DNA of 64,000 bases from Escherichia phage KarlSchell_Bas89. Of the stretch, positions 1 through 64,000 are shown piece after piece. Below the pieces are notes generated by a model that made no database searches, had not been told where the DNA came from, and was given only the letters and a program-made list of their open reading frames with translations. Within the stretch, counting starts at the first letter, position 1. The number at the start of each line of letters is the position of its first letter. The stretch is taken from the sequence record PQ850613.1; one strand, written 5' to 3'. Made by a program: the position numbers and the translations under genes.

Positions 1-1542
1 ATGTCATTAGATAAAGAAATATATGAAGCTCTCACTGGAGATAAACTAACAGTAGAGGAAAAGAAGCATCTGTTAGGAATATTAAAAGAGCGAGATACAT
101 GGAGAAAGTATAACAAGATGTTAGCTTTCAAAGCATACGACTTTCAGAAGAAGTTTTATGCAGCAGGACTGAAGCATCGCTTTAGGTTCCTGTGCGCAGC
201 TAACCGTGTTGGTAAATCTTATAGCGAGGCATACGAGTTTGCTTGTCATGTCACAGGTCGCTACCCAACTTGGTGGACTGGATACAAATTTAAAAGACCT
301 ATCCTTGCATGGGCAGTCGGGATTACAGGGGATTCCACAAGAAAGGTTTTGCAAAAGGAATTGTTTGGCACACCTATTGGAAAAGATACAGATCTTATTG
401 GTACAGGTGTGATTCCTCGTGATGCTATTGTCATAGACACAATAGAACGAGATGGTAACAAGCTTCAGATCGTACAAATTAAACATCAAAATGAAAGGGG
501 AGAGTTTGACGGCCTGAGCACATTAGAATTCCGTTCAACCCAACAGGGTGAACATACATTGATGGGTGCTACAGTTGATTATATTTGGCTGGACGAAGAA
601 GATCCTTATGAAAGTATGGCAATCTTCTCTCAGTGTGTAACACGTACACTCACAACTAAAGGTTTAGTAACAATTACTGCTACACCAGAGAACGGTTTAA
701 CAGAGCTGGTGGACAAGTTTATGAAAGGTGAAGGTGATGCAGATACAGGTTCTCTGTATTTCCAGAATGCTTCTTGGTGGGATGCACATGTTGACTTAGG
801 TGGTCACATCTCAGACAAGGATATAAAGGATATGACCGAAGGTATTCCTGCTTGGCAGCTAGAGATGCGCTCCAAAGGTATGCCTCTGTTGGGTTCAGGT
901 TTGATTTATGATGTATCTGATGACGCAGTTAAGTGTGAACCATTCGATATCCCTGATACATGGAAACGTGTGTGTGCGGTTGATATTGGTATTGATCACC
1001 CTACTGCTGCTGTTTGGTCGGCTTACGACGCTAACACTGATACTATTTACATCTATGACTGCTATAAAGAAGGTGGTTACACTCCAGCTTATCATGCTCC
1101 GGCTATTAATGGTCGAGGACAGTGGATTCCGGTGGTGTTACCTCACGATGCTGACAACCTTGAGAAAGGTAGTGGTTCTTCAGTGGCCCAATTCTATAGG
1201 AATGCAGGGGTTAACGTACAATCTGAGACCTTCTACAACAAGATTGGAATGGATGGTAAAAAGAACTTCTTTGTAGAGCCGGGAATTACAGATATTCGTG
1301 AACGTATGATGTCAGGTCGATTCAAGATCTTTAATACTGCTTCCTGTGCTAAACTCTTTGAAGAAAAAGCACGATACCACCGTAAGGTTGGTAGGATTGT
1401 TAAAGAACATGATGACTTGATGGATGCGATGCGCTATTCTGCTTGTTCCGTAACACATAGAGGTCGTAGTAAACACGATGCTAGCTACGGAAGCTCGTCG
1501 CTTTATCAAGAAAATATTAACAGATGGAATTCGAGTTACTAA
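1..1542 (+). CDS. terL: terminase large subunit; true start may lie upstream of the window
   Basis: Walker A-like 'CAANRVGKS', Walker B-like 'VDYIWLDEED', RNaseH-like nuclease half 'CAVDIGIDHPTAAVW'; sits directly before the putative portal. Confidence 0.8.
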   Translation: MSLDKEIYEALTGDKLTVEEKKHLLGILKERDTWRKYNKMLAFKAYDFQKKFYAAGLKHRFRFLCAANRVGKSYSEAYEFACHVTGRYPTWWTGYKFKRPILAWAVGITGDSTRKVLQKELFGTPIGKDTDLIGTGVIPRDAIVIDTIERDGNKLQIVQIKHQNERGEFDGLSTLEFRSTQQGEHTLMGATVDYIWLDEEDPYESMAIFSQCVTRTLTTKGLVTITATPENGLTELVDKFMKGEGDADTGSLYFQNASWWDAHVDLGGHISDKDIKDMTEGIPAWQLEMRSKGMPLLGSGLIYDVSDDAVKCEPFDIPDTWKRVCAVDIGIDHPTAAVWSAYDANTDTIYIYDCYKEGGYTPAYHAPAINGRGQWIPVVLPHDADNLEKGSGSSVAQFYRNAGVNVQSETFYNKIGMDGKKNFFVEPGITDIRERMMSGRFKIFNTASCAKLFEEKARYHRKVGRIVKEHDDLMDAMRYSACSVTHRGRSKHDASYGSSSLYQENINRWNSSY

Positions 1543-1609
1543 ATTACAGGGGAGGCTAAGGTCTCCCTTTAGTAATTCCTTCCCAGCTATCAACCGAGGG
1601 AGAGATTAG

Positions 1610-3853
1610 ATGGCTAAGAAGAATTTTAGTGAAGATGTATTGGATGAACTGCGCGTTGACCTTCAACGTCGATTCAACTACGCTCAAGGCTACGTAGATA
1701 TCGCTGTAAAAGGCTATGCTCGCGAGGCTTGGGAATATTTTTATGGGAACCTTCCTGCTCCAGTTACAGCTGGTAGCTCTAGTTGGGTCGATCGTACAGT
1801 ATGGGAATCAGTAAACGGTACACTCCAAGATATCATCAACGTATTCTGTTCAGGTGATGAAGCAGTAACATTTGTAGCAGACAACCAAGCAGACAGCGAT
1901 GCAGCTGACGTAGCAACTAAGCTCGTTAACCAAATCCTGTTGCGTGATAATCCGGGATACAATGTTATTTCCTCAGCGGCACAAGAGTGTCTTGTCACTC
2001 GTAACTCTTTTATCAAATATTATTGGGATGAACAAACCTCCACTCAGACAGAAGAGGCAGAGGGCGTACCTCCAGAAGCACTTGCTGCATATGTGCAGGG
2101 ATTAGAGGCTGGTGGTCTTGAAGAGTTAGAAGTATTTACCACTGATAATGATGACGGCACAGTGGACGTCAAGGTTAACTACAAACAAACAGTAAAACGT
2201 GTGAAGGTTGAGTATGTTCCTTCCGAACAAATCTTTGTAGATGAACATGCAACCAGCTTTGCTGATGCACAATATTTCTGTCATCGTGTACGTCGTTCTA
2301 AAGAAGATCTCGTAGCTATGGGTTTCCCTAAAGATGAGATTGAAGCTTTTAACGATTGGACGGATACGATGGACACTACCCAATCAACTGTTGCTTGGTC
2401 ACGTACTGACTGGCGTCAGGATACAGATGCAGATATCGGTGTAGATACTGAAGATATCGCTTCTATGGTTTGGGTTTATGAACATTACATCCGTACTGGT
2501 GTACTGGATAAGAATAAAGAATCAAAACTCTATCAGGTTATCCAAGCAGGTGAGCATATTCTTACTTGTGAGGAAGTAACCAGTATTCCGTTCGTAACTT
2601 TCTGCCCGTACCCAATTCCGGGTTCATTTTATGGTCAGTCTGTCTATGACATTACGAAAGATATCCAAGATTTACGTACCGCACTAGTTCGTGGTTATAT
2701 TGATAACGTAAACAATGCTAACTATGGTCGTTATAAAGCGATTGTAGGGGCGTATGACCGTCGCTCTTTGCTAGACAACCGTCCGGGTGGAGTTGTTGAA
2801 ATGGAGCGTCAGGATGCGATTGATTTGTTCCCATACCACAATCTACCTCAGGGTATTGAGGGTCTGTTGGGAATGTCTGAAGAATTGAAAGAAACTCGTA
2901 CAGGTGTCACTAAGCTCGGAATGGGTATTAACCCTGATGTGTTTAAGAATGACAACGCCTATGCTACTGTAGGTTTGATGATGAATGCAGCTCAGAACCG
3001 CCTCCGTATGGTATGCCGTAACATTGCACACAATGGCATGGTTGAGTTAATGCGTGGAATCTACAACCTTATCAGAGAAAATGGTGAAACTCCTTTACAG
3101 GTTCAAACACCTCGTGGAATGGTTCAGGTAAATCCGAAACAGTTACCACCTCGTCATAATTTACAAGTTGTTGTAGCTATCTCTCCTAATGAGAAAGCAG
3201 AACGTGCACAGAAACTGATTAGTCTGAAACAGCTGATTGCTGCTGACCAACAGTTAGCACCTCTCTTTACTCTGGAGCAAGATCGTTACATGACTGCACA
3301 GATCTTTGAGTTGATGGGAATTAAGGATACTCATAAATACTTAATGCCTCTTGAACAATATCAGCCACCGCAGCCGTCTCCGATGGAAATTCTCCAGCTG
3401 GAAATGACTAAAGCTCAGGTTGAGAACGTACAGGCTTCTTCTCAGAAGATGATTGCTGATGCATTCGACCAGCGTGAACGTACTACATTTGAACAGCAGA
3501 AAGCTGCCGATGAGTTCAGTCTGAAGCAGGAAGAGTTGCAGTTCAAGCAAGAAAATGCAGCAGATGTAATGACCTTAGAGAATCGTAAGGAAGATAATAG
3601 TGCTACTCTGGAACAAGCTAAACACAAACTGTCTCTTCTTCAGCAGCAGGTTCGTCAGTATGAATCCGTACTGAAAGAACTACAGATGGTTATGGACCAT
3701 CAGGTTGACCAAGAGAAGATTGTTGCTCAAGCACAGGTTCAGGATAAGACTTTGGAACTCCAAAAGAAAGAGTCAAATGTAACTAAGAAAGACCAACAGA
3801 AGACTCTAAAAGATTCTAGGATTCCTAACAGGCGTCTTGGTAGTAAAAAATAA
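1610..3853 (+). CDS. putative portal protein (747 aa)
   Basis: Position between terminase and scaffold/capsid, size, Q/E-rich coiled-coil C-terminus; RBS GAGGGAGAG before ATG; no specific motif verified. Confidence 0.55.
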   Translation: MAKKNFSEDVLDELRVDLQRRFNYAQGYVDIAVKGYAREAWEYFYGNLPAPVTAGSSSWVDRTVWESVNGTLQDIINVFCSGDEAVTFVADNQADSDAADVATKLVNQILLRDNPGYNVISSAAQECLVTRNSFIKYYWDEQTSTQTEEAEGVPPEALAAYVQGLEAGGLEELEVFTTDNDDGTVDVKVNYKQTVKRVKVEYVPSEQIFVDEHATSFADAQYFCHRVRRSKEDLVAMGFPKDEIEAFNDWTDTMDTTQSTVAWSRTDWRQDTDADIGVDTEDIASMVWVYEHYIRTGVLDKNKESKLYQVIQAGEHILTCEEVTSIPFVTFCPYPIPGSFYGQSVYDITKDIQDLRTALVRGYIDNVNNANYGRYKAIVGAYDRRSLLDNRPGGVVEMERQDAIDLFPYHNLPQGIEGLLGMSEELKETRTGVTKLGMGINPDVFKNDNAYATVGLMMNAAQNRLRMVCRNIAHNGMVELMRGIYNLIRENGETPLQVQTPRGMVQVNPKQLPPRHNLQVVVAISPNEKAERAQKLISLKQLIAADQQLAPLFTLEQDRYMTAQIFELMGIKDTHKYLMPLEQYQPPQPSPMEILQLEMTKAQVENVQASSQKMIADAFDQRERTTFEQQKAADEFSLKQEELQFKQENAADVMTLENRKEDNSATLEQAKHKLSLLQQQVRQYESVLKELQMVMDHQVDQEKIVAQAQVQDKTLELQKKESNVTKKDQQKTLKDSRIPNRRLGSKK

Positions 3854-3862
3854 GGACACTGA

Positions 3863-4099
3863 ATGAATACACAACATCAATTCAATAAAGAGCATGCCGC
3901 CAGTTTGGCGGCTCTCAATCTTACAGGCAGTCTTGACGCAGCATTAGAGGCATTGAAAGAGAAACTCATGAAAGAAATCGTATCAACCGAGCCTCATGAG
4001 AACAAGAAACGCGAAGATTGTTATCAAAAGTATAAAATGGTGGGTAGCTTAAAAGAGGTCATAAAAGCTGCTATCAATAGTGCAGGAGATGTTTCATAA
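3863..4099 (+). CDS. hypothetical small head-module protein
   Basis: 78-aa ORF, stop overlaps next start (TAATG). Confidence 0.4.
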   Translation: MNTQHQFNKEHAASLAALNLTGSLDAALEALKEKLMKEIVSTEPHENKKREDCYQKYKMVGSLKEVIKAAINSAGDVS

Positions 4100-5181
4100 T
4101 GCCACAAGATAATTATATTGACCCGAACGATTTTAAATCTTTCCTCCAACTGGATGACCTGAAAGGTTCCTTCAAAGAAGAACTTGGTCGATTAGAATCT
4201 GAACAAGAGCCAGAAGTGGACATTGACGAAGACTTCCCTGAATCTCAGGCTGATGACTTCGACATTGACACCGACCTTCTCGGCAAAGGCGATACGCTAG
4301 CGTTCGAAGATGAAGATGGATGGGAAGATGAAGAAGAAACGGAAGACGAAGCAGATGAGACTGATGATGTTGTCGAGGATGACGAATCAGATGAGTCCAG
4401 TGATGCTGAACACGAAGAAACAGCTGACGAGGATGTAGACTACGAAGACGGCGACGTCTACGATGTTGACTACGAAACCGTTATCACTCTTCCGGATGGT
4501 CGTGAAATGACAATCGAAGAATTGTCTAACGGCTACTTAACTGGTTCAGCGATGACCGAACGAGAAGAAACTCTCCAACGTCATGTTGAAGCTTTTGAAG
4601 AACGTGTTGTAGGTTTGAAGGATGTATTAGATTTGGCGTCTCTGGAAGCAGACCGTGTAATTGAAGATTACAACGGCTTTGATTGGGACAAGCTCGCACA
4701 AGAAGATCCTCAGGCTTATGTAGAAAACAAACGTTTCTTAGAAAAATATGTAGCTCGTCGTCAGCAGCTGGAAGCAGCTCAGGCTAAGGCTAAACAGGAA
4801 GCGCAAGCTAAAGAAGAGGCTGTATTCCGCTCTAAGAGTGCTGAATGTGTTGCTATTCTGAAGCGTGAGATTCCTAATTGGGATGAGAATCTGTATCAGG
4901 GACTGATGCAATATGCAATTGATCTCGGTGCTACAGAGGAAGAAGTATTGCGGGAGAATCGTCCGTCTATCTTCTTGGCTTTACATAAAGCATACCAGTT
5001 TGATAAAGGTAAGCAACAGGTAATGGCTAAGATTAAACGTCCGGGTGCTCCACGAAAAGTCGTGAAGTCTGATGCTTCTAAAGCTCGTACTTCCGGTAAG
5101 CCAGACAACGCTAAGGTTGCCAAGGCATTTGCAGAGGGTCGTATTCGTCATGAAGATGCATTTAAGTATCTTGTAGATTAA
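4099..5181 (+). CDS. putative scaffolding protein (acidic)
   Basis: Very D/E-rich N-terminal half, coiled-coil character, located between portal and capsid. Confidence 0.5.
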   Translation: MPQDNYIDPNDFKSFLQLDDLKGSFKEELGRLESEQEPEVDIDEDFPESQADDFDIDTDLLGKGDTLAFEDEDGWEDEEETEDEADETDDVVEDDESDESSDAEHEETADEDVDYEDGDVYDVDYETVITLPDGREMTIEELSNGYLTGSAMTEREETLQRHVEAFEERVVGLKDVLDLASLEADRVIEDYNGFDWDKLAQEDPQAYVENKRFLEKYVARRQQLEAAQAKAKQEAQAKEEAVFRSKSAECVAILKREIPNWDENLYQGLMQYAIDLGATEEEVLRENRPSIFLALHKAYQFDKGKQQVMAKIKRPGAPRKVVKSDASKARTSGKPDNAKVAKAFAEGRIRHEDAFKYLVD

Positions 5182-5222
5182 TCGACAAATTTATTTTTTA
5201 ATAGTATAGGAGCTAACATAAC

Positions 5223-6296
5223 ATGGCAAATCCAACTTTATTTGTATCTTACGACCAGAACGGTAAAAAACTTTCCTTCGCTAACTGGATTTCTGTTCTG
5301 TCCCCGCAAGACACTCCGTTTGTGTCTATGACTGGTAAAGAGTCTATTAACCAGACTATTTTCAGCTGGCAGACCGACGCACTGGCAGCAGTTGATGCAT
5401 CTAACGCACACATCGAAGGCTCTCGTGCTGATGATGGCGAAATGCAGCCGACTGTAATCAAATCGAACGTTACTCAGATCCTGCGTAAAGTTGTTCGTGT
5501 ATCTGATACCGCTAACACCACCGCTAACTACGGTCGTGGTCGCGAACTGATGTATCAGCTGGAGAAGAAAGGTAAAGAGATCAAGCGTGACCTCGAAAAA
5601 ATCCTTCTGTCCGGTCAGGCTCGTACCGACGTGCTGGCTGACCAGTACCTGACTAACTCTGCAACTGATCCTGATCTGGTTGGTAAGAATGACACCAATG
5701 CAGCTCGTAAGACTGGTGCTTTCCAGTTCCTGTGTGCTCACGGCGGTCTGACCGGTGCTTCTGGTTCTCAGGTTGTTGATAAAACTAAGAACGGTCCTGC
5801 TGACCCGGATACTGGTGCAGTAACTGTTAAAGTTGCACAGAATGCTTCTAACCCGACCACTAACGTTGGTTTTGACGAAGCTGATATCTTTGATATGACT
5901 CTGCAACTGTACACTGCTGGTTCTGAAGCTGATATTATCATGATCAACCCTGCTCATGCTAAGATCTTTGCTGCTCTTCAGGAAAACTCTGTTGGTTCTC
6001 GTCAGCGTATCTTTGAGAACACCAAGCAGTTCATCTATGAAGTTAACAGCATCACTGACCCGCTGGGCCAGAGCTACAAAATCATCGTTAACCGTTGGAT
6101 GCCTACCGATGCAGTATACTTCTTCCGTAGTGCTGACTGGACTCAGATGGTCCTGCGTGCTCCGAAGCGTACTGAACTGGCTAAAGATGGTTCTTATGAG
6201 AAGTGGATGATTGAAATGGAAGTTGGTCTGCGTCACCGCAACCCTTATGCTTCTGGTGTTCTGTTCACTGCTGCGGGAAAGGTAGCGGCGGCGTAA
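5223..6296 (+). CDS. major capsid protein (short form, 357 aa)
   Basis: Strong RBS TAGGAG 8 nt upstream, position after scaffold, followed by a frameshift-accessible Ig-like extension as in T7 10A/10B. Confidence 0.65.
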   Translation: MANPTLFVSYDQNGKKLSFANWISVLSPQDTPFVSMTGKESINQTIFSWQTDALAAVDASNAHIEGSRADDGEMQPTVIKSNVTQILRKVVRVSDTANTTANYGRGRELMYQLEKKGKEIKRDLEKILLSGQARTDVLADQYLTNSATDPDLVGKNDTNAARKTGAFQFLCAHGGLTGASGSQVVDKTKNGPADPDTGAVTVKVAQNASNPTTNVGFDEADIFDMTLQLYTAGSEADIIMINPAHAKIFAALQENSVGSRQRIFENTKQFIYEVNSITDPLGQSYKIIVNRWMPTDAVYFFRSADWTQMVLRAPKRTELAKDGSYEKWMIEMEVGLRHRNPYASGVLFTAAGKVAAA

Positions 6297-7660
6297 CAGT
6301 AGATACCGTAACTGTTAGTCCTTCGTCGGTTGCAAGCCTTCCGACGGGGGCTACTCAGCAGTTTACAGCTACAGCAGAAATGAGCGACGGCTCCACAAGC
6401 ACAACCGGATTTAATTGGTCCGTTGAAGGCGGTGGGGCTGTTTCTGTTTCTGGGCTATATACTGCACCGAGTGCGTCGCAAGAAACCCCAGCAACTATTA
6501 CGGCAACTAAAGGTGGTAAGACAGGTACTTCTACAGTCCAATCTGTTTTTGAGCCCGCTACTATCGAAGCTAAAGCTAACATCACAGGTAAGATTGGTGG
6601 AAGTACTACAGCCTTTACTACAATGTTCACATCAACTAATTCTTCGGCAGAAGATTATTCTTTTGTTGTATCTCCAACATCAGCAGGAACTGTCAGTGCA
6701 GCAGGAGTTTTAACTTTGAGTAACAATGCAACAGGTACAGTTACTGTTAAAGCTACCCATAAAACTCAACCAGGAGTTGAAGCCACTGTAACCTTTACAG
6801 GTGTTGTTGCCAAAGCGGCTATTACTGGAAAAACAGTCACAGGTAAAATTGGGGGCGATACTGTTGCGTTTGCTGATCTATTTACAGCAACAAACTCTTC
6901 CGCATCCAATTACAACTTCGTAGCTAACCCTTCTGGAATGACTACCTCTATCAACACTAACACTGGACTTGTTACTTTATCGGCTAATGCTACAGGTGAT
7001 GTAACAATTACAACTACTCACAAAACTCAAACCTCAGTTACTGCTACAGGGACCATCAGTGGTGTAGTTCCTAAAGCCACTATCACAGGTAAATCTCTTA
7101 CCGGTAAAGTTGGGGGTGATGTGATTCCTTTCGCGGATATGTTCACCAGTAACAAACCAGCATCAGAATTCAACTACGTGTTGACTCCGACTGGTGATGT
7201 AGGTGAAATTAACACTACTACAGGTGCACTGACTCTCTTAGATGCTCCTACAGATGAGCTTATTAGTGTTAAAGCTACCCATAAAACTCAAACTTCTGTA
7301 ACGGCAACCGCTACAATCACAGCCACTCCGAAACTTACGGGCCTTGTTGCTTCTAATGTTTCTAATACTGTGGTCGTAGGTGCTCCAGAGAACCCTCTTG
7401 CTACAGACTCTATCACAATCACTGACTCCGCTCAACCGGGTGTAGTTCGTTTTGATGGTGTACCTCAGGGTTCGGTAGTTGGTGCTCTGTCTTATGACAC
7501 AGAAGGTACTGATGTAGGTTTGATGGAAGTTGATTTAACAGGTCAGGTGTTGACAATCACTTTATCAGCTCCGATTACCAGTGAAGATACTAAAATCTCA
7601 ATCAGAACTAACCCAGCCTCTACAATATTCCGTACTTATGTTGTCAAGTCTGGTGCATAA
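5223..7660 (+). CDS. predicted long capsid form via -1 programmed frameshift: capsid body fused to a ~459-aa Ig-like (Big_2-type) extension
   Basis: -1 frame is open from 6215 to 7660; slippery heptamer G_GGA_AAG at 6275-6281 in the capsid frame; a Big_2-like domain ('VTVSPSSVASLPTGATQQFTATAEMSDGS...') begins upstream of the ATG at 6380 and runs through it. Confidence 0.55.
6275..6281 (+). promoter_or_regulatory. candidate -1 ribosomal slippery site GGGAAAG (X_XXY_YYZ) near the capsid 3' end
   Basis: Heptamer is in register with capsid codons GCG-GGA-AAG; after slippage the reading continues GSGGVTVDTVTVSPSS... Confidence 0.5.
6557..7330 (+). repeat. three tandem ~83-aa Ig-like domain repeats within the capsid extension (coding repeats)
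   Basis: Repeated blocks 'ITGK..TGKIGGDTVAFADLFTATNSS..NY.FV...TG.VT..ATHKTQTSVTAT' starting near 6557, 6806 and 7069. Confidence 0.6.
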
Positions 7661-7664
7661 ACCT

Positions 7665-7700
7665 AAGCTGCCTTCGGGCGGCTTTTCTTGTTTTAAGACC
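7665..7700 (+). terminator. intrinsic terminator (GC stem, UUCG loop, U-tract)
   Basis: agctgcc-ttcg-ggcggct followed by tttcttgtttt. Confidence 0.6.
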
Positions 7701-7716
7701 TATACATGACCAAGTG

Positions 7717-7726
7717 TAATGTATAT
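7717..7726 (+). promoter_or_regulatory. recurrent promoter-like motif TAATGTATAT, 33 nt upstream of the 7759 gene
   Basis: Same 10-mer recurs upstream of other genes on both strands (24565, 34531, 34459 minus, 45655 minus). Confidence 0.4.
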
Positions 7727-7758
7727 TCTTTGTCTACATACAACTAGGAGGACAATCT

Positions 7759-8505
7759 ATGGCGATGCCAGACGTTCAGTACCCAATTAATACCTACGGA
7801 TGGCTTAAGAAGGCTGTGTCCCTCTGGGCTGACCGTGATGACCCTGAATTTGTTAATCAAATTCCAAACTTTATTAACTTTGCAGAAAAGGAAATCTATC
7901 GTAATTTACGTATTCCTCCTCTGGAAAAAGAAGTCTATTTAGATATTAAAGATGGTGTGGCTTTTATCCCACCAGATTACTTAGAAGCTCAGTGGATGAT
8001 GAGATCTAAAGATGGTTTAATCTTCCGTGTAACTTCTCTTGAAGAAGTGGATTGGCTTAAACGTAATAACTCAGTCAACCCTACTAATTGGAATCAGGGA
8101 GAAGTTGTCTTTGCTCGTTTGGGTAGTCGATTTATCTTCTATCCTGCAATTGAAGCAGATACTCCAGTTTACCCCGATGATGGCAGCCCTGAGATTCCAG
8201 CAGACAATGCGGTTATCCTCAGCTATTATGCTGACCCACCAGAATTTTGGGAAGACTCAGATACGAGTGCTATTCTTACTATAGCCCCAGAGCTTCTGTT
8301 ATATTTTGCTTTACGTCATGCTTCCTTGTTTGTTCAGGATGACAATGCAGTTCAGAAGTGGTCTGCTTTAGGTAAGGCTATTCTTGATGAAGTTGTTGAG
8401 CAGAGTAAGAAAGCAGAATACTCAGGTTCACCTTTAGTTATTCCTAACACGATTAGCCGTCTACATAGCTCTCGTGAAGTATATGGGATTCGTCGTTTTA
8501 GATAA
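7759..8505 (+). CDS. hypothetical virion protein (248 aa)
   Basis: RBS AGGAGG; located in the structural arm directly before the tail fiber genes. Confidence 0.4.
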   Translation: MAMPDVQYPINTYGWLKKAVSLWADRDDPEFVNQIPNFINFAEKEIYRNLRIPPLEKEVYLDIKDGVAFIPPDYLEAQWMMRSKDGLIFRVTSLEEVDWLKRNNSVNPTNWNQGEVVFARLGSRFIFYPAIEADTPVYPDDGSPEIPADNAVILSYYADPPEFWEDSDTSAILTIAPELLLYFALRHASLFVQDDNAVQKWSALGKAILDEVVEQSKKAEYSGSPLVIPNTISRLHSSREVYGIRRFR

Positions 8506-8514
8506 GGAGAGAAT

Positions 8515-11085
8515 ATGATCGTTTATAATAACCAAGCACCTTCGGCTGTTAACAACGTTGGTCAGTTTGGTGCAACAGAAGGCTCTATCGGAGCCTATAA
8601 ACAAGCTGCTGAATACGCAGCTGACTCTAAGTATTGGGCACTTTTAGCTGAGTCTAAATTTGGTACAGTTGATGACTTGATTGCTCAGGTTGAACTTCTG
8701 TATAAACAAGGTGTCCTGTTAAAAGAAGACATTGAAGATTTGAAACAAGACTTCATTGCACAAGATGCTCGTTTGATGAATCTTATTGCTCAAACTAACG
8801 CAGCTGTAGCTGATGCAAATAACGCAGTTGCTCTGATTAACCAGAAACTTGTAGAAGTTCAGCGCCAGTTGGATATTCTGTTGGGTATGACAGTCACCGT
8901 TACAACGCTTCCTCCGGGTTCTGAGGCCACTGGTTCATTTAACAACCAGACTGGTGAAATTAAACTTGGTATCCCTGAAGGGGAGAAAGGTGCAGATGGC
9001 TCTGTTACTGACCTATCTACTGCTCCTACTGGTACACCAGAGCTGGGAGATATAGGTTTCTATGTAGACAAAGATGATAACACTGTTCATAAAACCTCTC
9101 TTGAAGCTATTGCAAACCTGATCCCATCTGTTCGTTCTGTTTCTATTAACGATGGCCCTGCGCTTGATGGTGAAGTGGCTCTTACGATCAACAAAGGGAC
9201 AGTAGGTCTTGGGAACGTTTTGAACGTGGCTCAATATAGTCGACAAGAGATTAACGACAAGTTTGATAAAACAACTAAAACATACCAATCGAAAGCCGAA
9301 GCTGATTTAGATGCTCAATTTCGACAAGTGGGAGAGAAGGTTTTGGTGTGGGAAGCAACTAAATATGAATTCTATACTGTTGCAGCTAATAAGACACTCA
9401 CTCCAGTTAAAACGGAAGGCCGTATCCTGACTGTTAACTCTCGTGCCCCTGATTCAACAGGTAACATTGATATCACAATTCCAACAGGAAACCCCTCTTT
9501 GTATCTAGGTGAGATGGTGATGTTCCCTTATGACCCAGCTAAAACTGTTTCATATCCAGGAGTTCTTCCTGCGGATGGTCGTCTTGTTCCTAAAGCAAAC
9601 GCAGCAGACCTTGGACCCTCTTTAGTCAGTGGTCAATTGCCTGTAGTTTCTGAAACAGAGTGGCAAGCTGGTGCTCGTCAATATTTCTCTTGGGGTAAAT
9701 TGGCTGATGGTATTACTGATGCTGACTCTTCTAATTTCATTAACATAAGACTTCCTGATTGGACAGGTGGCGAGGCTATTCGCTCCCCTGACTCTGATAA
9801 AGATTCTCAATATGACGGCTCTGTACAAGCTCAGAAACCTTATGTTGTCACTGTAAATAATCAGGCTCCTGATGAGGTTACTGGTAATGTGAACATCTCC
9901 AGATCAATTTTAGGTGCTGCTTCTTCTGGGGCAAACTCTGACATTACATCTTTATCTGGACTCACAGCACCATTATCCATCTCTCAAGGCGGGACTGGAT
10001 CTACAACCGTAGACGGGATTCGTCATACTTTAAAAATAACCCCATTTACCAGTGAAAATAATCACGCATTTATCTTCTCCCCGAACCTGTTAAACAGGGT
10101 TGTATTAAGGGATGACGGATACTTTATCATACAAGAGAGAAGTGATACCTCATCTGATAGCTGGACACCTAATCCGGTGTCCATAGAAGCGGGTGGTACT
10201 GGAGCATCTACATCCAGTGGGGCACTTGCTAATCTCGGTTTAGGCCCTACAGCTACTCTCGACGTCATACCAGTTGCCAATGGTGGTACTGGAGCAACTG
10301 ATGCTGCTGGTGCTCGTTATAATTTAGGATTGGGAGGTGTTTCTACTCTTGATAACGTACCAATCGCCAGCGGTGGTACAGGTGCTGGGGATGCCGCTGG
10401 TGCCCGAAGCAACCTTGGAGCGCTGAGTAACACTCCAGCAAACACAGGTACAGGTGGTACTGGTGCGCGAGTCCAACATGCCACCGGAAGTGGCCTGTTT
10501 ACTTTAGACATGTTTAACTGCTACTGGTATATGCAGCCAGAGGATACTAACTTCTGGGTTGCCCACGGTGTGTCATATGCAGGATCTAGTGGCGAAGCCT
10601 CAGATTATGGTCGTATATCTTACGCAATAAAGATTGCAGACGGAACAACAAAATATGTCCATTGTCTTACAAACAAAAACACCATTACTGATACAGGCGG
10701 GTTTATCAAAGCGGCATCTCCGGTAGTTAACATTTATGCCAACGGTCAATATGAAACGAATGATGAATCTGAGGGGGTTAGTGTCATCCGGCAGGGTATT
10801 GGTGAATATCTGATTACCGGTTGCCTCGGTCTTAACTCTGATGCAAGATGGGGTGGGGTGGATGGGGGGTTTGAAATCCCAACAGATCGCAATAAGCAGC
10901 CTAGGATTTGGCTGGATTATGAGGTTAAAGAAGATGGTTCTATTTTAGTTAAAACCTATCACAGAACTCACTCAACCTCTCCAGTTTTTGCTAGAAATGA
11001 GATAGAAGGTTTTTCTGATGGGGACCCTATTGATATTCCAAGTGATGCTTTTATCTCAGTTCGTGTAGAGATGCCAGCTAAATAA
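8515..11085 (+). CDS. tail fiber protein with Gly-rich fiber repeats
   Basis: 856 aa; N-terminal coiled coil; three repeats of 'GGTGA.DAAGAR.NLGL' around 10190-10440. Confidence 0.55.
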   Translation: MIVYNNQAPSAVNNVGQFGATEGSIGAYKQAAEYAADSKYWALLAESKFGTVDDLIAQVELLYKQGVLLKEDIEDLKQDFIAQDARLMNLIAQTNAAVADANNAVALINQKLVEVQRQLDILLGMTVTVTTLPPGSEATGSFNNQTGEIKLGIPEGEKGADGSVTDLSTAPTGTPELGDIGFYVDKDDNTVHKTSLEAIANLIPSVRSVSINDGPALDGEVALTINKGTVGLGNVLNVAQYSRQEINDKFDKTTKTYQSKAEADLDAQFRQVGEKVLVWEATKYEFYTVAANKTLTPVKTEGRILTVNSRAPDSTGNIDITIPTGNPSLYLGEMVMFPYDPAKTVSYPGVLPADGRLVPKANAADLGPSLVSGQLPVVSETEWQAGARQYFSWGKLADGITDADSSNFINIRLPDWTGGEAIRSPDSDKDSQYDGSVQAQKPYVVTVNNQAPDEVTGNVNISRSILGAASSGANSDITSLSGLTAPLSISQGGTGSTTVDGIRHTLKITPFTSENNHAFIFSPNLLNRVVLRDDGYFIIQERSDTSSDSWTPNPVSIEAGGTGASTSSGALANLGLGPTATLDVIPVANGGTGATDAAGARYNLGLGGVSTLDNVPIASGGTGAGDAAGARSNLGALSNTPANTGTGGTGARVQHATGSGLFTLDMFNCYWYMQPEDTNFWVAHGVSYAGSSGEASDYGRISYAIKIADGTTKYVHCLTNKNTITDTGGFIKAASPVVNIYANGQYETNDESEGVSVIRQGIGEYLITGCLGLNSDARWGGVDGGFEIPTDRNKQPRIWLDYEVKEDGSILVKTYHRTHSTSPVFARNEIEGFSDGDPIDIPSDAFISVRVEMPAK

Positions 11086-11090
11086 CTAAT

Positions 11091-11113
11091 ATACGCTCCC
11101 CTCGGGGAGCTTT
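11091..11113 (+). terminator. weak hairpin or possible terminator
   Basis: gctccc-ctcg-gggagc stem followed by a short T run. Confidence 0.3.
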
Positions 11114-11125
11114 AAGGAGATTTTA

Positions 11126-13285
11126 ATGTCTAGAGAATTAATGCCCAAATCTGGCATAATGATGCCTCATGTTGTTATTAACCGAGATGCTGCGGTAGTG
11201 GGTGTTTCCACTATTGACGGTGTTGCTGGTGCTGTAGATTTAACAGGAAAGTATTTACAGAAAACGGATGCCGCTGATACATATCTAACCAAAACAGAAG
11301 GTGCTACAAAAACTTTTGTTACTGATGTAATTGAACCTATCATGACCGGTGCTTTGTTTAAAGATGACCCTGTTGTTGCAAATGATGTAGCTTTCCGTTC
11401 AGGTGGGGCTAATGGTGTAGAATCTGTGGATATGATCAAAGTCACTCCAGAGAACACTATTAAACTCGGTAGTTATGCATCTTCTGTTCAGGGTGTAGAG
11501 ATTCACTCAGCAGGTCGTCTTCAGGTTGTTGATCAGAGTGATAGTGGTGTAGAAACTAAATACCCTGTGTATTCTAAACGCTTCCGTCCTGAGATTGAAG
11601 ATTTACCTTTTGCTGCAATTGGTTCTTATGTTAAGGACTCTAAAGGTCGTACTGTCGGTGTAACTCGTACCGGTATCAACTCTGATATCAAACAGCTTAC
11701 ACAGAAAGTCACTTTTACTCAACCTGTAACCATAGCTGATGCTGTAGGCGATTATGATGCAGTAACATTGAGACAACTTCGTAACAGTGGTGGTGGTTCT
11801 GGTGGTCCTACCATGAGTGGTATCTCGAACTTTGGTATCGGTGATTTCCACCTACGTGACAGTCGTGCTTTTATCCCAGCCTTTGAAGTAGTGTCTGATG
11901 GTCAGCTTTTGAATCGTGCTGATTATCCAGATTTGTGGGCTTATGCTCAACTATTAACCCCTATTAGTGATTCTCTTTGGGTAGGAGACGTTACCCAAAG
12001 AGGTAGATACTCCACAGGCGATGGCACCACCACTTTCCGTGTCCCTGACCGAAATGGTATTCAGCTTAACTCCCTTGCAGCTCTTTATGGACGAGGTGAT
12101 GGGGGTGCTTCCTTAGCTAATGGTATGGTTTTTGACTCTGCCGCTCCTAACATCTACGGTGACATTGGTGGTGTTGTAGCCTATGGTCAGACTGGTGCTA
12201 TTATACGAGGTCAGGAAGAAACTCCACTAGCTCCACAACCAGTTACAGGAAACGGTGTATTAAAGGTAAGCTTGGATGCTTCCAAATCAAGTCCGATATA
12301 CGGTCGCAGTAACTCAGAAATCATGGGTCGTAACTTTGTTGGTGTTTGGACTATTCGCGCTCATGGTGGCTTTACCGCTGCTAACACTTCTTGGTCTGTT
12401 ATTGATAGTGACTCGACAGAGCCTGCATCCGGAACTGTTGTCAGGGGCGGTAGTGTCAAATCTGAGTATAAGATTGGTACAAACACGACGTATCAAGCGT
12501 ATCTTCAGGCATACGGAAAAATTGGTGGGTTAGCAAGTGACCGAGGTGCAGTTGTATCAAATGGGGTCCAAGAGTGGTTCTTTAATCAATCTGGGACTTT
12601 GTATTTACCCGACTCAGCGTCGCAAATCGGCACGACAAGGTCTGATGGCGCGTTACATATTGACGCATACGTCAGGTCGAGGGATATTGTTGTAAATCCA
12701 CTGAACGCTGTTGGAGTAGGAGCATCAGAAAGAAACGCCATCAGGATGACTAACTACGCGAATGTCCCAGAAGGAGGGTACGTAAATACTATTAGTGGAG
12801 ATTGGTATGACGGAAGTTGGTTACTTGGCGGAGTCAGAAGTGGCTCGACATTATTGGACCGTGCACAGCTTAACGTTTTTGATGGCGTTGGTAGTAGCGC
12901 CTCGTTTGCATTTAATTCTAATGGTGTAGCAAGCTGCCAAGAATGGAGAAGCACATCTGATGAACGGGTTAAAAGCAATATTGAGCGTATCAGTGATCCA
13001 CTCTCCAAGATGAGAAACATCAAGGGGGTTAAATGGGTTCTGGAAACCAATGGATCAATAGGATACGGATTCATCGCACAGGACGTAGAGAAGGATTTTC
13101 CTGAAGCTGTATCAGAAACAAAGGCTTCACCAGTCACTCTGCGAGATGGGTCAGTGTTGGATAACGTAAAGTCAGTTAACACCTCGGGCGTTGCTGCTGC
13201 GTTGCACCATGAAGCTATTCTTGAACTTATGAAGCAGGTTGAAGACCTCAAGAAAGAGGTGTCAGAGCTTAAGTCTAGTAAGTAA
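11126..13285 (+). CDS. tail fiber or spike with C-terminal intramolecular chaperone (peptidase S74-like) domain
   Basis: C-terminus '...ERVKSNIERISDPLSKMRNIKGVKWVLETNGSIGYGFIAQDVEKDFPEAV...' resembles the self-cleaving chaperone domain of endosialidase and T5 L-shaped fiber. Confidence 0.65.
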   Translation: MSRELMPKSGIMMPHVVINRDAAVVGVSTIDGVAGAVDLTGKYLQKTDAADTYLTKTEGATKTFVTDVIEPIMTGALFKDDPVVANDVAFRSGGANGVESVDMIKVTPENTIKLGSYASSVQGVEIHSAGRLQVVDQSDSGVETKYPVYSKRFRPEIEDLPFAAIGSYVKDSKGRTVGVTRTGINSDIKQLTQKVTFTQPVTIADAVGDYDAVTLRQLRNSGGGSGGPTMSGISNFGIGDFHLRDSRAFIPAFEVVSDGQLLNRADYPDLWAYAQLLTPISDSLWVGDVTQRGRYSTGDGTTTFRVPDRNGIQLNSLAALYGRGDGGASLANGMVFDSAAPNIYGDIGGVVAYGQTGAIIRGQEETPLAPQPVTGNGVLKVSLDASKSSPIYGRSNSEIMGRNFVGVWTIRAHGGFTAANTSWSVIDSDSTEPASGTVVRGGSVKSEYKIGTNTTYQAYLQAYGKIGGLASDRGAVVSNGVQEWFFNQSGTLYLPDSASQIGTTRSDGALHIDAYVRSRDIVVNPLNAVGVGASERNAIRMTNYANVPEGGYVNTISGDWYDGSWLLGGVRSGSTLLDRAQLNVFDGVGSSASFAFNSNGVASCQEWRSTSDERVKSNIERISDPLSKMRNIKGVKWVLETNGSIGYGFIAQDVEKDFPEAVSETKASPVTLRDGSVLDNVKSVNTSGVAAALHHEAILELMKQVEDLKKEVSELKSSK

Positions 13286-13379
13286 TCTAGTAGCCCCTTC
13301 GGGGGCTTTAGTAGTAAGTATGTTCAAGAAGTAATGAAACTACTATATCACAAAAGGAATACACATAGGAGATACGAAG

Positions 13380-13598
13380 ATGAAAATGATGAAACAAATC
13401 AGTTATGGGCTAGCTTGTGTTGCTACCGGTTTTGCTGTGTCAGTGGCTGTTCCTGTTAACGCAGTGCATCCTCTGGTAACACAACCCGCACCAATTGAGA
13501 AGTTAAGTGCATCATGTAAGCAGCGTACAATTCAAAATAATCTTGTAGTTATTTGTCCGGACTCTGATTCTAGTGCTCTGAGAAACATGCTTCAGTAA
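13380..13598 (+). CDS. small secreted protein (Sec-type signal peptide, 2 Cys)
   Basis: N-terminus MKMMKQ followed by a 20-aa hydrophobic stretch ending VNA; sits immediately upstream of the lysozyme gene. Confidence 0.45.
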   Translation: MKMMKQISYGLACVATGFAVSVAVPVNAVHPLVTQPAPIEKLSASCKQRTIQNNLVVICPDSDSSALRNMLQ

Positions 13599-13628
13599 CT
13601 TAGGGCTAACTGGAAAGGGAGGTGAAAA

Positions 13629-14120
13629 ATGGATAATGTCGCATTGCCACCGATACAACTGAGCTTAAGCCCAGAAGGGATGGAATTCATCATGAAGCAT
13701 GAAGGTATGAGAACTCGTGCTTACCAAGATTCCGCAGGTATCTGGACGATATGTGTTGGGGCTACGCGCGATATGAATGGGTATCCAGTTAGACAGGGAT
13801 TAACGTATTCTATAGAGGATTGTCTAGCTCTGCTAGATAGAGACACACAAGACTCTGTTCGTGCCACTCAGAAAAATATTAGGGTTCCTTTGTTAACCCA
13901 CGAGTTTGATGCTCTCACCTCTTTCAACTTTAACGTTGGTGGTGGGGCCTTATCAACTTCTAAACTTAGGAAAGTTATTAACGGAGATGTGAAGGGTGAT
14001 GTTTATTCTGAGTTCCTCCGTTGGGATAAAATTACAGTTAAAGGTAAGAAGATTAGCAGTCCGGGATTGAAGAATCGTAGAACTGCTGAAGCTGACCTTT
14101 ACACTGAAGGTAAATACTAA
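13629..14120 (+). CDS. lysozyme (GH24, T4/lambda-R-like muramidase), likely endolysin
   Basis: 'KHEGMRTRAYQDSAGIWTICVGAT' catalytic E..D..T spacing; 'FNVGGGAL' and 'GLKNRRTAEADLY' family motifs; no SAR or signal sequence. Confidence 0.85.
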   Translation: MDNVALPPIQLSLSPEGMEFIMKHEGMRTRAYQDSAGIWTICVGATRDMNGYPVRQGLTYSIEDCLALLDRDTQDSVRATQKNIRVPLLTHEFDALTSFNFNVGGGALSTSKLRKVINGDVKGDVYSEFLRWDKITVKGKKISSPGLKNRRTAEADLYTEGKY

Positions 14121-14131
14121 AAGGAGTTGTC

Positions 14132-14938
14132 ATGGCAGTAGAAACTAATGCTAACACAATTAATGACCTCAACCCCCTGTACCCTCGTGACAGGGACTAT
14201 CTTTACGAAGGGGCGGCTCAGATTCGCCTCGTTAAACAAGTATTGCAGAACACTTTTCCAAATGTAACAGAACCAGTTCAATTGGATTCAGATTCTCTCA
14301 ATATTCTGGCTAGCAAAGTTACCTTCACTGGCGACTCTATGGATGTTGGTGGGTTGATGATCAAGAATGCCACTCCGGGCACAGGTGACAGAGATGTTGT
14401 CACTAAAGGCCAGATGGAAGCTTTCATGCAGAACTGGATGGCTAACAAAGTATTCAGGATTGGTTCTTACTATATCACTGAAGAAGATATTAACCCCGGT
14501 GATAGTTCTTCTCTTGGTTTTGGCTCTTGGGCTAAAGTGACTGGTGTTATCATGGGTTCTGGTGTAGTAAACCCTGATGGTTCTGTTCCTAATGCTCAGC
14601 GTGTTGAATTCCAAGCAGGTGGTACAGGAGGTCGTGTGTTCAATACTATCCGTGCTGATAACTTGCCACTCACCACAATCAACGGCTCAAGCTTCCAAGT
14701 AAGTTCTTATACTCACCGACATAACATGCAATACTCTCGTGGTGATGCTAGCGGTCATAACAGCAATGATAACTGGCTATCTCCAGATGGTGCAGAGTTT
14801 ACGGATTACACCTCGGAAGATACTCACAGCCATACCATTACTGGTACAGCTTCATTTGGTCGTGATGATATTTCTCGTCAACCAATCAACACTTTACCAC
14901 CTTTCCGATCTGCACACATCTGGAGACGTATTAGCTAA
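14132..14938 (+). CDS. hypothetical tail-fiber-like structural protein
   Basis: 268 aa, G/S/T-rich beta-type composition; position in the tail module. Confidence 0.35.
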   Translation: MAVETNANTINDLNPLYPRDRDYLYEGAAQIRLVKQVLQNTFPNVTEPVQLDSDSLNILASKVTFTGDSMDVGGLMIKNATPGTGDRDVVTKGQMEAFMQNWMANKVFRIGSYYITEEDINPGDSSSLGFGSWAKVTGVIMGSGVVNPDGSVPNAQRVEFQAGGTGGRVFNTIRADNLPLTTINGSSFQVSSYTHRHNMQYSRGDASGHNSNDNWLSPDGAEFTDYTSEDTHSHTITGTASFGRDDISRQPINTLPPFRSAHIWRRIS

Positions 14939-14947
14939 GGAGGCAAT

Positions 14948-17900
14948 ATGGCGCTGTATCCAATAAAATCATTAGGGGCTATCGGTGTTATTGCTGATCA
15001 GGCACCAACTGATTTAGCACCTAACGCTTTCACCAACGCTATGAATGCTCGGTTTGTTGAGCAGAGAGTTTTTAAGACGGGGGGCAATGCCCCTCTTTCT
15101 TACGTGGAAGAAGACAAAGATCTGACCCCACTCTCTTTTGTCTCCATGCCTTTCGATTATTATAGCGCAGGAAATAGCTTCCTTGTAGTAGGTACAGATA
15201 AGAAGTTATATAAACTGACAGATGAAAGCTTAACCGATATCAGTCGTAAAGTTGCTACGGTAACTAAGAAAGCTTCTGCTATCATAAAAATTTATCCAGT
15301 GGTCTCAAGGATTGTTCCTAAAGAGAGCACTATCACAATGAACTTTAACCAGACAAAAGAGTTAGAAGTTCAGGTTTTTCCAGAGGATGCTAATAATGCC
15401 AATCTGACTTGGGAAGTAAGCAACCCCTCTTATGCCAGTATTGCAGTAAATCCTACAGATTCTAAAAAAGCCACCCTCACTACATTGTCTACAGAAGGAA
15501 CACTATCCATTACTGTTTCTACTGAAGACGAATCTGTGACAGCTCAAATCTCTGTTAACATCGTTGATGGTGATACCGGTATCTTCTTGAGCCAAGACAC
15601 AATCACAATTCGAAGAGGTGGTACAACAACTCTTACTGCTATCTCAGGTAAGACTCCTATCACTTGGGTTAGTAGCAACGGTGGTGCTTTGTCTGTGACA
15701 CCTAATGCCAATACACTAACTGCTGTTCTTAATGCTATAGGAGAAGGAACTTTTACTGTTACAGCTGATAACGGTTCTAAGTCTGCTACATGTACGGTTA
15801 ATGTGATACCTCAGATTGATTCTATTTCTTTGAGTCAGACAGATGTTCAGATGGATAGAGGAACTCAGTATGTTCTGACTGCGACAGTCAACCCTGCTGA
15901 TGCTCCTAATAAAGCAATCACTTGGACTTCTTCTAATCCGAATATTGCTACAGTATCAGGGACAAGCACAGAAGCTACAATTACTGGACTTCTGGCTGGG
16001 TTTACAGAGATTACAGCAGTAACAGAGGAAGGTAGTCGTTCAGCTGTTTGTACTGTTCGTGTCAACCTAGCAGGTAGAATGCTAAATACCAGAAGCCTAG
16101 CGATGGCTGCTAGTGCATCTCTAGTAGAAGAGTTCAAAGAGGAAGAAGAACCAGTTGTACAGAATGAAGAAATTGTTTACTTTATGTCTGACTCTATGGG
16201 AATTGATACCTCCGGAATGGCTGAAGGCAACAACTTCTTTGACTACTCTAACGTATTCGACATGGAAGGTTTTGCTCGTGCTGCGGAGAACTCAAGAGCT
16301 GCTCCTCTGACCAATGTGACACTAGATATTGTTGAAGCTTCTCTAGACGTAGGTGAAGAAATTGTCATAACTGCTACAGCAGCTCCAGAAGGGGATTACT
16401 CCTACCAGTGGGTTGTTGATAAAAGTGGTTATGTTTCTACTACCTCTACAACTGGAAGATCTTTGAAACTAACAGCTGTTCGTAAAGGTGAGATTAAAGT
16501 TACATGTACGGCGAGTCAGATGACTCAAAGAGACTACGACGCTTTTGATGATTACCCTTGGTATCATGCAGTAATCTCTAACTGTGCAGTAGCGACAACT
16601 CACTATGAAACTCCTCAGGTTAAAGAATTCGAATCTGAATACTTTACAGACCTTCCGGGATGGGGTGAACAGACAGTTGTTGATGGTGACGGAAACCCTT
16701 CTGTTCGTAAGTTTAACTGGAAGTGCGAAAGAGTTAGAGCTTTTAACAACAGGCTATTTGCTCTGAATATGAGAGAGTCTAACGCCTCTGGTGTTACCAC
16801 TCATTATCCTTTACGTCTTCGCTGGTCTAACTTTGCGAATGAGAACAAGGCTCCTACTTTGTGGGATGATTATGCTTACGACCGACTGACAACTTCTGAT
16901 CTTTCAGCGAATATTGTTGGACAGACTGAAGCTCTTGAGAATGGTTATGCAGGATATATTGATCTGGCTGACTCTAACGGAAGTTTGATTGATGTTCTCC
17001 CTTTGAAAGATTACTTATTTGTTTACACCGAGTTTGAAACCTACATTGGTTCTCCTACCAATAACACATACCAGCCTCTGATGTTTAAGAAGCTGTTTAA
17101 CGATTCAGGTATTCTTGCTCCTGAGTGTGTGGTTGAAGTGGAGGGTGGTCACTTTGTTGTAACACAGAACGATGTGATTCTTCATAACGGTGCATCTAAG
17201 AAATCTATTGCATCTAATCGTGTCAAGAACATGCTCATTAATGAAGTGTGTTTGGTAAATCCTCTAGCTACTAGAGTTCACTTGCATCAAGATAAGAAAG
17301 AAGTTTGGGTCATGTATGTTGGGCCGGGAGAGCCGAAAGAGAGTTTTGCTTGTACAAAGGCTGCGGTCTGGAATTACGAGTTTGACACTTGGTCTTTCCG
17401 TACTATCCCTTATGCTCAATGTATTGGTCTTGTTGATCCTCCGGTTCTCGAAAGAGGTCCAGTGTGGACTGACTTCCAAACTATCACTTGGGATGACCCT
17501 GCTATCGATAAACTGGTGTGGAGAAAAGATGCAACTAACTTCCGTCAGAGAATTACTATCGTAGGCTCTTTCTTAAGAGGTTTCTATCAAGTAGATGTTG
17601 GTGCTTTGGATTATTTCTACGATAGAGCTAATGACAGAGTAATAGAACGTCCTCTGGAAATGAGGTTAGAGAGAACGGGGATTGATTTTGATAACGTCAC
17701 TAACGAATGGAATCAAAAACATATCAACCGATTCAGACCTCAGACTACAGGTTCTGGTACGTATATCTTTGAAGCTGGAGGTAGTCAATTCTCTAATGAG
17801 TATGGTCACAACCACACAACTAAGAGTTATACGATTGGAGTTGATAGGCACGTAGCTGTGAGACTGAACCATCCATACCTATTCTATAATGTTATAGATA

Positions 17901-17968
17901 ATGATGTTAACAGTAACGCAGCCATAAATGGGCTGACAATAGAGTTTAATGTTGGCGGTCGAAGATAA
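14948..17968 (+). CDS. large virion protein with N-terminal Big_2-type Ig-like domains (1006 aa)
   Basis: At least three Big_2-like segments (e.g. 'ISLSQTDVQMDRGTQYVLTATVNPADAPNKAITWTSSNPNIATVSG'). Confidence 0.5.
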   Translation: MALYPIKSLGAIGVIADQAPTDLAPNAFTNAMNARFVEQRVFKTGGNAPLSYVEEDKDLTPLSFVSMPFDYYSAGNSFLVVGTDKKLYKLTDESLTDISRKVATVTKKASAIIKIYPVVSRIVPKESTITMNFNQTKELEVQVFPEDANNANLTWEVSNPSYASIAVNPTDSKKATLTTLSTEGTLSITVSTEDESVTAQISVNIVDGDTGIFLSQDTITIRRGGTTTLTAISGKTPITWVSSNGGALSVTPNANTLTAVLNAIGEGTFTVTADNGSKSATCTVNVIPQIDSISLSQTDVQMDRGTQYVLTATVNPADAPNKAITWTSSNPNIATVSGTSTEATITGLLAGFTEITAVTEEGSRSAVCTVRVNLAGRMLNTRSLAMAASASLVEEFKEEEEPVVQNEEIVYFMSDSMGIDTSGMAEGNNFFDYSNVFDMEGFARAAENSRAAPLTNVTLDIVEASLDVGEEIVITATAAPEGDYSYQWVVDKSGYVSTTSTTGRSLKLTAVRKGEIKVTCTASQMTQRDYDAFDDYPWYHAVISNCAVATTHYETPQVKEFESEYFTDLPGWGEQTVVDGDGNPSVRKFNWKCERVRAFNNRLFALNMRESNASGVTTHYPLRLRWSNFANENKAPTLWDDYAYDRLTTSDLSANIVGQTEALENGYAGYIDLADSNGSLIDVLPLKDYLFVYTEFETYIGSPTNNTYQPLMFKKLFNDSGILAPECVVEVEGGHFVVTQNDVILHNGASKKSIASNRVKNMLINEVCLVNPLATRVHLHQDKKEVWVMYVGPGEPKESFACTKAAVWNYEFDTWSFRTIPYAQCIGLVDPPVLERGPVWTDFQTITWDDPAIDKLVWRKDATNFRQRITIVGSFLRGFYQVDVGALDYFYDRANDRVIERPLEMRLERTGIDFDNVTNEWNQKHINRFRPQTTGSGTYIFEAGGSQFSNEYGHNHTTKSYTIGVDRHVAVRLNHPYLFYNVIDNDVNSNAAINGLTIEFNVGGRR

Positions 17969-17973
17969 CAACT

Positions 17974-18004
17974 AAGGGGCTTCGGCCCCTTTTCTTGTTT
18001 TTAA
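17974..18004 (+). terminator. intrinsic terminator
   Basis: aggggc-ttcg-gcccct stem with UUCG loop followed by tttcttgttttt. Confidence 0.65.
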
Positions 18005-18019
18005 ACTTTGGAGGTACTT

Positions 18020-18988
18020 ATGGGTGCTGGAGGTTTTCGTAAGAATACTGGACGCAACAACACCACACTTCCCTACAACGTTGGGTTTCTCAATAGGGTA
18101 GAGGATACGGAAACATATAACACTGCTGTCTATGATGAACTACAGAAAGTCAGTACAGCGACTAACCAAATGTTCCAAGCAATCGATGAGATTCATGATG
18201 AGATTGATGTTCGTATCAAAGCTCTTAACGCAATGAATCTCCAGTTCGATGAGCTTGAGAATCGAATTACTACAGAGATTGAAACAGCTATCGCAGATAT
18301 TCAAACCCAGATGGGCAACCTGTCTACGGAGGACATTTGGGATAACTCAACGAATCCTCCTACTAAGCTAGATGGTACGGTAGCTGGTATCAAGACTAGC
18401 ATTGAAGGTAATGATGTAAAGATTCAAACGGTTCAGGGGATTGTTAACGAGCAGGGAGAGGAGATTGCTTTAGTTCAAACAGAACTTTCTAACATTAATA
18501 GCAGTCTTTCTCAGTATATGAAGCTCACTGACTACGAAGCTACTTGGGGTGTTAATTCTAATGTTAATGGTCGATATGCTGGAGTTAAGTTAACTAACAA
18601 CGGGACGAACAGTGCTTTCCAAGTAACTGCTCAGAAGTTTATTGTCGGTGATGGCAGCTCTGGTAACACCCCTTTCGTCTTTGAGAATGGTAGGGCTAGA
18701 ATGGAGTTCGCTGATATAAAGAACGTCAACATCACAACTGCCATGATTGCTAATGCTCGTATCCAGTTTGCTCAGATTGATAACGTATGGATTCAAGATG
18801 GTCAGATTGCTAACCTAACTGCTAACAAGATTACTGCTGGTAGTATGTCCGGCTCTAACTGGAGACTTACTGTAGGTGGGGATTTTGTAATGGGCGGAAC
18901 AGGTGGGGCACAGCTTTGGATGAATGGAAACAGAATTGATTTCTATGATGGGAGTGGTGCTTTGAGAATTAGAATAGGGAGTTGGTGA
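18020..18988 (+). CDS. hypothetical structural protein with coiled coil; start trimmed to ATG 18020
   Basis: RBS GGAGG 6 nt before ATG 18020; the track start at 18008 is TTG. Confidence 0.45.
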   Translation: MGAGGFRKNTGRNNTTLPYNVGFLNRVEDTETYNTAVYDELQKVSTATNQMFQAIDEIHDEIDVRIKALNAMNLQFDELENRITTEIETAIADIQTQMGNLSTEDIWDNSTNPPTKLDGTVAGIKTSIEGNDVKIQTVQGIVNEQGEEIALVQTELSNINSSLSQYMKLTDYEATWGVNSNVNGRYAGVKLTNNGTNSAFQVTAQKFIVGDGSSGNTPFVFENGRARMEFADIKNVNITTAMIANARIQFAQIDNVWIQDGQIANLTANKITAGSMSGSNWRLTVGGDFVMGGTGGAQLWMNGNRIDFYDGSGALRIRIGSW

Positions 18989-18989
18989 T

Positions 18990-20021
18990 ATGGCATATGG
19001 AATTTGGGCACAACCTGTAGGGCCGGGGCCAGCTGCCCCTGCTCCTCTCTTTATAGATAGCGGGAGTACTTTCCCTCAGATAAAGAACACCATAAGCGGC
19101 AGTTTCAACTTTAACGGCGGTGGGAGATCTTTCCCTATTAGTGGGTGGGATGGTTCAGGTCAGATTGTTATTGTCCCAACAGGATCTCTTTGTTGGCAAT
19201 GGGAAGTTCCACCTAACCTAGTACCAGATGTTTATTGTGTAAACAATATCTACGTAGAGAACACCACATCGTTTCGTGTCAACCTTAATCAGAACCCCGG
19301 AAGCAACCCTCTTTTCGATTGCGGTTTTAACGTTTACCAAATCTGGCCCAGAGCTGATAGGAACTACGGTATAACCTTTTCTAATACAGCGGATTACTTC
19401 TCTATCTCTGATGCTGGAGTTGTTGGTCAGTGTGTTTGGGCTTGGCAAGGAACAATAAACAATGCTTTACAAATTCCAGATATCGGTGGATTCTATATGC
19501 CTAACGCTGTGGTTTTTGCTAACTGGTCTGATGGTGGTTTAGGTCTGTCTTACACTTCTGGTGACAGGGTTATACGTGTTTATCAAAACCGTCCATATAT
19601 TAACGGAAACACTAACGAAGGCGGTTCTGTCTTTGCTAGAGTTGCTGTGTTTTGTAATGGTGCTGGAGTTCCTGAGCACAATGGTGGTTTGAATATTTAC
19701 TCACCGGGAACTACACAGTGTGTGTTCTCGACAAATAGGACACCTTTTACCATCGACAATTTTATAGGTTCTGGTGGGGGTAACACTGGAATGGCTTACC
19801 CTATGATACCTCTTTCCTCTGGTATTGGGGCTATAAAGGGTCAAGGGAGTGGTTGGAGATATCAGCAGATGAGATCTCATACAATGTCCGGTTCTAGTGT
19901 AGGAACGGGTTATGGGAGATATCTTTTCCAGTGGGATCAGAATTACGATTTAGGGTCTGATACTGTGGTCAATTTATCTATACCTGTAATTAATGCAGCT
20001 AAAGTTTTTGCTGGTTTATAA
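18990..20021 (+). CDS. hypothetical structural protein (343 aa)
   Basis: Stop-start coupled with the upstream gene. Confidence 0.4.
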   Translation: MAYGIWAQPVGPGPAAPAPLFIDSGSTFPQIKNTISGSFNFNGGGRSFPISGWDGSGQIVIVPTGSLCWQWEVPPNLVPDVYCVNNIYVENTTSFRVNLNQNPGSNPLFDCGFNVYQIWPRADRNYGITFSNTADYFSISDAGVVGQCVWAWQGTINNALQIPDIGGFYMPNAVVFANWSDGGLGLSYTSGDRVIRVYQNRPYINGNTNEGGSVFARVAVFCNGAGVPEHNGGLNIYSPGTTQCVFSTNRTPFTIDNFIGSGGGNTGMAYPMIPLSSGIGAIKGQGSGWRYQQMRSHTMSGSSVGTGYGRYLFQWDQNYDLGSDTVVNLSIPVINAAKVFAGL

Positions 20022-20033
20022 CAAGGAGAGATT

Positions 20034-20828
20034 ATGGATAAGATTTTAGGAGTTTCAGAACTAGACCCACTGGTTCAACAAGCTGCTAAGAAGTATGGTA
20101 TTCCTGCTGCTCTTGTTCATGCGGTTATTCAGAGGGAGTCTAGTGGCAAACCCTCTGCTGCTTCAGGAACAGGTCCGGTAGGGTTAATGCAAATTAGTAA
20201 AGGCTTGGCTAAAGATTATGGTTACAAATTAGAAGATCGTCTAGACCCAGCTAAGAATATCGACATGGGTGCTAGGTATATCAGGGACAACTTAAAAGCT
20301 TTTAATGGCGATGTAAGAAAGGCAATGGTAGGTTATTCAGAAGGGACTGGTGGTGCTAAGCAAATGTTTGCTGGTAAGAGAGGGTTTACTCCTCAAGCAT
20401 TAGATTCTATGAACAACAAACACTTCCTCCCTTTCTTCAACCCTAACGATGCAGCAAGACAGACAGCAAACCCTGTAGGAGCTTTACAGGAGGCTCAAGT
20501 GGCAGATCAATACAACCCATCAACAATAACTCGTGAGGGTGCTGCAAACGCTCCTACACAGGCTGAGGTGATGGCTAGTAAGACAGGTGCTCTTGGTGGG
20601 AAACCTGCTGAGTTCTACACTGAAGAAGTACAAGGTCAAGACCAACAAAGGCCTCAGAACTTTGGTAATGCTGCTCTAGCTGCTGCTGCAATGTTAGCTG
20701 GTAAAGTTCCTAACTCACAGACTGTTCAAAGAGCGCATGCACCTACTGGAGCTTCCTCTAATTACAGTCCTCAAACTCAAGCGGTGCTCAGACGTTTAGC
20801 AAGCATCGGTACAGACATTTACAGGTAA
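20034..20828 (+). CDS. virion-associated lytic transglycosylase (SLT domain)
   Basis: 'ESSGKPSAASGTGPVGLMQI' matches the SLT catalytic-Glu motif. Confidence 0.7.
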   Translation: MDKILGVSELDPLVQQAAKKYGIPAALVHAVIQRESSGKPSAASGTGPVGLMQISKGLAKDYGYKLEDRLDPAKNIDMGARYIRDNLKAFNGDVRKAMVGYSEGTGGAKQMFAGKRGFTPQALDSMNNKHFLPFFNPNDAARQTANPVGALQEAQVADQYNPSTITREGAANAPTQAEVMASKTGALGGKPAEFYTEEVQGQDQQRPQNFGNAALAAAAMLAGKVPNSQTVQRAHAPTGASSNYSPQTQAVLRRLASIGTDIYR

Positions 20829-20837
20829 GGAGGTTCT

Positions 20838-21884
20838 ATGTCTCTCTTCGGTTCTTCGGCTAAATCTAAAGTTACAGTAGCGCCTTCTTCTCAAGTAGAT
20901 GCTCTGTTACGTCAGATTGTTTCCAATGCTCAAGGAATGAATAACGGTCAATTTGTTGGTCGTGAAATGGCAGGATTCAATCAGAATCAAAGTGCTGCGC
21001 TCTCAGGTTTGGCTAACTCTGATGTGCAGAAACAACTAGCTGCTCTTTATACCCCTCGTACTCAGCAAGGTTTAGACCAAATGAACACTCTGGCCCAGCG
21101 GTATCAGAGTATGGCAAACGGTGGTGGTGTTACTGGTCAAGCTGTTAATGATTACAGCAAAGCTCTTAATAACTCAGCTCTTGCACAAGCAACAGGTAAA
21201 GCTGCTTCTAATGTATCACTTGGTAATGGCTCTGATTCTGGTTCACTCCGTCGTGCTAGTGCTCAAGGTGCTGCTCTGGCTAGTGCAAACACTAACCTCT
21301 CTCGTAGTATAGATGGTAAGAACATGGGGATTAATAACCTCCAGAACAATGAAGCTTTCCAACGTGGAATCCTAGGTGCTCAGACAGGTCTAGCTGGTCA
21401 GAATCTTAATCTGGGTGCTCAAGGTGTTCAGGCTACTCAACAAGCTATTCAGAATCAGCTCTTGGCTGGCAATCTGCAACAACAGCAAGATCAGGCTCGA
21501 GCTAACCTTAATTGGGAGAATGCTATTGGTAATCAACAGTTCGGTTGGAATCAACTCAACAATCAGCTTAATGTACTTAACTCAGTAAGTCCTATGGCTG
21601 GGTACACAATCAAGAATGCACAGCCCGGTGTTAGCCAAGGACAGCAACTGCTTGGTGCAGGTATGACTGGACTAGGTATTGCAGGTCGCTTAGGTGCTTT
21701 CACTCCTAATACTCAAACTCAGAATGCTTGGAACTCTTACAATGCTTCTGGTGGACAATCCGGTATGGCTGGTCCTATGATTGGTGGGTCTAACCTTTCT
21801 AATCAACAGAGTCAAAACAACTGGCTATCTACCGCAGGTAATAATATTTTAGGTGGTGTTCTTGGAGCATTCGGGGCTAACTAA
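20838..21884 (+). CDS. Q/N/G/A-rich low-complexity virion protein
   Basis: Starts MSLFGSS; strongly biased composition. Confidence 0.4.
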   Translation: MSLFGSSAKSKVTVAPSSQVDALLRQIVSNAQGMNNGQFVGREMAGFNQNQSAALSGLANSDVQKQLAALYTPRTQQGLDQMNTLAQRYQSMANGGGVTGQAVNDYSKALNNSALAQATGKAASNVSLGNGSDSGSLRRASAQGAALASANTNLSRSIDGKNMGINNLQNNEAFQRGILGAQTGLAGQNLNLGAQGVQATQQAIQNQLLAGNLQQQQDQARANLNWENAIGNQQFGWNQLNNQLNVLNSVSPMAGYTIKNAQPGVSQGQQLLGAGMTGLGIAGRLGAFTPNTQTQNAWNSYNASGGQSGMAGPMIGGSNLSNQQSQNNWLSTAGNNILGGVLGAFGAN

Positions 21885-21896
21885 GGAGAAAACTTT

Positions 21897-22865
21897 ATGG
21901 CTTTATTTGGCAGCGGGGGTGGTTCTACTACCTCCAAAATGACAAGACCTGACTACATTCAGAGTTACATTGATCAATTAGTTAATCAAGTAAACAACAC
22001 TAGTTCAGGCGATTATGTTTATCGAGAGAACGTAGGATTTAATAACAACCAGAACCAAGCTCTTAATGATCTTGCTCAATCTGGTGCCCTAGGTGCTCTC
22101 TCTTCTCAATATATGGATGCAGCTGGTCAAGGGTTAGGTTATATGGATAACGCCTACCAAGGCTTTAATAACCTCTCAGGACAGGGGCCTATCTCAGCAG
22201 AACAGGTTGGTGCTCTTGCTGGTGAACTCTACGACGATTCCGCTGTACAAGCAGCTATCAATGCTAACAATGAACAAACTCAACAGAGTCTGGCACGTCA
22301 TGCTCTTCCTCAGCTGGCTCAGCAGTATGCTGGTCAACAAGGTTCTGGTGCTCGTATGGCTAAATCTTTTGCTCAGGGTGACGCTCTGAATCAGATGCAG
22401 AACACAGCAACCAATATTACTAATAGCGCTTATGACTCAGCTCTAGGACAAGCTCAGAACATCCTCTCTGGAAATAGACAGAACCAAGCAGCTGCTTTAA
22501 GTGGACTATCTAACATTGGTAGTAATATGGCTGGCTTAGGTCAACAAGGTGCTCAGCTATCACAACAGCAACTAGCTAATCAATGGGGTGCTGGTTTGCA
22601 GCAACAGCAACAGCAACAAGCTGGTTTGGATAATGCTTATCAGAATGCTCAGAACGCAGCTAATTGGGGATGGCAAGACATTAATAACCAACTAGGTGCA
22701 GCAGGTGTCCTCAATGGCGCTCTCGGAACAACTACAACTACTAAAACAACTGGAGGTGGTGGTGGTTTCCTTGGTGGAGCAGCAAGCGGTGCAGCAGCTG
22801 GTTCAGCGTTTGGCCCTTGGGGTGCATTAGCTGGCGGTGTTATTGGTGGCTTAGCCTCTACCTAA
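21897..22865 (+). CDS. Q/N/G/A-rich low-complexity virion protein, paralog of the upstream gene
   Basis: Starts MALFGSG; same composition; ends with a Gly-rich hydrophobic tail. Confidence 0.4.
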   Translation: MALFGSGGGSTTSKMTRPDYIQSYIDQLVNQVNNTSSGDYVYRENVGFNNNQNQALNDLAQSGALGALSSQYMDAAGQGLGYMDNAYQGFNNLSGQGPISAEQVGALAGELYDDSAVQAAINANNEQTQQSLARHALPQLAQQYAGQQGSGARMAKSFAQGDALNQMQNTATNITNSAYDSALGQAQNILSGNRQNQAAALSGLSNIGSNMAGLGQQGAQLSQQQLANQWGAGLQQQQQQQAGLDNAYQNAQNAANWGWQDINNQLGAAGVLNGALGTTTTTKTTGGGGGFLGGAASGAAAGSAFGPWGALAGGVIGGLAST

Positions 22866-22879
22866 CTAGGAGATTAATT

Positions 22880-24544
22880 ATGCAACAAACTTCATATGCG
22901 TACCTCCGTAGTCGAGACCCACGCAATCAGATTTATGGTGTAAATCAGGGAGGGGTGCAAGCCTCTCCTTATATTCCTCGTCCTGCTTACCCACAAGCAG
23001 ATATGTCTGTTTATACCCGTCCTAGTATGGCTCCTGCTGGATTAGCTGGGCTGGTTTCTCAGGCTAATGAAGATCAAGAAGCAATGCTTGGTCCAAACAA
23101 ACAAGTTGTTCAGGGTGCTAACATCCAACCTGATATCCCCAACGAAACTCCTGTAGCAGCCTCTCAGTCAGCTTCTCCGTTTGTTAACGATGAAAGCATG
23201 GTTGCTGCTGGCCTTTCTCCAGAAACTGCTTCTCAAGAGTTCTCAGACCCTCTACCGGTAAGTGCTCCTCCTAAACCGTTGGAACCTACTGATACAGAGT
23301 TTACTCAAGACCAAGTTAAACAGGCACAACAGGTTATGTCAACCCTTTCTTCCGGTTTACCTGAAGCTGAAGGTATGGCAGGTGCTTCTCGTAGCGCTGA
23401 CCAAGAACGTGTTAACAAAGATTTAATGGAAGTGGCTAAGGCTAAGAACCCGATGGAAGAGTGGGGTAAGTTACAGAAACAACCTTTCTATCAGAACTCT
23501 AGCTTCTATACAGGTTTGATGGGTGTAGGTCTTTCTATTATGTCAGGTAAGTCTCCTATTGAAGCTTTCCAGATTGGCTCTGGTATGGCTGCACAGGATG
23601 AAACTAAGAATCAGCTTGAAGCTAACCGTGAATCTCTGATTGAACAGGGTTATTCTCCAGACTCAGTTGCTGCTGCAATTGCTACTGGTGATCCTTCTGC
23701 TCTGAAGATGCGTCAGATTAGCCCTCAAGAGAAACTTGCTTTGTCTGCTATTGAAGATGAAAGAGCTAACCGTGAATGGGACAGACGCCAACAGATTAGT
23801 GAACAGTCTATGAGTCGTAGGATGGATGCAACTCGCCAAGCTGCTGAACAACGTGTACAAGAACAGTTTGCTCGTCAGAAAGAGTTGATTGGGTATCGTG
23901 ATCAAGTAAAAGCTGATCGTGCTGAGAAAGCTGCTCAGAGTTTTAATTTTAATCCGAAAGAAGTTCGTCTTGCTCAGAACACAGCTGAAGGTACAGTTGC
24001 TAAGCAGTGGGCAGAGAAAGGTGGTCTGTTTAACCAGTCTCATAAAGACTTGGATTTGGCAGATCAGGCAGTTAAAGATAAAGACTATCAGACAGCTCGT
24101 TCTGCTTACATGCAGGCTATCATGAACTCCGCAAGGGCTGAAATCGGTGCTACTCGTTCTCTGACCGAAGAAGACTTACGTCACTTTGCAGAAGACCCAT
24201 CAATCTTTGTTAAGGTTGGTAATACTTGGTCTCTGAAAGGTGGGTATCGTCCTACTGATGCTGCTCTTGCTTATGCTCGTAAACAGGCAACCGTTGGTGC
24301 TACTTCAGCGATGAAGGGTGTTAAGGATGCTAAGAAAGCAACCATCGAAGCTTACGTTGGTTCTGGTATGGATAAGAAACGTGCTACTGCACTTGTTAAC
24401 CGTGCTATACCTTCTGGTGGTTTCTATGACCCATTAGGTACATTTGAATCACAAGCTGAGGAAGAGGTTGGTGGTGCTGCTACTAATCCACGTCTGAATG
24501 GTGCTCTTTCAGCTTCTGAAGACACTAGCTGGTTTACTCAATAA
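22880..24544 (+). CDS. hypothetical virion protein; start trimmed to ATG 22880
   Basis: RBS TAGGAG before ATG 22880; the track start at 22817 is TTG and overlaps the upstream gene. Confidence 0.4.
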   Translation: MQQTSYAYLRSRDPRNQIYGVNQGGVQASPYIPRPAYPQADMSVYTRPSMAPAGLAGLVSQANEDQEAMLGPNKQVVQGANIQPDIPNETPVAASQSASPFVNDESMVAAGLSPETASQEFSDPLPVSAPPKPLEPTDTEFTQDQVKQAQQVMSTLSSGLPEAEGMAGASRSADQERVNKDLMEVAKAKNPMEEWGKLQKQPFYQNSSFYTGLMGVGLSIMSGKSPIEAFQIGSGMAAQDETKNQLEANRESLIEQGYSPDSVAAAIATGDPSALKMRQISPQEKLALSAIEDERANREWDRRQQISEQSMSRRMDATRQAAEQRVQEQFARQKELIGYRDQVKADRAEKAAQSFNFNPKEVRLAQNTAEGTVAKQWAEKGGLFNQSHKDLDLADQAVKDKDYQTARSAYMQAIMNSARAEIGATRSLTEEDLRHFAEDPSIFVKVGNTWSLKGGYRPTDAALAYARKQATVGATSAMKGVKDAKKATIEAYVGSGMDKKRATALVNRAIPSGGFYDPLGTFESQAEEEVGGAATNPRLNGALSASEDTSWFTQ

Positions 24545-24564
24545 GACCTAAGTCCTGCCTTCTA

Positions 24565-24574
24565 TAATGTATAT
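24565..24574 (+). promoter_or_regulatory. promoter-like motif TAATGTATAT, 36 nt upstream of the 24610 gene
   Basis: Identical 10-mer to 7717 and 34531. Confidence 0.4.
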
Positions 24575-24609
24575 AGGGGGTAGGACATTTTTATTTATAA
24601 GGAGACGTT

Positions 24610-27600
24610 ATGGCTAACATTAAATCTTGGGAAGAAGCATCGAAAAGCCCCAAGTATATGAATGCAACTCCTGAGCAACAGGCTCAGTTGAGAGAGCAAT
24701 ACAAAGCGGCAGGTGGTACAATCCCTGAAGATAAGCCAGTACAACCACAACAAGAAGAGCGTGGCTTAGTTGGTGAGTTCGCTCAGGGCGTATCTAATGC
24801 TATCGAATCTGGTGGAGCTAATATTGCAGCTAGTACCGCTCGTGGTTTAGGTGGTCTGGTTGAAATGGGTGAGAACGTTCTCGGTTCCCAAACAAGCTAT
24901 GGTAAAAGAATTCAAGATAACGCAAAACAAGTATTAGAAAAGCGTATGGCTGGTATCGAGGATGGCTTTGGTAAGACTGCTGGGCAGTATGCTGGAGTGG
25001 CTGCTGATATCGGTTTGACAGTTGCTAACCCTGCTTTGGCTGCTGGTGTTATTGCGGGACGTGAAGCAGGGCGTGCTTATGCAGACCAGACTCCAGAAGA
25101 GGGAGAAGATAAGTCAGTGTTAGATGCTGCTCTTGTTGGTGGTGCTAACTTTGCAGCTCAGAAGATTCTTCCGGGTTTCACAGGAACAGCTGAGTCTACT
25201 TTAGGTCGTATTGGTCAGAGTGCTGCTTCTAACGCAGTGGCTGGTGCTAAGGGTGGTGCTCTCGTAGGTGCTGCTGAAGCTCAGAATAAGTATGGTGATG
25301 ACACTACACTTGCCAATGTACTAGAAGGTGCAATTGATGAAGGTGTTGCTGGTGCTGCTTACGGCGGTGCTATTGGTGGTGTTCATGGTGCGATCAGTCG
25401 TCCTAGTCCTCAAGTATTTGATAAGACTCCTGAGAACGTTAAGACTGATATCTCCGCTGAAGATGAAGCGATTCGTAATGCTAAAAATGCTGATGAACTC
25501 CGTGAAGCTTATTCTCAAGCTGATACTGCTAACACAGCTTCCGCTCTTAACCTGCTAGACCAGAATGATTTCCGTATTACAGATGCCGTGGCTATGGATT
25601 CTCCTGCTGCTCAACGTATCCTTAATACAGACCAGACTCGTGCTGAGAAAGCTGCTTCCTCTCTTACAGAGCGTTCTAACATCCCAGGTCTCAATCCTCT
25701 TGCTTCTCCAAGTAAGGTTAAGGGTAAAGCTTTTGCAGATAACGAACATAACCAGAAGCAAGCTGTAGCAATGAAAGATGCAATGGCTGACTACACTAAA
25801 GACAACACCAAGGCTCTTAATGATGTTCTTGATAATCTAGACAGAGAGTTGAATGACCTTCGTGTCCGTGGTGACTTTACTGGTAGCGCTATTGACATTA
25901 AGAATCAGACTCGTAATGATCGTGATTTCATTGATGCTTACAAGAACTTCTACACTGAAGCAAACAGATTCAAAGCTCGTGATGGTGAAGACTTTAATAA
26001 CTTTGTAGAGAAAGCTACCGAGCTACAGAAACTTGCTGATAATGTTTCTCCAGAGATGAAGAAAGCTATTGGTGGTTTGAAGAAACTGAAAGGTATGCCT
26101 GAAGGTTTCAACCCTATCCAAGATGCCTTTACTCTGAATAACACAGCTAAATTAATGAGTAACCAAGACCGTGGTTGGACAACCCTGACAGATGATGGTT
26201 TCCGTGAAGCCTCTTCTCCAAGTTTTGTTATGAACACCCTTGGTGCTGCTAAGTATGCTCTGAACCGCTTCTCTTCAGAGAGGGCTAGGTCTCAACGTGC
26301 TCGACAGCAGGATTCAAACAGTGAAGCAATTCGCTCTTTGGCTCGTGGTGATTTAGAGGTTGCTCGTGCTCGAAGTGCAGCAGCAAAAGCACGCGAAGAA
26401 ATGGAAGCCGAACCGGTTGTTGATGACGTTCAATTTAAGACGCAAGCTGATGACCAAAATCAGGCTGGTTCTGAACCCTCTTCTCCAGCTACTGTGACGG
26501 AAGATTTCTCTCCTTCTCCAGCTCCTTTAACTGCTCGTGATTTGGTTGCTCAAAGACGTGCTATTCGACAGGCGGAACAACGCCGTGCAGAGGAGGAAGC
26601 ACAAGCTGCTCAGAATGCTCCAGTTGAACCAGAAGCTCCAGCAGAAACTTTGCCTACGCGTAACCCTCTTGAGGAACGTAGAGTGCAAGAAGCTGAGATG
26701 GAACAACAGCGTGCAGCAGAAGAGGCTGCTAAAGCTCCTGAGACGTCCGTAGAAGAGCCTACAGCTAAAGCTGAGCCGTTACCTGCTCGTGCTCCTAAAG
26801 CTCCTAAGGAAGCTGCTCCTGAGGTTAAACCGGCTACTGGTGTAGAACGTCTTGCTGCTATGTCAACAGCTGCTCGTCAGGCTACTAAAAACCGTGCTGA
26901 ACGTTTTGCTCGTTCTTTGTATACTGCTGGTGCTAAAGCCAAAGCTACTGCGGAAAACTTCTTGGCTTATAAAGGAGACCCGAAAGAGCTGATGCGTCGT
27001 ATCCGTCAGGAAGACCAAGCGAACAATGCTGCTCGTCATGAAGAGATGGCTCGTAACCAACTAGCTTCTCAGCAAGGTATTGCAGCTGCTAAATCTAACC
27101 GAGTTCGTTCTGCATTCTCCGATTGGGTTAAAGAGCGTGGATTACCTTCTGAAATCGCCTCTAAAGCCCTACGTGCTGAAGAACGTGGATTGGATGGTAA
27201 CGTATCAAGCCTAGACTCTTTGAAGCGCAGAGCTGAGCGTATGTATCAGAAAGAGCGTGATGATGAGTTTGATAGGCTGTATCGTGAAGCTCTGGAAGAA
27301 AACAAAGCTTTTGATAAGAAAGATGCACCTAAGCTGAAAGATCAGAAGGCTGAGTTCCAGTCAGAGATTGATTCTCTACTTGAGAACGAACCTCTCCGTC
27401 CTGCTCAGAAAGATGCAATGCGTAAGATGATGAGTGATTTTGTTGATGGGAAGTTTAAAGCGGCTGAGAAAGCTGGAAGGGAAGAAGCTTTAGAGGTTGG
27501 TCAAATGAAGGATTTGTGGGATGGGTTTATTAATACCTACAATCGTGAAGTTGGCATGTTCAATAAAGCTAACAAGAACTCTCAGTATGAGGCAGCAGCT

Positions 27601-29031
27601 AAACATCTACAGGCTCGTGAAGAGCGTCTTACCTCTTTACGTAACAGAGCAGAAGCTCGTGCTCAAGCGAAAGCTACAGCAGAAGCTGAACGTCAGTCAC
27701 TCGAAGCTATTGCTGGTCAGAAGACTGAGATAGAGAAGATGTTTGATGAGTTACCTAAACCTGTCCGCGAGGCTCAGGAAAGCCGTACTCTGAAACAGCT
27801 TGCAGCTCACCACGATAAGAACTCCCCTGTTCCTCCAGAACGTTTCCGTAGTATTATCGAACGTATCCATAACGCAGAGTCCGACTACCTTGATCGTAAG
27901 CGTCGTCTCACTGATGCAGAGGAAGATGCTCGTGAAGCTAAGTGGAACAAGATGTATGAACAAGCAGAGGAGATGAACCGTAAATTCGATATAGATGCTC
28001 GCGTGTCCCGTGATAAGAGCCTCAAAGAAGCTCAGGAGCGACAGAATGATCTCATGGCAGTACAACGCCAACGTGATGACATTCACAGCCGTCTGGTGCG
28101 TTCTATCGAAGATAAGGGCATCCCTAAAGCTGATGCTGAAGCATTTGCTGGTTCTTATATGGATAACCGTTATGCTCTTCTTGAAAAACCTATGACCCCT
28201 ACCGAGCATCAGAATGCTCGTGCACGTATTGAGTCCGATGTAGAGAAGTTTGCTAAGAAGTATGAAAGCTTGTCTCCTATCGAGAAAGACGTGGTTAAGA
28301 TTACTGGTGATGTGGAAGGTAAACTGGATGGGTTGGATGCTGAGACTATGAAGGCAGTTGAGGAAGCTAGGAAGGTTGACTCTGATATTAAGAAACTTCA
28401 GGATGAAGAGTTGGAAATGGAGAAAGTCCGTTCAGCTTTACCTGATGATGAAAAGTCTCAGGCAAATTCCGACATTCTGGAAAGCATTAAAAAGCAAGAA
28501 GATGAGTTTGCAGGAAAGGTTGAGAAGGCATTCTTGGAAGGCAAGGACTTGAAGGAATTGGCTAGTGTTGCAGAGGTTCTGGATAGGGTTCATGGTGCTG
28601 ACAAGGCTGGGAACAACCGTAGATTTGTTCGTGCTCTACAGACTGCTGCTGACAACAAGAATAAGTATGGTGATAATCCGGTAGCTTGGTTTAGTGCTGA
28701 TGATTACTCTGCTATTGCTAAACTTGGTGCTGCATCAGCGGGCGGTAACAAATCGAGAGCGTTGGAGAAGATCTTTGGTTCTACAGCAGATCAAGCTAAG
28801 GCTAAGCTTTTGGGGAGAGATGATGTAGCGAAGATTAGACGTGTGATTGAAGCGAATCCTGAAGTCAAGATTCCTTCTTACAAGACTACTACTCGTCAAG
28901 AGTATTTACAGTTCTTGGAGAAGTATAATGATGAAGGAGTGTTGAAAGTCAAACGTGGTTCTCTGTCTGACAGATTAGAAAGGAATAAGCGTCAAGCTAA
29001 ACTCCGTGTTAGAGTTCGCTCGAAAGAGTAA
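24610..29031 (+). CDS. large coiled-coil virion protein (1473 aa); internal/ejection protein or tape-measure-like
   Basis: Gly/Ala-rich hydrophobic N-terminal segments followed by >1000 aa of A/E/K/R-rich helix; no RNAP motifs. Confidence 0.45.
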   Translation: MANIKSWEEASKSPKYMNATPEQQAQLREQYKAAGGTIPEDKPVQPQQEERGLVGEFAQGVSNAIESGGANIAASTARGLGGLVEMGENVLGSQTSYGKRIQDNAKQVLEKRMAGIEDGFGKTAGQYAGVAADIGLTVANPALAAGVIAGREAGRAYADQTPEEGEDKSVLDAALVGGANFAAQKILPGFTGTAESTLGRIGQSAASNAVAGAKGGALVGAAEAQNKYGDDTTLANVLEGAIDEGVAGAAYGGAIGGVHGAISRPSPQVFDKTPENVKTDISAEDEAIRNAKNADELREAYSQADTANTASALNLLDQNDFRITDAVAMDSPAAQRILNTDQTRAEKAASSLTERSNIPGLNPLASPSKVKGKAFADNEHNQKQAVAMKDAMADYTKDNTKALNDVLDNLDRELNDLRVRGDFTGSAIDIKNQTRNDRDFIDAYKNFYTEANRFKARDGEDFNNFVEKATELQKLADNVSPEMKKAIGGLKKLKGMPEGFNPIQDAFTLNNTAKLMSNQDRGWTTLTDDGFREASSPSFVMNTLGAAKYALNRFSSERARSQRARQQDSNSEAIRSLARGDLEVARARSAAAKAREEMEAEPVVDDVQFKTQADDQNQAGSEPSSPATVTEDFSPSPAPLTARDLVAQRRAIRQAEQRRAEEEAQAAQNAPVEPEAPAETLPTRNPLEERRVQEAEMEQQRAAEEAAKAPETSVEEPTAKAEPLPARAPKAPKEAAPEVKPATGVERLAAMSTAARQATKNRAERFARSLYTAGAKAKATAENFLAYKGDPKELMRRIRQEDQANNAARHEEMARNQLASQQGIAAAKSNRVRSAFSDWVKERGLPSEIASKALRAEERGLDGNVSSLDSLKRRAERMYQKERDDEFDRLYREALEENKAFDKKDAPKLKDQKAEFQSEIDSLLENEPLRPAQKDAMRKMMSDFVDGKFKAAEKAGREEALEVGQMKDLWDGFINTYNREVGMFNKANKNSQYEAAAKHLQAREERLTSLRNRAEARAQAKATAEAERQSLEAIAGQKTEIEKMFDELPKPVREAQESRTLKQLAAHHDKNSPVPPERFRSIIERIHNAESDYLDRKRRLTDAEEDAREAKWNKMYEQAEEMNRKFDIDARVSRDKSLKEAQERQNDLMAVQRQRDDIHSRLVRSIEDKGIPKADAEAFAGSYMDNRYALLEKPMTPTEHQNARARIESDVEKFAKKYESLSPIEKDVVKITGDVEGKLDGLDAETMKAVEEARKVDSDIKKLQDEELEMEKVRSALPDDEKSQANSDILESIKKQEDEFAGKVEKAFLEGKDLKELASVAEVLDRVHGADKAGNNRRFVRALQTAADNKNKYGDNPVAWFSADDYSAIAKLGAASAGGNKSRALEKIFGSTADQAKAKLLGRDDVAKIRRVIEANPEVKIPSYKTTTRQEYLQFLEKYNDEGVLKVKRGSLSDRLERNKRQAKLRVRVRSKE

Positions 29032-29037
29032 ACAAGA

Positions 29038-29070
29038 AAAGCCCCAACCGAAAGGAAGGGGCTTTATTTT
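29038..29070. terminator. bidirectional intrinsic terminator between the convergent arms
   Basis: gcccc..cc-GAAA-gg..ggggc hairpin flanked by T-runs on both strands. Confidence 0.65.
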
Positions 29071-29099
29071 TATCTAAGTTTTAGAAACCATCAAATTCG

Positions 29100-29603
29100 T
29101 CAATCTTTTTTAAACTCTCCATGATATTCCTCTCTTTTACTCTTAAGCCATCTATGTAAATATAAGATATCGTATGAAGATTTCGTGTAAGATTTACCTG
29201 ATATGTAAATTCGAGCCTGGTAGTATCCCGGATTCTTTCCTCCATGAGAGTTGTCATGAATACCTTTAGGTAAAGAATCTCTTTTACTGCTCCAACCTCT
29301 AGTATTCCTAGCACTTTCCTTCGCATTACAAAGTCTAAGATTTTCTATTGTATTGTTGTCTAGGTTATTATCTATGTGGTCTACTAAAAACCCTTCTGGG
29401 ATAGGTCCATTATGGTACTCCCAAACCAACCGGTGAGCTTTAATTCTTCCAGAGTTTTTGGTGTTGATTTCCCAATAACCTTTCTTGTTTTTCGTACCTA
29501 CCACGCTTCCTATTTTTACAAAAGGGGCTGGTTTACTCTTCCAGAGAAATCCAGAAGGGGATTCAGAGGAGTATAGAAAATGGGTCCACTTTTCTTCACT
29601 CAT
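29100..29603 (-). CDS. HNH homing endonuclease
   Basis: 'HRLVWEYHNGPIPEGFLVDHIDNNLDNNTIENLR' HNH_3-type motif. Confidence 0.8.
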   Translation of the reverse strand: MSEEKWTHFLYSSESPSGFLWKSKPAPFVKIGSVVGTKNKKGYWEINTKNSGRIKAHRLVWEYHNGPIPEGFLVDHIDNNLDNNTIENLRLCNAKESARNTRGWSSKRDSLPKGIHDNSHGGKNPGYYQARIYISGKSYTKSSYDILYLHRWLKSKREEYHGEFKKD

Positions 29604-29611
29604 ACACTCTC

Positions 29612-29866
29612 CTAGATTAAGTCGTAATACTGGATAATACCTTTCAGAGCAAAGTCACGAATCTGGTCTTTCTCTGTATCATAGGCTGTCATAATCCAGC
29701 AAGGATTCCCGTCATTGTGATAAACGGAAACACCAACTGAAGTTCGGATAGGAATAACGGCGCGGTCTGCAACCTCACCTCTCCAATTACGATAGCGAAA
29801 GCGAAGAATTTGTTTCGTAGAGACTGGAGCATCAGTTGTTTCCTTTTTTAAATTGTTTTCTAGCAT
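29612..29866 (-). CDS. hypothetical protein (start uncertain)
   Basis: ORF in coding orientation; first ATG overlaps the upstream HNH gene. Confidence 0.3.
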   Translation of the reverse strand: MLENNLKKETTDAPVSTKQILRFRYRNWRGEVADRAVIPIRTSVGVSVYHNDGNPCWIMTAYDTEKDQIRDFALKGIIQYYDLI

Positions 29867-30233
29867 TATTTTCTTCTTGAGTTTTAGTCTTGTGACAAGG
29901 TTCTTTACAAAGCACTTGGAATCCATGCTTCTCAACAAGTGCCCTCTGAATAATTTCATCCCAAGTAGCTTCATGGTCAATAGGAACCAGAGGCTCTATA
30001 TGGTCAATAGCCATTTCTTTAACAGGGTGATCATTGCCACACATAGCACATTGATAGTGCATTGCCAGCTTCCCTGTCTTGGGGTTTATCTTTCGTTCTG
30101 TTTGAGCATCTTTAAGAGCATCGAACATAGGCTTCCACTTCCTAGTCAGAGAGCGAATCCCTGACTTGATGAAGGAGTTATATCGAGCTTCTGTCCAAGT
30201 GCCGCTACAGCGAGTCTTCTCAACCTTCGCCAT
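29832..30233 (-). CDS. HNH endonuclease (classic Cys/His HNH)
   Basis: 'CAMCGNDHPVKEMAIDHIEPL...QVLCKEPCHKTK'. Confidence 0.75.
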   Translation of the reverse strand: MAKVEKTRCSGTWTEARYNSFIKSGIRSLTRKWKPMFDALKDAQTERKINPKTGKLAMHYQCAMCGNDHPVKEMAIDHIEPLVPIDHEATWDEIIQRALVEKHGFQVLCKEPCHKTKTQEENNARKQFKKGNN

Positions 30234-30406
30234 AACCTACATCCATATCATCCTCCTGCCAAACTCTTTTATTAACACGGTGACTAACCTTGTCAGCTTT
30301 AGGGATACGACCAGTGCGTTGATCAAACAGTTGGTGTTTAATCTTCTGATCTTTACGAGTTTCACGGTTAGGTGCAGTTTCATCATAAGTACGGTAGTTG
30401 AATTTA

Positions 30407-31255
30407 TTACCCATTATCAATATCCTTATTCCAAATTTTATCAAGCCATGACCACTCGAAGAGGTCTTCTGGTGTTTGACCTACGAATAGGAGACGAGCA
30501 TTCTCAAGCATCTTTTCTTCCCATTCTGTATCAAACTTCTTATAATATTCCATTCGCACTATATGATAAAGAGTCCACTTATCACTTACACCTTGTAAAA
30601 GGTTAATAGCAGCTTTCTTTCCAATCCCTTGACGACGGAGTTGTAACTTACCTCCCCACATGACTTCTTCACGCTCGCCACAACCGGGAATGTTGTCTGT
30701 GCCATCACCAATAAGCATTTGATAAAAGAAGTTTTGCCAAGCAACCTCATCTGATACGTAGTGAGGAGGAACCTCTTTCTGCCTTTCTCCACATGCCCAC
30801 CGATAATGCCATCCGGGGGTTATCAATAAATCTTTGTCTCGTGTGCAGATGATAGTGTTCTTGTCAGTTCGCTGCCTTTCTGCTAATGCATCGTCAGCCT
30901 CTCTTCCATAAACACCTACATACTCGTAGTTATTTTTAATGTAATCACCAACGTTCTGCCAGTGGAAAGGTCTTTCTCCCGGAGGTCGGTTGGCTTTGTA
31001 CCCTTGCTGCTTTGCTACATCAAAACGGAAGTTACCGCCTTCGCTGAAGTAGAAGATTGTCTTTCGGCAACCAGCGCGAGCAATGATTGTATCAATTTTA
31101 TTTTGAAGTCGTTCAATTAGAAATCCATAATCTACTGGTGTACGTCCTGTATCTAGGAAAGGATGCTCCTGAGTCAGAGCACCCACTTCGTATCGGAGAA
31201 CATCAGCATCAACCAAAGCTACTTCAGGATACTTAACATCTTCCATAAACATCAT
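30407..31255 (-). CDS. 5'-3' exonuclease / flap endonuclease
   Basis: 'GYKANRP' and 'DGTDNIPG' motifs typical of the FEN / 5'-3' exo family; track start is TTG. Confidence 0.75.
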   Translation of the reverse strand: MMFMEDVKYPEVALVDADVLRYEVGALTQEHPFLDTGRTPVDYGFLIERLQNKIDTIIARAGCRKTIFYFSEGGNFRFDVAKQQGYKANRPPGERPFHWQNVGDYIKNNYEYVGVYGREADDALAERQRTDKNTIICTRDKDLLITPGWHYRWACGERQKEVPPHYVSDEVAWQNFFYQMLIGDGTDNIPGCGEREEVMWGGKLQLRRQGIGKKAAINLLQGVSDKWTLYHIVRMEYYKKFDTEWEEKMLENARLLFVGQTPEDLFEWSWLDKIWNKDIDNG

Positions 31256-31847
31256 CCCGAGTTTGAGCAATAATCCAATCCAAATAATATCGAGCTTCCG
31301 AAATAGTCCGATTATTATATAATGTGCAAGTTTCTAACTGATTTCCTTCAATATAATTCCTAGAATCTCCAGAAAAATCACATCCCTCTCTTTTGACTTG
31401 AACTACTACTACATTGAAAGACTTCTCTAACTCTCTTACCTCTGCTTCAAACCCACCGTCCGTAAACAGGATAACATCATTATGATTCCTCCCTTCTGCA
31501 TTGATGCTGTTTACTGCTTGGATTCCCATATAGTTCTCACCAAACATAGGTTTTAAGTAATCTTCACTTGTGGAAATCATTAAATCCCTAACAGATCTCC
31601 CTCCCCATTCAGGTCTAGCCTTTTCTTTCCAGTCTCGGTCTTTATACAACTCCAGAAAATCCTCCAACTGCAAACCTAATGCTGCGGAGGCTACTTTGTA
31701 CATAGGCTCTTTAAATGATTTAGCATAACGGGAATAAGACGCAATGTGGGATTTTAGTAACCACTCCTCAGCTATCGTGTCTTTACCACAACCCGGAGGC
31801 CCATTGAGAATTACTACTAAAGGTTTAGACTTATCAGTCATTTCCAA
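31233..31847 (-). CDS. P-loop nucleotide kinase (dNMP-kinase-like)
   Basis: Walker A 'GPPGCGKDT'; ~200 aa. Confidence 0.55.
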   Translation of the reverse strand: MEMTDKSKPLVVILNGPPGCGKDTIAEEWLLKSHIASYSRYAKSFKEPMYKVASAALGLQLEDFLELYKDRDWKEKARPEWGGRSVRDLMISTSEDYLKPMFGENYMGIQAVNSINAEGRNHNDVILFTDGGFEAEVRELEKSFNVVVVQVKREGCDFSGDSRNYIEGNQLETCTLYNNRTISEARYYLDWIIAQTRDDVYGRC

Positions 31848-32230
31848 TCTCCAATGATTTCCATATCTAGTTTGTCTCCTTTCTTTGTAAGGAGTATTGC
31901 TGGTTTATCTTTACTTTTCATGTACTCAAACATGTGCAGAGAGCCTCTTGACTCTCCATCCCAGAAGACTATTGCTGAGTCAGCATATTCTCCCATGTCT
32001 ACGTTTCTAAGGATACCAGCTTTCTTTCCTAAGGTTGTCCAAGACGGGATAAACCTTTTAATACCAAGGCCGTTATGCTTAGCAATAACCTCTCCATGAG
32101 AGTCTGGCCCTTTTGCTCCCCCTGATACAACTTCAGTGAAGAGCTTAGGTATACCTTTCGGGAGTAAATCCCACATCTGAATAAAAGAAGGCCAGTCAAT
32201 AGACCGGCTTCCTGCTATAATCACTTTCAT
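31838..32230 (-). CDS. Rossmann-type nucleotide-binding protein (DprA/LOG/SLOG-like)
   Basis: 'IIAGSRS...VVSGGAKGPD' motif. Confidence 0.35.
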   Translation of the reverse strand: MKVIIAGSRSIDWPSFIQMWDLLPKGIPKLFTEVVSGGAKGPDSHGEVIAKHNGLGIKRFIPSWTTLGKKAGILRNVDMGEYADSAIVFWDGESRGSLHMFEYMKSKDKPAILLTKKGDKLDMEIIGDWK

Positions 32231-32231
32231 A

Positions 32232-32873
32232 TTAAGACCCTTGGAATTCTTCCTTGTCGAAGTGCTTCTCTACCACATACTCATACAGATCTTTATACTC
32301 TGCATAACGACGATAGAATGTCCCATGTGAGATGCCTAATTCTTTCTGAATGGAATCGTGAGGGATACCTAAGAAGAGCATTGAGAACATGCTTGCAAGC
32401 TTCTGTGTATCCATTGTATCACTCAAATCTTGGAAGAAGTAGAAGATACGAGACTCCATGAAAGGGTCCCCAACTGAGTCATGCTTATTAACTGCATATT
32501 CCAGAGGGCCTTCTGAGTAAATGTCAGGGTTGTTAAACATATCTGCTTCTGGAATAGCATAGATACGTCGATCACCAACTGTCTGTCGATTGGAACGGAT
32601 AGACCAGATGATATTCTTCACACGATAAGTCATGTGCTCAATCTCTACTTCACCTTCTAGTAGAAGTTCTTCTTGCTTGGAGTAGATGAAACGCCAAACA
32701 TTAAGCAACACCTCTTGAGCTACATCCTCTGCTTCATGATAGTCACGAATGTCGTACATAAAGAATTTGTGAACCACTTTCCAGTTCACCTTATAGAACT
32801 CATCGAAGGTTGGGAAGTATTTGATTGGAATACCGTGAATACGATACCGAGTAGGTGTTGTTTTCTTAGCCAC
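32232..32873 (-). CDS. phage-encoded sigma-factor-like protein (ECF/sigma-70 regions 2 and 4)
   Basis: Region-2-like '[14 protein letters not shown]' and region-4 HTH-like '[23 protein letters not shown]'; GTG start with AAGGA RBS. Confidence 0.5.
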
Positions 32874-32903
32874 AAGTTATCCTTAACTTTGTCGGTTTTA
32901 ATT

Positions 32904-33110
32904 TTATACACTGATCAAGTAAATAGCTGTTTCAGGGTTTGGTGTGTTTTGTTGTGGTGTGCCGGAGATACGAATCCACTCATCATTTTCTGGTTCGTAA
33001 TACAACCAAGCATCTGTGAATTTGAAAGTTCTTCCAAACACTTTATTATCATGTTCCCAAATTACGTGAACATTCCTAGTATCAGGTAGAACTGATTGCG
33101 CTCTAATCAT
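32904..33110 (-). CDS. hypothetical protein
   Basis: 68-aa ORF in coding orientation. Confidence 0.3.
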   Translation of the reverse strand: MIRAQSVLPDTRNVHVIWEHDNKVFGRTFKFTDAWLYYEPENDEWIRISGTPQQNTPNPETAIYLISV

Positions 33111-33367
33111 TGAATACCTCTTTCTTTCAGAGCTTCTAACAACCCATTGTGGTTAGCAGCACACTCTGGGTACTGGTCTTGATACCACTCTAGTGTCGTT
33201 AATATTGCAACACCTTGTGGACTTTTTAGCATCGGCAAATCTACACGACACTTAGTTTTTAGATTTGTTGGTAATGGCATTAACTGCCTGCTGTTGTCGC
33301 TCGTTGAACAGCTTGACGTACTCATCACTAGCGCAAACATTATAAAAAACTGGCTTAGTCTTTTCAT
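33107..33367 (-). CDS. candidate o-spanin (Rz1-like lipoprotein), overlapped with the i-spanin in another frame
   Basis: 'MKRLSQFFIMFALVMSTSSC' signal with lipobox-like TSSC; Pro-containing mature part; imperfect lipobox. Confidence 0.35.
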   Translation of the reverse strand: MKRLSQFFIMFALVMSTSSCSTSDNSRQLMPLPTNLKTKCRVDLPMLKSPQGVAILTTLEWYQDQYPECAANHNGLLEALKERGIQ

Positions 33368-33626
33368 AGTGCATCTCTTTGTAAACTGTCTCAGTGTTCT
33401 TCTTCCAGTCTGATAGACCATTGAGAACTCTCATAGCAACATCATCAGCTGCTTTGTTTCTCTCTATCTCTAATTCTTGCTGATGTTTCTCTTTGTCCAG
33501 ATTATTACTATCTGTTTGATATTCGTTAAACTTCATACCACCAAAGAATACAAGAGCTGAAAAGATGATGAACCCTAAGTTATCACTTAACGTGTTTTGC
33601 ATATTATCTCCAACGAAAAAAGCCAC
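33252..33626 (-). CDS. candidate i-spanin (Rz-like)
   Basis: N-terminal TMD 'GFIIFSALVFFGG' followed by a charged coiled-coil periplasmic domain. Confidence 0.4.
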   Translation of the reverse strand: MAFFVGDNMQNTLSDNLGFIIFSALVFFGGMKFNEYQTDSNNLDKEKHQQELEIERNKAADDVAMRVLNGLSDWKKNTETVYKEMHYEKTKPVFYNVCASDEYVKLFNERQQQAVNAITNKSKN

Positions 33627-33640
33627 CCGAAGGTGGCTAA
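33611..33640 (-). terminator. intrinsic terminator on the minus strand
   Basis: Minus-strand agccacc-ttcg-ggtggc followed by tttttt. Confidence 0.6.
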
Positions 33641-33660
33641 ACTGTTACAAGGAGAGATAC

Positions 33661-34401
33661 TTAGAATGGAGATTCGTCTTCTTCAAAAGTAGACTCAGGC
33701 TCACGATCAATAGTAGGGATAGAAGCAACCGGCTCTTTCTGCTCGTTCTCAGAAGCCTTAGTGACTTCACGACCAGCGAGAGGAATGTTCTTAGCGTCAT
33801 TAGCTTGGGTAAGCAGGTTACGCTGGAATGGGAAGATTACCTGATAAGCAGCTACGTTATCATCTGTTTCAGCATACGGTTCGAAGAAGACCAGAGGACT
33901 GCGAGCAGCAGCAACAGCTTCACGATACTTGGTAGGAATCGGAGTAATCTGTTTGATAGAGTTCTTAACTTCACCAGCTTTGTTGGTGTAAGAGTTGATT
34001 AGAACGTTTACAGGCTGACCTAACAGCATTTCTTTAAACCAAGCCAAATCACCTTTCAGTGCTTGGATGCTAGGGTCAACCATCTTAATTAGGTTGAGAA
34101 TACCAGAGTTCTTAGCTCGTGGGTTTACATCGAAGCTCTTAAACTGACATGCAGGGCGCGGGTCAAGAGCATTGCCTTCAGAGTCCTTACCGGTTGCATC
34201 AACACCAATCAGCTCAAACGCCAAGTCCATACGGAAAGCTGGGTTCTTAGGAGTAACTGCTTTAGTCTTAGGGTCAACCCAAGGGTCACGATTGTGAACA
34301 CCAAGACCAACAACACGAACGATACGAGCTTCGTACTCACCATCAGGGATTACGTCGTAGTTGGATTTACGGGAAACGGACATAGTTGGGATAGAAGACA
34401 T
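33661..34401 (-). CDS. single-stranded DNA-binding protein (T7 gp2.5-like)
   Basis: Acidic C-terminal tail ending in aromatic F ('EEDESPF'); size; placement in the T7-like replication set. Confidence 0.5.
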   Translation of the reverse strand: MSSIPTMSVSRKSNYDVIPDGEYEARIVRVVGLGVHNRDPWVDPKTKAVTPKNPAFRMDLAFELIGVDATGKDSEGNALDPRPACQFKSFDVNPRAKNSGILNLIKMVDPSIQALKGDLAWFKEMLLGQPVNVLINSYTNKAGEVKNSIKQITPIPTKYREAVAAARSPLVFFEPYAETDDNVAAYQVIFPFQRNLLTQANDAKNIPLAGREVTKASENEQKEPVASIPTIDREPESTFEEDESPF

Positions 34402-34458
34402 ATTTTAATTTCCTTATTTAATTTAAGATTGTTGCTCACTTTGAGCGGTTATGTATAG

Positions 34459-34467
34459 TATACATTA
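34459..34467 (-). promoter_or_regulatory. promoter-like motif TAATGTATA on the minus strand, ~58 nt upstream of the SSB gene
   Basis: Plus-strand tatacatta; 9 of 10 match to the recurrent 10-mer. Confidence 0.4.
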
Positions 34468-34530
34468 CACCTATACCGATAAGGGTGCTATATAGTATAA
34501 GCAGTAGTGGTAGTAGATATTGACTACTAG

Positions 34531-34540
34531 TAATGTATAT
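34531..34540 (+). promoter_or_regulatory. promoter-like motif TAATGTATAT on the plus strand inside a minus-strand gene arm
   Basis: Exact 10-mer, preceded by TTGACT at 34520; no plus-strand CDS lies downstream. Confidence 0.3.
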
Positions 34541-34946
34541 ATTGTATAGATGATAATTCTATTGCAGGCTTGTATATTGGGCAATTCTCAGAATCCCTTG
34601 CAAGTACCGAAGGGCAGGAGACACCTGCGAGATAAAAATAGAGAATTAAGGAATCCTTGATTTAGGTTGTAGGGACTCCTAGGGACTTTGATTCTCTATT
34701 TAAAAGAAATATTAATTACTTACTACCTAAATAGTTAACTAACTTACTTAAAACCTTTTCAATAAGAATTGCTAAAAGGATAATTCCTAAGAAAGCTAAT
34801 AAGAGAAAGGCATAAGTTACCATTCCATCATTCCTTTTAATCTAGATTCTTCTACTATTCGCTGATAGAGTAAGTTAGACTCAGCTTGATCTTTTAACAT
34901 TTTACTGTATTGATCTCTGAGACTATCTTTATAAACAACAGGTGGT

Positions 34947-35453
34947 TTAAATAGTGATGATACTTTGTTCTTTTCTTCTTTCATCAAAAGTCTTCCTAAT
35001 CTCTTGCAGAGATACAGCTTTAAAGTTGATTTGTTCCATCGAGGTACAGAAGTATCTCCAATCATCAATCACATGATTGTGAGTATGAGCATAGATGTTG
35101 AACTTCCCTCTCATTTCATCAGCGTGAATGGGAATGTGAGTCACCCAAAACTCTTTGTACTTGAAGTCACCTGATACAGTTCTGAACACTTTCATAATCT
35201 GTGGTAACAAATCCAGTCTGTCATGATTCCCTAAGACAAGATGCTTCTCGCCTTTAATCTCATAGATGATATCCAGTGCATATGGTTCAAACACCCAATC
35301 ACCAGTGAAGAAAGTCTTATCTCGTTTAGTCACATGGTCAAACGCTGAAAGAACTGCTTTATCGTGCTCTTCAATACTACCAAACTGTTTACGAAACTTG
35401 CAGATATTACGATGACCTAAGTGACCATCTCCTGCGAAATATACTTCAGCCAT
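34947..35453 (-). CDS. calcineurin-like metallophosphatase
   Basis: 'GDGHLGH' and 'LGNHD' metallophosphoesterase motifs. Confidence 0.7.
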   Translation of the reverse strand: MAEVYFAGDGHLGHRNICKFRKQFGSIEEHDKAVLSAFDHVTKRDKTFFTGDWVFEPYALDIIYEIKGEKHLVLGNHDRLDLLPQIMKVFRTVSGDFKYKEFWVTHIPIHADEMRGKFNIYAHTHNHVIDDWRYFCTSMEQINFKAVSLQEIRKTFDERRKEQSIITI

Positions 35454-35462
35454 AAAGACCTC

Positions 35463-35945
35463 TTAGATAGTTAATTTGTGATCTTCCTCCGCTCTGTTTC
35501 TGACAGAGACGGCTTCCTCTAGGGTTGAGAAAGTTCCTAGGTATTTAGTTTTACCTTTAATGTGTATGTTGGCTATGTACTTCCCTCTTGAATTGAGGTA
35601 CACACCCTTAGCCCCTGAGGTGTTGTTAGAATTCAAACCCTTATTCCAAGAGTTATTCTCGTTGTTAACCTCTCTAAGGTTGCCTATGGAATCATTGGAA
35701 GGATTTCGATCAATGTGGTCTATTTGATCTTTAGGTAAAACGCCATTAGCAAAATACCAAATGATATGGTATCTGTAAATAGCTCTTCCTTTCAATCGAA
35801 TAAACACTCTTCCATCCTTTTTTGAAGTTCCTGCCTCATCACCTCGCCTGCATTTTGTTCCGTTGTGAATTCTCCAGAACACTTTCCCAGATGATAAATC
35901 ACAAACAAAGAACTCATCCAGAAGATCTTCTATCATATCATGCAA
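35463..35945 (-). CDS. HNH homing endonuclease with AP2-like domain
   Basis: 'YRYHIIWYFANGVLPKDQIDHIDRNPSNDSIGNLR' plus 'KGVYLNSRGKYIANIHIKGKTKYLGTFSTLEEA'. Confidence 0.8.
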   Translation of the reverse strand: MHDMIEDLLDEFFVCDLSSGKVFWRIHNGTKCRRGDEAGTSKKDGRVFIRLKGRAIYRYHIIWYFANGVLPKDQIDHIDRNPSNDSIGNLREVNNENNSWNKGLNSNNTSGAKGVYLNSRGKYIANIHIKGKTKYLGTFSTLEEAVSVRNRAEEDHKLTI

Positions 35946-36154
35946 CCATCACACACGAAATCCCCACTCAGGGATTCTTGTAATAAACGACTTTGTTCAT
36001 CAGAGACTAACTGATTAACAACTTTCTGTAACTCTAACAGTTGATCAAAATCTATATATTGTCCTTCCTCAAGAACGTTAGTTTCAATCCCCCATAAAGG
36101 TGACGGCATGTTTCCACTTGCATTAAAAATCATCGTATGTTTCCTTATGTCCAA
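35933..36154 (-). CDS. hypothetical protein
   Basis: 73-aa ORF in coding orientation. Confidence 0.3.
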   Translation of the reverse strand: MDIRKHTMIFNASGNMPSPLWGIETNVLEEGQYIDFDQLLELQKVVNQLVSDEQSRLLQESLSGDFVCDGCMI

Positions 36155-36467
36155 GATTTAGCTTTTACTTCAACGTAGGTTTTAACTTCACCTTTCAGAA
36201 CCTCTTGAGAAGCGATAGCGCTTTCTTCAGAGTGGTGTACAACGGTAATTACTTTCTTTCCAATCTTATAAGTATGAACCCAAATCATTTAACTTCCTCA
36301 ATATCAACTAATTCGAAACTCCCTATTTCTTCAAGCTGGATAATCTTTTCAACCTTCTCAACAGCTTTAATAGGGTTCTCTTCTTCTACAACCTTACACC
36401 CCGACACCACGAGACTGCCTGTCCCACGAAGGTATAGATTTAACTTATAGATCACTTTGTAATATTT

Positions 36468-36646
36468 CACCTTGATAAGACCCTTCCCCAATCTTTGATG
36501 TAACAGCGACCATCAATCCACTTGGTCTCTGATTTAAATTCTTGAGAGATTCTTGTTTCACAGTCTTCTTTACTGTAGTCACCAAGCATCTCCATAACAC
36601 AAATAAACAGAGCTATACCAATGGCCCACAAGATTAACTTCTTCAT
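36468..36646 (-). CDS. small membrane protein (59 aa, below the track cutoff)
   Basis: ATGA start-stop overlap with the upstream HAD-like gene; N-terminal TMD 'LILWAIGIALFICVM'. Confidence 0.3.
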
Positions 36647-37035
36647 CGAATCACCAAAGGCTCATCAGAGTACACAGGAGCGGCTATTTCTACAGGAGGT
36701 GCTGCTTTAAGGTCATTAAGTCTTACACCCTTTAGCATCCCATCTAGGTGGTCCATTTTAGGGATTCCAACAGGGAAGTCATCAATCCAGATATCTACAA
36801 AGAAACCTAGTTGACGACATACATCATCCTTCTGTACACCATTACAAAAGATAACAGGAATCTGTAAGGTCTCTGCATCATAGAGAATGTCTACGTTGTC
36901 ATACCCGTTAGGCTCTGAGAATCGGAAAGTTACAAATCGAACATCGTGCCCATTTGCTTTCATTAAACCAATCACGTCTCTCCACAAGCGTCTATCCGCT
37001 GTGTATGTATCATCATAATCTAAACCAATGTTCAT
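36643..37035 (-). CDS. HAD-like phosphatase / nucleotidase
   Basis: N-terminal DxDxT motif 'LDYDDT'. Confidence 0.45.
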   Translation of the reverse strand: MNIGLDYDDTYTADRRLWRDVIGLMKANGHDVRFVTFRFSEPNGYDNVDILYDAETLQIPVIFCNGVQKDDVCRQLGFFVDIWIDDFPVGIPKMDHLDGMLKGVRLNDLKAAPPVEIAAPVYSDEPLVIR

Positions 37036-37051
37036 ATCTAATCCTTAGACA

Positions 37052-37081
37052 AGAAAAGCCGCCCGAAGGCAGCTCTTTATT
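37052..37081 (-). terminator. intrinsic terminator on the minus strand; same 25-nt element as the plus-strand terminator at 7665
   Basis: Minus-strand agctgcc-ttcg-ggcggct followed by tttcttg. Confidence 0.6.
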
Positions 37082-37279
37082 TTATGCTTCTTGTTCTTCT
37101 GGCTCTTCAGCGTTCAACTGTTCCAGTCGATCATTCTCAATACTAAGATCAATAACTACACCAGTAAGTTCTACTACAGCCTGACGCAGTGCGTCTTTAC
37201 CCATCGAGTTAACTTGGGTCAGGAAGAATGCTTTACCTTCTTCGGTGGATAGGGTTTCTTTAAGTTCAATAGGGGTCAT
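37082..37279 (-). CDS. hypothetical protein
   Basis: 65-aa ORF in coding orientation. Confidence 0.3.
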   Translation of the reverse strand: MTPIELKETLSTEEGKAFFLTQVNSMGKDALRQAVVELTGVVIDLSIENDRLEQLNAEEPEEQEA

Positions 37280-37626
37280 TTATTATCTCTCATAAATTCG
37301 GGTTACTGTACCACCCGCAGCTTCTACTTGAGCTACGAATGAATCACGCTCTTCATCTGTATAAACCAGCTCATTCAGGAAGATCCCTTCAGAGTCTTGG
37401 TACAAGATGTTCCACTTAGGCAGGGGCTTACGAATCAAGTCCATCACTCTTTATCCTCCCGTTCTTTCCACAGTTGGGCTAGTTCTAAATAATACTCAGC
37501 TTCGTCAGTGCGTCCTTGTTCTTTACAGATGCTATGCTGACGGAAGCACCAATCTGAAGGTTGCTCTTCCACTTCCTTGTCTCCTTGAGAAGTAATCAAT
37601 AAGACTACTTCATTTGTTTTTCCAAT

Positions 37627-37818
37627 TCACTCTGCCATTTGAGGAATCTCTAGATGCTTTATAGAGAAGTTTTTATTTGGGAAAGTCTTTATTAGCCAAG
37701 CTGCTTCTTGGATAGCTTTGTTTTCTTTCTCGTAAATACAAAGCCGAGCATCCAAGGAAACAATTCTCCCGGTTTCGCTGACGATTACCCATGTTTTATA
37801 GGTATAAGTAGGGGTCAT
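37627..37818 (-). CDS. hypothetical protein
   Basis: 63-aa ORF in coding orientation. Confidence 0.3.
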   Translation of the reverse strand: MTPTYTYKTWVIVSETGRIVSLDARLCIYEKENKAIQEAAWLIKTFPNKNFSIKHLEIPQMAE

Positions 37819-37834
37819 TGATAATCCTTTTGAA

Positions 37835-38316
37835 TCAATGTGTGTGATTCCAATTTAATCCAATCTGACAGTCAGATGCCAGAGGGCATTCCATCTTGAG
37901 ATACTCACCAGCTTTCTTAACACAAAGCTCTGTAAGCTCTTTTAGCTTTTGTGCATCATTACGGTGAACAGAGAACTGCCCTTCATCGTGCATGTCAATA
38001 ACCTTCGCACAACGAACACCATCACGCTCAATCCACTTGTTAAGGAAAAGCATGGCATACTTCATAACAATCGCACCAGCACTCTGTAAGAGAGTATTCA
38101 GTGCTTTATGAACCATTACCTTGCCTGTTGCATCACGTCTCATTGTAATACGACGACCATCAACACCCAAGATATAACCTTGAGCTGCTTTCTCTGTCAT
38201 ACGCTCAATAAGAATTGCAATACAAGGATTCTCTGCCAAGAAACGTGCTCTCATTACTGCACCTTCTTCAGAGCCTCCACCAACGATAGAACCGAGCTTA
38301 GCATCACCTGCCCCAT
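37835..38316 (-). CDS. DNA polymerase (family A, T7 gp5-like) exon 2: C-terminal palm with motif C
   Basis: 'GAGDAKLGSIVGG', 'HKALNTLLQSAGAIVMK' and 'DMHDEGQF' match family-A motif B (second half) and motif C; frame is open upstream of the track ATG to 38323. Confidence 0.75.
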
Positions 38317-39096
38317 CAATAGTTCAAGCAAAGGCGCTACTCTTTGCTCCGTTCTCTTATGAACTGCTTACAGTTTCCTGTAAGATCGGACTATATCTTC
38401 ATCTCCACCTTTACGTGCTGAGAGACAGGCGCTTCCGTAACACTTGTTACGTACTCCCTTCCGGGATAGTCTCTGAACTTTCCGTGACACAAACTTTTCT
38501 ACATAGATCAATGAACTGAGCATCAGATAGTTTACCTTTTGCATTATTCACTTCCCAAGTTACCCATTGGACATTTCCAATTTCGTAACCTTTCGAATTA
38601 TCCTTCCTATCTAAAGAAAGTTTATTCGGGTGTCCGCTGACGAAAGATAGTGAATCCCCTGTCAAGGCACATTTGTAGTTTTGCTGAGAAAGAAGCTCGA
38701 ATAAATAGTCTTGAGTAATCGTGAACTCAAAACCCCTTTCTCTAGCTCTGTGATGGGAGTTGTGATATCTCTCACGAACCGCTCCACCCCAAGTTTGTCG
38801 ATATTGTCCCATAGCAGCAGATGCTGCACTTCTGTTTCGACGTCTCCACTCATTTGAAGCAATGCGAGCACAATTTTTACATTGACATTGCTTTCCATCT
38901 TTACTCTTAGATGAATTATGGAAACTGTCGAGTGGCTTTTCTTCGCCACAGCTTGAACATATCTTTGTCATAAACACCTCCTTGTGTTGATGTTTATGTC
39001 ACGGCTTAGCTGCTGATTGGCATATCTTTCGACTTAGCTTTCCAGCAATTCACCTGTTTTGCTTCTGCACATTTCTATGCAGTGAACCAATTATTT
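38317..39096 (-). other. group I-type intron (780 nt) in the DNA polymerase gene, carrying a homing endonuclease ORF
   Basis: 5' exon ends in U (39097); candidate guide GGUU in the intron pairs with exon AACU (U-G at splice site); intron ends in G (38317); splicing rejoins FIYAF-NYGAGD and the joined exons total 1845 nt. Confidence 0.6.
38447..38971 (-). CDS. intron-encoded HNH-type homing endonuclease with N-terminal zinc ribbon
   Basis: Own RBS AAGGAG before ATG 38971; 'CSSCGEE...CQCKNC' zinc ribbon; C-terminal 'SLDRKDNSKGYEIGNVQWVTWEVNNAKG' HNH-like. Confidence 0.6.
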   Translation of the reverse strand: MTKICSSCGEEKPLDSFHNSSKSKDGKQCQCKNCARIASNEWRRRNRSAASAAMGQYRQTWGGAVRERYHNSHHRARERGFEFTITQDYLFELLSQQNYKCALTGDSLSFVSGHPNKLSLDRKDNSKGYEIGNVQWVTWEVNNAKGKLSDAQFIDLCRKVCVTESSETIPEGST

Positions 39097-40459
39097 AGTT
39101 AAAGGCATATATAAATGTCTTCGCATTGTCACGAGTAGGAAGACCAGCAAGTCTCTGGTTGTGGGAGTGGATATCACCTTCTAATAAAATGTCACGATAC
39201 ATAACAGCAGAAGCTAAACCACGTTCAGCCAATGCTTTCTTACCAGCGTTACCTTCTGCAATGGCTTCAGCAAGCATGTCTCTACACTCTTTAATGAGGT
39301 AGTGAGCAAGCATACGAAGCTCTAATCCAGAACCGTCATAACCTAAGAAGAGTTCTCTACCAGCTGGTACATAATATTTATACAGACCTACCGGTTTGTC
39401 TTTCTTTCCGGGTTTTCCACGTTCGTAGATAACGTTTGTATTTTTTCGTAAGTAACACCCATCAGGGATATTGTTGGTAATGATGAAAGGATAGTTATGA
39501 CTATCATCTGTGGAGTAGTTAGATTGAAATAAACTCCTACACTCGTGACCAAACAAACCGCGAGAAGGAATATTAACAACAATGCGATGTTTAAAACGAA
39601 ATGTCGGAGTAGCGCAGCTATTAGCTTCCGCTGAGAGTTTACCATCTGGACGTTCCTTATCAATCAGTCCATTAATCAAGCCTAGTCTGTGAGCCGCTAC
39701 AACACGTCTCTTAAGCAGACTTCCCACTTTACCTAGATCACCCTCAAGACCTTCTTCAAGAGTCTCTTCGAGGTTTGTAGGAGCTGTGGGCCACTTGTTT
39801 GAAGTAGCTAATGCTCTCTTAATTTCATCAAAGGTTACAGGTTTCTTCCTGTTAGGGTTCAAACCTAAACCAAAGACATAAGCCTTCATGTAGTTGACAG
39901 TTTTGTGACGGAAGTGCTTATCCAAGAACTTCTTGATATCAGCATCAACCATCTGAGCTGTCTGTCGCTCTTTCTCATTGCCACGCATCCAAGAGTTGTA
40001 CCATTCTTGATACGTTCCACACTTACGCATGGCTCGCTTAATCTCAAATGTGTTCCAAGGCTTCTTAGATGTATTAAATTCTGGAGGAAGAAAACCTTCA
40101 TCCATCAGTGCTTCTTTAACTCGTGCATCCTTTGATGGGTCAAAGTCAACATACTCAACACAAGTAAAAGCTCCACCAATATCTTCTCTCTTTAACCCTA
40201 CTCTGTCGCAATATAATTGAGGCCACTTCTGAAGAGCACCAGTCTTCTTAAAGGGTTTCATGTAAGTAGAGCCATCAACCCTCATCTTAGGTAACAGAGG
40301 AATTAATTCTCTGTCGATGTTAACGATAATCTCTCTGAGAAGGTGAACATACCACCGTGCATTCCTCCGATTAAAGTTGACACCACTCTTCGCTTGCTTT
40401 GAAATTATATCAGCGACAGTCATCTCCGTTAAGAACGGAAGTACATCAGGGTTCTCCAT
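39097..40459 (-). CDS. DNA polymerase (family A, T7 gp5-like) exon 1: polymerase domain through the first half of motif B, no exonuclease domain
   Basis: Motif A 'LGYDGSGLELRMLAHY'; motif B start 'RDNAKTFIYAF'; RBS AAGGAGAGG before ATG 40459. Confidence 0.75.
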
Positions 40460-40474
40460 CACCCTCTCCTTTTA

Positions 40475-40852
40475 TTATCGGTATAGTAAATCTGTAAATG
40501 CTTGATTATCTGCTATTACATCCAAAGCCTCATCCGTGCTAGGAGTTTCAGCTTCTTCTACTTGGTACACAACCTCACGCACACGGAAAGCTCTTGCAGG
40601 AACCCTAAAGCCAGCATGTCTCTCCATAACATCTTTCTGAACCTGTGCAAGTTTCATACCCCACACTTCTTCATAAAGCTCTGGATGTTTATTACTAATA
40701 ACTACATATTGGCGATGTACGGATTTCGACTCTCTGACCTTAGCTAGTAACTCATTAAACAGGTCTAACTCTTCTTCAGAGAGTGCATCCACAATATCTT
40801 CCCACTTCTCTACACAGAAGCGGTGGGCATGTCTGATAGGTAATGGCATCAT
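40475..40852 (-). CDS. hypothetical protein
   Basis: 125-aa ORF in coding orientation. Confidence 0.35.
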   Translation of the reverse strand: MMPLPIRHAHRFCVEKWEDIVDALSEEELDLFNELLAKVRESKSVHRQYVVISNKHPELYEEVWGMKLAQVQKDVMERHAGFRVPARAFRVREVVYQVEEAETPSTDEALDVIADNQAFTDLLYR

Positions 40853-41107
40853 TTACCCCTTAGGGAAAGGAAGAAGATTTTCTACTGCAACACGATAAAC
40901 TTTTTCTACGTTTTTGTTTTTATAGGAGATAAACTTGCCATCAGCACCACGAAGAATTACATTAGTGCGAGCAGTCTTCGGGTTCTGGGAAATCTGACCA
41001 GCAATGATAGACGCATTAATCGCATTATCAGCGAAGTTAGCAAACTTCCACTTAACCAGTTTATTGGAAATTGAATCGATGATAGTTACAGTTTTTACGA
41101 TAGACAT
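40853..41107 (-). CDS. hypothetical protein
   Basis: 84-aa ORF, adjacent to the upstream stop. Confidence 0.35.
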   Translation of the reverse strand: MSIVKTVTIIDSISNKLVKWKFANFADNAINASIIAGQISQNPKTARTNVILRGADGKFISYKNKNVEKVYRVAVENLLPFPKG

Positions 41108-41166
41108 ATTTTATTACCTAAAGGGTTTGTATAAAAGAAAAGGCCACCCAAGCGGGTAGCCTCTGA

Positions 41167-41661
41167 TTAACTAGAGCTTAAAGCGTGTCTGATAGCTGTA
41201 TGGCTTACACCAAACATCCTACCTAAAGCTCTTGTTCCAAACTGAGCAGAACCTTTGACATAAAGGTTTTTAACTCTTTTAACATCCTCTGTATTAAGTT
41301 TCATTCTAGGGTTTATGTTCCTGTGATGGCCTACATTAAGACCTGTATCAAAAGAATGTTGAACATTCTCAGAAGCATCTGCCCACTCTAGATTCTCAAT
41401 ACGATTATCACTTTTTACACCATTCTTATGATTTATCTGAGGTTTGTTTTCAGGGTTAGGTATGAAAAAGGTTGCTATCAACCTATGAGCTTTCCATGAC
41501 CTCCCTTCAAAATAAACCCTAATATAACCTTTAGTGTCTAAGTGGCCAGCCTCTTTACCCGGATGGCTCTTATTCCACTTAAAACCTTTTGAAGATGACT
41601 CTGTGTAAAACAGACGACCAGAATCTCTATCATAAGAGAGGTAGTCGGATATAGGAATCAC
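41167..41661 (-). CDS. HNH homing endonuclease
   Basis: 'HRLIATFFIPNPENKPQINHKNGVKSDNRIENLEWADASEN'. Confidence 0.8.
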   Translation of the reverse strand: MIPISDYLSYDRDSGRLFYTESSSKGFKWNKSHPGKEAGHLDTKGYIRVYFEGRSWKAHRLIATFFIPNPENKPQINHKNGVKSDNRIENLEWADASENVQHSFDTGLNVGHHRNINPRMKLNTEDVKRVKNLYVKGSAQFGTRALGRMFGVSHTAIRHALSSS

Positions 41662-41969
41662 TGACTCAGCGCCCCCTTCCTTCCACCATTTGATTTTCCA
41701 GCTCGATCTCCACTTTTGCCGCCAGCTGAACGATTGCTGCTGACTGTCTCAACACGTAAATTGCTTGACGCATTAGAGCCTCCTGATTTAATGGCTCGTT
41801 TGTGTCCGACATCTTTACCTTTGAGTGCAGATTTTCCAACGCGTTTCTCAACGATGCGACGTGCACGGTGGCGCTGAGCATCTCCGCTCTTACTTCCAAC
41901 TCCCGTTTCACCTCTTGCGATGGCTGTACGTCTTTCTTGTGCATAATCTCTTTTAGCCTTATCAGTCAT
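41658..41969 (-). CDS. hypothetical basic protein (frame choice uncertain)
   Basis: K/R/G/S-rich; overlaps an alternative-frame ORF 41666-41944 on the same strand. Confidence 0.3.
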   Translation of the reverse strand: MTDKAKRDYAQERRTAIARGETGVGSKSGDAQRHRARRIVEKRVGKSALKGKDVGHKRAIKSGGSNASSNLRVETVSSNRSAGGKSGDRAGKSNGGRKGALSQ

Positions 41970-42027
41970 TTACAACTCCTTAATATATCAGTGTACACTA
42001 AGGAGTATACATTATGAGAGGGTAGCT

Positions 42028-42768
42028 TTAGTTGCCACCCTTCTCCATAGCTTTAACGATTGCTTTACAGAAACCAGAACGAACAATGTCATCCGAGTCG
42101 CCATCAACAATATCAGCGAACTCGTACAGATCATGCTCATCAATGAACTCGGTAGCCCAAGTAAGACCACTCTCCCGACCTTTCATATCGTGCTGGTTAG
42201 TGTCACCCATGCAGAACAGCTGGGATGTTTCACCCAAGCGGGTCATGATAGAGAATGCTTCATCTTTGGTTGTATTCTGGAACTCATCCACAATAACAAT
42301 GGCATCATTGAAAGAGCGACCACGGAGGTATTCCAGAGGCACAAACTCAATATTCCCATTACCAAGCTGGCATTCATAAAAACCTTTACCATATCGCTGA
42401 GTAATCACATCAACAATAGGCATCAGGTATGGTTCGAACTTATCACGAAGCCCACCCGGAAGTAACCCAAGAGAATTACCCATGCCAACAGAGGGTCGGC
42501 TAATGATAATCTTTTGAATCTTACCACTCTTCAGTGCATCAATGACAGTAGAGGTGATGACGAATGTCTTACCACAGCCCGCAGGAGCGTCTGTGAACAC
42601 CACTTGTTTAGTCTTGATAGCATTGAGTAGCTCAGATTGAAACTGATTCTGAGGGACCACTGGCTTCGCTAAAACAACCTCTTCATACTCACGCTTACCT
42701 TTCTTGGTGACTAAGGCTTCACGACGTAAATCTTTACGAGATTCTCTACGGGACTGTCTACGGCTCAT
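42028..42768 (-). CDS. phoH: PhoH-like ATPase
   Basis: Walker A 'DAPAGCGKT' and Walker B 'IVIVDEFQN'. Confidence 0.8.
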   Translation of the reverse strand: MSRRQSRRESRKDLRREALVTKKGKREYEEVVLAKPVVPQNQFQSELLNAIKTKQVVFTDAPAGCGKTFVITSTVIDALKSGKIQKIIISRPSVGMGNSLGLLPGGLRDKFEPYLMPIVDVITQRYGKGFYECQLGNGNIEFVPLEYLRGRSFNDAIVIVDEFQNTTKDEAFSIMTRLGETSQLFCMGDTNQHDMKGRESGLTWATEFIDEHDLYEFADIVDGDSDDIVRSGFCKAIVKAMEKGGN

Positions 42769-42950
42769 TTGCGCTCTCCTAGCTCTTCGTAATTAAATAC
42801 AGAGGTTCGACAATCTTTACATATTGTTGTATAGACTCGAACATTAATGAACTTCTTGTTCTTCCCTTTGGTGGGTGAGCCTTTAGCAAGCTCACTGATA
42901 ACTTTAGAACTTAAGTTTAGGTTTGTGCCTTCACATTTAGAGCACTTCAC
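42765..42950 (-). CDS. small zinc-ribbon protein
   Basis: 'CSKCEG...CKDC' pair of CxxC. Confidence 0.35.
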   Translation of the reverse strand: MKCSKCEGTNLNLSSKVISELAKGSPTKGKNKKFINVRVYTTICKDCRTSVFNYEELGERK

Positions 42951-43113
42951 TCAGGCTCACCAACAGTAACTTCCAAAACAACTTGAGAGATGATGTTGTT
43001 GATCTGTTTGATTTGCTCATAAGTCAGTTGCATACCTTTCATTTTCCGAGGGGCATTACTTCGTGCTCTTCGCTGACGATAAAAATTGTTCTTTTTGACA
43101 GAGTGTAAGCTAC

Positions 43114-43344
43114 TCATTTTAAATCCACCAACTCAAGATTCCACCAAACATCTTCCATTCTCGGCGAACGCCCACCGAATGAGTCGTCGCAGTTCTTGTT
43201 GTTTAGGGTGTAATCGATAGAGTAACAAGGCACACCTTCATCTTCTAGCTGCTTTCGAGTCGGTTTATCTTGGAACACAGCTTCGAAGTATGAACCATCT
43301 TGATCATATTCATTTATTTCACGAGTTAGAACCCATACTTTCAT
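43114..43344 (-). CDS. hypothetical protein
   Basis: 76-aa ORF in coding orientation. Confidence 0.3.
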   Translation of the reverse strand: MKVWVLTREINEYDQDGSYFEAVFQDKPTRKQLEDEGVPCYSIDYTLNNKNCDDSFGGRSPRMEDVWWNLELVDLK

Positions 43345-43562
43345 TTCACAACCTTAAACTTAAATGTTGTTGGGTGGTAGTAGTGTAACCTGTTTATTGT
43401 GTGCTTAGTCTCATGATACAGAACACAAGAGTGGCACATTGAATGGTGCAAACAGGTTACTGGATTACGTTTGAAATTGGCAATAAGCTTCCGCTTGTTA
43501 CAGAAGCTACATGTTTTGTGTAAGTCCATTAACTCTCCAGAGTTTTCCTTAGAGCTGACCAA
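43341..43562 (-). CDS. hypothetical Cys/His-rich protein
   Basis: 73-aa ORF with 'CSFC...CLHHSMCHSC'. Confidence 0.3.
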   Translation of the reverse strand: MVSSKENSGELMDLHKTCSFCNKRKLIANFKRNPVTCLHHSMCHSCVLYHETKHTINRLHYYHPTTFKFKVVK

Positions 43563-44185
43563 GAAATTGGGTAGAGTTTAGCCATCTCTTCATCTAATGA
43601 CTGAGCAAACAGTCGAACTTCATACTGAGCATGGGATGATAGTCGTTGACGACACAATTCAAACCAGCCATACAAGCTACCAGTCCAGACCCACTCAGTA
43701 ATCATTCCCTGAGGAAGAACAAAGCGAGCTTGCTCTGGTGCAATAAATTCAATTAGCTTATCATACGCTGCCAGTGAAGCTTCGTATGCATTATTGATCA
43801 GCATTAATGCTTCGGCTCGTTCTCCGTTGACAAGCTGTGTCCCTGAACCTGCATGGAGGTCCGAAGGTCTCGCAAAAATCTCTTTAGGGATGAAGACTTC
43901 AACTGCTCCATCTTTATACCGCCGGGACATTTCGTTCCACGAGAACCCAATTTGGTGTTTTCCAAGCTGTCTCGCAATTGCGATAGGTGCTTTGCATCGG
44001 AAACTGACTTGTGGGTGTCGGAATGGCGTAACATGCTTCTCTCTTGCGAGAAAGTTGATGAGACGTTCATCGCGATCATTTAAATCACCTTCGCGGGTTA
44101 CGCCAAAGGAAACTCGAGCTGCGTTTACTACGCTACGATCACTTCCCATAGCTTCGATTAATGTTGCTTGTAATTGTTCATTCAT
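43529..44185 (-). CDS. thyX: ThyX-family (flavin-dependent thymidylate synthase-like) protein, divergent
   Basis: Region 'HVTPFRHPQVSF...RQLGKHQIGFSWNEMSRRY' aligns by eye to the ThyX RHR-x7-S block, but reads KHQ where RHR is expected. Confidence 0.5.
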   Translation of the reverse strand: MNEQLQATLIEAMGSDRSVVNAARVSFGVTREGDLNDRDERLINFLAREKHVTPFRHPQVSFRCKAPIAIARQLGKHQIGFSWNEMSRRYKDGAVEVFIPKEIFARPSDLHAGSGTQLVNGERAEALMLINNAYEASLAAYDKLIEFIAPEQARFVLPQGMITEWVWTGSLYGWFELCRQRLSSHAQYEVRLFAQSLDEEMAKLYPISWSALRKTLES

Positions 44186-44204
44186 CCGTGAATTTCCTTA
44201 TTTC

Positions 44205-44480
44205 TTATTTAATATCCAAAGCTGTTACTAAGAAAGCTTTCAGGTTTGCTTCAGTCTGCATACCAGATAAGCTATAATGTGCTCCGCTGTTACGATTAGG
44301 CACAATGAAAGCAGGAATGCTTCGTACACCGTACTCGATAGCTCGCTCACGACCGTTGCCTTCGAGGATATTAACCTCTTCAACTTCTAGGTTAAGCTCT
44401 TCAGCTAATTTGTTGAGGGTAGGAGCCATTGCTTTGCAAGGGGCACATTGATTACTATAAAACTTAATAATTTTGTTCAT
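44205..44480 (-). CDS. thioredoxin-like protein
   Basis: CxxC active site 'CAPC' in a ~90-aa thioredoxin-fold-sized protein. Confidence 0.65.
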   Translation of the reverse strand: MNKIIKFYSNQCAPCKAMAPTLNKLAEELNLEVEEVNILEGNGRERAIEYGVRSIPAFIVPNRNSGAHYSLSGMQTEANLKAFLVTALDIK

Positions 44481-44487
44481 AAAAACC

Positions 44488-44742
44488 TTAAGCAGTGATC
44501 AGGTGGAGGGTAAATGGGATGACCACAGAGATAATAACCCAAGCAACAGATGCGATTTGGATTTCATTCTTCTTGTCCGGTGTCTCTTCAATAAGTTTCT
44601 TGCTGCCATAATAAACACCGCCGCCAATGAGAAGTGCCCAAATACTCCAAATGGTTGCTGATAACATATTCAATTCCTTATAAACAAGTTCGCCCCACCT
44701 CGGATTAGGAGACAGGGCGGAGGTTTTAGTATGAGACGTCAC
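44488..44742 (-). CDS. small two-TMD membrane protein
   Basis: Two hydrophobic segments 'LSATIWSIWALLIGGGVYY' and 'IASVAWVIISVVIPFTL'. Confidence 0.4.
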   Translation of the reverse strand: MTSHTKTSALSPNPRWGELVYKELNMLSATIWSIWALLIGGGVYYGSKKLIEETPDKKNEIQIASVAWVIISVVIPFTLHLITA

Positions 44743-45310
44743 TGGAGTGTGACATGTTACTTTTAACGAAGTAGCAATACTTGCCTAACCCTTCGTTGAT
44801 TTCTTGGAGCATGCTCTGGTCAACTGGATACTCGCTCAAACATCCATCGAACTCATCCATTTTGTCAATCATGCACATTAAAGACATGCACATATCAGAG
44901 AGCATACCATCCATATCTAGGTCTGCATTTCCTTCAGAGAACCAAGAGTGTGACAAGTAGTTAGAAGCAGTTGCATCCACCTTAATACAGTGGAAACGCA
45001 TACGTTCAGCTATCCGATCACCTGTCTCACGAGCATAATCTTCCAGCTCATCAAACATTCCATGAACACCCTGAAACCCTGCACCAGATACGTTCCAGTG
45101 ATAATTCTTAGCTTTGATATGCAAGAGTTCTAAGTTAGCTTGAATACCGCATAGAATGTGTTCTAGGCTGTTTCCACTAATCATCCCTTGCATACGCTCT
45201 AAACGGGAGATAGAAGAGTCTGTTTCACGTAATACATCACGGAAAGAAGTCTCTTTTGTTAGAGTTGGTAAGTCGAAAACATTGTGATTAGACATTAGGA
45301 TTTTCTCCAT
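44726..45310 (-). CDS. Dps/ferritin-like protein
   Basis: 'HWNVSGAGFQGVHGMFDELEDYARETGDRIAERM' matches the Dps ferroxidase-site signature. Confidence 0.6.
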   Translation of the reverse strand: MEKILMSNHNVFDLPTLTKETSFRDVLRETDSSISRLERMQGMISGNSLEHILCGIQANLELLHIKAKNYHWNVSGAGFQGVHGMFDELEDYARETGDRIAERMRFHCIKVDATASNYLSHSWFSEGNADLDMDGMLSDMCMSLMCMIDKMDEFDGCLSEYPVDQSMLQEINEGLGKYCYFVKSNMSHSSDVSY

Positions 45311-45617
45311 CAAGTTCTACTGAGTTCGCAACATTGCGTTCCAGATTTGAGATTACCTGTTGGGTGATAACGATGCAGTTCTGTGGGTCAACTGACTTAG
45401 AACGTCCCATCTCAGGGTCATACACCTTAACACGTTTTGCTGTAGAACCAGTTACCTGTAACACCTTGAGAAGATAACCCTGATTCCCGATAGACCATGC
45501 AACAACATCACGATTCTTGATGAATCGACCAAGCATATCACGATGGTAGAACTGCTGCATAACCTTTGATTTATTAATCTCTTCGGCTGGCGGAGCCACT
45601 TTACTCAAATCTAACAT
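45288..45617 (-). CDS. hypothetical protein
   Basis: 109-aa ORF; promoter-like motif upstream. Confidence 0.35.
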   Translation of the reverse strand: MLDLSKVAPPAEEINKSKVMQQFYHRDMLGRFIKNRDVVAWSIGNQGYLLKVLQVTGSTAKRVKVYDPEMGRSKSVDPQNCIVITQQVISNLERNVANSVELDGENPNV

Positions 45618-45654
45618 TTCACTCTCTCCTGTTTAATACAATATTCTTATACTG

Positions 45655-45664
45655 TATATACATT
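45655..45664 (-). promoter_or_regulatory. promoter-like motif AAATGTATATA on the minus strand, ~38 nt upstream of the 45617 gene
   Basis: Plus-strand tatatacattt; 9 of 10 match to TAATGTATAT. Confidence 0.35.
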
Positions 45665-45689
45665 TGAGAGTGATCATATCTACTACCAA

Positions 45690-45902
45690 TTAGTAGTAAA
45701 CATATCCAGAGATATATGAGCCTTTATCCCCACTAAACTCAAACCATCGATGCATGTCAGCACGTTTAACCGTACCGACTAGAGCTTTCATATTCTTCTT
45801 AGCAATACGAGCCTCTTTACGAGTGTTAAACAGTTTGATATTATCTTTACCTAGATGGTGTCCATCTTCCCAAACAACACGAACAGCCCACATCTTTTTC
45901 AT
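45690..45902 (-). CDS. small basic protein, tandem paralog 3 of 3
   Basis: Shares 'K.W.VRV...R.EAR..KK...G.YISG.V.Y' with the two upstream ORFs. Confidence 0.45.
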   Translation of the reverse strand: MKKMWAVRVVWEDGHHLGKDNIKLFNTRKEARIAKKNMKALVGTVKRADMHRWFEFSGDKGSYISGYVYY

Positions 45903-46117
45903 TAGTAATGCACCTTTCCGCTGATATAAATACGGCCTGAGGTATACTCATAGCCCTTGAGAATCTTGACAGAGGTAAGATATCCAGTGTGTAATTCACT
46001 GAACGATTTCTTAAGCCTACGTGCGCCTTCTCGTGTTTTCTGGTAGGTCATGGTCACACCCCCACTTGTCCACTCTGTTCTAACTAACCAAACTCTTTTC
46101 ATAAGACCTGCTCTCAT
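45902..46117 (-). CDS. small basic protein, tandem paralog 2 of 3
   Basis: Same family pattern; stop-start overlaps on both sides. Confidence 0.45.
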   Translation of the reverse strand: MRAGLMKRVWLVRTEWTSGGVTMTYQKTREGARRLKKSFSELHTGYLTSVKILKGYEYTSGRIYISGKVHY

Positions 46118-46314
46118 TAGTAGTACACCTTGCTGCCAGCCATGAAAGCCCCTGTCGAGCTTATAATAACCTTACTGATAGTAACTTTCTTATGCCGGAA
46201 GTATGTCTTCCAGCCCTTTTTACAGATTCGAGCTTCTTGTCGAGTCTTACAAAAGTCAGCCAAAGACAGCTCTTGGGTTTTGTTATCATAAACACGAACA
46301 CACCACTTTTTCAT
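46117..46314 (-). CDS. small basic protein, tandem paralog 1 of 3
   Basis: Same family pattern; ends in YY. Confidence 0.45.
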   Translation of the reverse strand: MKKWCVRVYDNKTQELSLADFCKTRQEARICKKGWKTYFRHKKVTISKVIISSTGAFMAGSKVYY

Positions 46315-46839
46315 TTATCTTTCATCCACATTAAAGGAGAGATGGAGTCTGCTTCTCATAGACTTAGCTAAAAGTTTTGCCTCTTCGAGAGTTTTCACTC
46401 CATATACAGACTCACGTTTACCATCTTTTTGAACAGAGACACAGAACGTCCCACCTTTCTCTTGGTAGACATTCTTAATCCCTAGCTTGTTATCAACTCT
46501 GGTCTTAGCATTCTGACTATTTTCAGAGTGAGAACACTTTCTCAGGTTAATTTCTTCTAGATTCCCTCTGTTACCATCAGCGTGATCTATTTGATATTCA
46601 TCCGATAAATCCTCACCAGTATAAAGAACAAAAAGAATCCTATGATTATGGACACGAACTCCTCCTAAGGGAATTTGGTAATATCCATCTTTTGTGAGTT
46701 TTCCAGCAGGTTTCCCTGCTATATCATTAGCAAATTTACTAGGCTTCCTTTTCCAAGAAAGCCCTGACGGGGATGACATGTCTATGTTAAAAAGATCAAA
46801 CACTTCATCATAGCATATCAGCATGGTTTGTTCCACCAA
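46315..46839 (-). CDS. HNH homing endonuclease with AP2-like domain
   Basis: 'HNHRILFVLYTGEDLSDEYQIDHADGNRGNLEEINLR' plus 'GIKNVYQEKGGTFCVSVQKDGKRESVYGVKTLEEA'. Confidence 0.8.
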   Translation of the reverse strand: MVEQTMLICYDEVFDLFNIDMSSPSGLSWKRKPSKFANDIAGKPAGKLTKDGYYQIPLGGVRVHNHRILFVLYTGEDLSDEYQIDHADGNRGNLEEINLRKCSHSENSQNAKTRVDNKLGIKNVYQEKGGTFCVSVQKDGKRESVYGVKTLEEAKLLAKSMRSRLHLSFNVDER

Positions 46840-47362
46840 AAGCTTTTGTTGGCCCTTGTTGGTTATTGTATGAACCTTTAGTTGCGTAACTATCTTCTTC
46901 AGAGGAGGAGTGTTTAAAGAACTCCATTTGACCGATACGCATTCCCGGCTTAATTAGCAAAGAGTGATGCTGTAGGACGTTCTTGAATTCCATAGTAAGT
47001 TGGCTCCCATGCCACCCACCGTCAGCATGACCAGCGTGCATGTGCTCTAAGAAGCAACGACCAACAGTGGACCGTAACATGAAGTCACAACTAATATTAT
47101 CTGGCAGGTTGAATGTCTCCACTGTATGAGCCAAGAAGCACTCACCCGGTTTGATAACTAAACCTTCTTCTGGAATCATAACCTCGTTGAAGTTAGGAGA
47201 CTCTTTAGCGGAGATATCAACAACCCCATTAGCTGCTCCTTCCATCAGAACACGGTCTCCAATACGAACATCAATACTGGAGGAGTTAACAGCTGAGTGA
47301 GGTGCATCAATAACACCATCATCGATTAGTTTATGTAATTCCGGACTTCCTAATAAACTCAT
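46808..47362 (-). CDS. dcd: dCTP deaminase (dUTPase superfamily)
   Basis: Collinear with E. coli Dcd by eye: 'IDVRIG', 'KPGECFLAHTVE', 'AGHADGGWHGSQLTMEF', 'IKPGMRIGQMEF'. Confidence 0.8.
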   Translation of the reverse strand: MSLLGSPELHKLIDDGVIDAPHSAVNSSSIDVRIGDRVLMEGAANGVVDISAKESPNFNEVMIPEEGLVIKPGECFLAHTVETFNLPDNISCDFMLRSTVGRCFLEHMHAGHADGGWHGSQLTMEFKNVLQHHSLLIKPGMRIGQMEFFKHSSSEEDSYATKGSYNNQQGPTKAFGGTNHADML

Positions 47363-47376
47363 TCTTATTCCTTGTA

Positions 47377-48657
47377 TTAATCTGCGATACTATCGCTTTC
47401 ATCAACCCAGACTGTACCATTAACCTGTCTTAGACGACGAGCTGACGCTTCGTTAATAGAGTTAACCCCTGCTGTGCGAGGGTTTGTGTACCAAGGTCGA
47501 GCTATGGTGCCCTCTCGAATCACTTGGTTCGTTTCGACATGCCATCTGTTTGATACCATGTTGGCTTCAAAGTTACCACCCGCTCCACCACTGATAGGCA
47601 CAGCTTGAGCTGGTTGGTTTACTCGGTTAGTTCCTGCCCCAAAGGATGCTGCAAATTCAGACATACGTGCATCAAATGCAGAACGAACACGCTGAGTAGG
47701 TGATATATCATTTCGTGTATCTACTGCACGAGGCATAGCCCAAGTATCATCTGTTGAGATATCAGGGGTAGGCTCTTGCTCTAGAGGTTGAAGATTAGCT
47801 GTCCATTGACTGTTCAGTATACGATAGAAATCTGCACCATAACCACTTCGGATAACATCTTCTCTGATACCAAAAAAGCGACTAATATCTCCACCGATTC
47901 GGGCCAACTTATCGTTGTATGTAGATACAGATACCCCACTTTCTGTTACTAAGTCAGAAACACGACTTGTTGTAAGTGGTGAGTTATTCCAACAATAATA
48001 GTCAGTAATGTGGCCGTCATACCCAAAGTATGCAACCTCTGCATCAGGCCATTTCTTGTGGACATATGCCACTTCGCGAGTAGAACAAACAGGGATTGCG
48101 CCTGTTTCAGTCATTGCATAGAAGCCGTCAGAAGAGAACCAAAGTGAGTCTAGTGCTAAGAATCCACGACACACACTTGGGAAAGTAGCAGCCAGCGCCC
48201 CAAGTGAGGTGGGTTCGTTGAACATTAACTGAACCTTTGCACCCTGATAATCAATCTCTAGGATATCTACAAAATTCAAAGAAGACCCAGGGGCATATTG
48301 ACTATTACTTCGTCCAATATCCTGCTCAACAAGAAGAGATCTTGTTTCAACACCATGAGCCTCTGCCCACTCTTTGAAATCTTCAAGGAACAAGCGAGCC
48401 TTAGCTCGCCACATCGACCGATCAGTTACGGATTGTCTCGGCAATCCGCCCTCTGTAGTGATGAGGAAGATATCAATGTCATGGGGCTCACGCGTCTGGA
48501 AGATTGCATCCCTAACAGCACCACCTGCAATGATAGGGTACACACCATCAGGGATTAAACGGTTTGCAATCAACTCGTTAATTAACGTAAGACCAGACAT
48601 AAGCTGCGGACTGTCATCAATCCGACGACGAATTAGTGCATTAGGGATATTATACAT
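47377..48657 (-). CDS. pol-beta-superfamily nucleotidyltransferase (CCA-adding / poly(A) polymerase-like head) with a long unknown C-terminal region
   Basis: 'IIAGGAVRDAIF...PHDIDIF' matches the GGxVRD...DxD nucleotidyltransferase signature; directly abuts the exonuclease gene. Confidence 0.5.
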   Translation of the reverse strand: MYNIPNALIRRRIDDSPQLMSGLTLINELIANRLIPDGVYPIIAGGAVRDAIFQTREPHDIDIFLITTEGGLPRQSVTDRSMWRAKARLFLEDFKEWAEAHGVETRSLLVEQDIGRSNSQYAPGSSLNFVDILEIDYQGAKVQLMFNEPTSLGALAATFPSVCRGFLALDSLWFSSDGFYAMTETGAIPVCSTREVAYVHKKWPDAEVAYFGYDGHITDYYCWNNSPLTTSRVSDLVTESGVSVSTYNDKLARIGGDISRFFGIREDVIRSGYGADFYRILNSQWTANLQPLEQEPTPDISTDDTWAMPRAVDTRNDISPTQRVRSAFDARMSEFAASFGAGTNRVNQPAQAVPISGGAGGNFEANMVSNRWHVETNQVIREGTIARPWYTNPRTAGVNSINEASARRLRQVNGTVWVDESDSIAD

Positions 48658-49206
48658 TTACATTTTCCAATATAAAGATGGGGGGTCATTTGGGTCAAAG
48701 TTTGCAATATGACAAAGATATTTATAAACCTTAACCGTTAAGTTTACATCCTGTTCACAATAAGTAAACATGTCCTCTGTAAAGGCATCCCATGCTTCTT
48801 CCTGTTCACCGTAATCACCCTTAAGCTCTTCTAAGAACTCACCCCATTGCTTTAAGCCATGACCTCTTGGGCCATGTCTAGGGTCGCCTTTCGGATACTC
48901 AGGACTGTCACCAATACGGTCAGGTTTAAGATACCGACTCAGACATAAAGTGTCTAGGACGTTGAATTTGTAATCAATCAAATCAGGGTACATCTTCTTC
49001 AGAGCACATAAGTCGAAGTCAATAACGTTATGACCTACAACAACATCAGCCTCTGTAAGTTTCTTGATACCCTCTTCAATCTGGTGAGGACGAAATCCCC
49101 ACCGTTCACCAGTTGCTATATCAAAGATAAAGATACACCATACGTTTGTGATATCGTCGTACAGTGCATCACTCTCAATATCAAATGCGTAGACTTTCTT
49201 TACCAC
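48658..49206 (-). CDS. 3'-5' exonuclease (DnaQ-like; homolog of the T7 gp5 N-terminal exo domain) as a separate gene
   Basis: Exo I 'FDIESD', Exo II '[16 protein letters not shown]', 'YCEQDVNLT'; 182 aa; GTG start with GGAG RBS. Confidence 0.75.
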
Positions 49207-50990
49207 GGGCTTTTCTCTCCATCTTGAGCAAGAAGTGATGCTGCATCCTCTCCATTTGTCAGCGAGAATGGATTTTCTTCATCAATTTCATGTTCTTCAC
49301 GCTCAAGCAGTCGTCCCGTCTCTCCTACATATTTCGTATAGCACACCCCTGTTTGTCCATAGTTACGCTCTTTGAGGAGTCGTATAATGGAGAGGTTCTT
49401 AGCCAGACCATCTGCTTGTTTGTCACGTTCAAAACCGATGATACATTGACACCAACGCATAAGAGAACGAGAGCCAGTAAACTGTACCTCTCGAACCTGA
49501 CCACCTTCTTCATGAGGTGCACCACCTGCCGGAGCATTGAGGTGAGATAATACGAATGCTGTGAAGTTTAATTCTTGACACATACCAGCAAGCTCGGAAG
49601 CAATCTTACTGATTTCAGTGTTAATCTCTGAAGGTGTTAAATGAGACACCAGAGCGGTAATATTATCAAGGATGATAAACTTACACTGGTTTTCAACAAC
49701 CCAGAAACGGATACACTGTTTAATGTCGGCCCATTCATTCTGACCAAAGTTATCATAGAGGAAGAATTTATCTGCATATCGAAGAGCTTCGTTACGCAAT
49801 GTATCTTCATCATACTCAACATCAGGTCTGTGGAAAGGGATAGATGCTGACTTACCTGCAATGTTCTTAACGGACATTCCGACCTTCTCTTCCAAGAAGA
49901 ATCCACCACCATTAAAACCATGCTCAAGACAAAGCCAAGCAACCAGTTCATGTGCAATCAGTGTTTTACCAGAGCCTACACCGCCACCAATTGCTACCAT
50001 CTCTCCCCAACGAATACCGTAGGTCATCTCATTAAGAGTCTTCCACGGATATGGGATACCCCACTCTGCTTTCTTCAGAGCATCATCTAAGCAATCAAAA
50101 ACAGTTACAGCACCAGCTGGAGATTCACGCTTCGCTGAATATTTAAGAATGTTAAACAACTCCTGACCACGACCAGAGAGAAGCATATCATTCGCATCTT
50201 TAAGTTCTTTCTCAACACCATTGTACTGGAAAGAACCTTTAGGAATACGAGCAAACTTCACATGTGGGAACAGAGCACGCCCTTTGGTAAGAGCAATCTC
50301 ACCAGCATCATCGTTGTCCATACAGAGGACAACCTCTTCAAAACCATTCAAGAACTCACGGTTGCGAGATAGAACGGAAGAGATTGACCCTGCACCGAAT
50401 GGTAAAGAGACACACGCTGGTTTAATGTTTGTTGCATTTGTAAAAGCTGTAAGAACGTGGAAGCCAGACATACAAGACAAGGGGTCTTCAAAGATGAAGA
50501 GCTTCTTATTGTACACATCTCCACGTTTAGCCTGTGCCATACCAAACAAATCAGCTTCTTTCACACTACCGATGTAATAAAACTTTTTACTATCGAGCAG
50601 TTTAACCTCATAACCGACAATGTTTCCATCACGTTCACGAGGGAAGAAGTAACTATCCGGTGTCTGACCATCAGTTTGACTGAGACCTATACGACACTCA
50701 AAACGCTCTGATACAGCTTTAGGGATTAATCGACGAGTGAGTTCTCCTTGAGGTAACTCCAAGCAATCATCCAAGACTTCTCGAAGTTCTTCAGGGGACA
50801 GCTCTTTCTTTTCATTTGGTGTAGGTGTCGTGCCTTTCTCAAAGACTTCGTAATTACCACACCGGTTGCAACTTCCAAAAGTTTCTTCAGTTTCTTCGTT
50901 ATGAAACAGAATCATATGATTGCCGGTCTTGTCCCTACCATGTGACTGGCATTCTTTACAAGCGCAATCTCCAATAATCTTTTTAGACAT
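49200..50990 (-). CDS. primase-helicase (T7 gp4-like); start trimmed to ATG 50990
   Basis: Zinc ribbon '[10 protein letters not shown]...CNRCG'; helicase Walker A 'GGGVGSGKT'; 'IILDNITA'; 'HLNAPAGG'. Confidence 0.85.
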
Positions 50991-51474
50991 ATAATCTCCA
51001 TCCGTGAGTTTGTTTATATTCTCCGCTATATAACCTGTAAAGGGCGGCAGAATCAACACCAGAAAGCCTTGAAAGCTGTCTTATACTATCACCTGAAACA
51101 ATTTCCCCATTACTAGAGACGATCGACATACTCTTACCAAAAGAATATATCTGATTGTACTCAGAAGTGCACCACTCTAGATTCTCTACCAGATTATTAT
51201 CTGGCTGTTCATCTATATGATTAACTTGAGGTAAGTTTTCAGGGTTAGGAAGGAAAGCTATAGCTACTAATCTGTGTACACTTCTAGTACATTTAACACC
51301 TTCAGAGTTTGTCATTCTCACGTAAAGATATTTACGACTATAATGTAGAGACTTGATAGCTGGCTCTGTGGGAGGTTTTCTCCCACGTCCAGTAATTCTC
51401 CAAGATCTTATACGTCCAAAGGATGAAACCTCATACCCCGGAAAATCTGTAATTGGTTTCCATTCTTCTGACAT
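50983..51474 (-). CDS. HNH homing endonuclease
   Basis: 'HRLVAIAFLPNPENLPQVNHIDEQPDNNLVENLEW'. Confidence 0.8.
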   Translation of the reverse strand: MSEEWKPITDFPGYEVSSFGRIRSWRITGRGRKPPTEPAIKSLHYSRKYLYVRMTNSEGVKCTRSVHRLVAIAFLPNPENLPQVNHIDEQPDNNLVENLEWCTSEYNQIYSFGKSMSIVSSNGEIVSGDSIRQLSRLSGVDSAALYRLYSGEYKQTHGWRLYV

Positions 51475-51511
51475 GCTCTATCCTCCTTGGATTCTCCTTG
51501 AGCAAACTACC

Positions 51512-51721
51512 TTACTTATAAAAACTTCGAATCATGTCCCAGATTTCTTCCTGCTGGACCCTAAAGAAAGCTAAACGTGTCGATGTACGTTCAATAAATT
51601 CTTCACTATGCTTTTCTCTATCTAGCATACTGACAAGCTTTTCATATTTATTGATCTTCCATCGCATTTTTAAATAGTCTGATTCTAGTGTCCTTAACCT
51701 CTGACACTCAATCAAATCCAT
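51512..51721 (-). CDS. hypothetical protein
   Basis: 69-aa ORF abutting the AIG2-like gene. Confidence 0.3.
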   Translation of the reverse strand: MDLIECQRLRTLESDYLKMRWKINKYEKLVSMLDREKHSEEFIERTSTRLAFFRVQQEEIWDMIRSFYK

Positions 51722-52140
51722 CAGTTATCCTCTGACAGATAAAGAGACCAGTCACCAGATTCAACCAGTTCATCTTGCTCTTCATCAATGTGATAAATCC
51801 AAGCAGTGACAGTTTCACCACTATCCAGAACCACTTCGATAGGTGTACGCTTATAGAAAGTGTGTGGGTTGTCATTACCACGATGCCCTTCCAGCATGTC
51901 ATAAGCACCCTCAACACCGTCCATGTCAGTTTTAAACACTTCAACACGAACAGGTTTACCGTTACTGCTGTGTTCCAGAGAAACACTTGGGAAGTATGAA
52001 CCACCGTAGCGGTACAGGTTGTAGTTTTCTTTAGTGAAACCTTCACCAATCGATTCAGCACCTGCACGAGCATTCACTCGGAAGTTAGCCTGACCAGTAC
52101 GAAGAGAACCATAAGTTGCTACATAAATTACTTCTGACAT
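51721..52140 (-). CDS. gamma-glutamyl cyclotransferase-like (AIG2/GGCT fold) protein
   Basis: N-terminal 'YVATYGSLRTGQANF' matches the GGCT/AIG2 'YGSL' motif; ~140 aa. Confidence 0.6.
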   Translation of the reverse strand: MSEVIYVATYGSLRTGQANFRVNARAGAESIGEGFTKENYNLYRYGGSYFPSVSLEHSSNGKPVRVEVFKTDMDGVEGAYDMLEGHRGNDNPHTFYKRTPIEVVLDSGETVTAWIYHIDEEQDELVESGDWSLYLSEDN

Positions 52141-52211
52141 TTTAAATACCTTTGTTCATTGTTTAGTTAATCCGAACTAGCCTCCTCTTTCGAAGAAGCT
52201 AGAGCAGATTG

Positions 52212-52394
52212 CTATGCTGTGAAGTTTTTGATTACACCGCAAATAACATCTGTTTCAAACGTACCCACCAGAACATCGTCTCGGTAGAAGTTAATCGCCT
52301 TACCATCTCGGTTAAAGTGATCTGCTTCAATGAGCATAGATTGTACCTGACCATCTGGAGTGGAGGTTCGAAAGATGACGTTATACTGACTCAT
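52212..52394 (-). CDS. hypothetical protein
   Basis: 60-aa ORF inside the cluster. Confidence 0.3.
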   Translation of the reverse strand: MSQYNVIFRTSTPDGQVQSMLIEADHFNRDGKAINFYRDDVLVGTFETDVICGVIKNFTA

Positions 52395-52633
52395 AAAGAA
52401 GTTACTCCCTTATCTTCTTGGGCGATAGAGATGATACGACTCACACACTGCATTGAGTACTCATCACCACGCTTTAGGAACGTTACGATAGCAGAGAATT
52501 GATTACCAATCATCCGCTCATTTGTAATACCGAACTCTTTGCAGAGTTCTTTCAGTTTGCTACGAGAACCAATAATCAGAGGTTCTTTTTCTTCAGTCAT
52601 TCCACGACTAATCAAATCTTCAATAGACAACAT
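52391..52633 (-). CDS. hypothetical protein
   Basis: 80-aa ORF, stop-start coupled. Confidence 0.3.
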   Translation of the reverse strand: MLSIEDLISRGMTEEKEPLIIGSRSKLKELCKEFGITNERMIGNQFSAIVTFLKRGDEYSMQCVSRIISIAQEDKGVTSL

Positions 52634-52656
52634 AATTCCATTCCTTGGGGGTTTAA

Positions 52657-53874
52657 TTAAAAGTTTACTGCTTCACCATCAACGGTAGTTACTGATGCAA
52701 GACGACGAACACGGCCAATCTGTTCACGACTGATTGGAGTATTCCAACCAGAGCGATAGAAGTTGCGACCACAGAAGAACACAACAACATTAGAAGCAAT
52801 CCGTCCGTAGTTACGATCAGGGTGATTGATGTTAGCAAGATAATAACCACGGGTCAAGTTTGCATTTTCGTTGATATGCCGAGCATTTGGTGCAGTTGTT
52901 TCAGCTTGCATCATTTCAGGAACATCTTCTACGATAGGCTCAACCGTAGGTTCATCACCAGCTAAAGCAAAGTTCTCATCAGCAGCCTCTTCTGCATCAT
53001 CTTCCAGCTCCACAGTTTCCTGAATAACTGGCAGAGGGTATGCTACACGATACTCAGGGTTTTGACCACGGAGAGATTCAACATACTGCAAGAAGTTGTG
53101 CTGGTAAGTTTCCAGAGTTGTACCAGTCAGGCCCGGAGCGGTATTAACTTCTAACACCCACGCTTCCTCACCTTTACTGATAAGATCAACAGCACCAAAG
53201 TTAAGACCGAGTGCTTGTACTGCTTTGTGCGCTTGAATTAGAACCTGATCAGGTGGTGAATCATTAAAAGAGTTGGAATAAACCCAACCAGTGTGGTGAT
53301 TACGAACATCTTCACGATAGTCAGGGTTATCACGATACCCATTACGACGAATCTTCTTCTGGACGTAAGTAATAACACCTTCAAAAACATGCACACGCCA
53401 TTCACGACGTGGACCAGTGATTGCTTTTGTATACAGAGGAGCCTCAGCAACACCCTCACGAGGAAGACGAACAGTGATGCCTTCACCAGAGTGACCATTA
53501 AGTACACCACGTTCGTAAACAATACTGTTTTGGTTCCAGTTAAGTGCTTCATCTCGGTTAGTGGTATACTCAACAGTCTTGACTTCCGCAAGACGCATGG
53601 CATTGAAAGCTGCAACCTTGTTAGCCGCACGATTCAATGCTGCTACGTTGTTCAGAACCGTTGCACCTTCGAAGAAGGATTCTTGATAACGACGGTTTCC
53701 ATAGTTGATAATCACGTCACCAGAACGAGCACGGAATCGGCTGGTTCCATCAGACAGAAGAGTCATTGCGTTGGCATTGATTCGGTTGTCACGGAGATGT
53801 TGATTCAAGCTGGATACCAGAGCATTAACAGAATCAGAAGGGCCATAAGGGAGAACACGGATACGAGTAGTCAT
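52657..53874 (-). CDS. ATP-grasp ligase (RimK/GshB-like)
   Basis: 'FGAVDLISKGEEAWVLEVNTAPGLTG' matches the ATP-grasp C-terminal motif; acidic linker region. Confidence 0.7.
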   Translation of the reverse strand: MTTRIRVLPYGPSDSVNALVSSLNQHLRDNRINANAMTLLSDGTSRFRARSGDVIINYGNRRYQESFFEGATVLNNVAALNRAANKVAAFNAMRLAEVKTVEYTTNRDEALNWNQNSIVYERGVLNGHSGEGITVRLPREGVAEAPLYTKAITGPRREWRVHVFEGVITYVQKKIRRNGYRDNPDYREDVRNHHTGWVYSNSFNDSPPDQVLIQAHKAVQALGLNFGAVDLISKGEEAWVLEVNTAPGLTGTTLETYQHNFLQYVESLRGQNPEYRVAYPLPVIQETVELEDDAEEAADENFALAGDEPTVEPIVEDVPEMMQAETTAPNARHINENANLTRGYYLANINHPDRNYGRIASNVVVFFCGRNFYRSGWNTPISREQIGRVRRLASVTTVDGEAVNF

Positions 53875-53876
53875 TT

Positions 53877-54110
53877 TTAGATACCTTTAAGTTTAAGAAT
53901 TTCGTTGCGAGTACGTTGGATACGTTCTTCAAGAGTGTGATAATCAAAGATGCACATCTCTTCTGCTTCATCAGAAGGTGCATCCATTAAACCCATAGCA
54001 ATCGGATACACCTTTCGCTGTTCCGTTGTCATGCCCTGTAGCCGGAGTCGTTGATACTCCAGCAGGGTAATTTTCGGCTTGTTAGTTTCCTTGCTTGACA
54101 TGAGGCTCAA
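53877..54110 (-). CDS. hypothetical protein
   Basis: 77-aa ORF. Confidence 0.3.
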   Translation of the reverse strand: MSLMSSKETNKPKITLLEYQRLRLQGMTTEQRKVYPIAMGLMDAPSDEAEEMCIFDYHTLEERIQRTRNEILKLKGI

Positions 54111-54315
54111 CCTTGATACCTTTCAGTTTCACATAGTCAGCCAGCACGTTGTTAATAACTGTTGGGAAAGGAATCTCAACAGGTGCATTAACTAACCCAC
54201 CAATACCCTCTTGCATCCACTTCTGGATTGCACGAAGGTTATCACATCCTGTGCTTGTCATTGGAATACGGCGAGTGGTTACAACGTTATCCAACATCAT
54301 CTTACGAATTTCCAA
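54082..54315 (-). CDS. hypothetical protein
   Basis: 77-aa ORF. Confidence 0.3.
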   Translation of the reverse strand: MEIRKMMLDNVVTTRRIPMTSTGCDNLRAIQKWMQEGIGGLVNAPVEIPFPTVINNVLADYVKLKGIKVEPHVKQGN

Positions 54316-54811
54316 GGTACACCTCTACATTTTCATTTAGTTTAGCAAAAGATTTGTGATGAATAGGAGCTGCTTTATTGTAAGCATTTGCTGCATCTTC
54401 CTCGGTAGAAAACCTACCAAGATACAGAAGCTTACCATCAACTCGAATCCTCGCTTCCCATTTACCAGAATTGAAGTATATTCCTTTATACTTGGTATTT
54501 TTACCATTCATAACAGAACAGTTTCTACTATTTCCTGCTGCATCAGCTTCTCTAAGATTTTCGGGATGCTGATCATCTCGGATACCATTGATATGGTCTA
54601 CATATTTAGGAAGGTATCCATTATACATAAAGAAAGCTACCCTATGTGCTAGGTATGTCTTTCTTTTGAATCCGATTTGAATATACCCGCTATCTTTGTT
54701 TAGGCTTCCAGCAAAATCTCCAACTTGTTTCATCGGGGTAGGTTGTTTCCAATAGAGACTCCCCTCTTTATGTTCCAACCTAGATGCAAGCTCTATTAGT
54801 GTTTCATCCAC
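54302..54811 (-). CDS. HNH homing endonuclease with AP2-like domain, inserted inside the ligase cluster
   Basis: 'HRVAFFMYNGYLPKYVDHINGIRDDQHPENLR' plus 'KGIYFNSGKWEARIRVDGKLLYLGRFSTEEDAANAYN'. Confidence 0.8.
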   Translation of the reverse strand: MDETLIELASRLEHKEGSLYWKQPTPMKQVGDFAGSLNKDSGYIQIGFKRKTYLAHRVAFFMYNGYLPKYVDHINGIRDDQHPENLREADAAGNSRNCSVMNGKNTKYKGIYFNSGKWEARIRVDGKLLYLGRFSTEEDAANAYNKAAPIHHKSFAKLNENVEVYLGNS

Positions 54812-54821
54812 TCTACACCTC

Positions 54822-56840
54822 TTAATTATGACCTTTACAGTGCACTGAATCGCACACCACTTGATTGGTATTGTTTAGTGTGCAGAGTTCTGCATCACGC
54901 CACGGAATCTTTTTAAAACAGACTGCACAAAACCCAAGAGTAGACCAGAGGGCTTTTGTGAAGGTTGCTGATCGGTTTCCATCGAAGGACGCAACTGTTC
55001 TGGTAATTGAGACTTTTGACTCACGAAAGGTTTCCGCTGCTGGAGCGGGTTCCTCCTTTGGGGTAGTCACTGCAATAGCATAAACACCACCCCAACGCTT
55101 CTCAATGTAAGCACCGAACACATCTTCCAGAGTGATTTCACTCTTACGTTTGGTTGAGGATTCCATGACAATCATGTTGTCCAGAATCTTTTGATCAACA
55201 CGAAGAGCTACTTCAGGACGTCGAGCACTTGTTGTATCAACATACTTGGTCCAAACATAACCCTCTTTCAGAGTGACTTGAGTTGCTTGCTTCTTTGCTT
55301 TATTAGCACAGATTTTACAAACATCGTCACTACGAAGTTTACTGAACTCTTCATCAAATTCAAAGTCAGACTTCACTTCGCCGCACACTGAACAAACGCC
55401 GATAGGAATCTCATCCTCTTCAACGTCTTCCACTTGCTTCTGGATAGAGTCAAAACAAGCTTTATGCCAATATGCTTGGTATGCGAAGATCGCACTTGGT
55501 GCTTCTTTCCAGTCGATGTGCTTATCACAGCCACCACAATCACCGTGGGAATGGGCTTCCCAGAACTTACGAGTGATAGTCACCCCATTCTTGCTGACAA
55601 AACTATCCTCTGCGTCAAAAGGGATATCATCATCGAAATCAGCAGTAGTGCTTTCCGGCTCCTTTTTCGACAAATCAAAGAAGTGACCAGAGATTAACAC
55701 CAGACGAATCATGCTATTAACTTCAGAGATACAGCCAACCGTACCACGGTAAACCATATGCTTGTTCTTAAGAGCAGCTTCATAATCAGTTTGCAGGATG
55801 TTATGAACATCACCCTCAATATACTCTTGAGCTTTGTCATCATAAATATAACCAACCATCTTACCGCGATCGGTATCTTTATAACAAACAAACTCATGAG
55901 GAATAATATCAACCTGCATATCACGACGGATATCAACACCTTTGTCAGAGGCGATCTTGTTTTGTTTCAAGATTGCTTCACGACGACGTACATCACCTGC
56001 GGTTACGCCGGGCTTTCTTTGCTCGTCGCTGTTCCCGTTTAAGTAACTTTTTACTACGCTTGAGTGGTTGTTGCTGTAGCTGTTCGAGTAATAACTGCCC
56101 CAACGCGTTGCTACCGTAAAAACCGGGAGTTCATGTACGACCTCCTCTACCAAAGTCATCTTGTTGTCAGAAACATCAAAGATGTACTCTGTACCGACCT
56201 TACACTCAAAGTGCTCATCAATTCGGTTCTTGTGGCTCTTAGAACGCTGAAGAATCCACATCAACATCGCTTCTTCTGAAGCACCAAACCATGAAGTTCC
56301 CAGACGGGCCAGATGGAATGGACGCTCATCGTTGCGAATGATGTGAAGACGGTTATCACTTGCATCATGCCAGATCAGAGTGAATGCACCATCCAACTTC
56401 TGAATAGTCTCTGCTGCACCAATCTTGTTAATAGAGTGGCAGATATTCTCACTATCAACTTCAAAAGCCTTACTGTCAGGCAGGAGGTCTTGATCAACTA
56501 GGGTTCCGTTATGAACCAGAGTGATGTTTCCGTGAGAGAATGGGTGAGCGTTACGTGAGTTAATAGCGCCTTTCGTAGCATGTCGGCTGTGACCAACAAT
56601 CCATGAAGGAGGCACTGTGTAATTAGTAAGGCCAGTTGTCAGCTCGGTGTACTCTTTCTGTAACATGAAAGCATAGGAAGGCAGTGCTTCTTTATAAGAG
56701 AACACAGATCTTTCGCTTTTACGCTGACCGAAAATACCAGTTGAGTGTTGACCACGAAATACACCAGCGTAGAGAAGCTGGTTGTAAATATCTAAGTCAT
56801 AACTTGAGAGGCTTCCACCTGCTAATACGATACCACAAAT
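54822..56840 (-). CDS. class-II (Ntn) glutamine amidotransferase-domain protein with a long Cys-rich C-terminal region; predicted AUU start directly before the catalytic Cys
   Basis: In-frame 'CGIVLAGG...RGQHSTG...GHSRHATKGAINSRNAHPF...LVHNGTL' lies upstream of the track GTG start; frame reads TAG-AAA-ATT-TGT with SD AGGTGGA 7 nt before ATT. Confidence 0.65.
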   Translation of the reverse strand: MCGIVLAGGSLSSYDLDIYNQLLYAGVFRGQHSTGIFGQRKSERSVFSYKEALPSYAFMLQKEYTELTTGLTNYTVPPSWIVGHSRHATKGAINSRNAHPFSHGNITLVHNGTLVDQDLLPDSKAFEVDSENICHSINKIGAAETIQKLDGAFTLIWHDASDNRLHIIRNDERPFHLARLGTSWFGASEEAMLMWILQRSKSHKNRIDEHFECKVGTEYIFDVSDNKMTLVEEVVHELPVFTVATRWGSYYSNSYSNNHSSVVKSYLNGNSDEQRKPGVTAGDVRRREAILKQNKIASDKGVDIRRDMQVDIIPHEFVCYKDTDRGKMVGYIYDDKAQEYIEGDVHNILQTDYEAALKNKHMVYRGTVGCISEVNSMIRLVLISGHFFDLSKKEPESTTADFDDDIPFDAEDSFVSKNGVTITRKFWEAHSHGDCGGCDKHIDWKEAPSAIFAYQAYWHKACFDSIQKQVEDVEEDEIPIGVCSVCGEVKSDFEFDEEFSKLRSDDVCKICANKAKKQATQVTLKEGYVWTKYVDTTSARRPEVALRVDQKILDNMIVMESSTKRKSEITLEDVFGAYIEKRWGGVYAIAVTTPKEEPAPAAETFRESKVSITRTVASFDGNRSATFTKALWSTLGFCAVCFKKIPWRDAELCTLNNTNQVVCDSVHCKGHN

Positions 56841-56914
56841 TTTCTAATCCACCTGAAGGGTAAACCCTTTCATCTAATTAACCTTTAGTTGTGCCCCTTT
56901 CGAGGCACCCATTG

Positions 56915-58015
56915 TTACAGCAGTCGTTCTAACTGAATTTCCAAGTGATCTGGAATATACTCAGTGACGTTGTTATCGGAGACGCCAGATTCACGCATCA
57001 TGTTGAGCATGTTACGAATCTGCCCTTCTGTTGCTTCACGAGCTTCGCTGATCTCTGATTCATAGAGGGACATAATCTCGTCATGAACATCTGGAGCGTT
57101 ACCTCGAACATATCCGAGGAAGCCGTAGAAGTCAGACATATCACGAAGAGATACAACTACGGACCCACTATTATCAAGAGTTTGTAAACGAATACGCCCA
57201 ACCTGACGTACAGAACGGTTACGACAGAACAGGATATCACGAGCCAGACGATAACCACTATCAAGATCTTCGTGTCTTGGTGAATAATCCAGAGGTAGGT
57301 GAGGTAGCATAGGTTCAAAACGAACCCTGTTAAGCATCTCAACAAACTCTTCATTGTCAAGCTCTGCATTCTCAACTGCTAATTTCTTGAGAACCAAGAA
57401 GCGATTTACCAGATTTAACAGCTGACCTTTCTTCCACTTAGGCTCTGAGATACGGAACTCAACAGAACCGAACTGAGCCAGAGGAAGTAGATTAAGTGAT
57501 GTATACTTATCCCAACGATCAACAATATGTCGGAAGAAGTTCTCACCTTCGTAGTTAAACGCTTCAGAGGCATTCATTACTTGAGCCTGAACCACTGCAA
57601 ACGCAGGACAGAAATTACTACGGTAACGGTGATAACCAGAGCACTTAAACATCAATGCTTCATAGAAAGTCCACCCAAGGATAACTTTCTTAACGATGTT
57701 GCTATCAGCATCTCGCATATCCATATGAACGTGAGTGGAACAGCGCCAAGTCCCTTCTGCTTCGGACTCCATCACTGCCTCACTCAGATTGTTGATAGCG
57801 TCAAACAGTTCTACACCATTGTAAGGGCGAGAACAGACCATTTCACATCCGTTGCGAAGCGAGCCGTCCTCTGTACATTCCCACATATCTGCTTCGATAT
57901 GATCGTCACCTTCAAGCTCCAGCTCAATACCAATACCACATTGGAATGCGATACTCGGATGTTCTTCACTCAGACGATTACTACGGTATCCAAAAGCTTG
58001 CGCTACAGTTGTCAT
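56915..58015 (-). CDS. carboxylate-amine ligase (glutamine-synthetase fold, GCS2/YbdK-like)
   Basis: N-terminal 'GIGIELELEGDD' resembles the GCS2 'GVELE' motif; 'STHVHMDM'; 366 aa. Confidence 0.5.
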   Translation of the reverse strand: MTTVAQAFGYRSNRLSEEHPSIAFQCGIGIELELEGDDHIEADMWECTEDGSLRNGCEMVCSRPYNGVELFDAINNLSEAVMESEAEGTWRCSTHVHMDMRDADSNIVKKVILGWTFYEALMFKCSGYHRYRSNFCPAFAVVQAQVMNASEAFNYEGENFFRHIVDRWDKYTSLNLLPLAQFGSVEFRISEPKWKKGQLLNLVNRFLVLKKLAVENAELDNEEFVEMLNRVRFEPMLPHLPLDYSPRHEDLDSGYRLARDILFCRNRSVRQVGRIRLQTLDNSGSVVVSLRDMSDFYGFLGYVRGNAPDVHDEIMSLYESEISEAREATEGQIRNMLNMMRESGVSDNNVTEYIPDHLEIQLERLL

Positions 58016-58626
58016 AACGACTCCACTAACTCCACAGTGTATTGGTTAAAATCACTTTCAATATGCTTGAACTTGTCAAGCAGTTGTACGGTCTGACGAC
58101 CACGGCTGTCATATCCAGCCCTAAGAAGCACACGACCAACATGTGCACCTTTATAATAAATAAGACCATCAGAAGGGTTGATGAAGATGAATCGAGTCAA
58201 CAAACCTTCAAAGGATGGATTAAACAGGTTATAAACCATCTCACCGGAGATGTTACGACCCAGAGAAGTTACACCACGGAGTTTGTTACCCATTAGACCC
58301 TTAGCTCGCTGACGAACTGGATTGATATGGGTCCAACTTACCATGTTACGACCGTGTTGAAGATAACCAACATCAGGGGATTCCAGAATCAGGTTAGGGT
58401 TGAACACCCCAATCTGAACTGTTGTACGGTTAAACCCTGAGTCTGTTTTAATCCAACGCTCTGCTTCGAACATCAAAGCCATCTCTGCTTCATGAGAGAA
58501 GTCATCACGAGAGAACTCACCTTGTTGGAATACGTTCATAACAAACAGTGGGATATTTAGGTTCCCACGTCTTTCAGCAATCCATGTCCCACAATAGTAA
58601 TGAGAGAAGTCAGTTACTAAGCTCAC
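58012..58626 (-). CDS. hypothetical protein, translationally coupled within the cluster
   Basis: ATGA overlap with the upstream ligase gene; no recognised motif. Confidence 0.35.
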   Translation of the reverse strand: MSLVTDFSHYYCGTWIAERRGNLNIPLFVMNVFQQGEFSRDDFSHEAEMALMFEAERWIKTDSGFNRTTVQIGVFNPNLILESPDVGYLQHGRNMVSWTHINPVRQRAKGLMGNKLRGVTSLGRNISGEMVYNLFNPSFEGLLTRFIFINPSDGLIYYKGAHVGRVLLRAGYDSRGRQTVQLLDKFKHIESDFNQYTVELVESL

Positions 58627-58635
58627 GATAACCCC

Positions 58636-59445
58636 TTACGCTACCTGTAAACGTTTCAAGAACACACCTGCTTCACGAACATCATTGGTGTTGATGATCT
58701 GGTGCAGCTTTTCAATCGGAAGGCGAGAGTGGAGGCTCATCAAGAACTCCATGTCGCTGTTTTGTACAACCTTGTCAACTTGATCATACACAAATTGACG
58801 ATCTTCTTTCTTGCCAATCCAGAAGTTCGACAGAGATCGATACTCAATACCGTAAGGTTTGTAACGGATTGCGGATGCTTTACCGTACAGCTCTTTACGA
58901 CGAGTATCACCGTCCATCAGAACAGCAGGCAATGACAGGAAGTAATCACACAGAACGCCCAGCATCATCTGAACCTTCTTATTCACATCCAGAGAGCCAG
59001 TGACACCAATGTGCACATGACCACCTGCTGTACGCAAGCCCTTGTTCTCTGAAGTTGGAGAAGCATTCTTTTGACCGGTGAATGCGTTGAAGTCTGGAGT
59101 ACAACCAAACACGAAAGCGGACGGATGGAATGATTCCAATTCTTCTTTAGAGAAGATATGAGAGCTTACACCCAGAGCCGCTTCCATGTCCTGTTTCTTC
59201 AGCACTTCATTGGTAAGATCAATACCGCGCTGAACGTTGTCATTAAACGCTTCAAAACCTTGTTGTGGGTTGATATCAAACTCAGCCAGCACGTTGTCTT
59301 CTTGGAGACGTACATCCTTAGCCAGATCGATTTTATTTTCTTTAGAACAACCCAGCTTGCCAGCAACAGAGGTGATGATGCCAGAAGAAGTACGAACAAA
59401 CATCTCTGGGTCCGTCCCAATTAAAAATACACGTTTAGTAGTCAT
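58636..59445 (-). CDS. possible second amidoligase-like protein
   Basis: 'GGHVHIGV' HxH-type motif and ~270-aa size; weak by-eye resemblance only. Confidence 0.3.
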   Translation of the reverse strand: MTTKRVFLIGTDPEMFVRTSSGIITSVAGKLGCSKENKIDLAKDVRLQEDNVLAEFDINPQQGFEAFNDNVQRGIDLTNEVLKKQDMEAALGVSSHIFSKEELESFHPSAFVFGCTPDFNAFTGQKNASPTSENKGLRTAGGHVHIGVTGSLDVNKKVQMMLGVLCDYFLSLPAVLMDGDTRRKELYGKASAIRYKPYGIEYRSLSNFWIGKKEDRQFVYDQVDKVVQNSDMEFLMSLHSRLPIEKLHQIINTNDVREAGVFLKRLQVA

Positions 59446-59912
59446 GCTTTAGTCCAACCTTTATGAGATAGATAGTTTTTAAACCTGCCACTGTGAACAG
59501 CTCCCATGTGGCCGGGATGTAAGTTGTTATTTCTACAGAAGTCTTTGAGGTTATATATTTTAACAACCCTTCCTTCTGGAGATTTAAACTTCCAAAATCT
59601 AGCATTCCCTTTCACAGCATTATCTTTGCTGGATAGAAGTTGGAAATTGGTGAGACGGTTATTAGTTTTATCACCATCTATGTGGTCAACTGTCATGCCC
59701 TCAGGTATCGGGCCTATAAACAACTCCCACAAGAGCCTGTGTACCAGAAAATTTCTTGTAATCTTTTCCGGAGCTTGAATGGCAACAAACCTTAAATAGC
59801 CATCTTTATCAGGGAATGTTTTCCTACATTTCCCTGTTTTTGCATTAATGATTCTACCGTTTTCAAATACCCGAAAAGTAGAAACACCAACTACTAACTC
59901 TCTGTAGTCCAT
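59442..59912 (-). CDS. HNH homing endonuclease
   Basis: 'HRLLWELFIGPIPEGMTVDHIDGDKTNNRLTNFQLL'. Confidence 0.75.
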   Translation of the reverse strand: MDYRELVVGVSTFRVFENGRIINAKTGKCRKTFPDKDGYLRFVAIQAPEKITRNFLVHRLLWELFIGPIPEGMTVDHIDGDKTNNRLTNFQLLSSKDNAVKGNARFWKFKSPEGRVVKIYNLKDFCRNNNLHPGHMGAVHSGRFKNYLSHKGWTKA

Positions 59913-59939
59913 AAGAAACTGCCAATTAAAAAGATGCGC

Positions 59940-60869
59940 TTAGTCATTATAGTATTCCACCAATTCTTTAAAGAGGGATATGATTGTTTCTTTGTTGCTC
60001 TCCATATTAGAGCCGCAACGACTTTCAATACGTTCTAAGAAACCATTTACATTGATGTTAGAAATCTTTTCATCAAGAGATGAACGTTTCCAACCAGTGC
60101 TCATAGACCAAACTCTCAAAAAGGTACTCATTGAAGAGTACATCTCTGCGTTTTGGTTTCGACGACGAGCAATACGACGAAGGGCTGCACGGTCATGGTT
60201 TCGGATATACCCTGATGTGTTATCACCTTCTCCGACTTTGTTTTGCAACCAAACGTCGGTTGAAAACTCATCTGTATCGCAAATGATCGGAAGAAATGCA
60301 AATGCTGGTAAATCATGCGGTAAATAGATAGATGTTGATTCGTCAGTGGAGTCATTAACTCTGTCAAAGTTAAGCTCCCCAAAGAAATCCTTACTTACCC
60401 CAGCAAGAGCTAGAGCTAATCCAACACGACGACGGAATAGCCATTCTTCTCTATCATCAACTCCCTCTGAAAGAAAATCCATAGATTCGTACTCGCAATC
60501 GAGATAACTACGGAAAGTCATTAGTCCTGTAAAAACTTTATCTGCTGCGTGTTCGCGAAGATCAACCTCTACGCTATTAGCAGAAGTGATCGTGAACATG
60601 TCTTTGTACATAGAACAAGAGTTCAGTACGTCAGCAGTATCCAACAAATGGGACTCAATCTCATCCATGTTGCAGTGGGGCCAGTAGTTAATCTTACCCA
60701 TGTGCGCTGTGAAGTTATCCAAGCTGGTTCGAGTACTTAGGCCGTTAACATCACGAGTGCTGAAGTTGTGCATAGAGTTGTGGATACCAAAACAAACTCG
60801 GCTCGTAAAACTCTGCTCACCCACCATGTCACTAACTTCTACAGGAGCTAATGTTGTGGAAATTGCCAT
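59940..60869 (-). CDS. hypothetical protein (309 aa)
   Basis: ORF with ATG start in operon context; no recognised motif. Confidence 0.4.
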   Translation of the reverse strand: MAISTTLAPVEVSDMVGEQSFTSRVCFGIHNSMHNFSTRDVNGLSTRTSLDNFTAHMGKINYWPHCNMDEIESHLLDTADVLNSCSMYKDMFTITSANSVEVDLREHAADKVFTGLMTFRSYLDCEYESMDFLSEGVDDREEWLFRRRVGLALALAGVSKDFFGELNFDRVNDSTDESTSIYLPHDLPAFAFLPIICDTDEFSTDVWLQNKVGEGDNTSGYIRNHDRAALRRIARRRNQNAEMYSSMSTFLRVWSMSTGWKRSSLDEKISNINVNGFLERIESRCGSNMESNKETIISLFKELVEYYND

Positions 60870-60881
60870 TGTCTTTAACCT

Positions 60882-62075
60882 TTAATTTCCTAAGAAAAGT
60901 TTCGTGAGAATTGAATCCCACTCCGTACTAGGCAGTACATCAAAACTGCTATTATTTGACAGATTCGACTGTTGAAAGTGGCGAATCATTGTGTAAGTAT
61001 TAACACGGTCATTGCCAAATCGAGTATACAACAACTCATTTCGAGTCTTGTCTGATAGGGAAATAGCTTTGGCAAAAGCTACAATCAGCATAGGCTCTTT
61101 GAGGGCACGATCTTGAAGGGCTTCCGGTTGAAGGATAGGTAAGAACATTGAGTTGTTTACATACAGCTCATGCTCTTCGTGTCCGGGAACGTCATACCAA
61201 ACACTCTGGTAGTCTTCATCACGAAAATGCCCTTCACCAGCCATGTATGACGGTTGACGCCACACAGTCTGGCGAGGTTCTGCCATATTAGCTCCGATGC
61301 CCACTGTGTATAGTGTTACAGGGAACAGACAGTTGTCGTATTCATTACCAGTAAAGGCAACTCGTACTTCACCAAACAGGTTCTCTTTTGCGTTAATCAA
61401 TCGAGAATAAGCAAGAGCTTGTAACGGAGACCAGTTATCCATGTAGAGCTTATCAAGGAAAGTCCACACATTTGCTTGTTCGTCTTCTTGATAGAACAGA
61501 CGGTTCACCATAAGATAGAACAGGCAACGATCAGCAGGAACTGGCTCAGACACATCTTCTGTTACCACACCCATAAAACCTTTTTCATGCCAAACAAGAC
61601 ATGAAGGACGATCTTTATCCATGAAAGCTTCAAGCTCTTCCATAACTGACTTGACAGTTACATCAGGTCGTTCACGATATTCAGCCCAAAGCTCAACTGC
61701 GTTCTTAGGCTTTTCATCCCCTACATCAGCGTAATAGAAAGCATATTGGAAGGAGATGATGTTGTTGCTCCCATCCTTTCCACGCATAGGGATATGGGTT
61801 CCAGAGTTCCAGATAATACGAATATCTTCCATTGACATTAAACTGCTTAGGAGTTCATCGCTGCCAGAGCTTTGCATCAAGCTATAGCTGCTATCCCAAA
61901 CATGGACATACTGCGTCCAGCCTTCATTGGCTTCGTAGGTAATGGGGTCGTAATAATCACTATCTTCGTCACAATCATCACCACCGTGGTAGTTGCTGTG
62001 CTGAAGAAAGCCATAGCAAGGAGGCCAGACTGTTACTACATTGTCCTGCTTATCCTGCAATGTTACTGGAAACAT
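60882..62075 (-). CDS. hypothetical protein (397 aa)
   Basis: ORF with ATG start; acidic N-terminal segment; no recognised motif. Confidence 0.4.
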   Translation of the reverse strand: MFPVTLQDKQDNVVTVWPPCYGFLQHSNYHGGDDCDEDSDYYDPITYEANEGWTQYVHVWDSSYSLMQSSGSDELLSSLMSMEDIRIIWNSGTHIPMRGKDGSNNIISFQYAFYYADVGDEKPKNAVELWAEYRERPDVTVKSVMEELEAFMDKDRPSCLVWHEKGFMGVVTEDVSEPVPADRCLFYLMVNRLFYQEDEQANVWTFLDKLYMDNWSPLQALAYSRLINAKENLFGEVRVAFTGNEYDNCLFPVTLYTVGIGANMAEPRQTVWRQPSYMAGEGHFRDEDYQSVWYDVPGHEEHELYVNNSMFLPILQPEALQDRALKEPMLIVAFAKAISLSDKTRNELLYTRFGNDRVNTYTMIRHFQQSNLSNNSSFDVLPSTEWDSILTKLFLGN

Positions 62076-62086
62076 TTTGAAACCTC

Positions 62087-62449
62087 TTATTGTTGTTTGA
62101 TCAACTCAACGGACTTACGGATGTAAAGAATATCACGGAAGTTACGGTAGTTGTTCATGAATTGATGCTTCTGGAACTCCGCTTCAAGCAGAGATTCTTT
62201 GGCACTTTCATAACTCTTACGGGCAAGATACACAACCCGCTCTGGTAATACGTTTGCACGACGGATGATATACTTGTGAGCTTTCATATTGCTCTGCTCA
62301 CGAGATATCTTACTTTTCGCTACCGTAATGCCATTTGCAAGCCAAACAAGCTCTTGCTCAAGCTCTTCGTTGGACATTCCACCGAGGTTTGATGCAACCT
62401 TGTTCAGAGTTTCAATGTTAACGTTGCCCTTGATGGGACGTGTATTCAT
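62087..62449 (-). CDS. hypothetical protein
   Basis: 120-aa ORF with ATG start. Confidence 0.35.
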   Translation of the reverse strand: MNTRPIKGNVNIETLNKVASNLGGMSNEELEQELVWLANGITVAKSKISREQSNMKAHKYIIRRANVLPERVVYLARKSYESAKESLLEAEFQKHQFMNNYRNFRDILYIRKSVELIKQQ

Positions 62450-62623
62450 ACCTACTCCTGTTGTTTACACTCACCAACAACCCACTGATAAGATGTGGAT
62501 TGACCTGAAAAGAAACACTGAATAAATCCAGACGTTCTCTGCGTTACCAGTGCTAGTGCACATATCACTACCGCTGCTGCTAGCAGTTTCATATCTAATT
62601 TAGACATATTTCCTCTCTTTGAA

Positions 62624-62655
62624 TTTAAAAAAGGACTCTCCGAAAAGAGTCAAGC
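62624..62655 (-). terminator. intrinsic terminator on the minus strand
   Basis: Minus-strand gactctt-ttcg-gagagtc followed by cttttttaaa. Confidence 0.5.
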
Positions 62656-62843
62656 TTTAAACCCAAAAAAGATATTACCCAATATCTGTGGATAACCTGC
62701 TCTTAAAATATCTATCCGACGGATGTTCGAGGATTGTTCCTCTCCCTAGCATCGGCCCCATACGGGAAATATATTAAGATTAGGTTAGTTGAGTCAGAAT
62801 AACTCACATAGCCCTCCGAAGAAGGCTATAGGCGTTACTACAA

Positions 62844-63062
62844 CTAAAAATCACCTGATTTTACAAAATCATCACTAAGAATTTCGTCAATCTCTTTGCT
62901 AGTCAAATCTTTCCTGAACCAGCAACAAGGAACATTCACCCATTGACCAGAGTCGTTCTCTACAGAGCATAGATTCCCTGTCTTACTCTTGCATTTATAG
63001 GATTTTCCTTTATCTAGACGGTAGTGTAATCTGTAAACGACAGACACGAGTGTTATCATCAC
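62844..63062 (-). CDS. hypothetical Cys-rich protein
   Basis: 72-aa ORF. Confidence 0.3.
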   Translation of the reverse strand: MMITLVSVVYRLHYRLDKGKSYKCKSKTGNLCSVENDSGQWVNVPCCWFRKDLTSKEIDEILSDDFVKSGDF

Positions 63063-63292
63063 TCACCTTTCTTAGCACGATCTTTGGCAGTTTTACCAGT
63101 GCGGATACGATGGGAAACGTTAACCAGAGTGCCACCATCAACTACGGTAACGCTCTTGTTTTTAGCCAGATCAAACACAGTCTTTTCTGTGCCACCCAAG
63201 CGAATTTGCTTAGGCTCACTGAAGGTTTGGGTTGATTTGGATTGGAACTGGAACGGTTGACGGATTGCATCGATTGCACTTACTTTAGACAT
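63059..63292 (-). CDS. hypothetical protein
   Basis: 77-aa ORF. Confidence 0.3.
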   Translation of the reverse strand: MSKVSAIDAIRQPFQFQSKSTQTFSEPKQIRLGGTEKTVFDLAKNKSVTVVDGGTLVNVSHRIRTGKTAKDRAKKGE

Positions 63293-63523
63293 ATGGGAAA
63301 TTCCTTAAAAAGTTATGGCTGCGTAGAGGGAATTCCCTACGCAAATTGGGCCGCCCACAGAGAGGCGTCATAGTACTAAAAGGAGGAGAGAAGAGGGCTT
63401 ATTTAGTTACCTTTTTCTGTCCGTTTATGAACCAGATAATTGAACCGTCAGGCTGCCGTTGACCGAAGCCTTTCTGGTTAATCATATCGTCATAAGAATA
63501 TGCTTTACGTCTCATTTGTTTTC

Positions 63524-63772
63524 CTACGAAGTTAGGATGATTTCAGCCTTAATATACTTCTCACCAACAACCATATCACCAGACACAGGACGAACCTCTC
63601 CAGTGCCTAGGTTAACAGCTCCAGCAGGTTGACAACCCATGCTCTTAGCTGTCAGCATGTAAATCTTTTGAAGATGGCACTCTTGGAGAGTGAACACATC
63701 TGACATATTTAGATCTTTAACACGGAGGACTGTTTCCTCTTTGCTCTTAACTTTAATATGGATAGTGCTCAT
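63524..63772 (-). CDS. hypothetical protein
   Basis: 82-aa ORF; ATG 63772 preceded by AGGAG. Confidence 0.35.
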   Translation of the reverse strand: MSTIHIKVKSKEETVLRVKDLNMSDVFTLQECHLQKIYMLTAKSMGCQPAGAVNLGTGEVRPVSGDMVVGEKYIKAEIILTS

Positions 63773-63775
63773 GAT

Positions 63776-64000
63776 TACTCCTGAACCACTGACATACGAA
63801 TCACTTCAACTGGGGCATCACTTTTCATAACACCCAGCACACCAGTCAGAAGGTTAACCGTAGTAATCCAACCCTCTTCTACAGAGATCTTGTTGGACAC
63901 GTTATTGACACGCATGTAATACTGAGGTGATGCTGTACCCCGCTGAACTACGAAAGGGTTTCCGGGGATGATTGTATCCAGTGGATACGTGTTATCTTTA
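63776..64000 (-). CDS. hypothetical protein, 5' end outside the window
   Basis: Open minus-strand frame running to the window edge, ending '...MSVVQE' with stop at 63776. Confidence 0.35.

What the first reader, a model, noticed from the sequence alone, without database searches (positions are those of the whole stretch)
51721..62075. Operon-like cluster of amide-bond enzymes: candidate uncharacterised peptide or base-hypermodification system
About 10 kb of co-oriented, tightly packed and partly stop-start-overlapping genes encode an AIG2/GGCT-like protein, an ATP-grasp ligase, a class-II glutamine amidotransferase, a GCS2-like carboxylate-amine ligase, a possible second amidoligase and three large proteins with no recognisable motif. 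These folds together make or trim gamma-glutamyl and other non-ribosomal amide bonds. The cluster sits next to replication and nucleotide genes (primase-helicase, exonuclease, dCTP deaminase, divergent ThyX). That placement suggests either amino-acid hypermodification of a DNA base or synthesis of a peptide-like metabolite or protein tag. The product is unknown, and I do not recognise this set as a characterised phage pathway.
Basis: partly seen in the sequence, partly recalled or inferred. Interest (0 to 1): 0.85.

Follow-up and report, generated by a model that had tools for sequence, protein, structure and literature searches.

The report
Known phiEco32-type phage amidoligase cassette
This 10-kb gene block is real, but it is the amide-bond enzyme cassette already described in phiEco32-like and many other short-tailed phages; its product is still untested, and the evidence here argues against DNA as the target.

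Summary
Window 51,512-62,449 (minus strand) is a tightly packed, co-oriented block. It encodes a GGACT/AIG2 cyclotransferase, a RimK-like ATP-grasp ligase, a class-II glutamine amidotransferase, two GS/GCS-type carboxylate-amine ligases (PF12224, PF14395) and several unassigned proteins.

It is not new. The window is a Nieuwekanaalvirus (96-97% identical to phages EP335 and KBNP1711). The block is the "phiEco32-like" cassette, after which Pfam PF14395 is named. Papers citing Iyer 2009 and Hardies 2013 call it a putative peptidoglycan-modification module. I found no experimental work on it.

What I add:
- The core order is conserved across at least six phage lineages: X1-X2-ligase-gp88-ligase-GATase-DUF7195-ATP-grasp.
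- X1 and X2 (gp91, gp90) form a phage-only family with no PDB fold match and an N-terminal Cys motif.
- gp88 is a tandem small beta-barrel protein.
- The GATase starts at an ATT codon behind an invariant leader.

DNA hypermodification is poorly supported. DNA of relatives carrying the cassette is cut by many restriction enzymes, the genome shows T7-like restriction-site avoidance, and no known DNA-modification hallmark genes are present.

Best reading: a cytoplasmic pathway that builds and trims gamma-glutamyl-type amides on a non-DNA acceptor that remains unidentified.

The parts
62087..62449 (-). gp92-like 120-aa basic protein (pI 9.8). It is the first gene after a terminator-like hairpin at 62651-62634. 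Whether it belongs to the cassette is uncertain, because it is found only in Gordonclarkvirinae.
   Evidence: phrog_11370; no Pfam hit; 86% identical to the phiEco32 orthologue; terminator scan.
60882..62075 (-). X1 (gp91-like, 397 aa, pI 4.5). Protein of unassigned fold with invariant C20-Y-G-F, W89-N-x-G, D182-R, D247, W272-x-Q and G282-H-x-R.
59940..60869 (-). X2 (gp90-like, 309 aa, pI 4.8). Probable distant paralogue of X1, sharing the same three ordered motifs (C26-F-G; A-D-K..L-M..R; W..Q..G-Y-x-R-N-x-D) and an invariant C-terminal E-x-Y-x-D.
   Evidence: Alignment A4; motif comparison (hhalign itself is not significant); fold-level support from BFVD.
59442..59912 (-). HNH homing endonuclease. 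It is an insertion relative to KBNP1711 and EP335, and the same site is occupied in phage SU7. It is not a functional part of the pathway.
   Evidence: PF13392, E 4e-18; annotation tables.
58636..59445 (-). Carboxylate-amine ligase type 2 (PF14395, phiEco32-like COOH-NH2 ligase), 269 aa.
   Evidence: phrog_3815, E 2e-113; present in 316 phage records.
58012..58626 (-). gp88-like 204-aa protein made of tandem small beta-barrels (SH3/KOW/Tudor-like). It always sits between the two ligase genes and is probably an adaptor or subunit.
56915..58015 (-). Carboxylate-amine ligase type 1 (PF12224 Amidoligase_2), 366 aa.
   Evidence: phrog_7469; present in 288 phage records.
56841..56914 (-). Conserved leader. 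It contains a hairpin (56908-56891) with compensatory changes in SU7, a 9-codon uORF (56873-56844) and a Shine-Dalgarno-like GGTGGA. A 55-nt stretch (56887-56833, running into the first GATase codons) is identical in three genera.
   Evidence: no Rfam match.
54822..56840 (-). Class-II (Ntn) glutamine amidotransferase-like protein, 672 aa. It starts at ATT 56840-56838, directly followed by the Cys1 codon. The N-terminal roughly 200 aa form the glutaminase domain. The C-terminal roughly 470 aa are unassigned and contain three CxxC-type motifs.
   Evidence: the GlmS model aligns from residue 2; phiEco32 gp83 is annotated from the same ATT; other phages have ATG or GTG followed by Cys-Gly; no Pfam or PDB hit for the C-terminal part.
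54302..54811 (-). HNH + AP2 homing endonuclease. It is an insertion relative to KBNP1711 and EP335 and is not part of the pathway.
54082..54315 (-). DUF7195 small protein (77 aa). It follows the GATase gene in several phage families and is the most conserved cassette protein within the subfamily (86-91% identity).
   Evidence: PF23825, E 1e-17.
53877..54110 (-). Small protein (about 74-77 aa) found only in Gordonclarkvirinae.
52657..53874 (-). ATP-grasp ligase of the RimK/MptN/Ddl-like group (405 aa), with an acidic linker and a conserved C-terminal domain of about 68 aa.
   Evidence: homologues in all 9 loci of the first survey and annotated or matched in 3 more.
52212..52633 (-). Two small ORFs (80 aa and 60 aa) that overlap by 4 nt. 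No family assignment.
51721..52140 (-). Gamma-glutamylamine cyclotransferase-like protein (GGACT/AIG2 fold), 139 aa, with the YGSL and LEG motifs.
   Evidence: PF06094, E 3e-17; sequence.
51512..51721 (-). Small 69-aa ORF between the GGACT gene and primase-helicase. An HNH-NUMOD4 insertion lies next to it at 50983-51474.

Best explanation
This is the phiEco32-type amidoligase cassette. It is a set of soluble, cytoplasmic enzymes, transcribed in the same direction as the replication genes and immediately upstream of them, that makes and trims non-ribosomal amide bonds.

Proposed steps, all inferred from family chemistry:
1. The two GS/GCS-fold carboxylate-amine ligases (PF12224, PF14395) and the RimK-like ATP-grasp ligase each activate a carboxylate as an acyl-phosphate and join it to an amine. 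Together they build a short, most likely gamma-glutamyl-type, peptide or amide on an amine acceptor.
2. The class-II GATase has an intact Cys1 and the Arg, Asn-Gly and Asp motifs that bind a free glutamine or gamma-glutamyl head group. It either supplies ammonia for an amidation step or hydrolyses the gamma-glutamyl amide.
3. The GGACT-fold enzyme removes a gamma-glutamyl group with a free alpha-amine as 5-oxoproline. This amounts to deprotection or recycling.
4. The non-enzyme-like gp88 (tandem beta-barrels) and the paired X1/X2 proteins (conserved Cys) are obligatory companions. They probably provide substrate recognition, scaffolding or an extra thiol-dependent step.

The acceptor is not established. 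I judge a non-DNA acceptor far more likely than DNA. Candidates are a cell-envelope precursor as published, a protein or peptide, or a soluble amine.

Shown here: gene content, synteny, family membership, fold predictions and distribution. Inferred: every chemical step.
For: - Family assignments.
- The same gene order occurs in Gordonclarkvirinae, Bruynoghevirus, Grimontviridae, Lahexavirus, Zobellviridae, phiM6, PJNS034 and a 189-kb metagenomic contig.
- The cassette is universal in the subfamily. Records at 60% identity or more: 97 for COOH-NH2 ligase, 96 for amidoligase, 97 for primase-helicase.
- Extra gamma-glutamyl hydrolases (Peptidase_C26) join the cassette in O4 and phiM6. This points to gamma-glutamyl amide as the central linkage.
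- The GATase N-terminus is M/I-C-G-I-V in all lineages.
- No protein has a transmembrane segment, so all are cytoplasmic.
- The ATP-grasp enzyme, GATase, GGACT and a 23-kDa gp86 of unstated orthology were detected by mass spectrometry in SU10 preparations, listed among 'early gene products'.
- The published comparative-genomic reading agrees in kind.
Against: - No enzyme of this cassette has been assayed, and I found no experimental paper.
- The ATP-grasp match is below the curated cut-offs in this phage.
- The GATase active-site comparison was made by eye against the E. coli GlmS sequence recalled from memory.
- X1/X2 have no fold relative in the PDB, so their role is a guess.
- The large, variable C-terminal extensions on the enzymes and the fast divergence of X1/X2 (44-51% identity, against 93% for primase-helicase) fit a macromolecular or host-interface target better than a fixed small metabolite.
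- Gordonclarkvirinae have unexplained resistance to restriction-modification (RM) systems, which keeps a DNA-linked role alive.
Confidence: 0.6

Rival explanations
1. Published hypothesis (attributed to Iyer 2009 and Hardies 2013 by the papers that cite them). The cassette rewrites peptidoglycan stem-peptide chemistry by acting on cytoplasmic precursors. This would block superinfection, create endolysin targets or weaken the wall before lysis. It is a specific sub-case of the best explanation.
For: - Stated.
- The ATP-grasp enzyme has weak D-Ala-D-Ala-ligase-like hits.
- All 316 carrier records named by organism or host in the summary are phages of Gram-negative Proteobacteria.
- The enzymes are cytoplasmic, as peptidoglycan precursors are.
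- From memory: class-II GATases amidate peptidoglycan precursors in some bacteria (LtsA/AsnB1).
Against: - The hypothesis is purely by analogy; no experiment was found.
- The best ATP-grasp hits are RimK/MptN-type glutamate ligases, not Ddl.
- No Mur-ligase-family protein is present.
- By established mechanism, GGACT and class-II GATase chemistry need an L-gamma-glutamyl group with a free alpha-amine. The canonical stem peptide lacks this, because D-iGlu is N-acylated by L-Ala.
- X1/X2 diverge very fast, although the precursor chemistry of these hosts is invariant.
Confidence: 0.22
2. Protein or peptide tagging. The ligases attach glutamate or a short peptide to a host or phage protein (RimK-, pupylation- or tubulin-glutamylation-like). 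gp88 and X1/X2 would act as adaptors or targets, and GATase and GGACT as erasers or recyclers.
For: - gp88 is built of small beta-barrels of the kind used for macromolecule binding.
- Its gene overlaps the amidoligase start by 4 nt and begins 9 nt after the other ligase gene.
- The enzymes carry large, lineage-variable C-terminal extensions, including CxxC motifs.
- X1/X2 evolve fast, which is typical of host-interface proteins.
- The ATP-grasp enzyme is closest to RimK-type ligases.
- From memory: the pupylation enzymes PafA and Dop are carboxylate-amine ligase-fold proteins.
Against: - No Pup-like tag is present. None of the small ORFs has a conserved C-terminal Gln/Glu or Gly-Gly motif.
- There is no Pfam match to Pup-ligase families.
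- GGACT is known to act on free gamma-glutamyl-amines rather than on proteins.
- No target is identified.
Confidence: 0.2
3. First reader's option. The cassette hypermodifies a DNA base with an amino acid or amide, protects the genome from restriction, and explains the restriction-modification (RM) resistance of Gordonclarkvirinae.
For: [quoted passage not shown]
- EcoRV (33), EcoRI (13), EcoKI (8) and EcoP1 (102) sites are present and not strongly avoided.
- Amidoligase and amidotransferase genes sit near thymidine-hypermodification genes in some viral metagenome contigs.
- The cassette lies next to the replication genes.
Against: - Phage tf, which has the syntenic cassette, has DNA that is cut by RsaI, HpaI, EcoRV, SmaI and HaeIII and was cloned.
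- LUZ24-like phage U17, with the cassette, was sensitive to 11 of 16 enzymes and was the least resistant of four phages tested.
- In the window, six 6-bp palindromes are absent, CCWGG occurs 5 times and GATC 133 times against about 309 expected. This resembles unmodified T7 and differs from hypermodified T4.
- No dUMP/dCMP hydroxymethylase, 5-HMUDK, aGPT-Pplase, TET/JBP, DpdA/TGT or glycosyltransferase appears in the cluster or in the RefSeq annotation of the near-identical KBNP1711.
- dCTP deaminase, thymidylate synthase and dNMP kinase are explained by dTTP supply for a 58% A+T genome.
- gp90 and gp91 are strongly acidic.
Confidence: 0.08
4. Soluble-amine or cofactor metabolism. The cassette would gamma-glutamylate and de-glutamylate polyamines (Puu-like), make a glutathione- or glutathionylspermidine-like thiol, or remodel folate-type poly-glutamate tails. 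The purpose would be to support DNA synthesis or packaging, or to recycle nitrogen.
For: - A GS-like ligase plus a Peptidase_C26 gamma-glutamyl hydrolase, as in O4 and phiM6, parallels E. coli PuuA/PuuD (from memory).
- A GCS-like ligase plus an ATP-grasp enzyme parallels glutathione synthesis (from memory).
- The best ATP-grasp model hit is MptN, a cofactor glutamate ligase.
- The cassette sits among nucleotide and replication genes. In LAh_6 it lies next to PRPP synthetase and NAMPT genes.
Against: - A simple metabolic role does not explain gp88, the X1/X2 pair, or the large variable extensions on the enzymes.
- The enzymes diverge faster than the replication proteins.
- No transporter or further pathway enzyme is linked.
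Confidence: 0.15

Closest known systems
phiEco32 gp77-gp88 cassette (the 'phiEco32-like COOH-NH2 ligase' system; the 'peptidoglycan modification module' of RIO-1, LUZ24, PaP3, tf, PA11, 7-11 and CW02)
   Same: It has the same genes in the same order and in the same position upstream of primase-helicase. Protein identity to phiEco32 ranges from 34% (the 60-aa ORF) and 44-48% (X1/X2) to 79-86% (the type-2 ligase, DUF7195 and gp92). The leader and ATT start of the GATase are identical.
   Different: This phage carries two HNH homing-endonuclease insertions inside the block and one at its edge. Otherwise there is no qualitative difference. The function of the reference system is itself only a hypothesis.
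E. coli Puu pathway (PuuA gamma-glutamyl-putrescine synthetase, PuuD hydrolase) and butirosin BtrJ/BtrG gamma-glutamyl protection and deprotection (from memory)
   Same: The logic matches: an ATP-dependent ligase puts a gamma-glutamyl group on an amine, and a dedicated hydrolase or AIG2-fold cyclotransferase later removes it. The fold classes are the same (GS-like or ATP-grasp ligase; GATase-type hydrolase; GGCT/AIG2).
   Different: There is no orthology. The scores are far below the equivalog cut-offs. No acyl-carrier protein, decarboxylase, oxidase or aminoglycoside genes are present. The phage cassette has three ligases plus X1/X2 and gp88, which these pathways lack.
RimK / MptN / CofF / LysX alpha-L-glutamate ligases
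   Same: The ATP-grasp enzyme's best model and PDB hits are to this group.
   Different: The scores (34 bits or less) are an order of magnitude below the family cut-offs. The phage enzyme has an extra acidic linker and a C-terminal domain. No S6-, LysW- or cofactor-type substrate is evident.
Thymidine hypermodification pathways of phages ViI, M6, SP10 and PhiW-14 (Lee et al. 2018, 2021)
   Same: Both are phage-encoded, multi-enzyme and placed near the replication genes. That study noted uncharacterised amidoligase and amidotransferase genes beside such clusters in metagenomes.
   Different: None of the defining enzymes (a 5-hmdU source, the 5-HMUDK kinase, aGPT-Pplase) is present. DNA of relatives carrying the cassette is restriction-sensitive.

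Membership tests
phiEco32-type amidoligase cassette | PF14395 (phiEco32-like COOH-NH2 ligase type 2) gene | tested here: met
   31.1 bits against a cut-off of 25; phrog_3815, E 2e-113.
phiEco32-type amidoligase cassette | PF12224 Amidoligase_2 gene in the same block | tested here: met
   25.4 bits against a cut-off of 22; 72% identical to phiEco32 gp84.
phiEco32-type amidoligase cassette | ATP-grasp ligase, class-II GATase and AIG2/GGACT genes linked to the two ligases | tested here: met
   The ATP-grasp match is sub-threshold in Pfam but homologous (E 6.5e-62) to the Privateer enzyme, which passes the RimK cut-off.
phiEco32-type amidoligase cassette | Synteny with phiEco32 gp76-gp89 and a position upstream of primase-helicase | tested here: met
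   also KBNP1711, EP335, Bas93 and SU7.
phiEco32-type amidoligase cassette | Claimed activity on peptidoglycan peptide side chains | not testable with these tools
   This is only a published hypothesis. No assay data were found.
Class-II (Ntn) glutamine amidotransferase | Cysteine as the first residue after the initiator | tested here: met
   ATT (56840-56838) is followed by TGT, and TAG lies two codons upstream in frame. The GlmS model aligns from residue 2. Other phages have ATG or GTG followed by Cys-Gly.
Class-II (Ntn) glutamine amidotransferase | A fused or partnered synthase (ammonia-acceptor) domain | tested here: inconclusive
   The roughly 470-aa C-terminal region has no Pfam or PDB sequence match.
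Thymidine hypermodification pathway (5-hmdU-derived) | A 5-hmdU source (dUMP hydroxymethylase or TET/JBP), the 5-HMUDK kinase and aGPT-Pplase | tested here: not met
   No such Pfam hits in the cluster ORFs. None is annotated at 28-68 kb of the near-identical KBNP1711 genome. The remaining ORFs of the window were not scanned by HMM.
Thymidine hypermodification pathway (5-hmdU-derived) | Virion DNA contains a non-canonical base or is broadly restriction-resistant in vitro | not testable with these tools
   Only indirect evidence is available. Relatives carrying the cassette are digestible. The window shows T7-like site avoidance. In vivo RM resistance of the subfamily is reported.
Pupylation-like tagging (PafA/Dop plus Pup) | A small tag protein with a conserved C-terminal GGQ or GGE | tested here: not met
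   The C-termini of all small ORFs are not of this type and are not conserved.
Pupylation-like tagging (PafA/Dop plus Pup) | Ligase belongs to the Pup-ligase/deamidase family | tested here: not met
   The ligases match PF12224 and PF14395 only.
RimK-family alpha-L-glutamate ligase | Score above the family cut-off, or an identified poly-Glu acceptor | tested here: not met
   TIGR00768 scores 26.8 bits against 143.4, and PRK10446 19.3 against 331. The enzyme works like an ATP-grasp ligase but is not a RimK equivalog.

The most novel reading that the evidence does not exclude
The cassette, with its phage-only X1/X2 cysteine proteins and gp88 adaptor, installs an amino-acid or gamma-glutamyl-type adduct on phage DNA or on a protein that travels with the DNA. 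This would be the missing cause of the broad restriction-modification resistance reported for Gordonclarkvirinae. If so, it would be a new, amidoligase-based route to genome protection, unrelated to the 5-hmdU and deazaguanine pathways.
Probability: 0.08. Interest if true: 0.85.

Novelty: already known. Interest (0 to 1): 0.38.

Why it matters
The cassette occurs in about 0.6% of sequenced phage genomes (316 of 50,697 records). It is universal in Gordonclarkvirinae, which are common E. coli phages used in therapy studies. It has been kept in the same order across very distant short-tailed phages. Even so, nobody has shown what it makes.

Finding the acceptor would assign functions to two Pfam ligase families, one DUF and a phage-only protein family that has no PDB fold match. 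It could also explain either superinfection exclusion or the unexplained restriction resistance of these phages.

For this scan, the practical message is that the finding is a correct re-discovery of a described but uncharacterised system. It is not a new kind of system.

Tried and rejected
- **Primary papers.** Iyer 2009 (PMC3268129), Savalia 2008 (PMC2587145), Hardies 2013 (PMC3754069) and Iyer 2013 (PMC3763556) are not held. Their content is cited only through papers that quote them.
- **Sequence searches for the unknowns.** Pfam, NCBIfam and PADLOC gave nothing for gp88, gp90, gp91 and gp92, and PDB sequence or profile searches gave nothing for gp90 and gp91. Pfam and PDB sequence searches of the GATase C-terminal region also gave nothing.
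- **Positional analogues in other phages.** Pfam gave no functional hint apart from neighbouring SPFH/Band-7 and Peptidase_C26 genes.
- **Profile comparison of gp91 and gp90.** hhalign was not significant (E 0.27). The paralogy claim rests on motifs, synteny and the BFVD fold hits.
- **Fold search.** The AFDB library was unavailable.
- **Pup-like or LysW-like tag among the small ORFs.** Rejected because the C-termini are not conserved.
- **Archaeal-virus carriers as an argument against peptidoglycan.** Rejected because the host assignment in that paper is in silico only.
- **Conserved leader.** Rfam found no match.
- **GATase N-domain.** A PDB sequence search gave no hit at E 0.01.

Full report
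**What is there.** The minus strand of window 51,512-62,449 carries an unbroken run of co-oriented ORFs. Neighbouring genes overlap by 1-29 nt or are separated by 2-74 nt. Four-base ATGA-type overlaps occur at 59445/59442, 58015/58012 and 52394/52391. A terminator-like hairpin lies just upstream at 62651-62634, and the run continues without a break into primase-helicase.

**Where the window comes from.** Megablast of the region finds 97 phage records. The best are Escherichia phages EP335 (97.5% identity) and KBNP1711 (96.5%), covering 90-91% of the query. All other hits are phiEco32-like coliphages at about 75% identity. The window is thus a Nieuwekanaalvirus of the subfamily Gordonclarkvirinae. 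The missing 9-10% of the query is explained by HNH homing-endonuclease genes at 59442-59912 and 54302-54811. These are absent from KBNP1711 and EP335. A third HNH gene lies at 50983-51474. Phage SU7 has an HNH gene at the same site as the first.

**Gene by gene, in transcription order.**
- gp92-like: 120 aa, basic, no family.
- X1 (gp91-like): 397 aa.
- X2 (gp90-like): 309 aa.
- [HNH insertion]
- PF14395 COOH-NH2 ligase type 2: 31.1 bits, cut-off 25.
- gp88-like: 204 aa.
- PF12224 Amidoligase_2: 25.4 bits, cut-off 22.
- Class-II GATase: PF13522, 53 bits.
- [HNH-AP2 insertion]
- DUF7195: PF23825, E 1e-17.
- A 77-aa ORF.
- ATP-grasp ligase.
- Two small ORFs.
- GGACT/AIG2: PF06094, E 3e-17.
- A 69-aa ORF (for the list).

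The ATP-grasp assignment rests on several concordant sub-threshold hits over residues 157-267: MptN at E 1.8e-8, plus RimK and Ddl. It also rests on homology to the Privateer enzyme (E 6.5e-62), which passes the RimK cut-off.

The mechanical GATase ORF (GTG at 56705) lacks the catalytic N-terminal cysteine. Upstream and in frame the sequence reads TAG-AAA-ATT-TGT-GGT-ATC-GTA, which encodes I/M-C-G-I-V. With this extension the GlmS subfamily model aligns from residue 2. phiEco32 gp83 and Bas93_0070 are annotated from this ATT. Every other lineage has ATG or GTG directly before Cys-Gly. The true gene is therefore 54822-56840 (672 aa), and the KBNP1711 and EP335 records truncate it. By eye, the Arg (HSRHAT), Asn-Gly (VHNG) and Asp (VDSE) motifs that bind glutamine in GlmS are kept. 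This comparison uses the GlmS sequence from memory.

**Comparative genomics.** tblastn finds Amidoligase_2 in 288 phage records and the PF14395 ligase in 316, out of 50,697. All organisms and hosts named in the summaries are Proteobacteria: Escherichia, Pseudomonas, Vibrio, Aeromonas, Proteus, Salmonella, Cronobacter, Pseudoalteromonas, Sinorhizobium and others. I fetched loci from TL (Bruynoghevirus), Privateer (Grimontviridae), O4 and Vibrio 172P1 (Zobellviridae), LAh_6, phiM6, PJNS034, phiEco32, Bas93, SU7 and a 189-kb metagenomic contig.

In all of them the order is essentially the same:
- one or two proteins of 270-470 aa;
- the PF14395 ligase;
- a protein of about 190-205 aa;
- Amidoligase_2;
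- then the GATase, the small DUF7195 protein and the ATP-grasp ligase (in O4, Vibrio 172P1 and phiM6 the GATase gene lies upstream of the first ligase instead);
- GGACT placed variably.

The block usually lies just upstream of primase-helicase. O4 and phiM6 add a Peptidase_C26 gamma-glutamyl hydrolase. In TL the GATase is annotated as two non-coding fragments.

Within Gordonclarkvirinae the cassette is universal. Records at 60% identity or more number 97 for the PF14395 ligase, 96 for the amidoligase and 97 for primase-helicase. The cassette evolves faster than the replication genes. Identity to phiEco32 is 93% for primase-helicase, 79% and 72% for the two ligases, 69% for GATase, 66% for ATP-grasp, 62% for gp88 and only 44-48% for X1/X2. 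DUF7195 is 86-91% conserved.

**The unassigned proteins.**
- *The X1/X2 family.* In the viral structure library, gp91 matches only uncharacterised proteins of 266-322 aa. These come from Proteus 3H10_20, Cronobacter GAP52 (two proteins), Aeromonas LAh_6, LAh_8 and 4_4572, plus a 309-aa entry (E 1e-6 to 1e-3, probability 1.0). Several of these phages or close relatives carry the cassette in my searches. By eye, the proteins at positions X1 and X2 in the other loci share three ordered motifs with gp91 and gp90. The first is an N-terminal Cys-Phe/Tyr-Gly, seen in 11 of 13 sequences. The second is a helix of the form A-D-x4-L-x3-R. The third is G-Y/H-x-R-D/N. The direct profile-profile comparison of gp91 and gp90 is not significant (E 0.27). 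I therefore call them probable paralogues on combined motif, synteny and fold evidence. Both are strongly acidic (pI 4.5 and 4.8).
- *Localisation.* No cassette protein has a transmembrane-like segment.

**What the literature says.** Pfam's PF14395 is titled 'Phage phiEco32-like COOH.NH2 ligase-type 2'.
- Papers citing Iyer et al. 2009 say the amidoligase and GATase were proposed to modify the cell wall and so prevent superinfection.
- Duhaime et al. 2017 describe a seven-gene 'peptidoglycan modification cassette'. They list phiEco32, 7-11, PA11, tf, MR299-2, LUZ24, PaP3, CW02 and RIO-1 as carriers, citing Hardies et al. 2013.
- A 2025 paper repeats this for a LUZ24-like phage.
- The UFV-P2 genome paper tabulates the same gene order.
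- SU10 proteomics lists the ATP-grasp enzyme, GATase and YtfP/GGACT among 'early gene products'.
- I found no biochemical or genetic test of the cassette.

**Testing the DNA-hypermodification idea.**

*In favour:*
[quoted passage not shown] It pointed to the dCTP deaminase and nucleotidyltransferase, not to this cassette.
- The window has 33 EcoRV, 13 EcoRI, 8 EcoKI and 102 EcoP1 sites.
- Lee et al. noted amidoligase and amidotransferase genes near thymidine-hypermodification genes in metagenomic contigs.

*Against:*
- Phage tf carries the syntenic cassette. Its DNA was cut with RsaI, HpaI, EcoRV, SmaI and HaeIII and cloned.
- LUZ24-like U17 DNA was sensitive to 11 of 16 enzymes and was the least resistant of four phages tested.
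- In the window, six 6-bp palindromes with expected counts of 5 or more are absent: CTGCAG, GAGCTC, CCATGG, GGTACC, CGTACG and CACGTG. CCWGG occurs 5 times, and GATC 133 times against about 309 expected.
- The same script gives a similar picture for unmodified T7 (nine strongly avoided palindromes, CCWGG 2). For 50 kb of hypermodified T4 it gives none (CCWGG 66).
- By established reasoning, site avoidance marks DNA that is exposed to restriction.
- No hydroxymethylase, 5-HMUDK, aGPT-Pplase, TET/JBP, DpdA or glycosyltransferase is found in the cluster, or annotated at 28-68 kb of KBNP1711.
- dCTP deaminase, thymidylate synthase and dNMP kinase suffice as a dTTP supply line for a 58% A+T genome.

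I put this reading at about 8%.

**How it most likely works.** Family chemistry (established knowledge) gives three ATP-dependent carboxylate-to-amine ligations. Two come from the GS/GCS fold and one from ATP-grasp. The cassette also has two enzymes, or three in some phages, that act on an L-gamma-glutamyl group with a free alpha-amine. These are the class-II GATase/Ntn amidohydrolase, the GGACT cyclotransferase and, in O4 and phiM6, Peptidase_C26.

The simplest coherent scheme is as follows. A gamma-glutamyl-type peptide or amide is assembled on an amine acceptor. It may then be amidated or extended, and later trimmed or recycled as 5-oxoproline. This is the logic of gamma-glutamyl 'handle' pathways such as Puu, butirosin and ergothioneine (from memory).

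gp88 is flanked closely by the two ligase genes. X1/X2 carry the conserved cysteine. These are fixed companions and probably supply recognition, scaffolding or a thiol step. Everything beyond gene content, folds and distribution is inference.

The acceptor is open. The published peptidoglycan idea is possible. However, it does not fit well with the need of GGACT and GATase for a free alpha-amine, nor with the RimK/MptN-like rather than Ddl-like ATP-grasp enzyme. The fast-evolving X1/X2 proteins and the variable C-terminal extensions favour a macromolecular or host-interface target.

**Comparison, novelty and score.** This is a member of the phiEco32-type cassette. All testable defining features are met. 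It is not a member of the thymidine-hypermodification, pupylation or RimK equivalog families, because defining features were tested and not met.

The system is already known as a computationally described, experimentally uncharacterised cassette.

The interest score is moderate (0.38). The function has been a real open question since 2009 and is now testable with K-12-infecting isolates. But the finding is neither new nor surprising to a specialist.

**Limits.**
- The primary papers by Iyer, Hardies and Savalia could not be read.
- Only two structures could be predicted.
- The motif-level claims for X1/X2 outside Gordonclarkvirinae were made by eye.

Noticed in passing
window 56821-56914 (minus strand): The spacer between the amidoligase stop and the GATase Cys codon is almost invariant. 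A 55-nt block (56887-56833) is 100% identical in Nieuwekanaalvirus, Kuravirus and Suseptimavirus, although the flanking genes are only about 70-76% identical. The spacer holds a hairpin (56908-56891) with compensatory changes in SU7. It also holds a 9-codon uORF (ATG 56873 to TAG 56844) in frame with the GATase, followed by AAA and the ATT start. This suggests translational coupling or re-initiation, or a phage promoter. There is no Rfam match, and the folding z-score is only -2.0.
   Followed up: partly
window 54822-56840; L001 (KBNP1711) 8606-10489; L002 (EP335) 5800-7644: The GenBank/RefSeq records of KBNP1711 and EP335 annotate a truncated GATase that lacks the catalytic Cys1. In EP335 the amidoligase gene is labelled 'L-glutamine-D-fructose-6-phosphate aminotransferase-like'. 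phiEco32 and Bas93 annotate the ATT start.
   Followed up: yes
window 50983-51474, 54302-54811, 59442-59912: Three HNH homing-endonuclease genes (NUMOD4+HNH, HNH+AP2, HNH) are insertions relative to the 96-97% identical phages KBNP1711 and EP335. SU7 has one at the same site as 59442-59912, which indicates active homing within the subfamily.
   Followed up: partly
whole window: Restriction-site avoidance is selective. PstI, SacI, NcoI, KpnI and BamHI have 0 sites. CCWGG has 5 sites against about 100 expected. GATC has 133 sites against about 305. EcoRV (33), HpaI, DraI, SspI and HincII sites are not avoided. The pattern resembles T7, not T4.
   Followed up: yes
window 46808-48657: dCTP deaminase and a 426-aa nucleotidyltransferase (only a faint PolyA_pol head hit) sit beside the exonuclease gene. 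The BASEL authors suggested these underlie a DNA modification. The nucleotidyltransferase is only 38% identical to its phiEco32 counterpart over the 241 aa compared (the fetched locus ends within the gene), so it evolves fast.
   Followed up: no
L003 (Pseudomonas phage TL) 9188-10289: The GATase gene of the cassette is annotated as two non-coding fragments in phage TL. This suggests the GATase may be dispensable, or that the record has a frameshift or sequencing error.
   Followed up: no
L003 3691-4515; L009 3287-4204; L004 2316-3254: An SPFH/Band-7 protein gene lies a few genes upstream of the cassette in TL, PJNS034 and Privateer. No equivalent lies next to the cassette in the window.
   Followed up: no
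window 49200-51059: The mechanical primase-helicase ORF (GTG at 51059) overlaps the inserted HNH gene. The start used in KBNP1711 corresponds to window 50990.
   Followed up: partly
L006 (Aeromonas phage LAh_6) 14046-17184: In LAh_6 the cassette is followed by PRPP synthetase and nicotinamide phosphoribosyltransferase genes (NAD salvage). This may be coincidental.
   Followed up: no

Follow-up and report, generated by a model that had tools for sequence, protein, structure and literature searches.

The gene for a class-II (Ntn) glutamine amidotransferase in Escherichia phage KarlSchell_Bas89 (PQ850613.1) is very probably translated from an AUU codon at positions 56840–56838 on the minus strand. 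Positions throughout are those of the window, the 64,000-nt stretch of phage DNA that was analysed. The preliminary description of this DNA had proposed non-canonical AUU initiation, and our comparisons support it: the residue encoded after AUU is homologous to the catalytic Cys1, no alternative start is available, substitutions in the disputed segment show a third-position bias, homologues carry ATG, ATT or ATC at the same place, and the start had already been annotated in related phages.

The catalytic cysteine codon directly follows AUU

Read from ATT to the stop codon, the full CDS (54822–56840, minus strand) comprises 672 codons plus stop, or 671 residues counted from Cys1. It encodes a fusion protein whose N-terminal glutaminase domain of ~ 250 residues (56085–56837, minus strand) was delimited by Pfam, by homologue alignment and by comparison of a profile with known structures. 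Pfam assigned GATase_6 (53.2 bits, cut-off 27) and GATase_7 (28.6 bits, cut-off 25), models that stop short of the N-terminus and therefore cannot by themselves place Cys1. A single-sequence search of the PDB with a query starting at Gly2 gave no match, and a profile of homologues was therefore needed. With a profile of 36 homologues, the cysteine aligned with residue 1 of the GlmS glutaminase (1xff, which begins CGIVG; 4amv; 1jxa) and of PurF (1ecb, 1ao0), with E-values of about 3e-21 to 6e-14. This alignment bears out the earlier view that the CGIV segment is the conserved catalytic N-terminus.

The invariant columns in the 36-homologue alignment were C1, G2, R28, G29, G34, H83, R85, T88, G90, H98, P99, F100, H109, N110, G111, D128, and S129. 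The class-II glutaminase motifs RG..S.G, H.R.AT.G...N.HP, HNG (with the oxyanion Asn-Gly), and DSE were all present. As in other class-II (Ntn) amidotransferases, the cysteine occupies position 1, directly after the putative initiator codon. The homologous protein of phage SU10 has been detected by mass spectrometry, which shows that the protein exists but does not define its N-terminus (PMC4281155).

Organization of the start region

On the minus strand, the start region reads AGGTGGA-TTAG-AAA-ATT-TGT and continues with GGT ATC GTA TTA GCA GGT GGA, so that translation from TGT yields CGIVLAGG. The proposed initiation codon ATT occupies 56838–56840 and the TGT codon of the nucleophile Cys1, which corresponds to the invariant C1 column, 56835–56837. 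An in-frame TAG (56844–56846) two codons 5′ of ATT blocks any N-terminally extended product. Between this TAG and the Cys codon there is no ATG, GTG, or TTG; both the nucleotide read and its translation show only AAA (56841–56843) and ATT, the sole near-cognate start in the interval. The same GAT TAG AAA ATT TGT arrangement recurs in three distant loci (L106, L107, and L159).

A Shine-Dalgarno (SD)-like AGGTGGA (56848–56854) is separated from ATT by the 7-nt stretch TTAGAAA, which holds the in-frame TAG and the AAA codon. Its GGTGG core ends 8 nt 5′ of ATT, and the duplex of GGTGG with the anti-SD was calculated at −7.2 kcal/mol. Just downstream of AUU, within AUUUGUGG, lie two stronger but out-of-frame starts, UUG at +2 and GUG at +4. 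The elements named in the preliminary description were all found where it had placed them: CGIVLAGG in frame some 130 nt upstream of the listed ORF start (132 nt by our measurement), the SD-like sequence 7 nt before ATT (56854–56848), and two small hairpins ahead of the start (56908–56891 and 56869–56856).

If AUU is the start, a 30S subunit would be anchored by the GGUGG SD 8 nt upstream, and initiator fMet-tRNA would decode AUU, a codon against which IF3 discriminates in E. coli. Deformylase and methionine aminopeptidase would then take off the methionine, a step to be expected because cysteine is a small and permissive second residue, and the free α-amino group of Cys1 would allow it to serve as the Ntn nucleophile. 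Most plausibly, a strong SD makes up for the weakness of the codon; the spacing, long and fixed, would keep the out-of-frame UUG and GUG beyond reach of the P-site, and a hairpin abutting the SD may insulate the SD–anti-SD helix or stabilise it. Two features of the window count against an AUU start: its GGUGG is weaker than the SDs of other ATT lineages, and the better starts UUG and GUG, 2 and 4 nt downstream and out of frame, may capture many ribosomes.

Hairpins in the leader and gene neighbourhood

The gene is preceded by an Amidoligase_2 family gene (PF12224; 56915–58015, minus strand), whose TAA stop (56917–56915) lies 74 nt ahead of ATT. A match to PF14395 (COOH-NH2 ligase) was found at 58636–59445. 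The ATP-grasp neighbour is so named in the annotations of relatives only, and Pfam returned no match for its 405-residue ORF. The locus belongs to the phiEco32-type cluster of amidoligase, ATP-grasp, and amidotransferase genes.

Hairpin 1 (GUGCCUC-GAAA-GGGGCAC; 56891–56908, minus strand) lies just 3′ of the amidoligase stop. Phages SU7, ECBP2, and Bas87 show compensatory changes in its stem (GUGCC/GGCAC versus GCGC/GCGC), and in this position Cronobacter phage A24 carries GGGGC-GAAA-GCCCC. Hairpin 1 is probably an intercistronic RNA element, for example, a terminator, processing site, or stabiliser. Hairpin 2 (AAGGG-UUUA-CCCUU; 56856–56869, minus strand) is predicted directly 5′ of the SD, with its 3′ end 16 nt before ATT. 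As a whole, the 121-nt leader folds no more stably than shuffled sequences (z = −0.63); in the folding of the leader, the local hairpins alone matter. A search of Rfam returned no family. The phiEco32 gp36 promoter, with the consensus tAATGTAtA (PMC8948821), was absent from the leader of the window, and a scan for sigma-70 promoters and terminators gave nothing relevant on the strand of the gene.

The AUU codon is conserved among phiEco32-like phages

The 56-nt leader ending in ATT TGT GG was present at 99% identity or more in 96 of 96 records of phiEco32-like phages (Gordonclarkvirinae) and was identical in the 12 records listed, while the nucleotide identity of the gene body drops to 74% across the same relatives. 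All 96 records keep the ATT codon although it is one step from AUG. GenBank records of four orthologues with an identical 56-nt leader (phiEco32 phi32_83, SU10_085, LAMP gp83, and Bas87_0079) annotate the CDS from the same ATT, a start that there is annotation only. Since it is already annotated in phiEco32, SU10, LAMP, and Bas87, the bare finding of an ATT start is not new; our literature searches found no discussion or test of an AUU/ATT start in a phiEco32-type amidotransferase gene.

A truncated gene is annotated in EP335 and KBNP1711, the nearest relatives of the window, and in SU7 and EK010. AUU starts usually escape notice because gene callers move on to the closest canonical codon. The gene is mis-annotated, with the nucleophile missing, in these four phages, in many metagenomic gene calls, and in Vibrio phage VPp1, and the annotations need correction. 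Very few AUU starts have been confirmed. Because members of this family must begin with Met-Cys, the start can lie at one position only, and a non-canonical codon there is recognised from sequence without ambiguity.

Putative AUU and AUC starts recur in distant homologues

We then compared the codon preceding Cys in 80 relatives from IMG/VR and found ATG in 72, TTG in 1, ATT in 5, and ATC in 2. All ATG-started homologues begin MCG, with ATG at this exact position. Overall, ATT or ATC precedes Cys in ~ 10–15% of distant homologues, and more than 20 loci combine one of these codons with a strong SD; their ORFs are all intact and encode 366–676 residues. In 12 of 14 ATT/ATC loci, an upstream in-frame stop is followed by no canonical start. 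One relative (L009) has a GTG three codons upstream, from which a propeptide of four residues could arise instead. Among database homologues labelled truncated, five of the seven that were checked had a hidden ATT (P0028, P0034, P0041, P0047, and P0052), and an eighth, P0013, corresponds to an ATT locus (L008/L045). That a truncated call always conceals a non-canonical start was rejected, as P0014 and P0044 have an overlooked ATG.

The ATT/ATC loci share a common order of elements: a compact hairpin, a GGAGG-type SD, 8 nt, AUU or AUC, and UGU GG. The SD duplex is stronger at ATT/ATC loci than in the comparison group (median −9.45 versus −6.15 kcal/mol, p = 3e-5), a comparison which, like the hairpin statistics below, treats loci as independent although they are related. 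A neighbour-joining tree of the family contained deep ATT clades, and its 16 ATT/ATC loci fell into ~ 7 clades; the effective sample size is therefore below 23, the number of non-redundant loci reached later. The gap between SD and start is 8 nt in 12 of 16 ATT/ATC loci, and other ATT lineages carry GGAGG at the spacing seen in the window. An SD-adjacent hairpin was found in 18 of the 23 ATT/ATC loci and in 1 of the 60 ATG loci, with sequences that are unrelated between loci (combined shuffle test, p = 1e-10). The ATT/ATC versions have an intergenic gap 5′ of the gene, whereas the ATG versions abut the upstream gene; when only loci with a gap of at least 20 nt were compared, the hairpin was present in 15 of 19 ATT/ATC loci and in 0 of 10 ATG loci (p = 5e-5). 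SD strength, spacing, and hairpin are thus associated with ATT/ATC starts.

Searching IMG/VR with the pattern GGAGGAT-N6-ATT-TGTGG recovered 12 genes of the family, and the ATG version of the pattern recovered 1. A scan of cellular genomes with the ATT module gave one family member among the 120 matches listed; the AUU design therefore looks phage-specific. Our searches of the literature found no report of the hairpin-SD-AUU/AUC pattern across phages.

It is possible, and we put this forward tentatively, that hairpin-GGAGG-8 nt-AUU/AUC-UGU constitutes a distinct, selected class of start region, which ~ 10–15% of the Ntn-amidotransferase lineages of phages have long kept in place of an upstream-coupled AUG start. 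The near-cognate codon would then keep synthesis low, through IF3 sensitivity or some other regulation, and the hairpin that abuts the SD might function in non-AUG start selection through helix stacking, register locking, or action as a translational operator. If this is true, no other natural set of unambiguous AUU/AUC starts known in bacteria-type translation would come close to these loci in size. The more than 20 natural AUU/AUC start regions with a common architecture, together with sister lineages that use an ordinary translationally coupled AUG, offer a comparative system in which to ask how ribosomes reach a weak codon that has stronger out-of-frame neighbours and what leads a phage to select such a design.

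Alternative explanations for the start region

The alternative that survives best, although we judge it improbable, is termination-reinitiation on an in-frame mini-ORF (56844–56873, minus strand; ATG AAA GGG TTT ACC CTT CAG GTG GAT TAG, encoding MKGFTLQVD*), in which ribosomes would read nine codons from ATG 56873 to TAG 56844 and then start at AUU 3 nt downstream by coupling rather than by de novo 30S binding. An AAAGG motif precedes the ATG of the mini-ORF by 8 nt, and the block that holds the mini-ORF is kept at 99% identity or more in the 96 records; with its stop only 3 nt before AUU, part of initiation could be reinitiation. However, a comparable upstream ORF that stops beside the start is missing from most other ATT/ATC lineages, and the hairpin and dedicated SD at 8 nt favour an autonomous start region. 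The ATG of the mini-ORF sits in a motif, TAGATGAAAGG, that is common to Cronobacter phage A24. In A24, this ATG is not in the amidotransferase frame; AAAGGA serves as SD for an ATG start, and the gene that begins at that start has its SD region in the homologous TAGATGAAAGGA motif. The mini-ORF therefore looks like a by-product and is probably not a functional gene.

Initiation at a downstream canonical codon, either GTG 56705 or an internal ATG, would leave the CGIV segment untranslated and Cys1 missing, and we regard it as very unlikely. The GTG (56703–56705, minus strand) is the start given in the mechanical ORF list and in the annotation of KBNP1711, and downstream starts have been chosen by gene callers and in several GenBank/RefSeq records (EP335, KBNP1711, SU7, and EK010). 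It lies 132 nt downstream of the Cys codon, no SD precedes it in the minus-strand read, and we read it as the internal codon Val45. The 44 codons upstream of it contain the conserved catalytic positions C1, G2, R28, and G29, and of the nucleotide differences within them, 26 of 38 and 21 of 34 fall at third positions, which indicates that this segment is translated. A product from a downstream start would be devoid of the nucleophile, and the invariable MCG start of ATG homologues also argues against it.

Propeptide processing occurs in some Ntn amidotransferases. Read-through of the TAG from the ATG located in frame 33 nt upstream of the window's start codon would give a 12-residue propeptide (MKGFTLQVD-X-KI) whose removal would be autocatalytic, as in Bacillus subtilis PurF, and the corresponding frame of locus L047 has no stop between an ATG at −33 and Cys. 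We consider this less likely still, as it would need amber suppression in ordinary E. coli hosts. Moreover, every ATG member of the family begins directly with MC, and 12 of 14 ATT/ATC lineages lack an in-frame canonical start after the upstream stop. The gene does not belong to the propeptide type represented by B. subtilis PurF and GltB: TAG 56846–56844 parts the sole upstream ATG from Cys1.

Loci L045 and L106 suggested a −1 frameshift from an ATG in the +1 frame, which we reject: past a TGA, that frame of the window offers no ATG, GTG, or TTG before the site, and the sole start codon in it, the GTG at +4, begins an ORF of 4 codons. In L045, moreover, no nucleotide separates the ATG from the SD. 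The site is therefore neither a programmed frameshift nor a read-through start. A decaying pseudogene, or a sequencing or assembly error for ATG, from which ATT is one base away, is effectively refuted by the identical ATT in 96 independently sequenced phages, its recurrence in more than 20 other lineages with intact ORFs, and detection of the SU10 protein.

Comparison with known initiation systems

Initiation at AUU, the start that we favour for the window, reaches ~ 1–2% of that at AUG in E. coli, where confirmed AUU starts are limited to infC and pcnB (bioRxiv 10.1101/063800). The phage gene resembles these genes in its lack of a canonical in-frame start, an SD at functional spacing, and the conservation of AUU. 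Like the phage module, infC of E. coli K-12 has a GGAGG SD, an 8-nt spacer, and AUU, reading GGAGG-AATAAGGT-ATT where the phage family has GGAGG-AT-N6-ATT; the SD of the window is GGUGG. The infC AUU serves autoregulation by IF3, whereas no such feedback is evident for the phage amidotransferase, for which low or IF3-sensitive expression may be the purpose of the codon. Judged by reading alone, the 60 nt before the infC ATT show no SD-adjacent hairpin. The poly(A) polymerase gene pcnB likewise starts with AUU, which is thought to hold expression low, and has a GAGGTG-type SD, but it is a cellular gene with a shorter spacer (GAGGTG-TACT-ATT) and no constraint from an N-terminal catalytic residue.

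The cellular class-II amidotransferases GlmS, PurF, AsnB, and YafJ share the fold and have Cys after the initiator Met, and their starts, like that of the phage gene, overlap out-of-frame starts; unlike the phage gene, they begin with AUG. All four genes are listed as AUGUG genes, and where two start codons overlap, the SD spacing decides which of them is used (PMC9841429).

A hairpin next to the SD is also a feature of phage translational operators. In the T4 gene 43 operator, as in the phage module described here, a small hairpin lies immediately 5′ of the ribosome-binding site. The phage lineages differ from T4 gene 43-type operators in that they have no common loop or stem sequence, and their hairpin tracks the type of start codon.

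Start region and catalytic cysteine of the amidotransferase gene

On the minus strand, the stop codon TAA of the upstream amidoligase gene (56917–56915) is followed by a first hairpin, GUGCCUC-GAAA-GGGGCAC (56908–56891), an ATG at 56873 that opens a mini-ORF, a second hairpin, AAGGG-UUUA-CCCUU (56869–56856), and the Shine-Dalgarno (SD)-like sequence AGGTGGA (56854–56848). Next come an in-frame TAG (56846–56844), AAA, the candidate start ATT (56840–56838), and TGT for Cys (56837–56835), continued by GGT ATC GTA TTA GCA GGT GGA. Translation gives *-K-I-C-G-I-V-L-A-G-G in a frame that is open to 54822. Only AAA and ATT lie in frame between TAG and TGT, and ATT is the sole near-cognate initiation codon there; the start in the mechanical ORF list, GTG at 56705, is Val45 counting from Cys. 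Reading of the minus strand, its translation, and comparison with the ORF list bore out the preliminary description in every detail of layout: CGIVLAGG in frame upstream of the listed start, nothing but AAA and ATT between the preceding in-frame TAG and the Cys codon, an SD-like AGGTGGA upstream of ATT, and two small hairpins before the site.

The first hairpin is not a classical intrinsic terminator because no U-tract follows its stem. Compensatory changes are seen in this stem between genera (GUGCC/GGCAC versus GCGC/GCGC; loci L003, L098, and L103 compared), the loops being variable, and its counterpart at this position in Cronobacter phage A24 is GGGGC-GAAA-GCCCC. The leader had no match in Rfam.

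GATase_6 and GATase_7 scored above threshold in Pfam. As these models stop short of the N-terminus, homologues were gathered for a profile; 54 were collected, most beginning MCG[IL]V, and 36 of these were aligned. Invariant in the alignment are C1, G2, R28, G29, H83, R85, T88, G90, H109, N110, G111, D128, and S129. The profile matched solved GlmS and PurF structures with E values of 3e-21 to 6e-14 and aligned the window Cys to residue 1 of their mature chains (1xff, for example, begins CGIVG). On this alignment evidence, the upstream CGIV segment is therefore the conserved Ntn nucleophile segment.

Comparative evidence for initiation at ATT

We compared codons 1–44 of the window gene with those of phiEco32 and SU7. 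Third positions accounted for 26/38 and 21/34 of the differences, respectively, with 14–19 synonymous and 9 non-synonymous codon changes, whereas the ~ 56 nt upstream of TGT did not vary. The pattern of variation thus becomes that of coding sequence precisely at TGT, after non-coding constraint upstream of it. The leader of 55–56 nt including ATT TGT GG was at least 99% identical in 96/96 related phage records and 100% identical in the 12 records listed. The AUU initiation proposed in the preliminary description is supported by strong comparative evidence (conservation, coding signature, lack of another start, and homologues).

The AUU start is not new in itself, as it is annotated in the type phage phiEco32 (phi32_83, complement 54493..56523); the GenBank/RefSeq CDSs of SU10 (SU10_085), LAMP (gp83), and Bas87 also begin on ATT. 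In EP335, KBNP1711, SU7, and EK010, an N-terminally truncated protein is annotated. The SU10 amidotransferase has been detected by mass spectrometry with nine peptides, the N-terminus not being given (PMC4281155). Full-text literature searches, whose coverage did not extend to the original phiEco32 paper, returned no discussion of the start codon of phiEco32-type amidotransferases; the bare finding is public as annotation. What is added here is an annotation correction for KarlSchell_Bas89 and its nearest relatives, a family-wide hairpin–SD–AUU/AUC architecture, and what amounts, at the level of sequence comparison, to a demonstration that the putative AUU start is under selection.

Putative non-canonical starts across the family

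Among the best 80 IMG/VR relatives (30–64% identity), the codon directly before Cys was ATG in 72, ATT in 5, ATC in 2, and TTG in 1. Seven database homologues that had been called without the Cys were examined: five had a hidden ATT (P0028, P0034, P0041, P0047, and P0052) and two an overlooked ATG. An eighth such call, P0013, is the ATT locus L008/L045. All ORFs of ATT/ATC loci were intact. A neighbour-joining tree that included 16 ATT/ATC loci placed them in about seven positions, some of them deep clades, which indicates that ATT has been kept for long periods although ATG is only one substitution (T to G) away.

In the isolate Vibrio phage VPp1 (KJ936628, gp48), ATT precedes Cys and the annotated amidotransferase gene is short by 160 nt; its start region reads hairpin CCCAGC-GU-GCUGGG, AAGGTGA, 6 nt, ATT TGT. 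This layout is probably common to related Vibrio phages (IME271, VpJYP1, and others). A sister lineage on a Logan contig (SRR34434937; locus L009, protein P0003) reads TAG GTG ACT AAA ATT TGT, where GTG either gives a four-residue propeptide, MTKI-C, or is part of an AGGTGA SD 5 nt before ATT. A different, shorter class-II amidotransferase-like gene (226 residues, CGIFGAKDFT...) in IMG/VR contigs L122, L138, and L154 starts GGAGGAT-AATATT-ATT-TGT, so ATT starts may extend beyond the family of the window gene.

Shared architecture of ATT/ATC start regions

GGAGGAT is the typical SD of ATT/ATC loci. In 12/16 loci, 8 nt separate the end of its GGAGG core from the start codon, a layout identical to that of E. 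coli infC (GGAGG-8 nt-ATT). Median anti-SD duplex energy was −9.45 kcal/mol at ATT/ATC loci versus −6.15 at ATG loci (Mann–Whitney p = 3e-5; here and in the other start-region tests below related loci count as independent, so the p-values are optimistic). An IMG/VR search with GGAGGAT-N6-ATT-TGTGG recovered 12 family genes, and its ATG counterpart one.

A compact perfect hairpin (stem 5–7 bp, loop 3–5 nt, 3′ end 14–16 nt before the start codon) lies directly 5′ of the SD in 18/23 ATT/ATC loci versus 1/60 ATG loci; the second hairpin of the window is of this kind. Restricted to loci separated from the upstream gene by 20 nt or more, the comparison gave 15/19 versus 0/10 (Fisher p = 5e-5). Stem sequences are unrelated between lineages, the hairpin exceeded shuffles of the upstream 30 nt (combined p = 1e-10), and it was also present in most of the eight additional loci that were retrieved by the SD/ATT pattern without regard to the hairpin. 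Spacing from the upstream ORF differs as well: ATG versions adjoin it or overlap with it, with a median gap of 1 nt, whereas the median gap of ATT/ATC versions is 62 nt (p = 2e-8). In ATG-type relatives (L012–L017 and the A24 locus L392), AAATGTAAA or AATGTAAAT is found ~ 20–30 nt before the start and resembles the phiEco32 gp36 promoter consensus tAATGTAtA (PMC8948821); no such motif is present in the window leader.

Alternative explanations and apparent remodelling of the leader

In this clade, ribosomes could terminate at the end of the in-frame mini-ORF MKGFTLQVD* and reinitiate on AUU. Other ATT lineages have no such ORF, however, and its ATG falls within TAGATGAAAGG (window 56865–56880), a motif that in A24 is out of frame and supplies the SD region for an ordinary ATG start, with AAAGGA as the SD 7 nt before that ATG. 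Relative to A24, the phiEco32 group has ~ 17 extra nt after TAGATGAAAGG, forming the second hairpin, a new SD, and ATT. The role of TAGATGAAAGG in A24 suggests that the former SD AAAGG is now the 5′ arm of the second hairpin; the phiEco32 group apparently has a reworked start region in which the old SD lies within a hairpin.

Read-through of TAG with a propeptide is contradicted by 12/14 ATT/ATC loci, in which an upstream in-frame stop is followed by no canonical start. Analysis of the upstream frames contradicts frameshifting into the gene, and the third-position bias of codons 1–44 contradicts a downstream start. A pseudogene or sequencing error is contradicted by the 96/96 conservation, the intact ORFs, and detection of the SU10 protein (PMC4281155).

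Proposed mechanism of AUU initiation

fMet-tRNA reads any bacterial start codon, and Met is excised if the second residue is small. AUU followed by UGU would therefore yield the required Cys1: AUU would be decoded by fMet-tRNA, Met removed, and Cys1 exposed. In E. coli, initiation at AUU, AUC, AUA, and CUG is ~ 1–2% of that at AUG, and AUU starts have been confirmed only for infC and pcnB (bioRxiv 10.1101/063800). AUUUGUGG also contains out-of-frame UUG (+2) and GUG (+4) codons, which in the window would yield 13- and 4-codon peptides. SD spacing determines which of two overlapping start codons is used, a long spacer giving the advantage to the 5′ codon; AUGUG cases include the Met-Cys genes glmS, asnB, purF, and yafJ (Kohl et al, PMC9841429). 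From the weakness of AUU, the out-of-frame codons, and this spacing rule, we infer three roles. The strong SD would make up for the weakness of AUU; the spacer, long and constant at 8 nt, would hold AUU at the outer limit of the P-site window, beyond which the stronger downstream codons would lie; and the hairpin abutting the SD would insulate the SD helix, stack on it, or lock its register. This hairpin may be a protein-binding translational operator. The AUU design may serve simply to keep expression low or to make it respond to IF3.

Genome context

The region is 97–98% identical to Escherichia phages EP335 and KBNP1711 (Gordonclarkvirinae, phiEco32-like podophages) and ~ 74% identical to other genera of Gordonclarkvirinae. 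The gene belongs to a known phiEco32-type cluster, with Amidoligase_2 (56915–58015, minus) and COOH-NH2 ligase (PF14395, 58636–59445) genes identified by Pfam. Downstream of the amidotransferase, an ATP-grasp gene is so named solely in annotations of relatives; this 405-residue ORF (52657–53874, minus), ATP-grasp or RimK-like there, had no Pfam match at E ≤ 0.001. Ten nucleotides past the amidotransferase stop lies a 169-residue ORF with HNH_3 and AP2 domains (54302–54811, minus). Homology to EP335 and KBNP1711 stops at 54814, both having a small hypothetical gene there instead, and the ORF probably represents a phage-specific homing-endonuclease insertion. A second HNH_3 endonuclease ORF (156 residues, 59442–59912, minus) lies directly upstream of the COOH-NH2 ligase gene and overlaps it by 4 nt.
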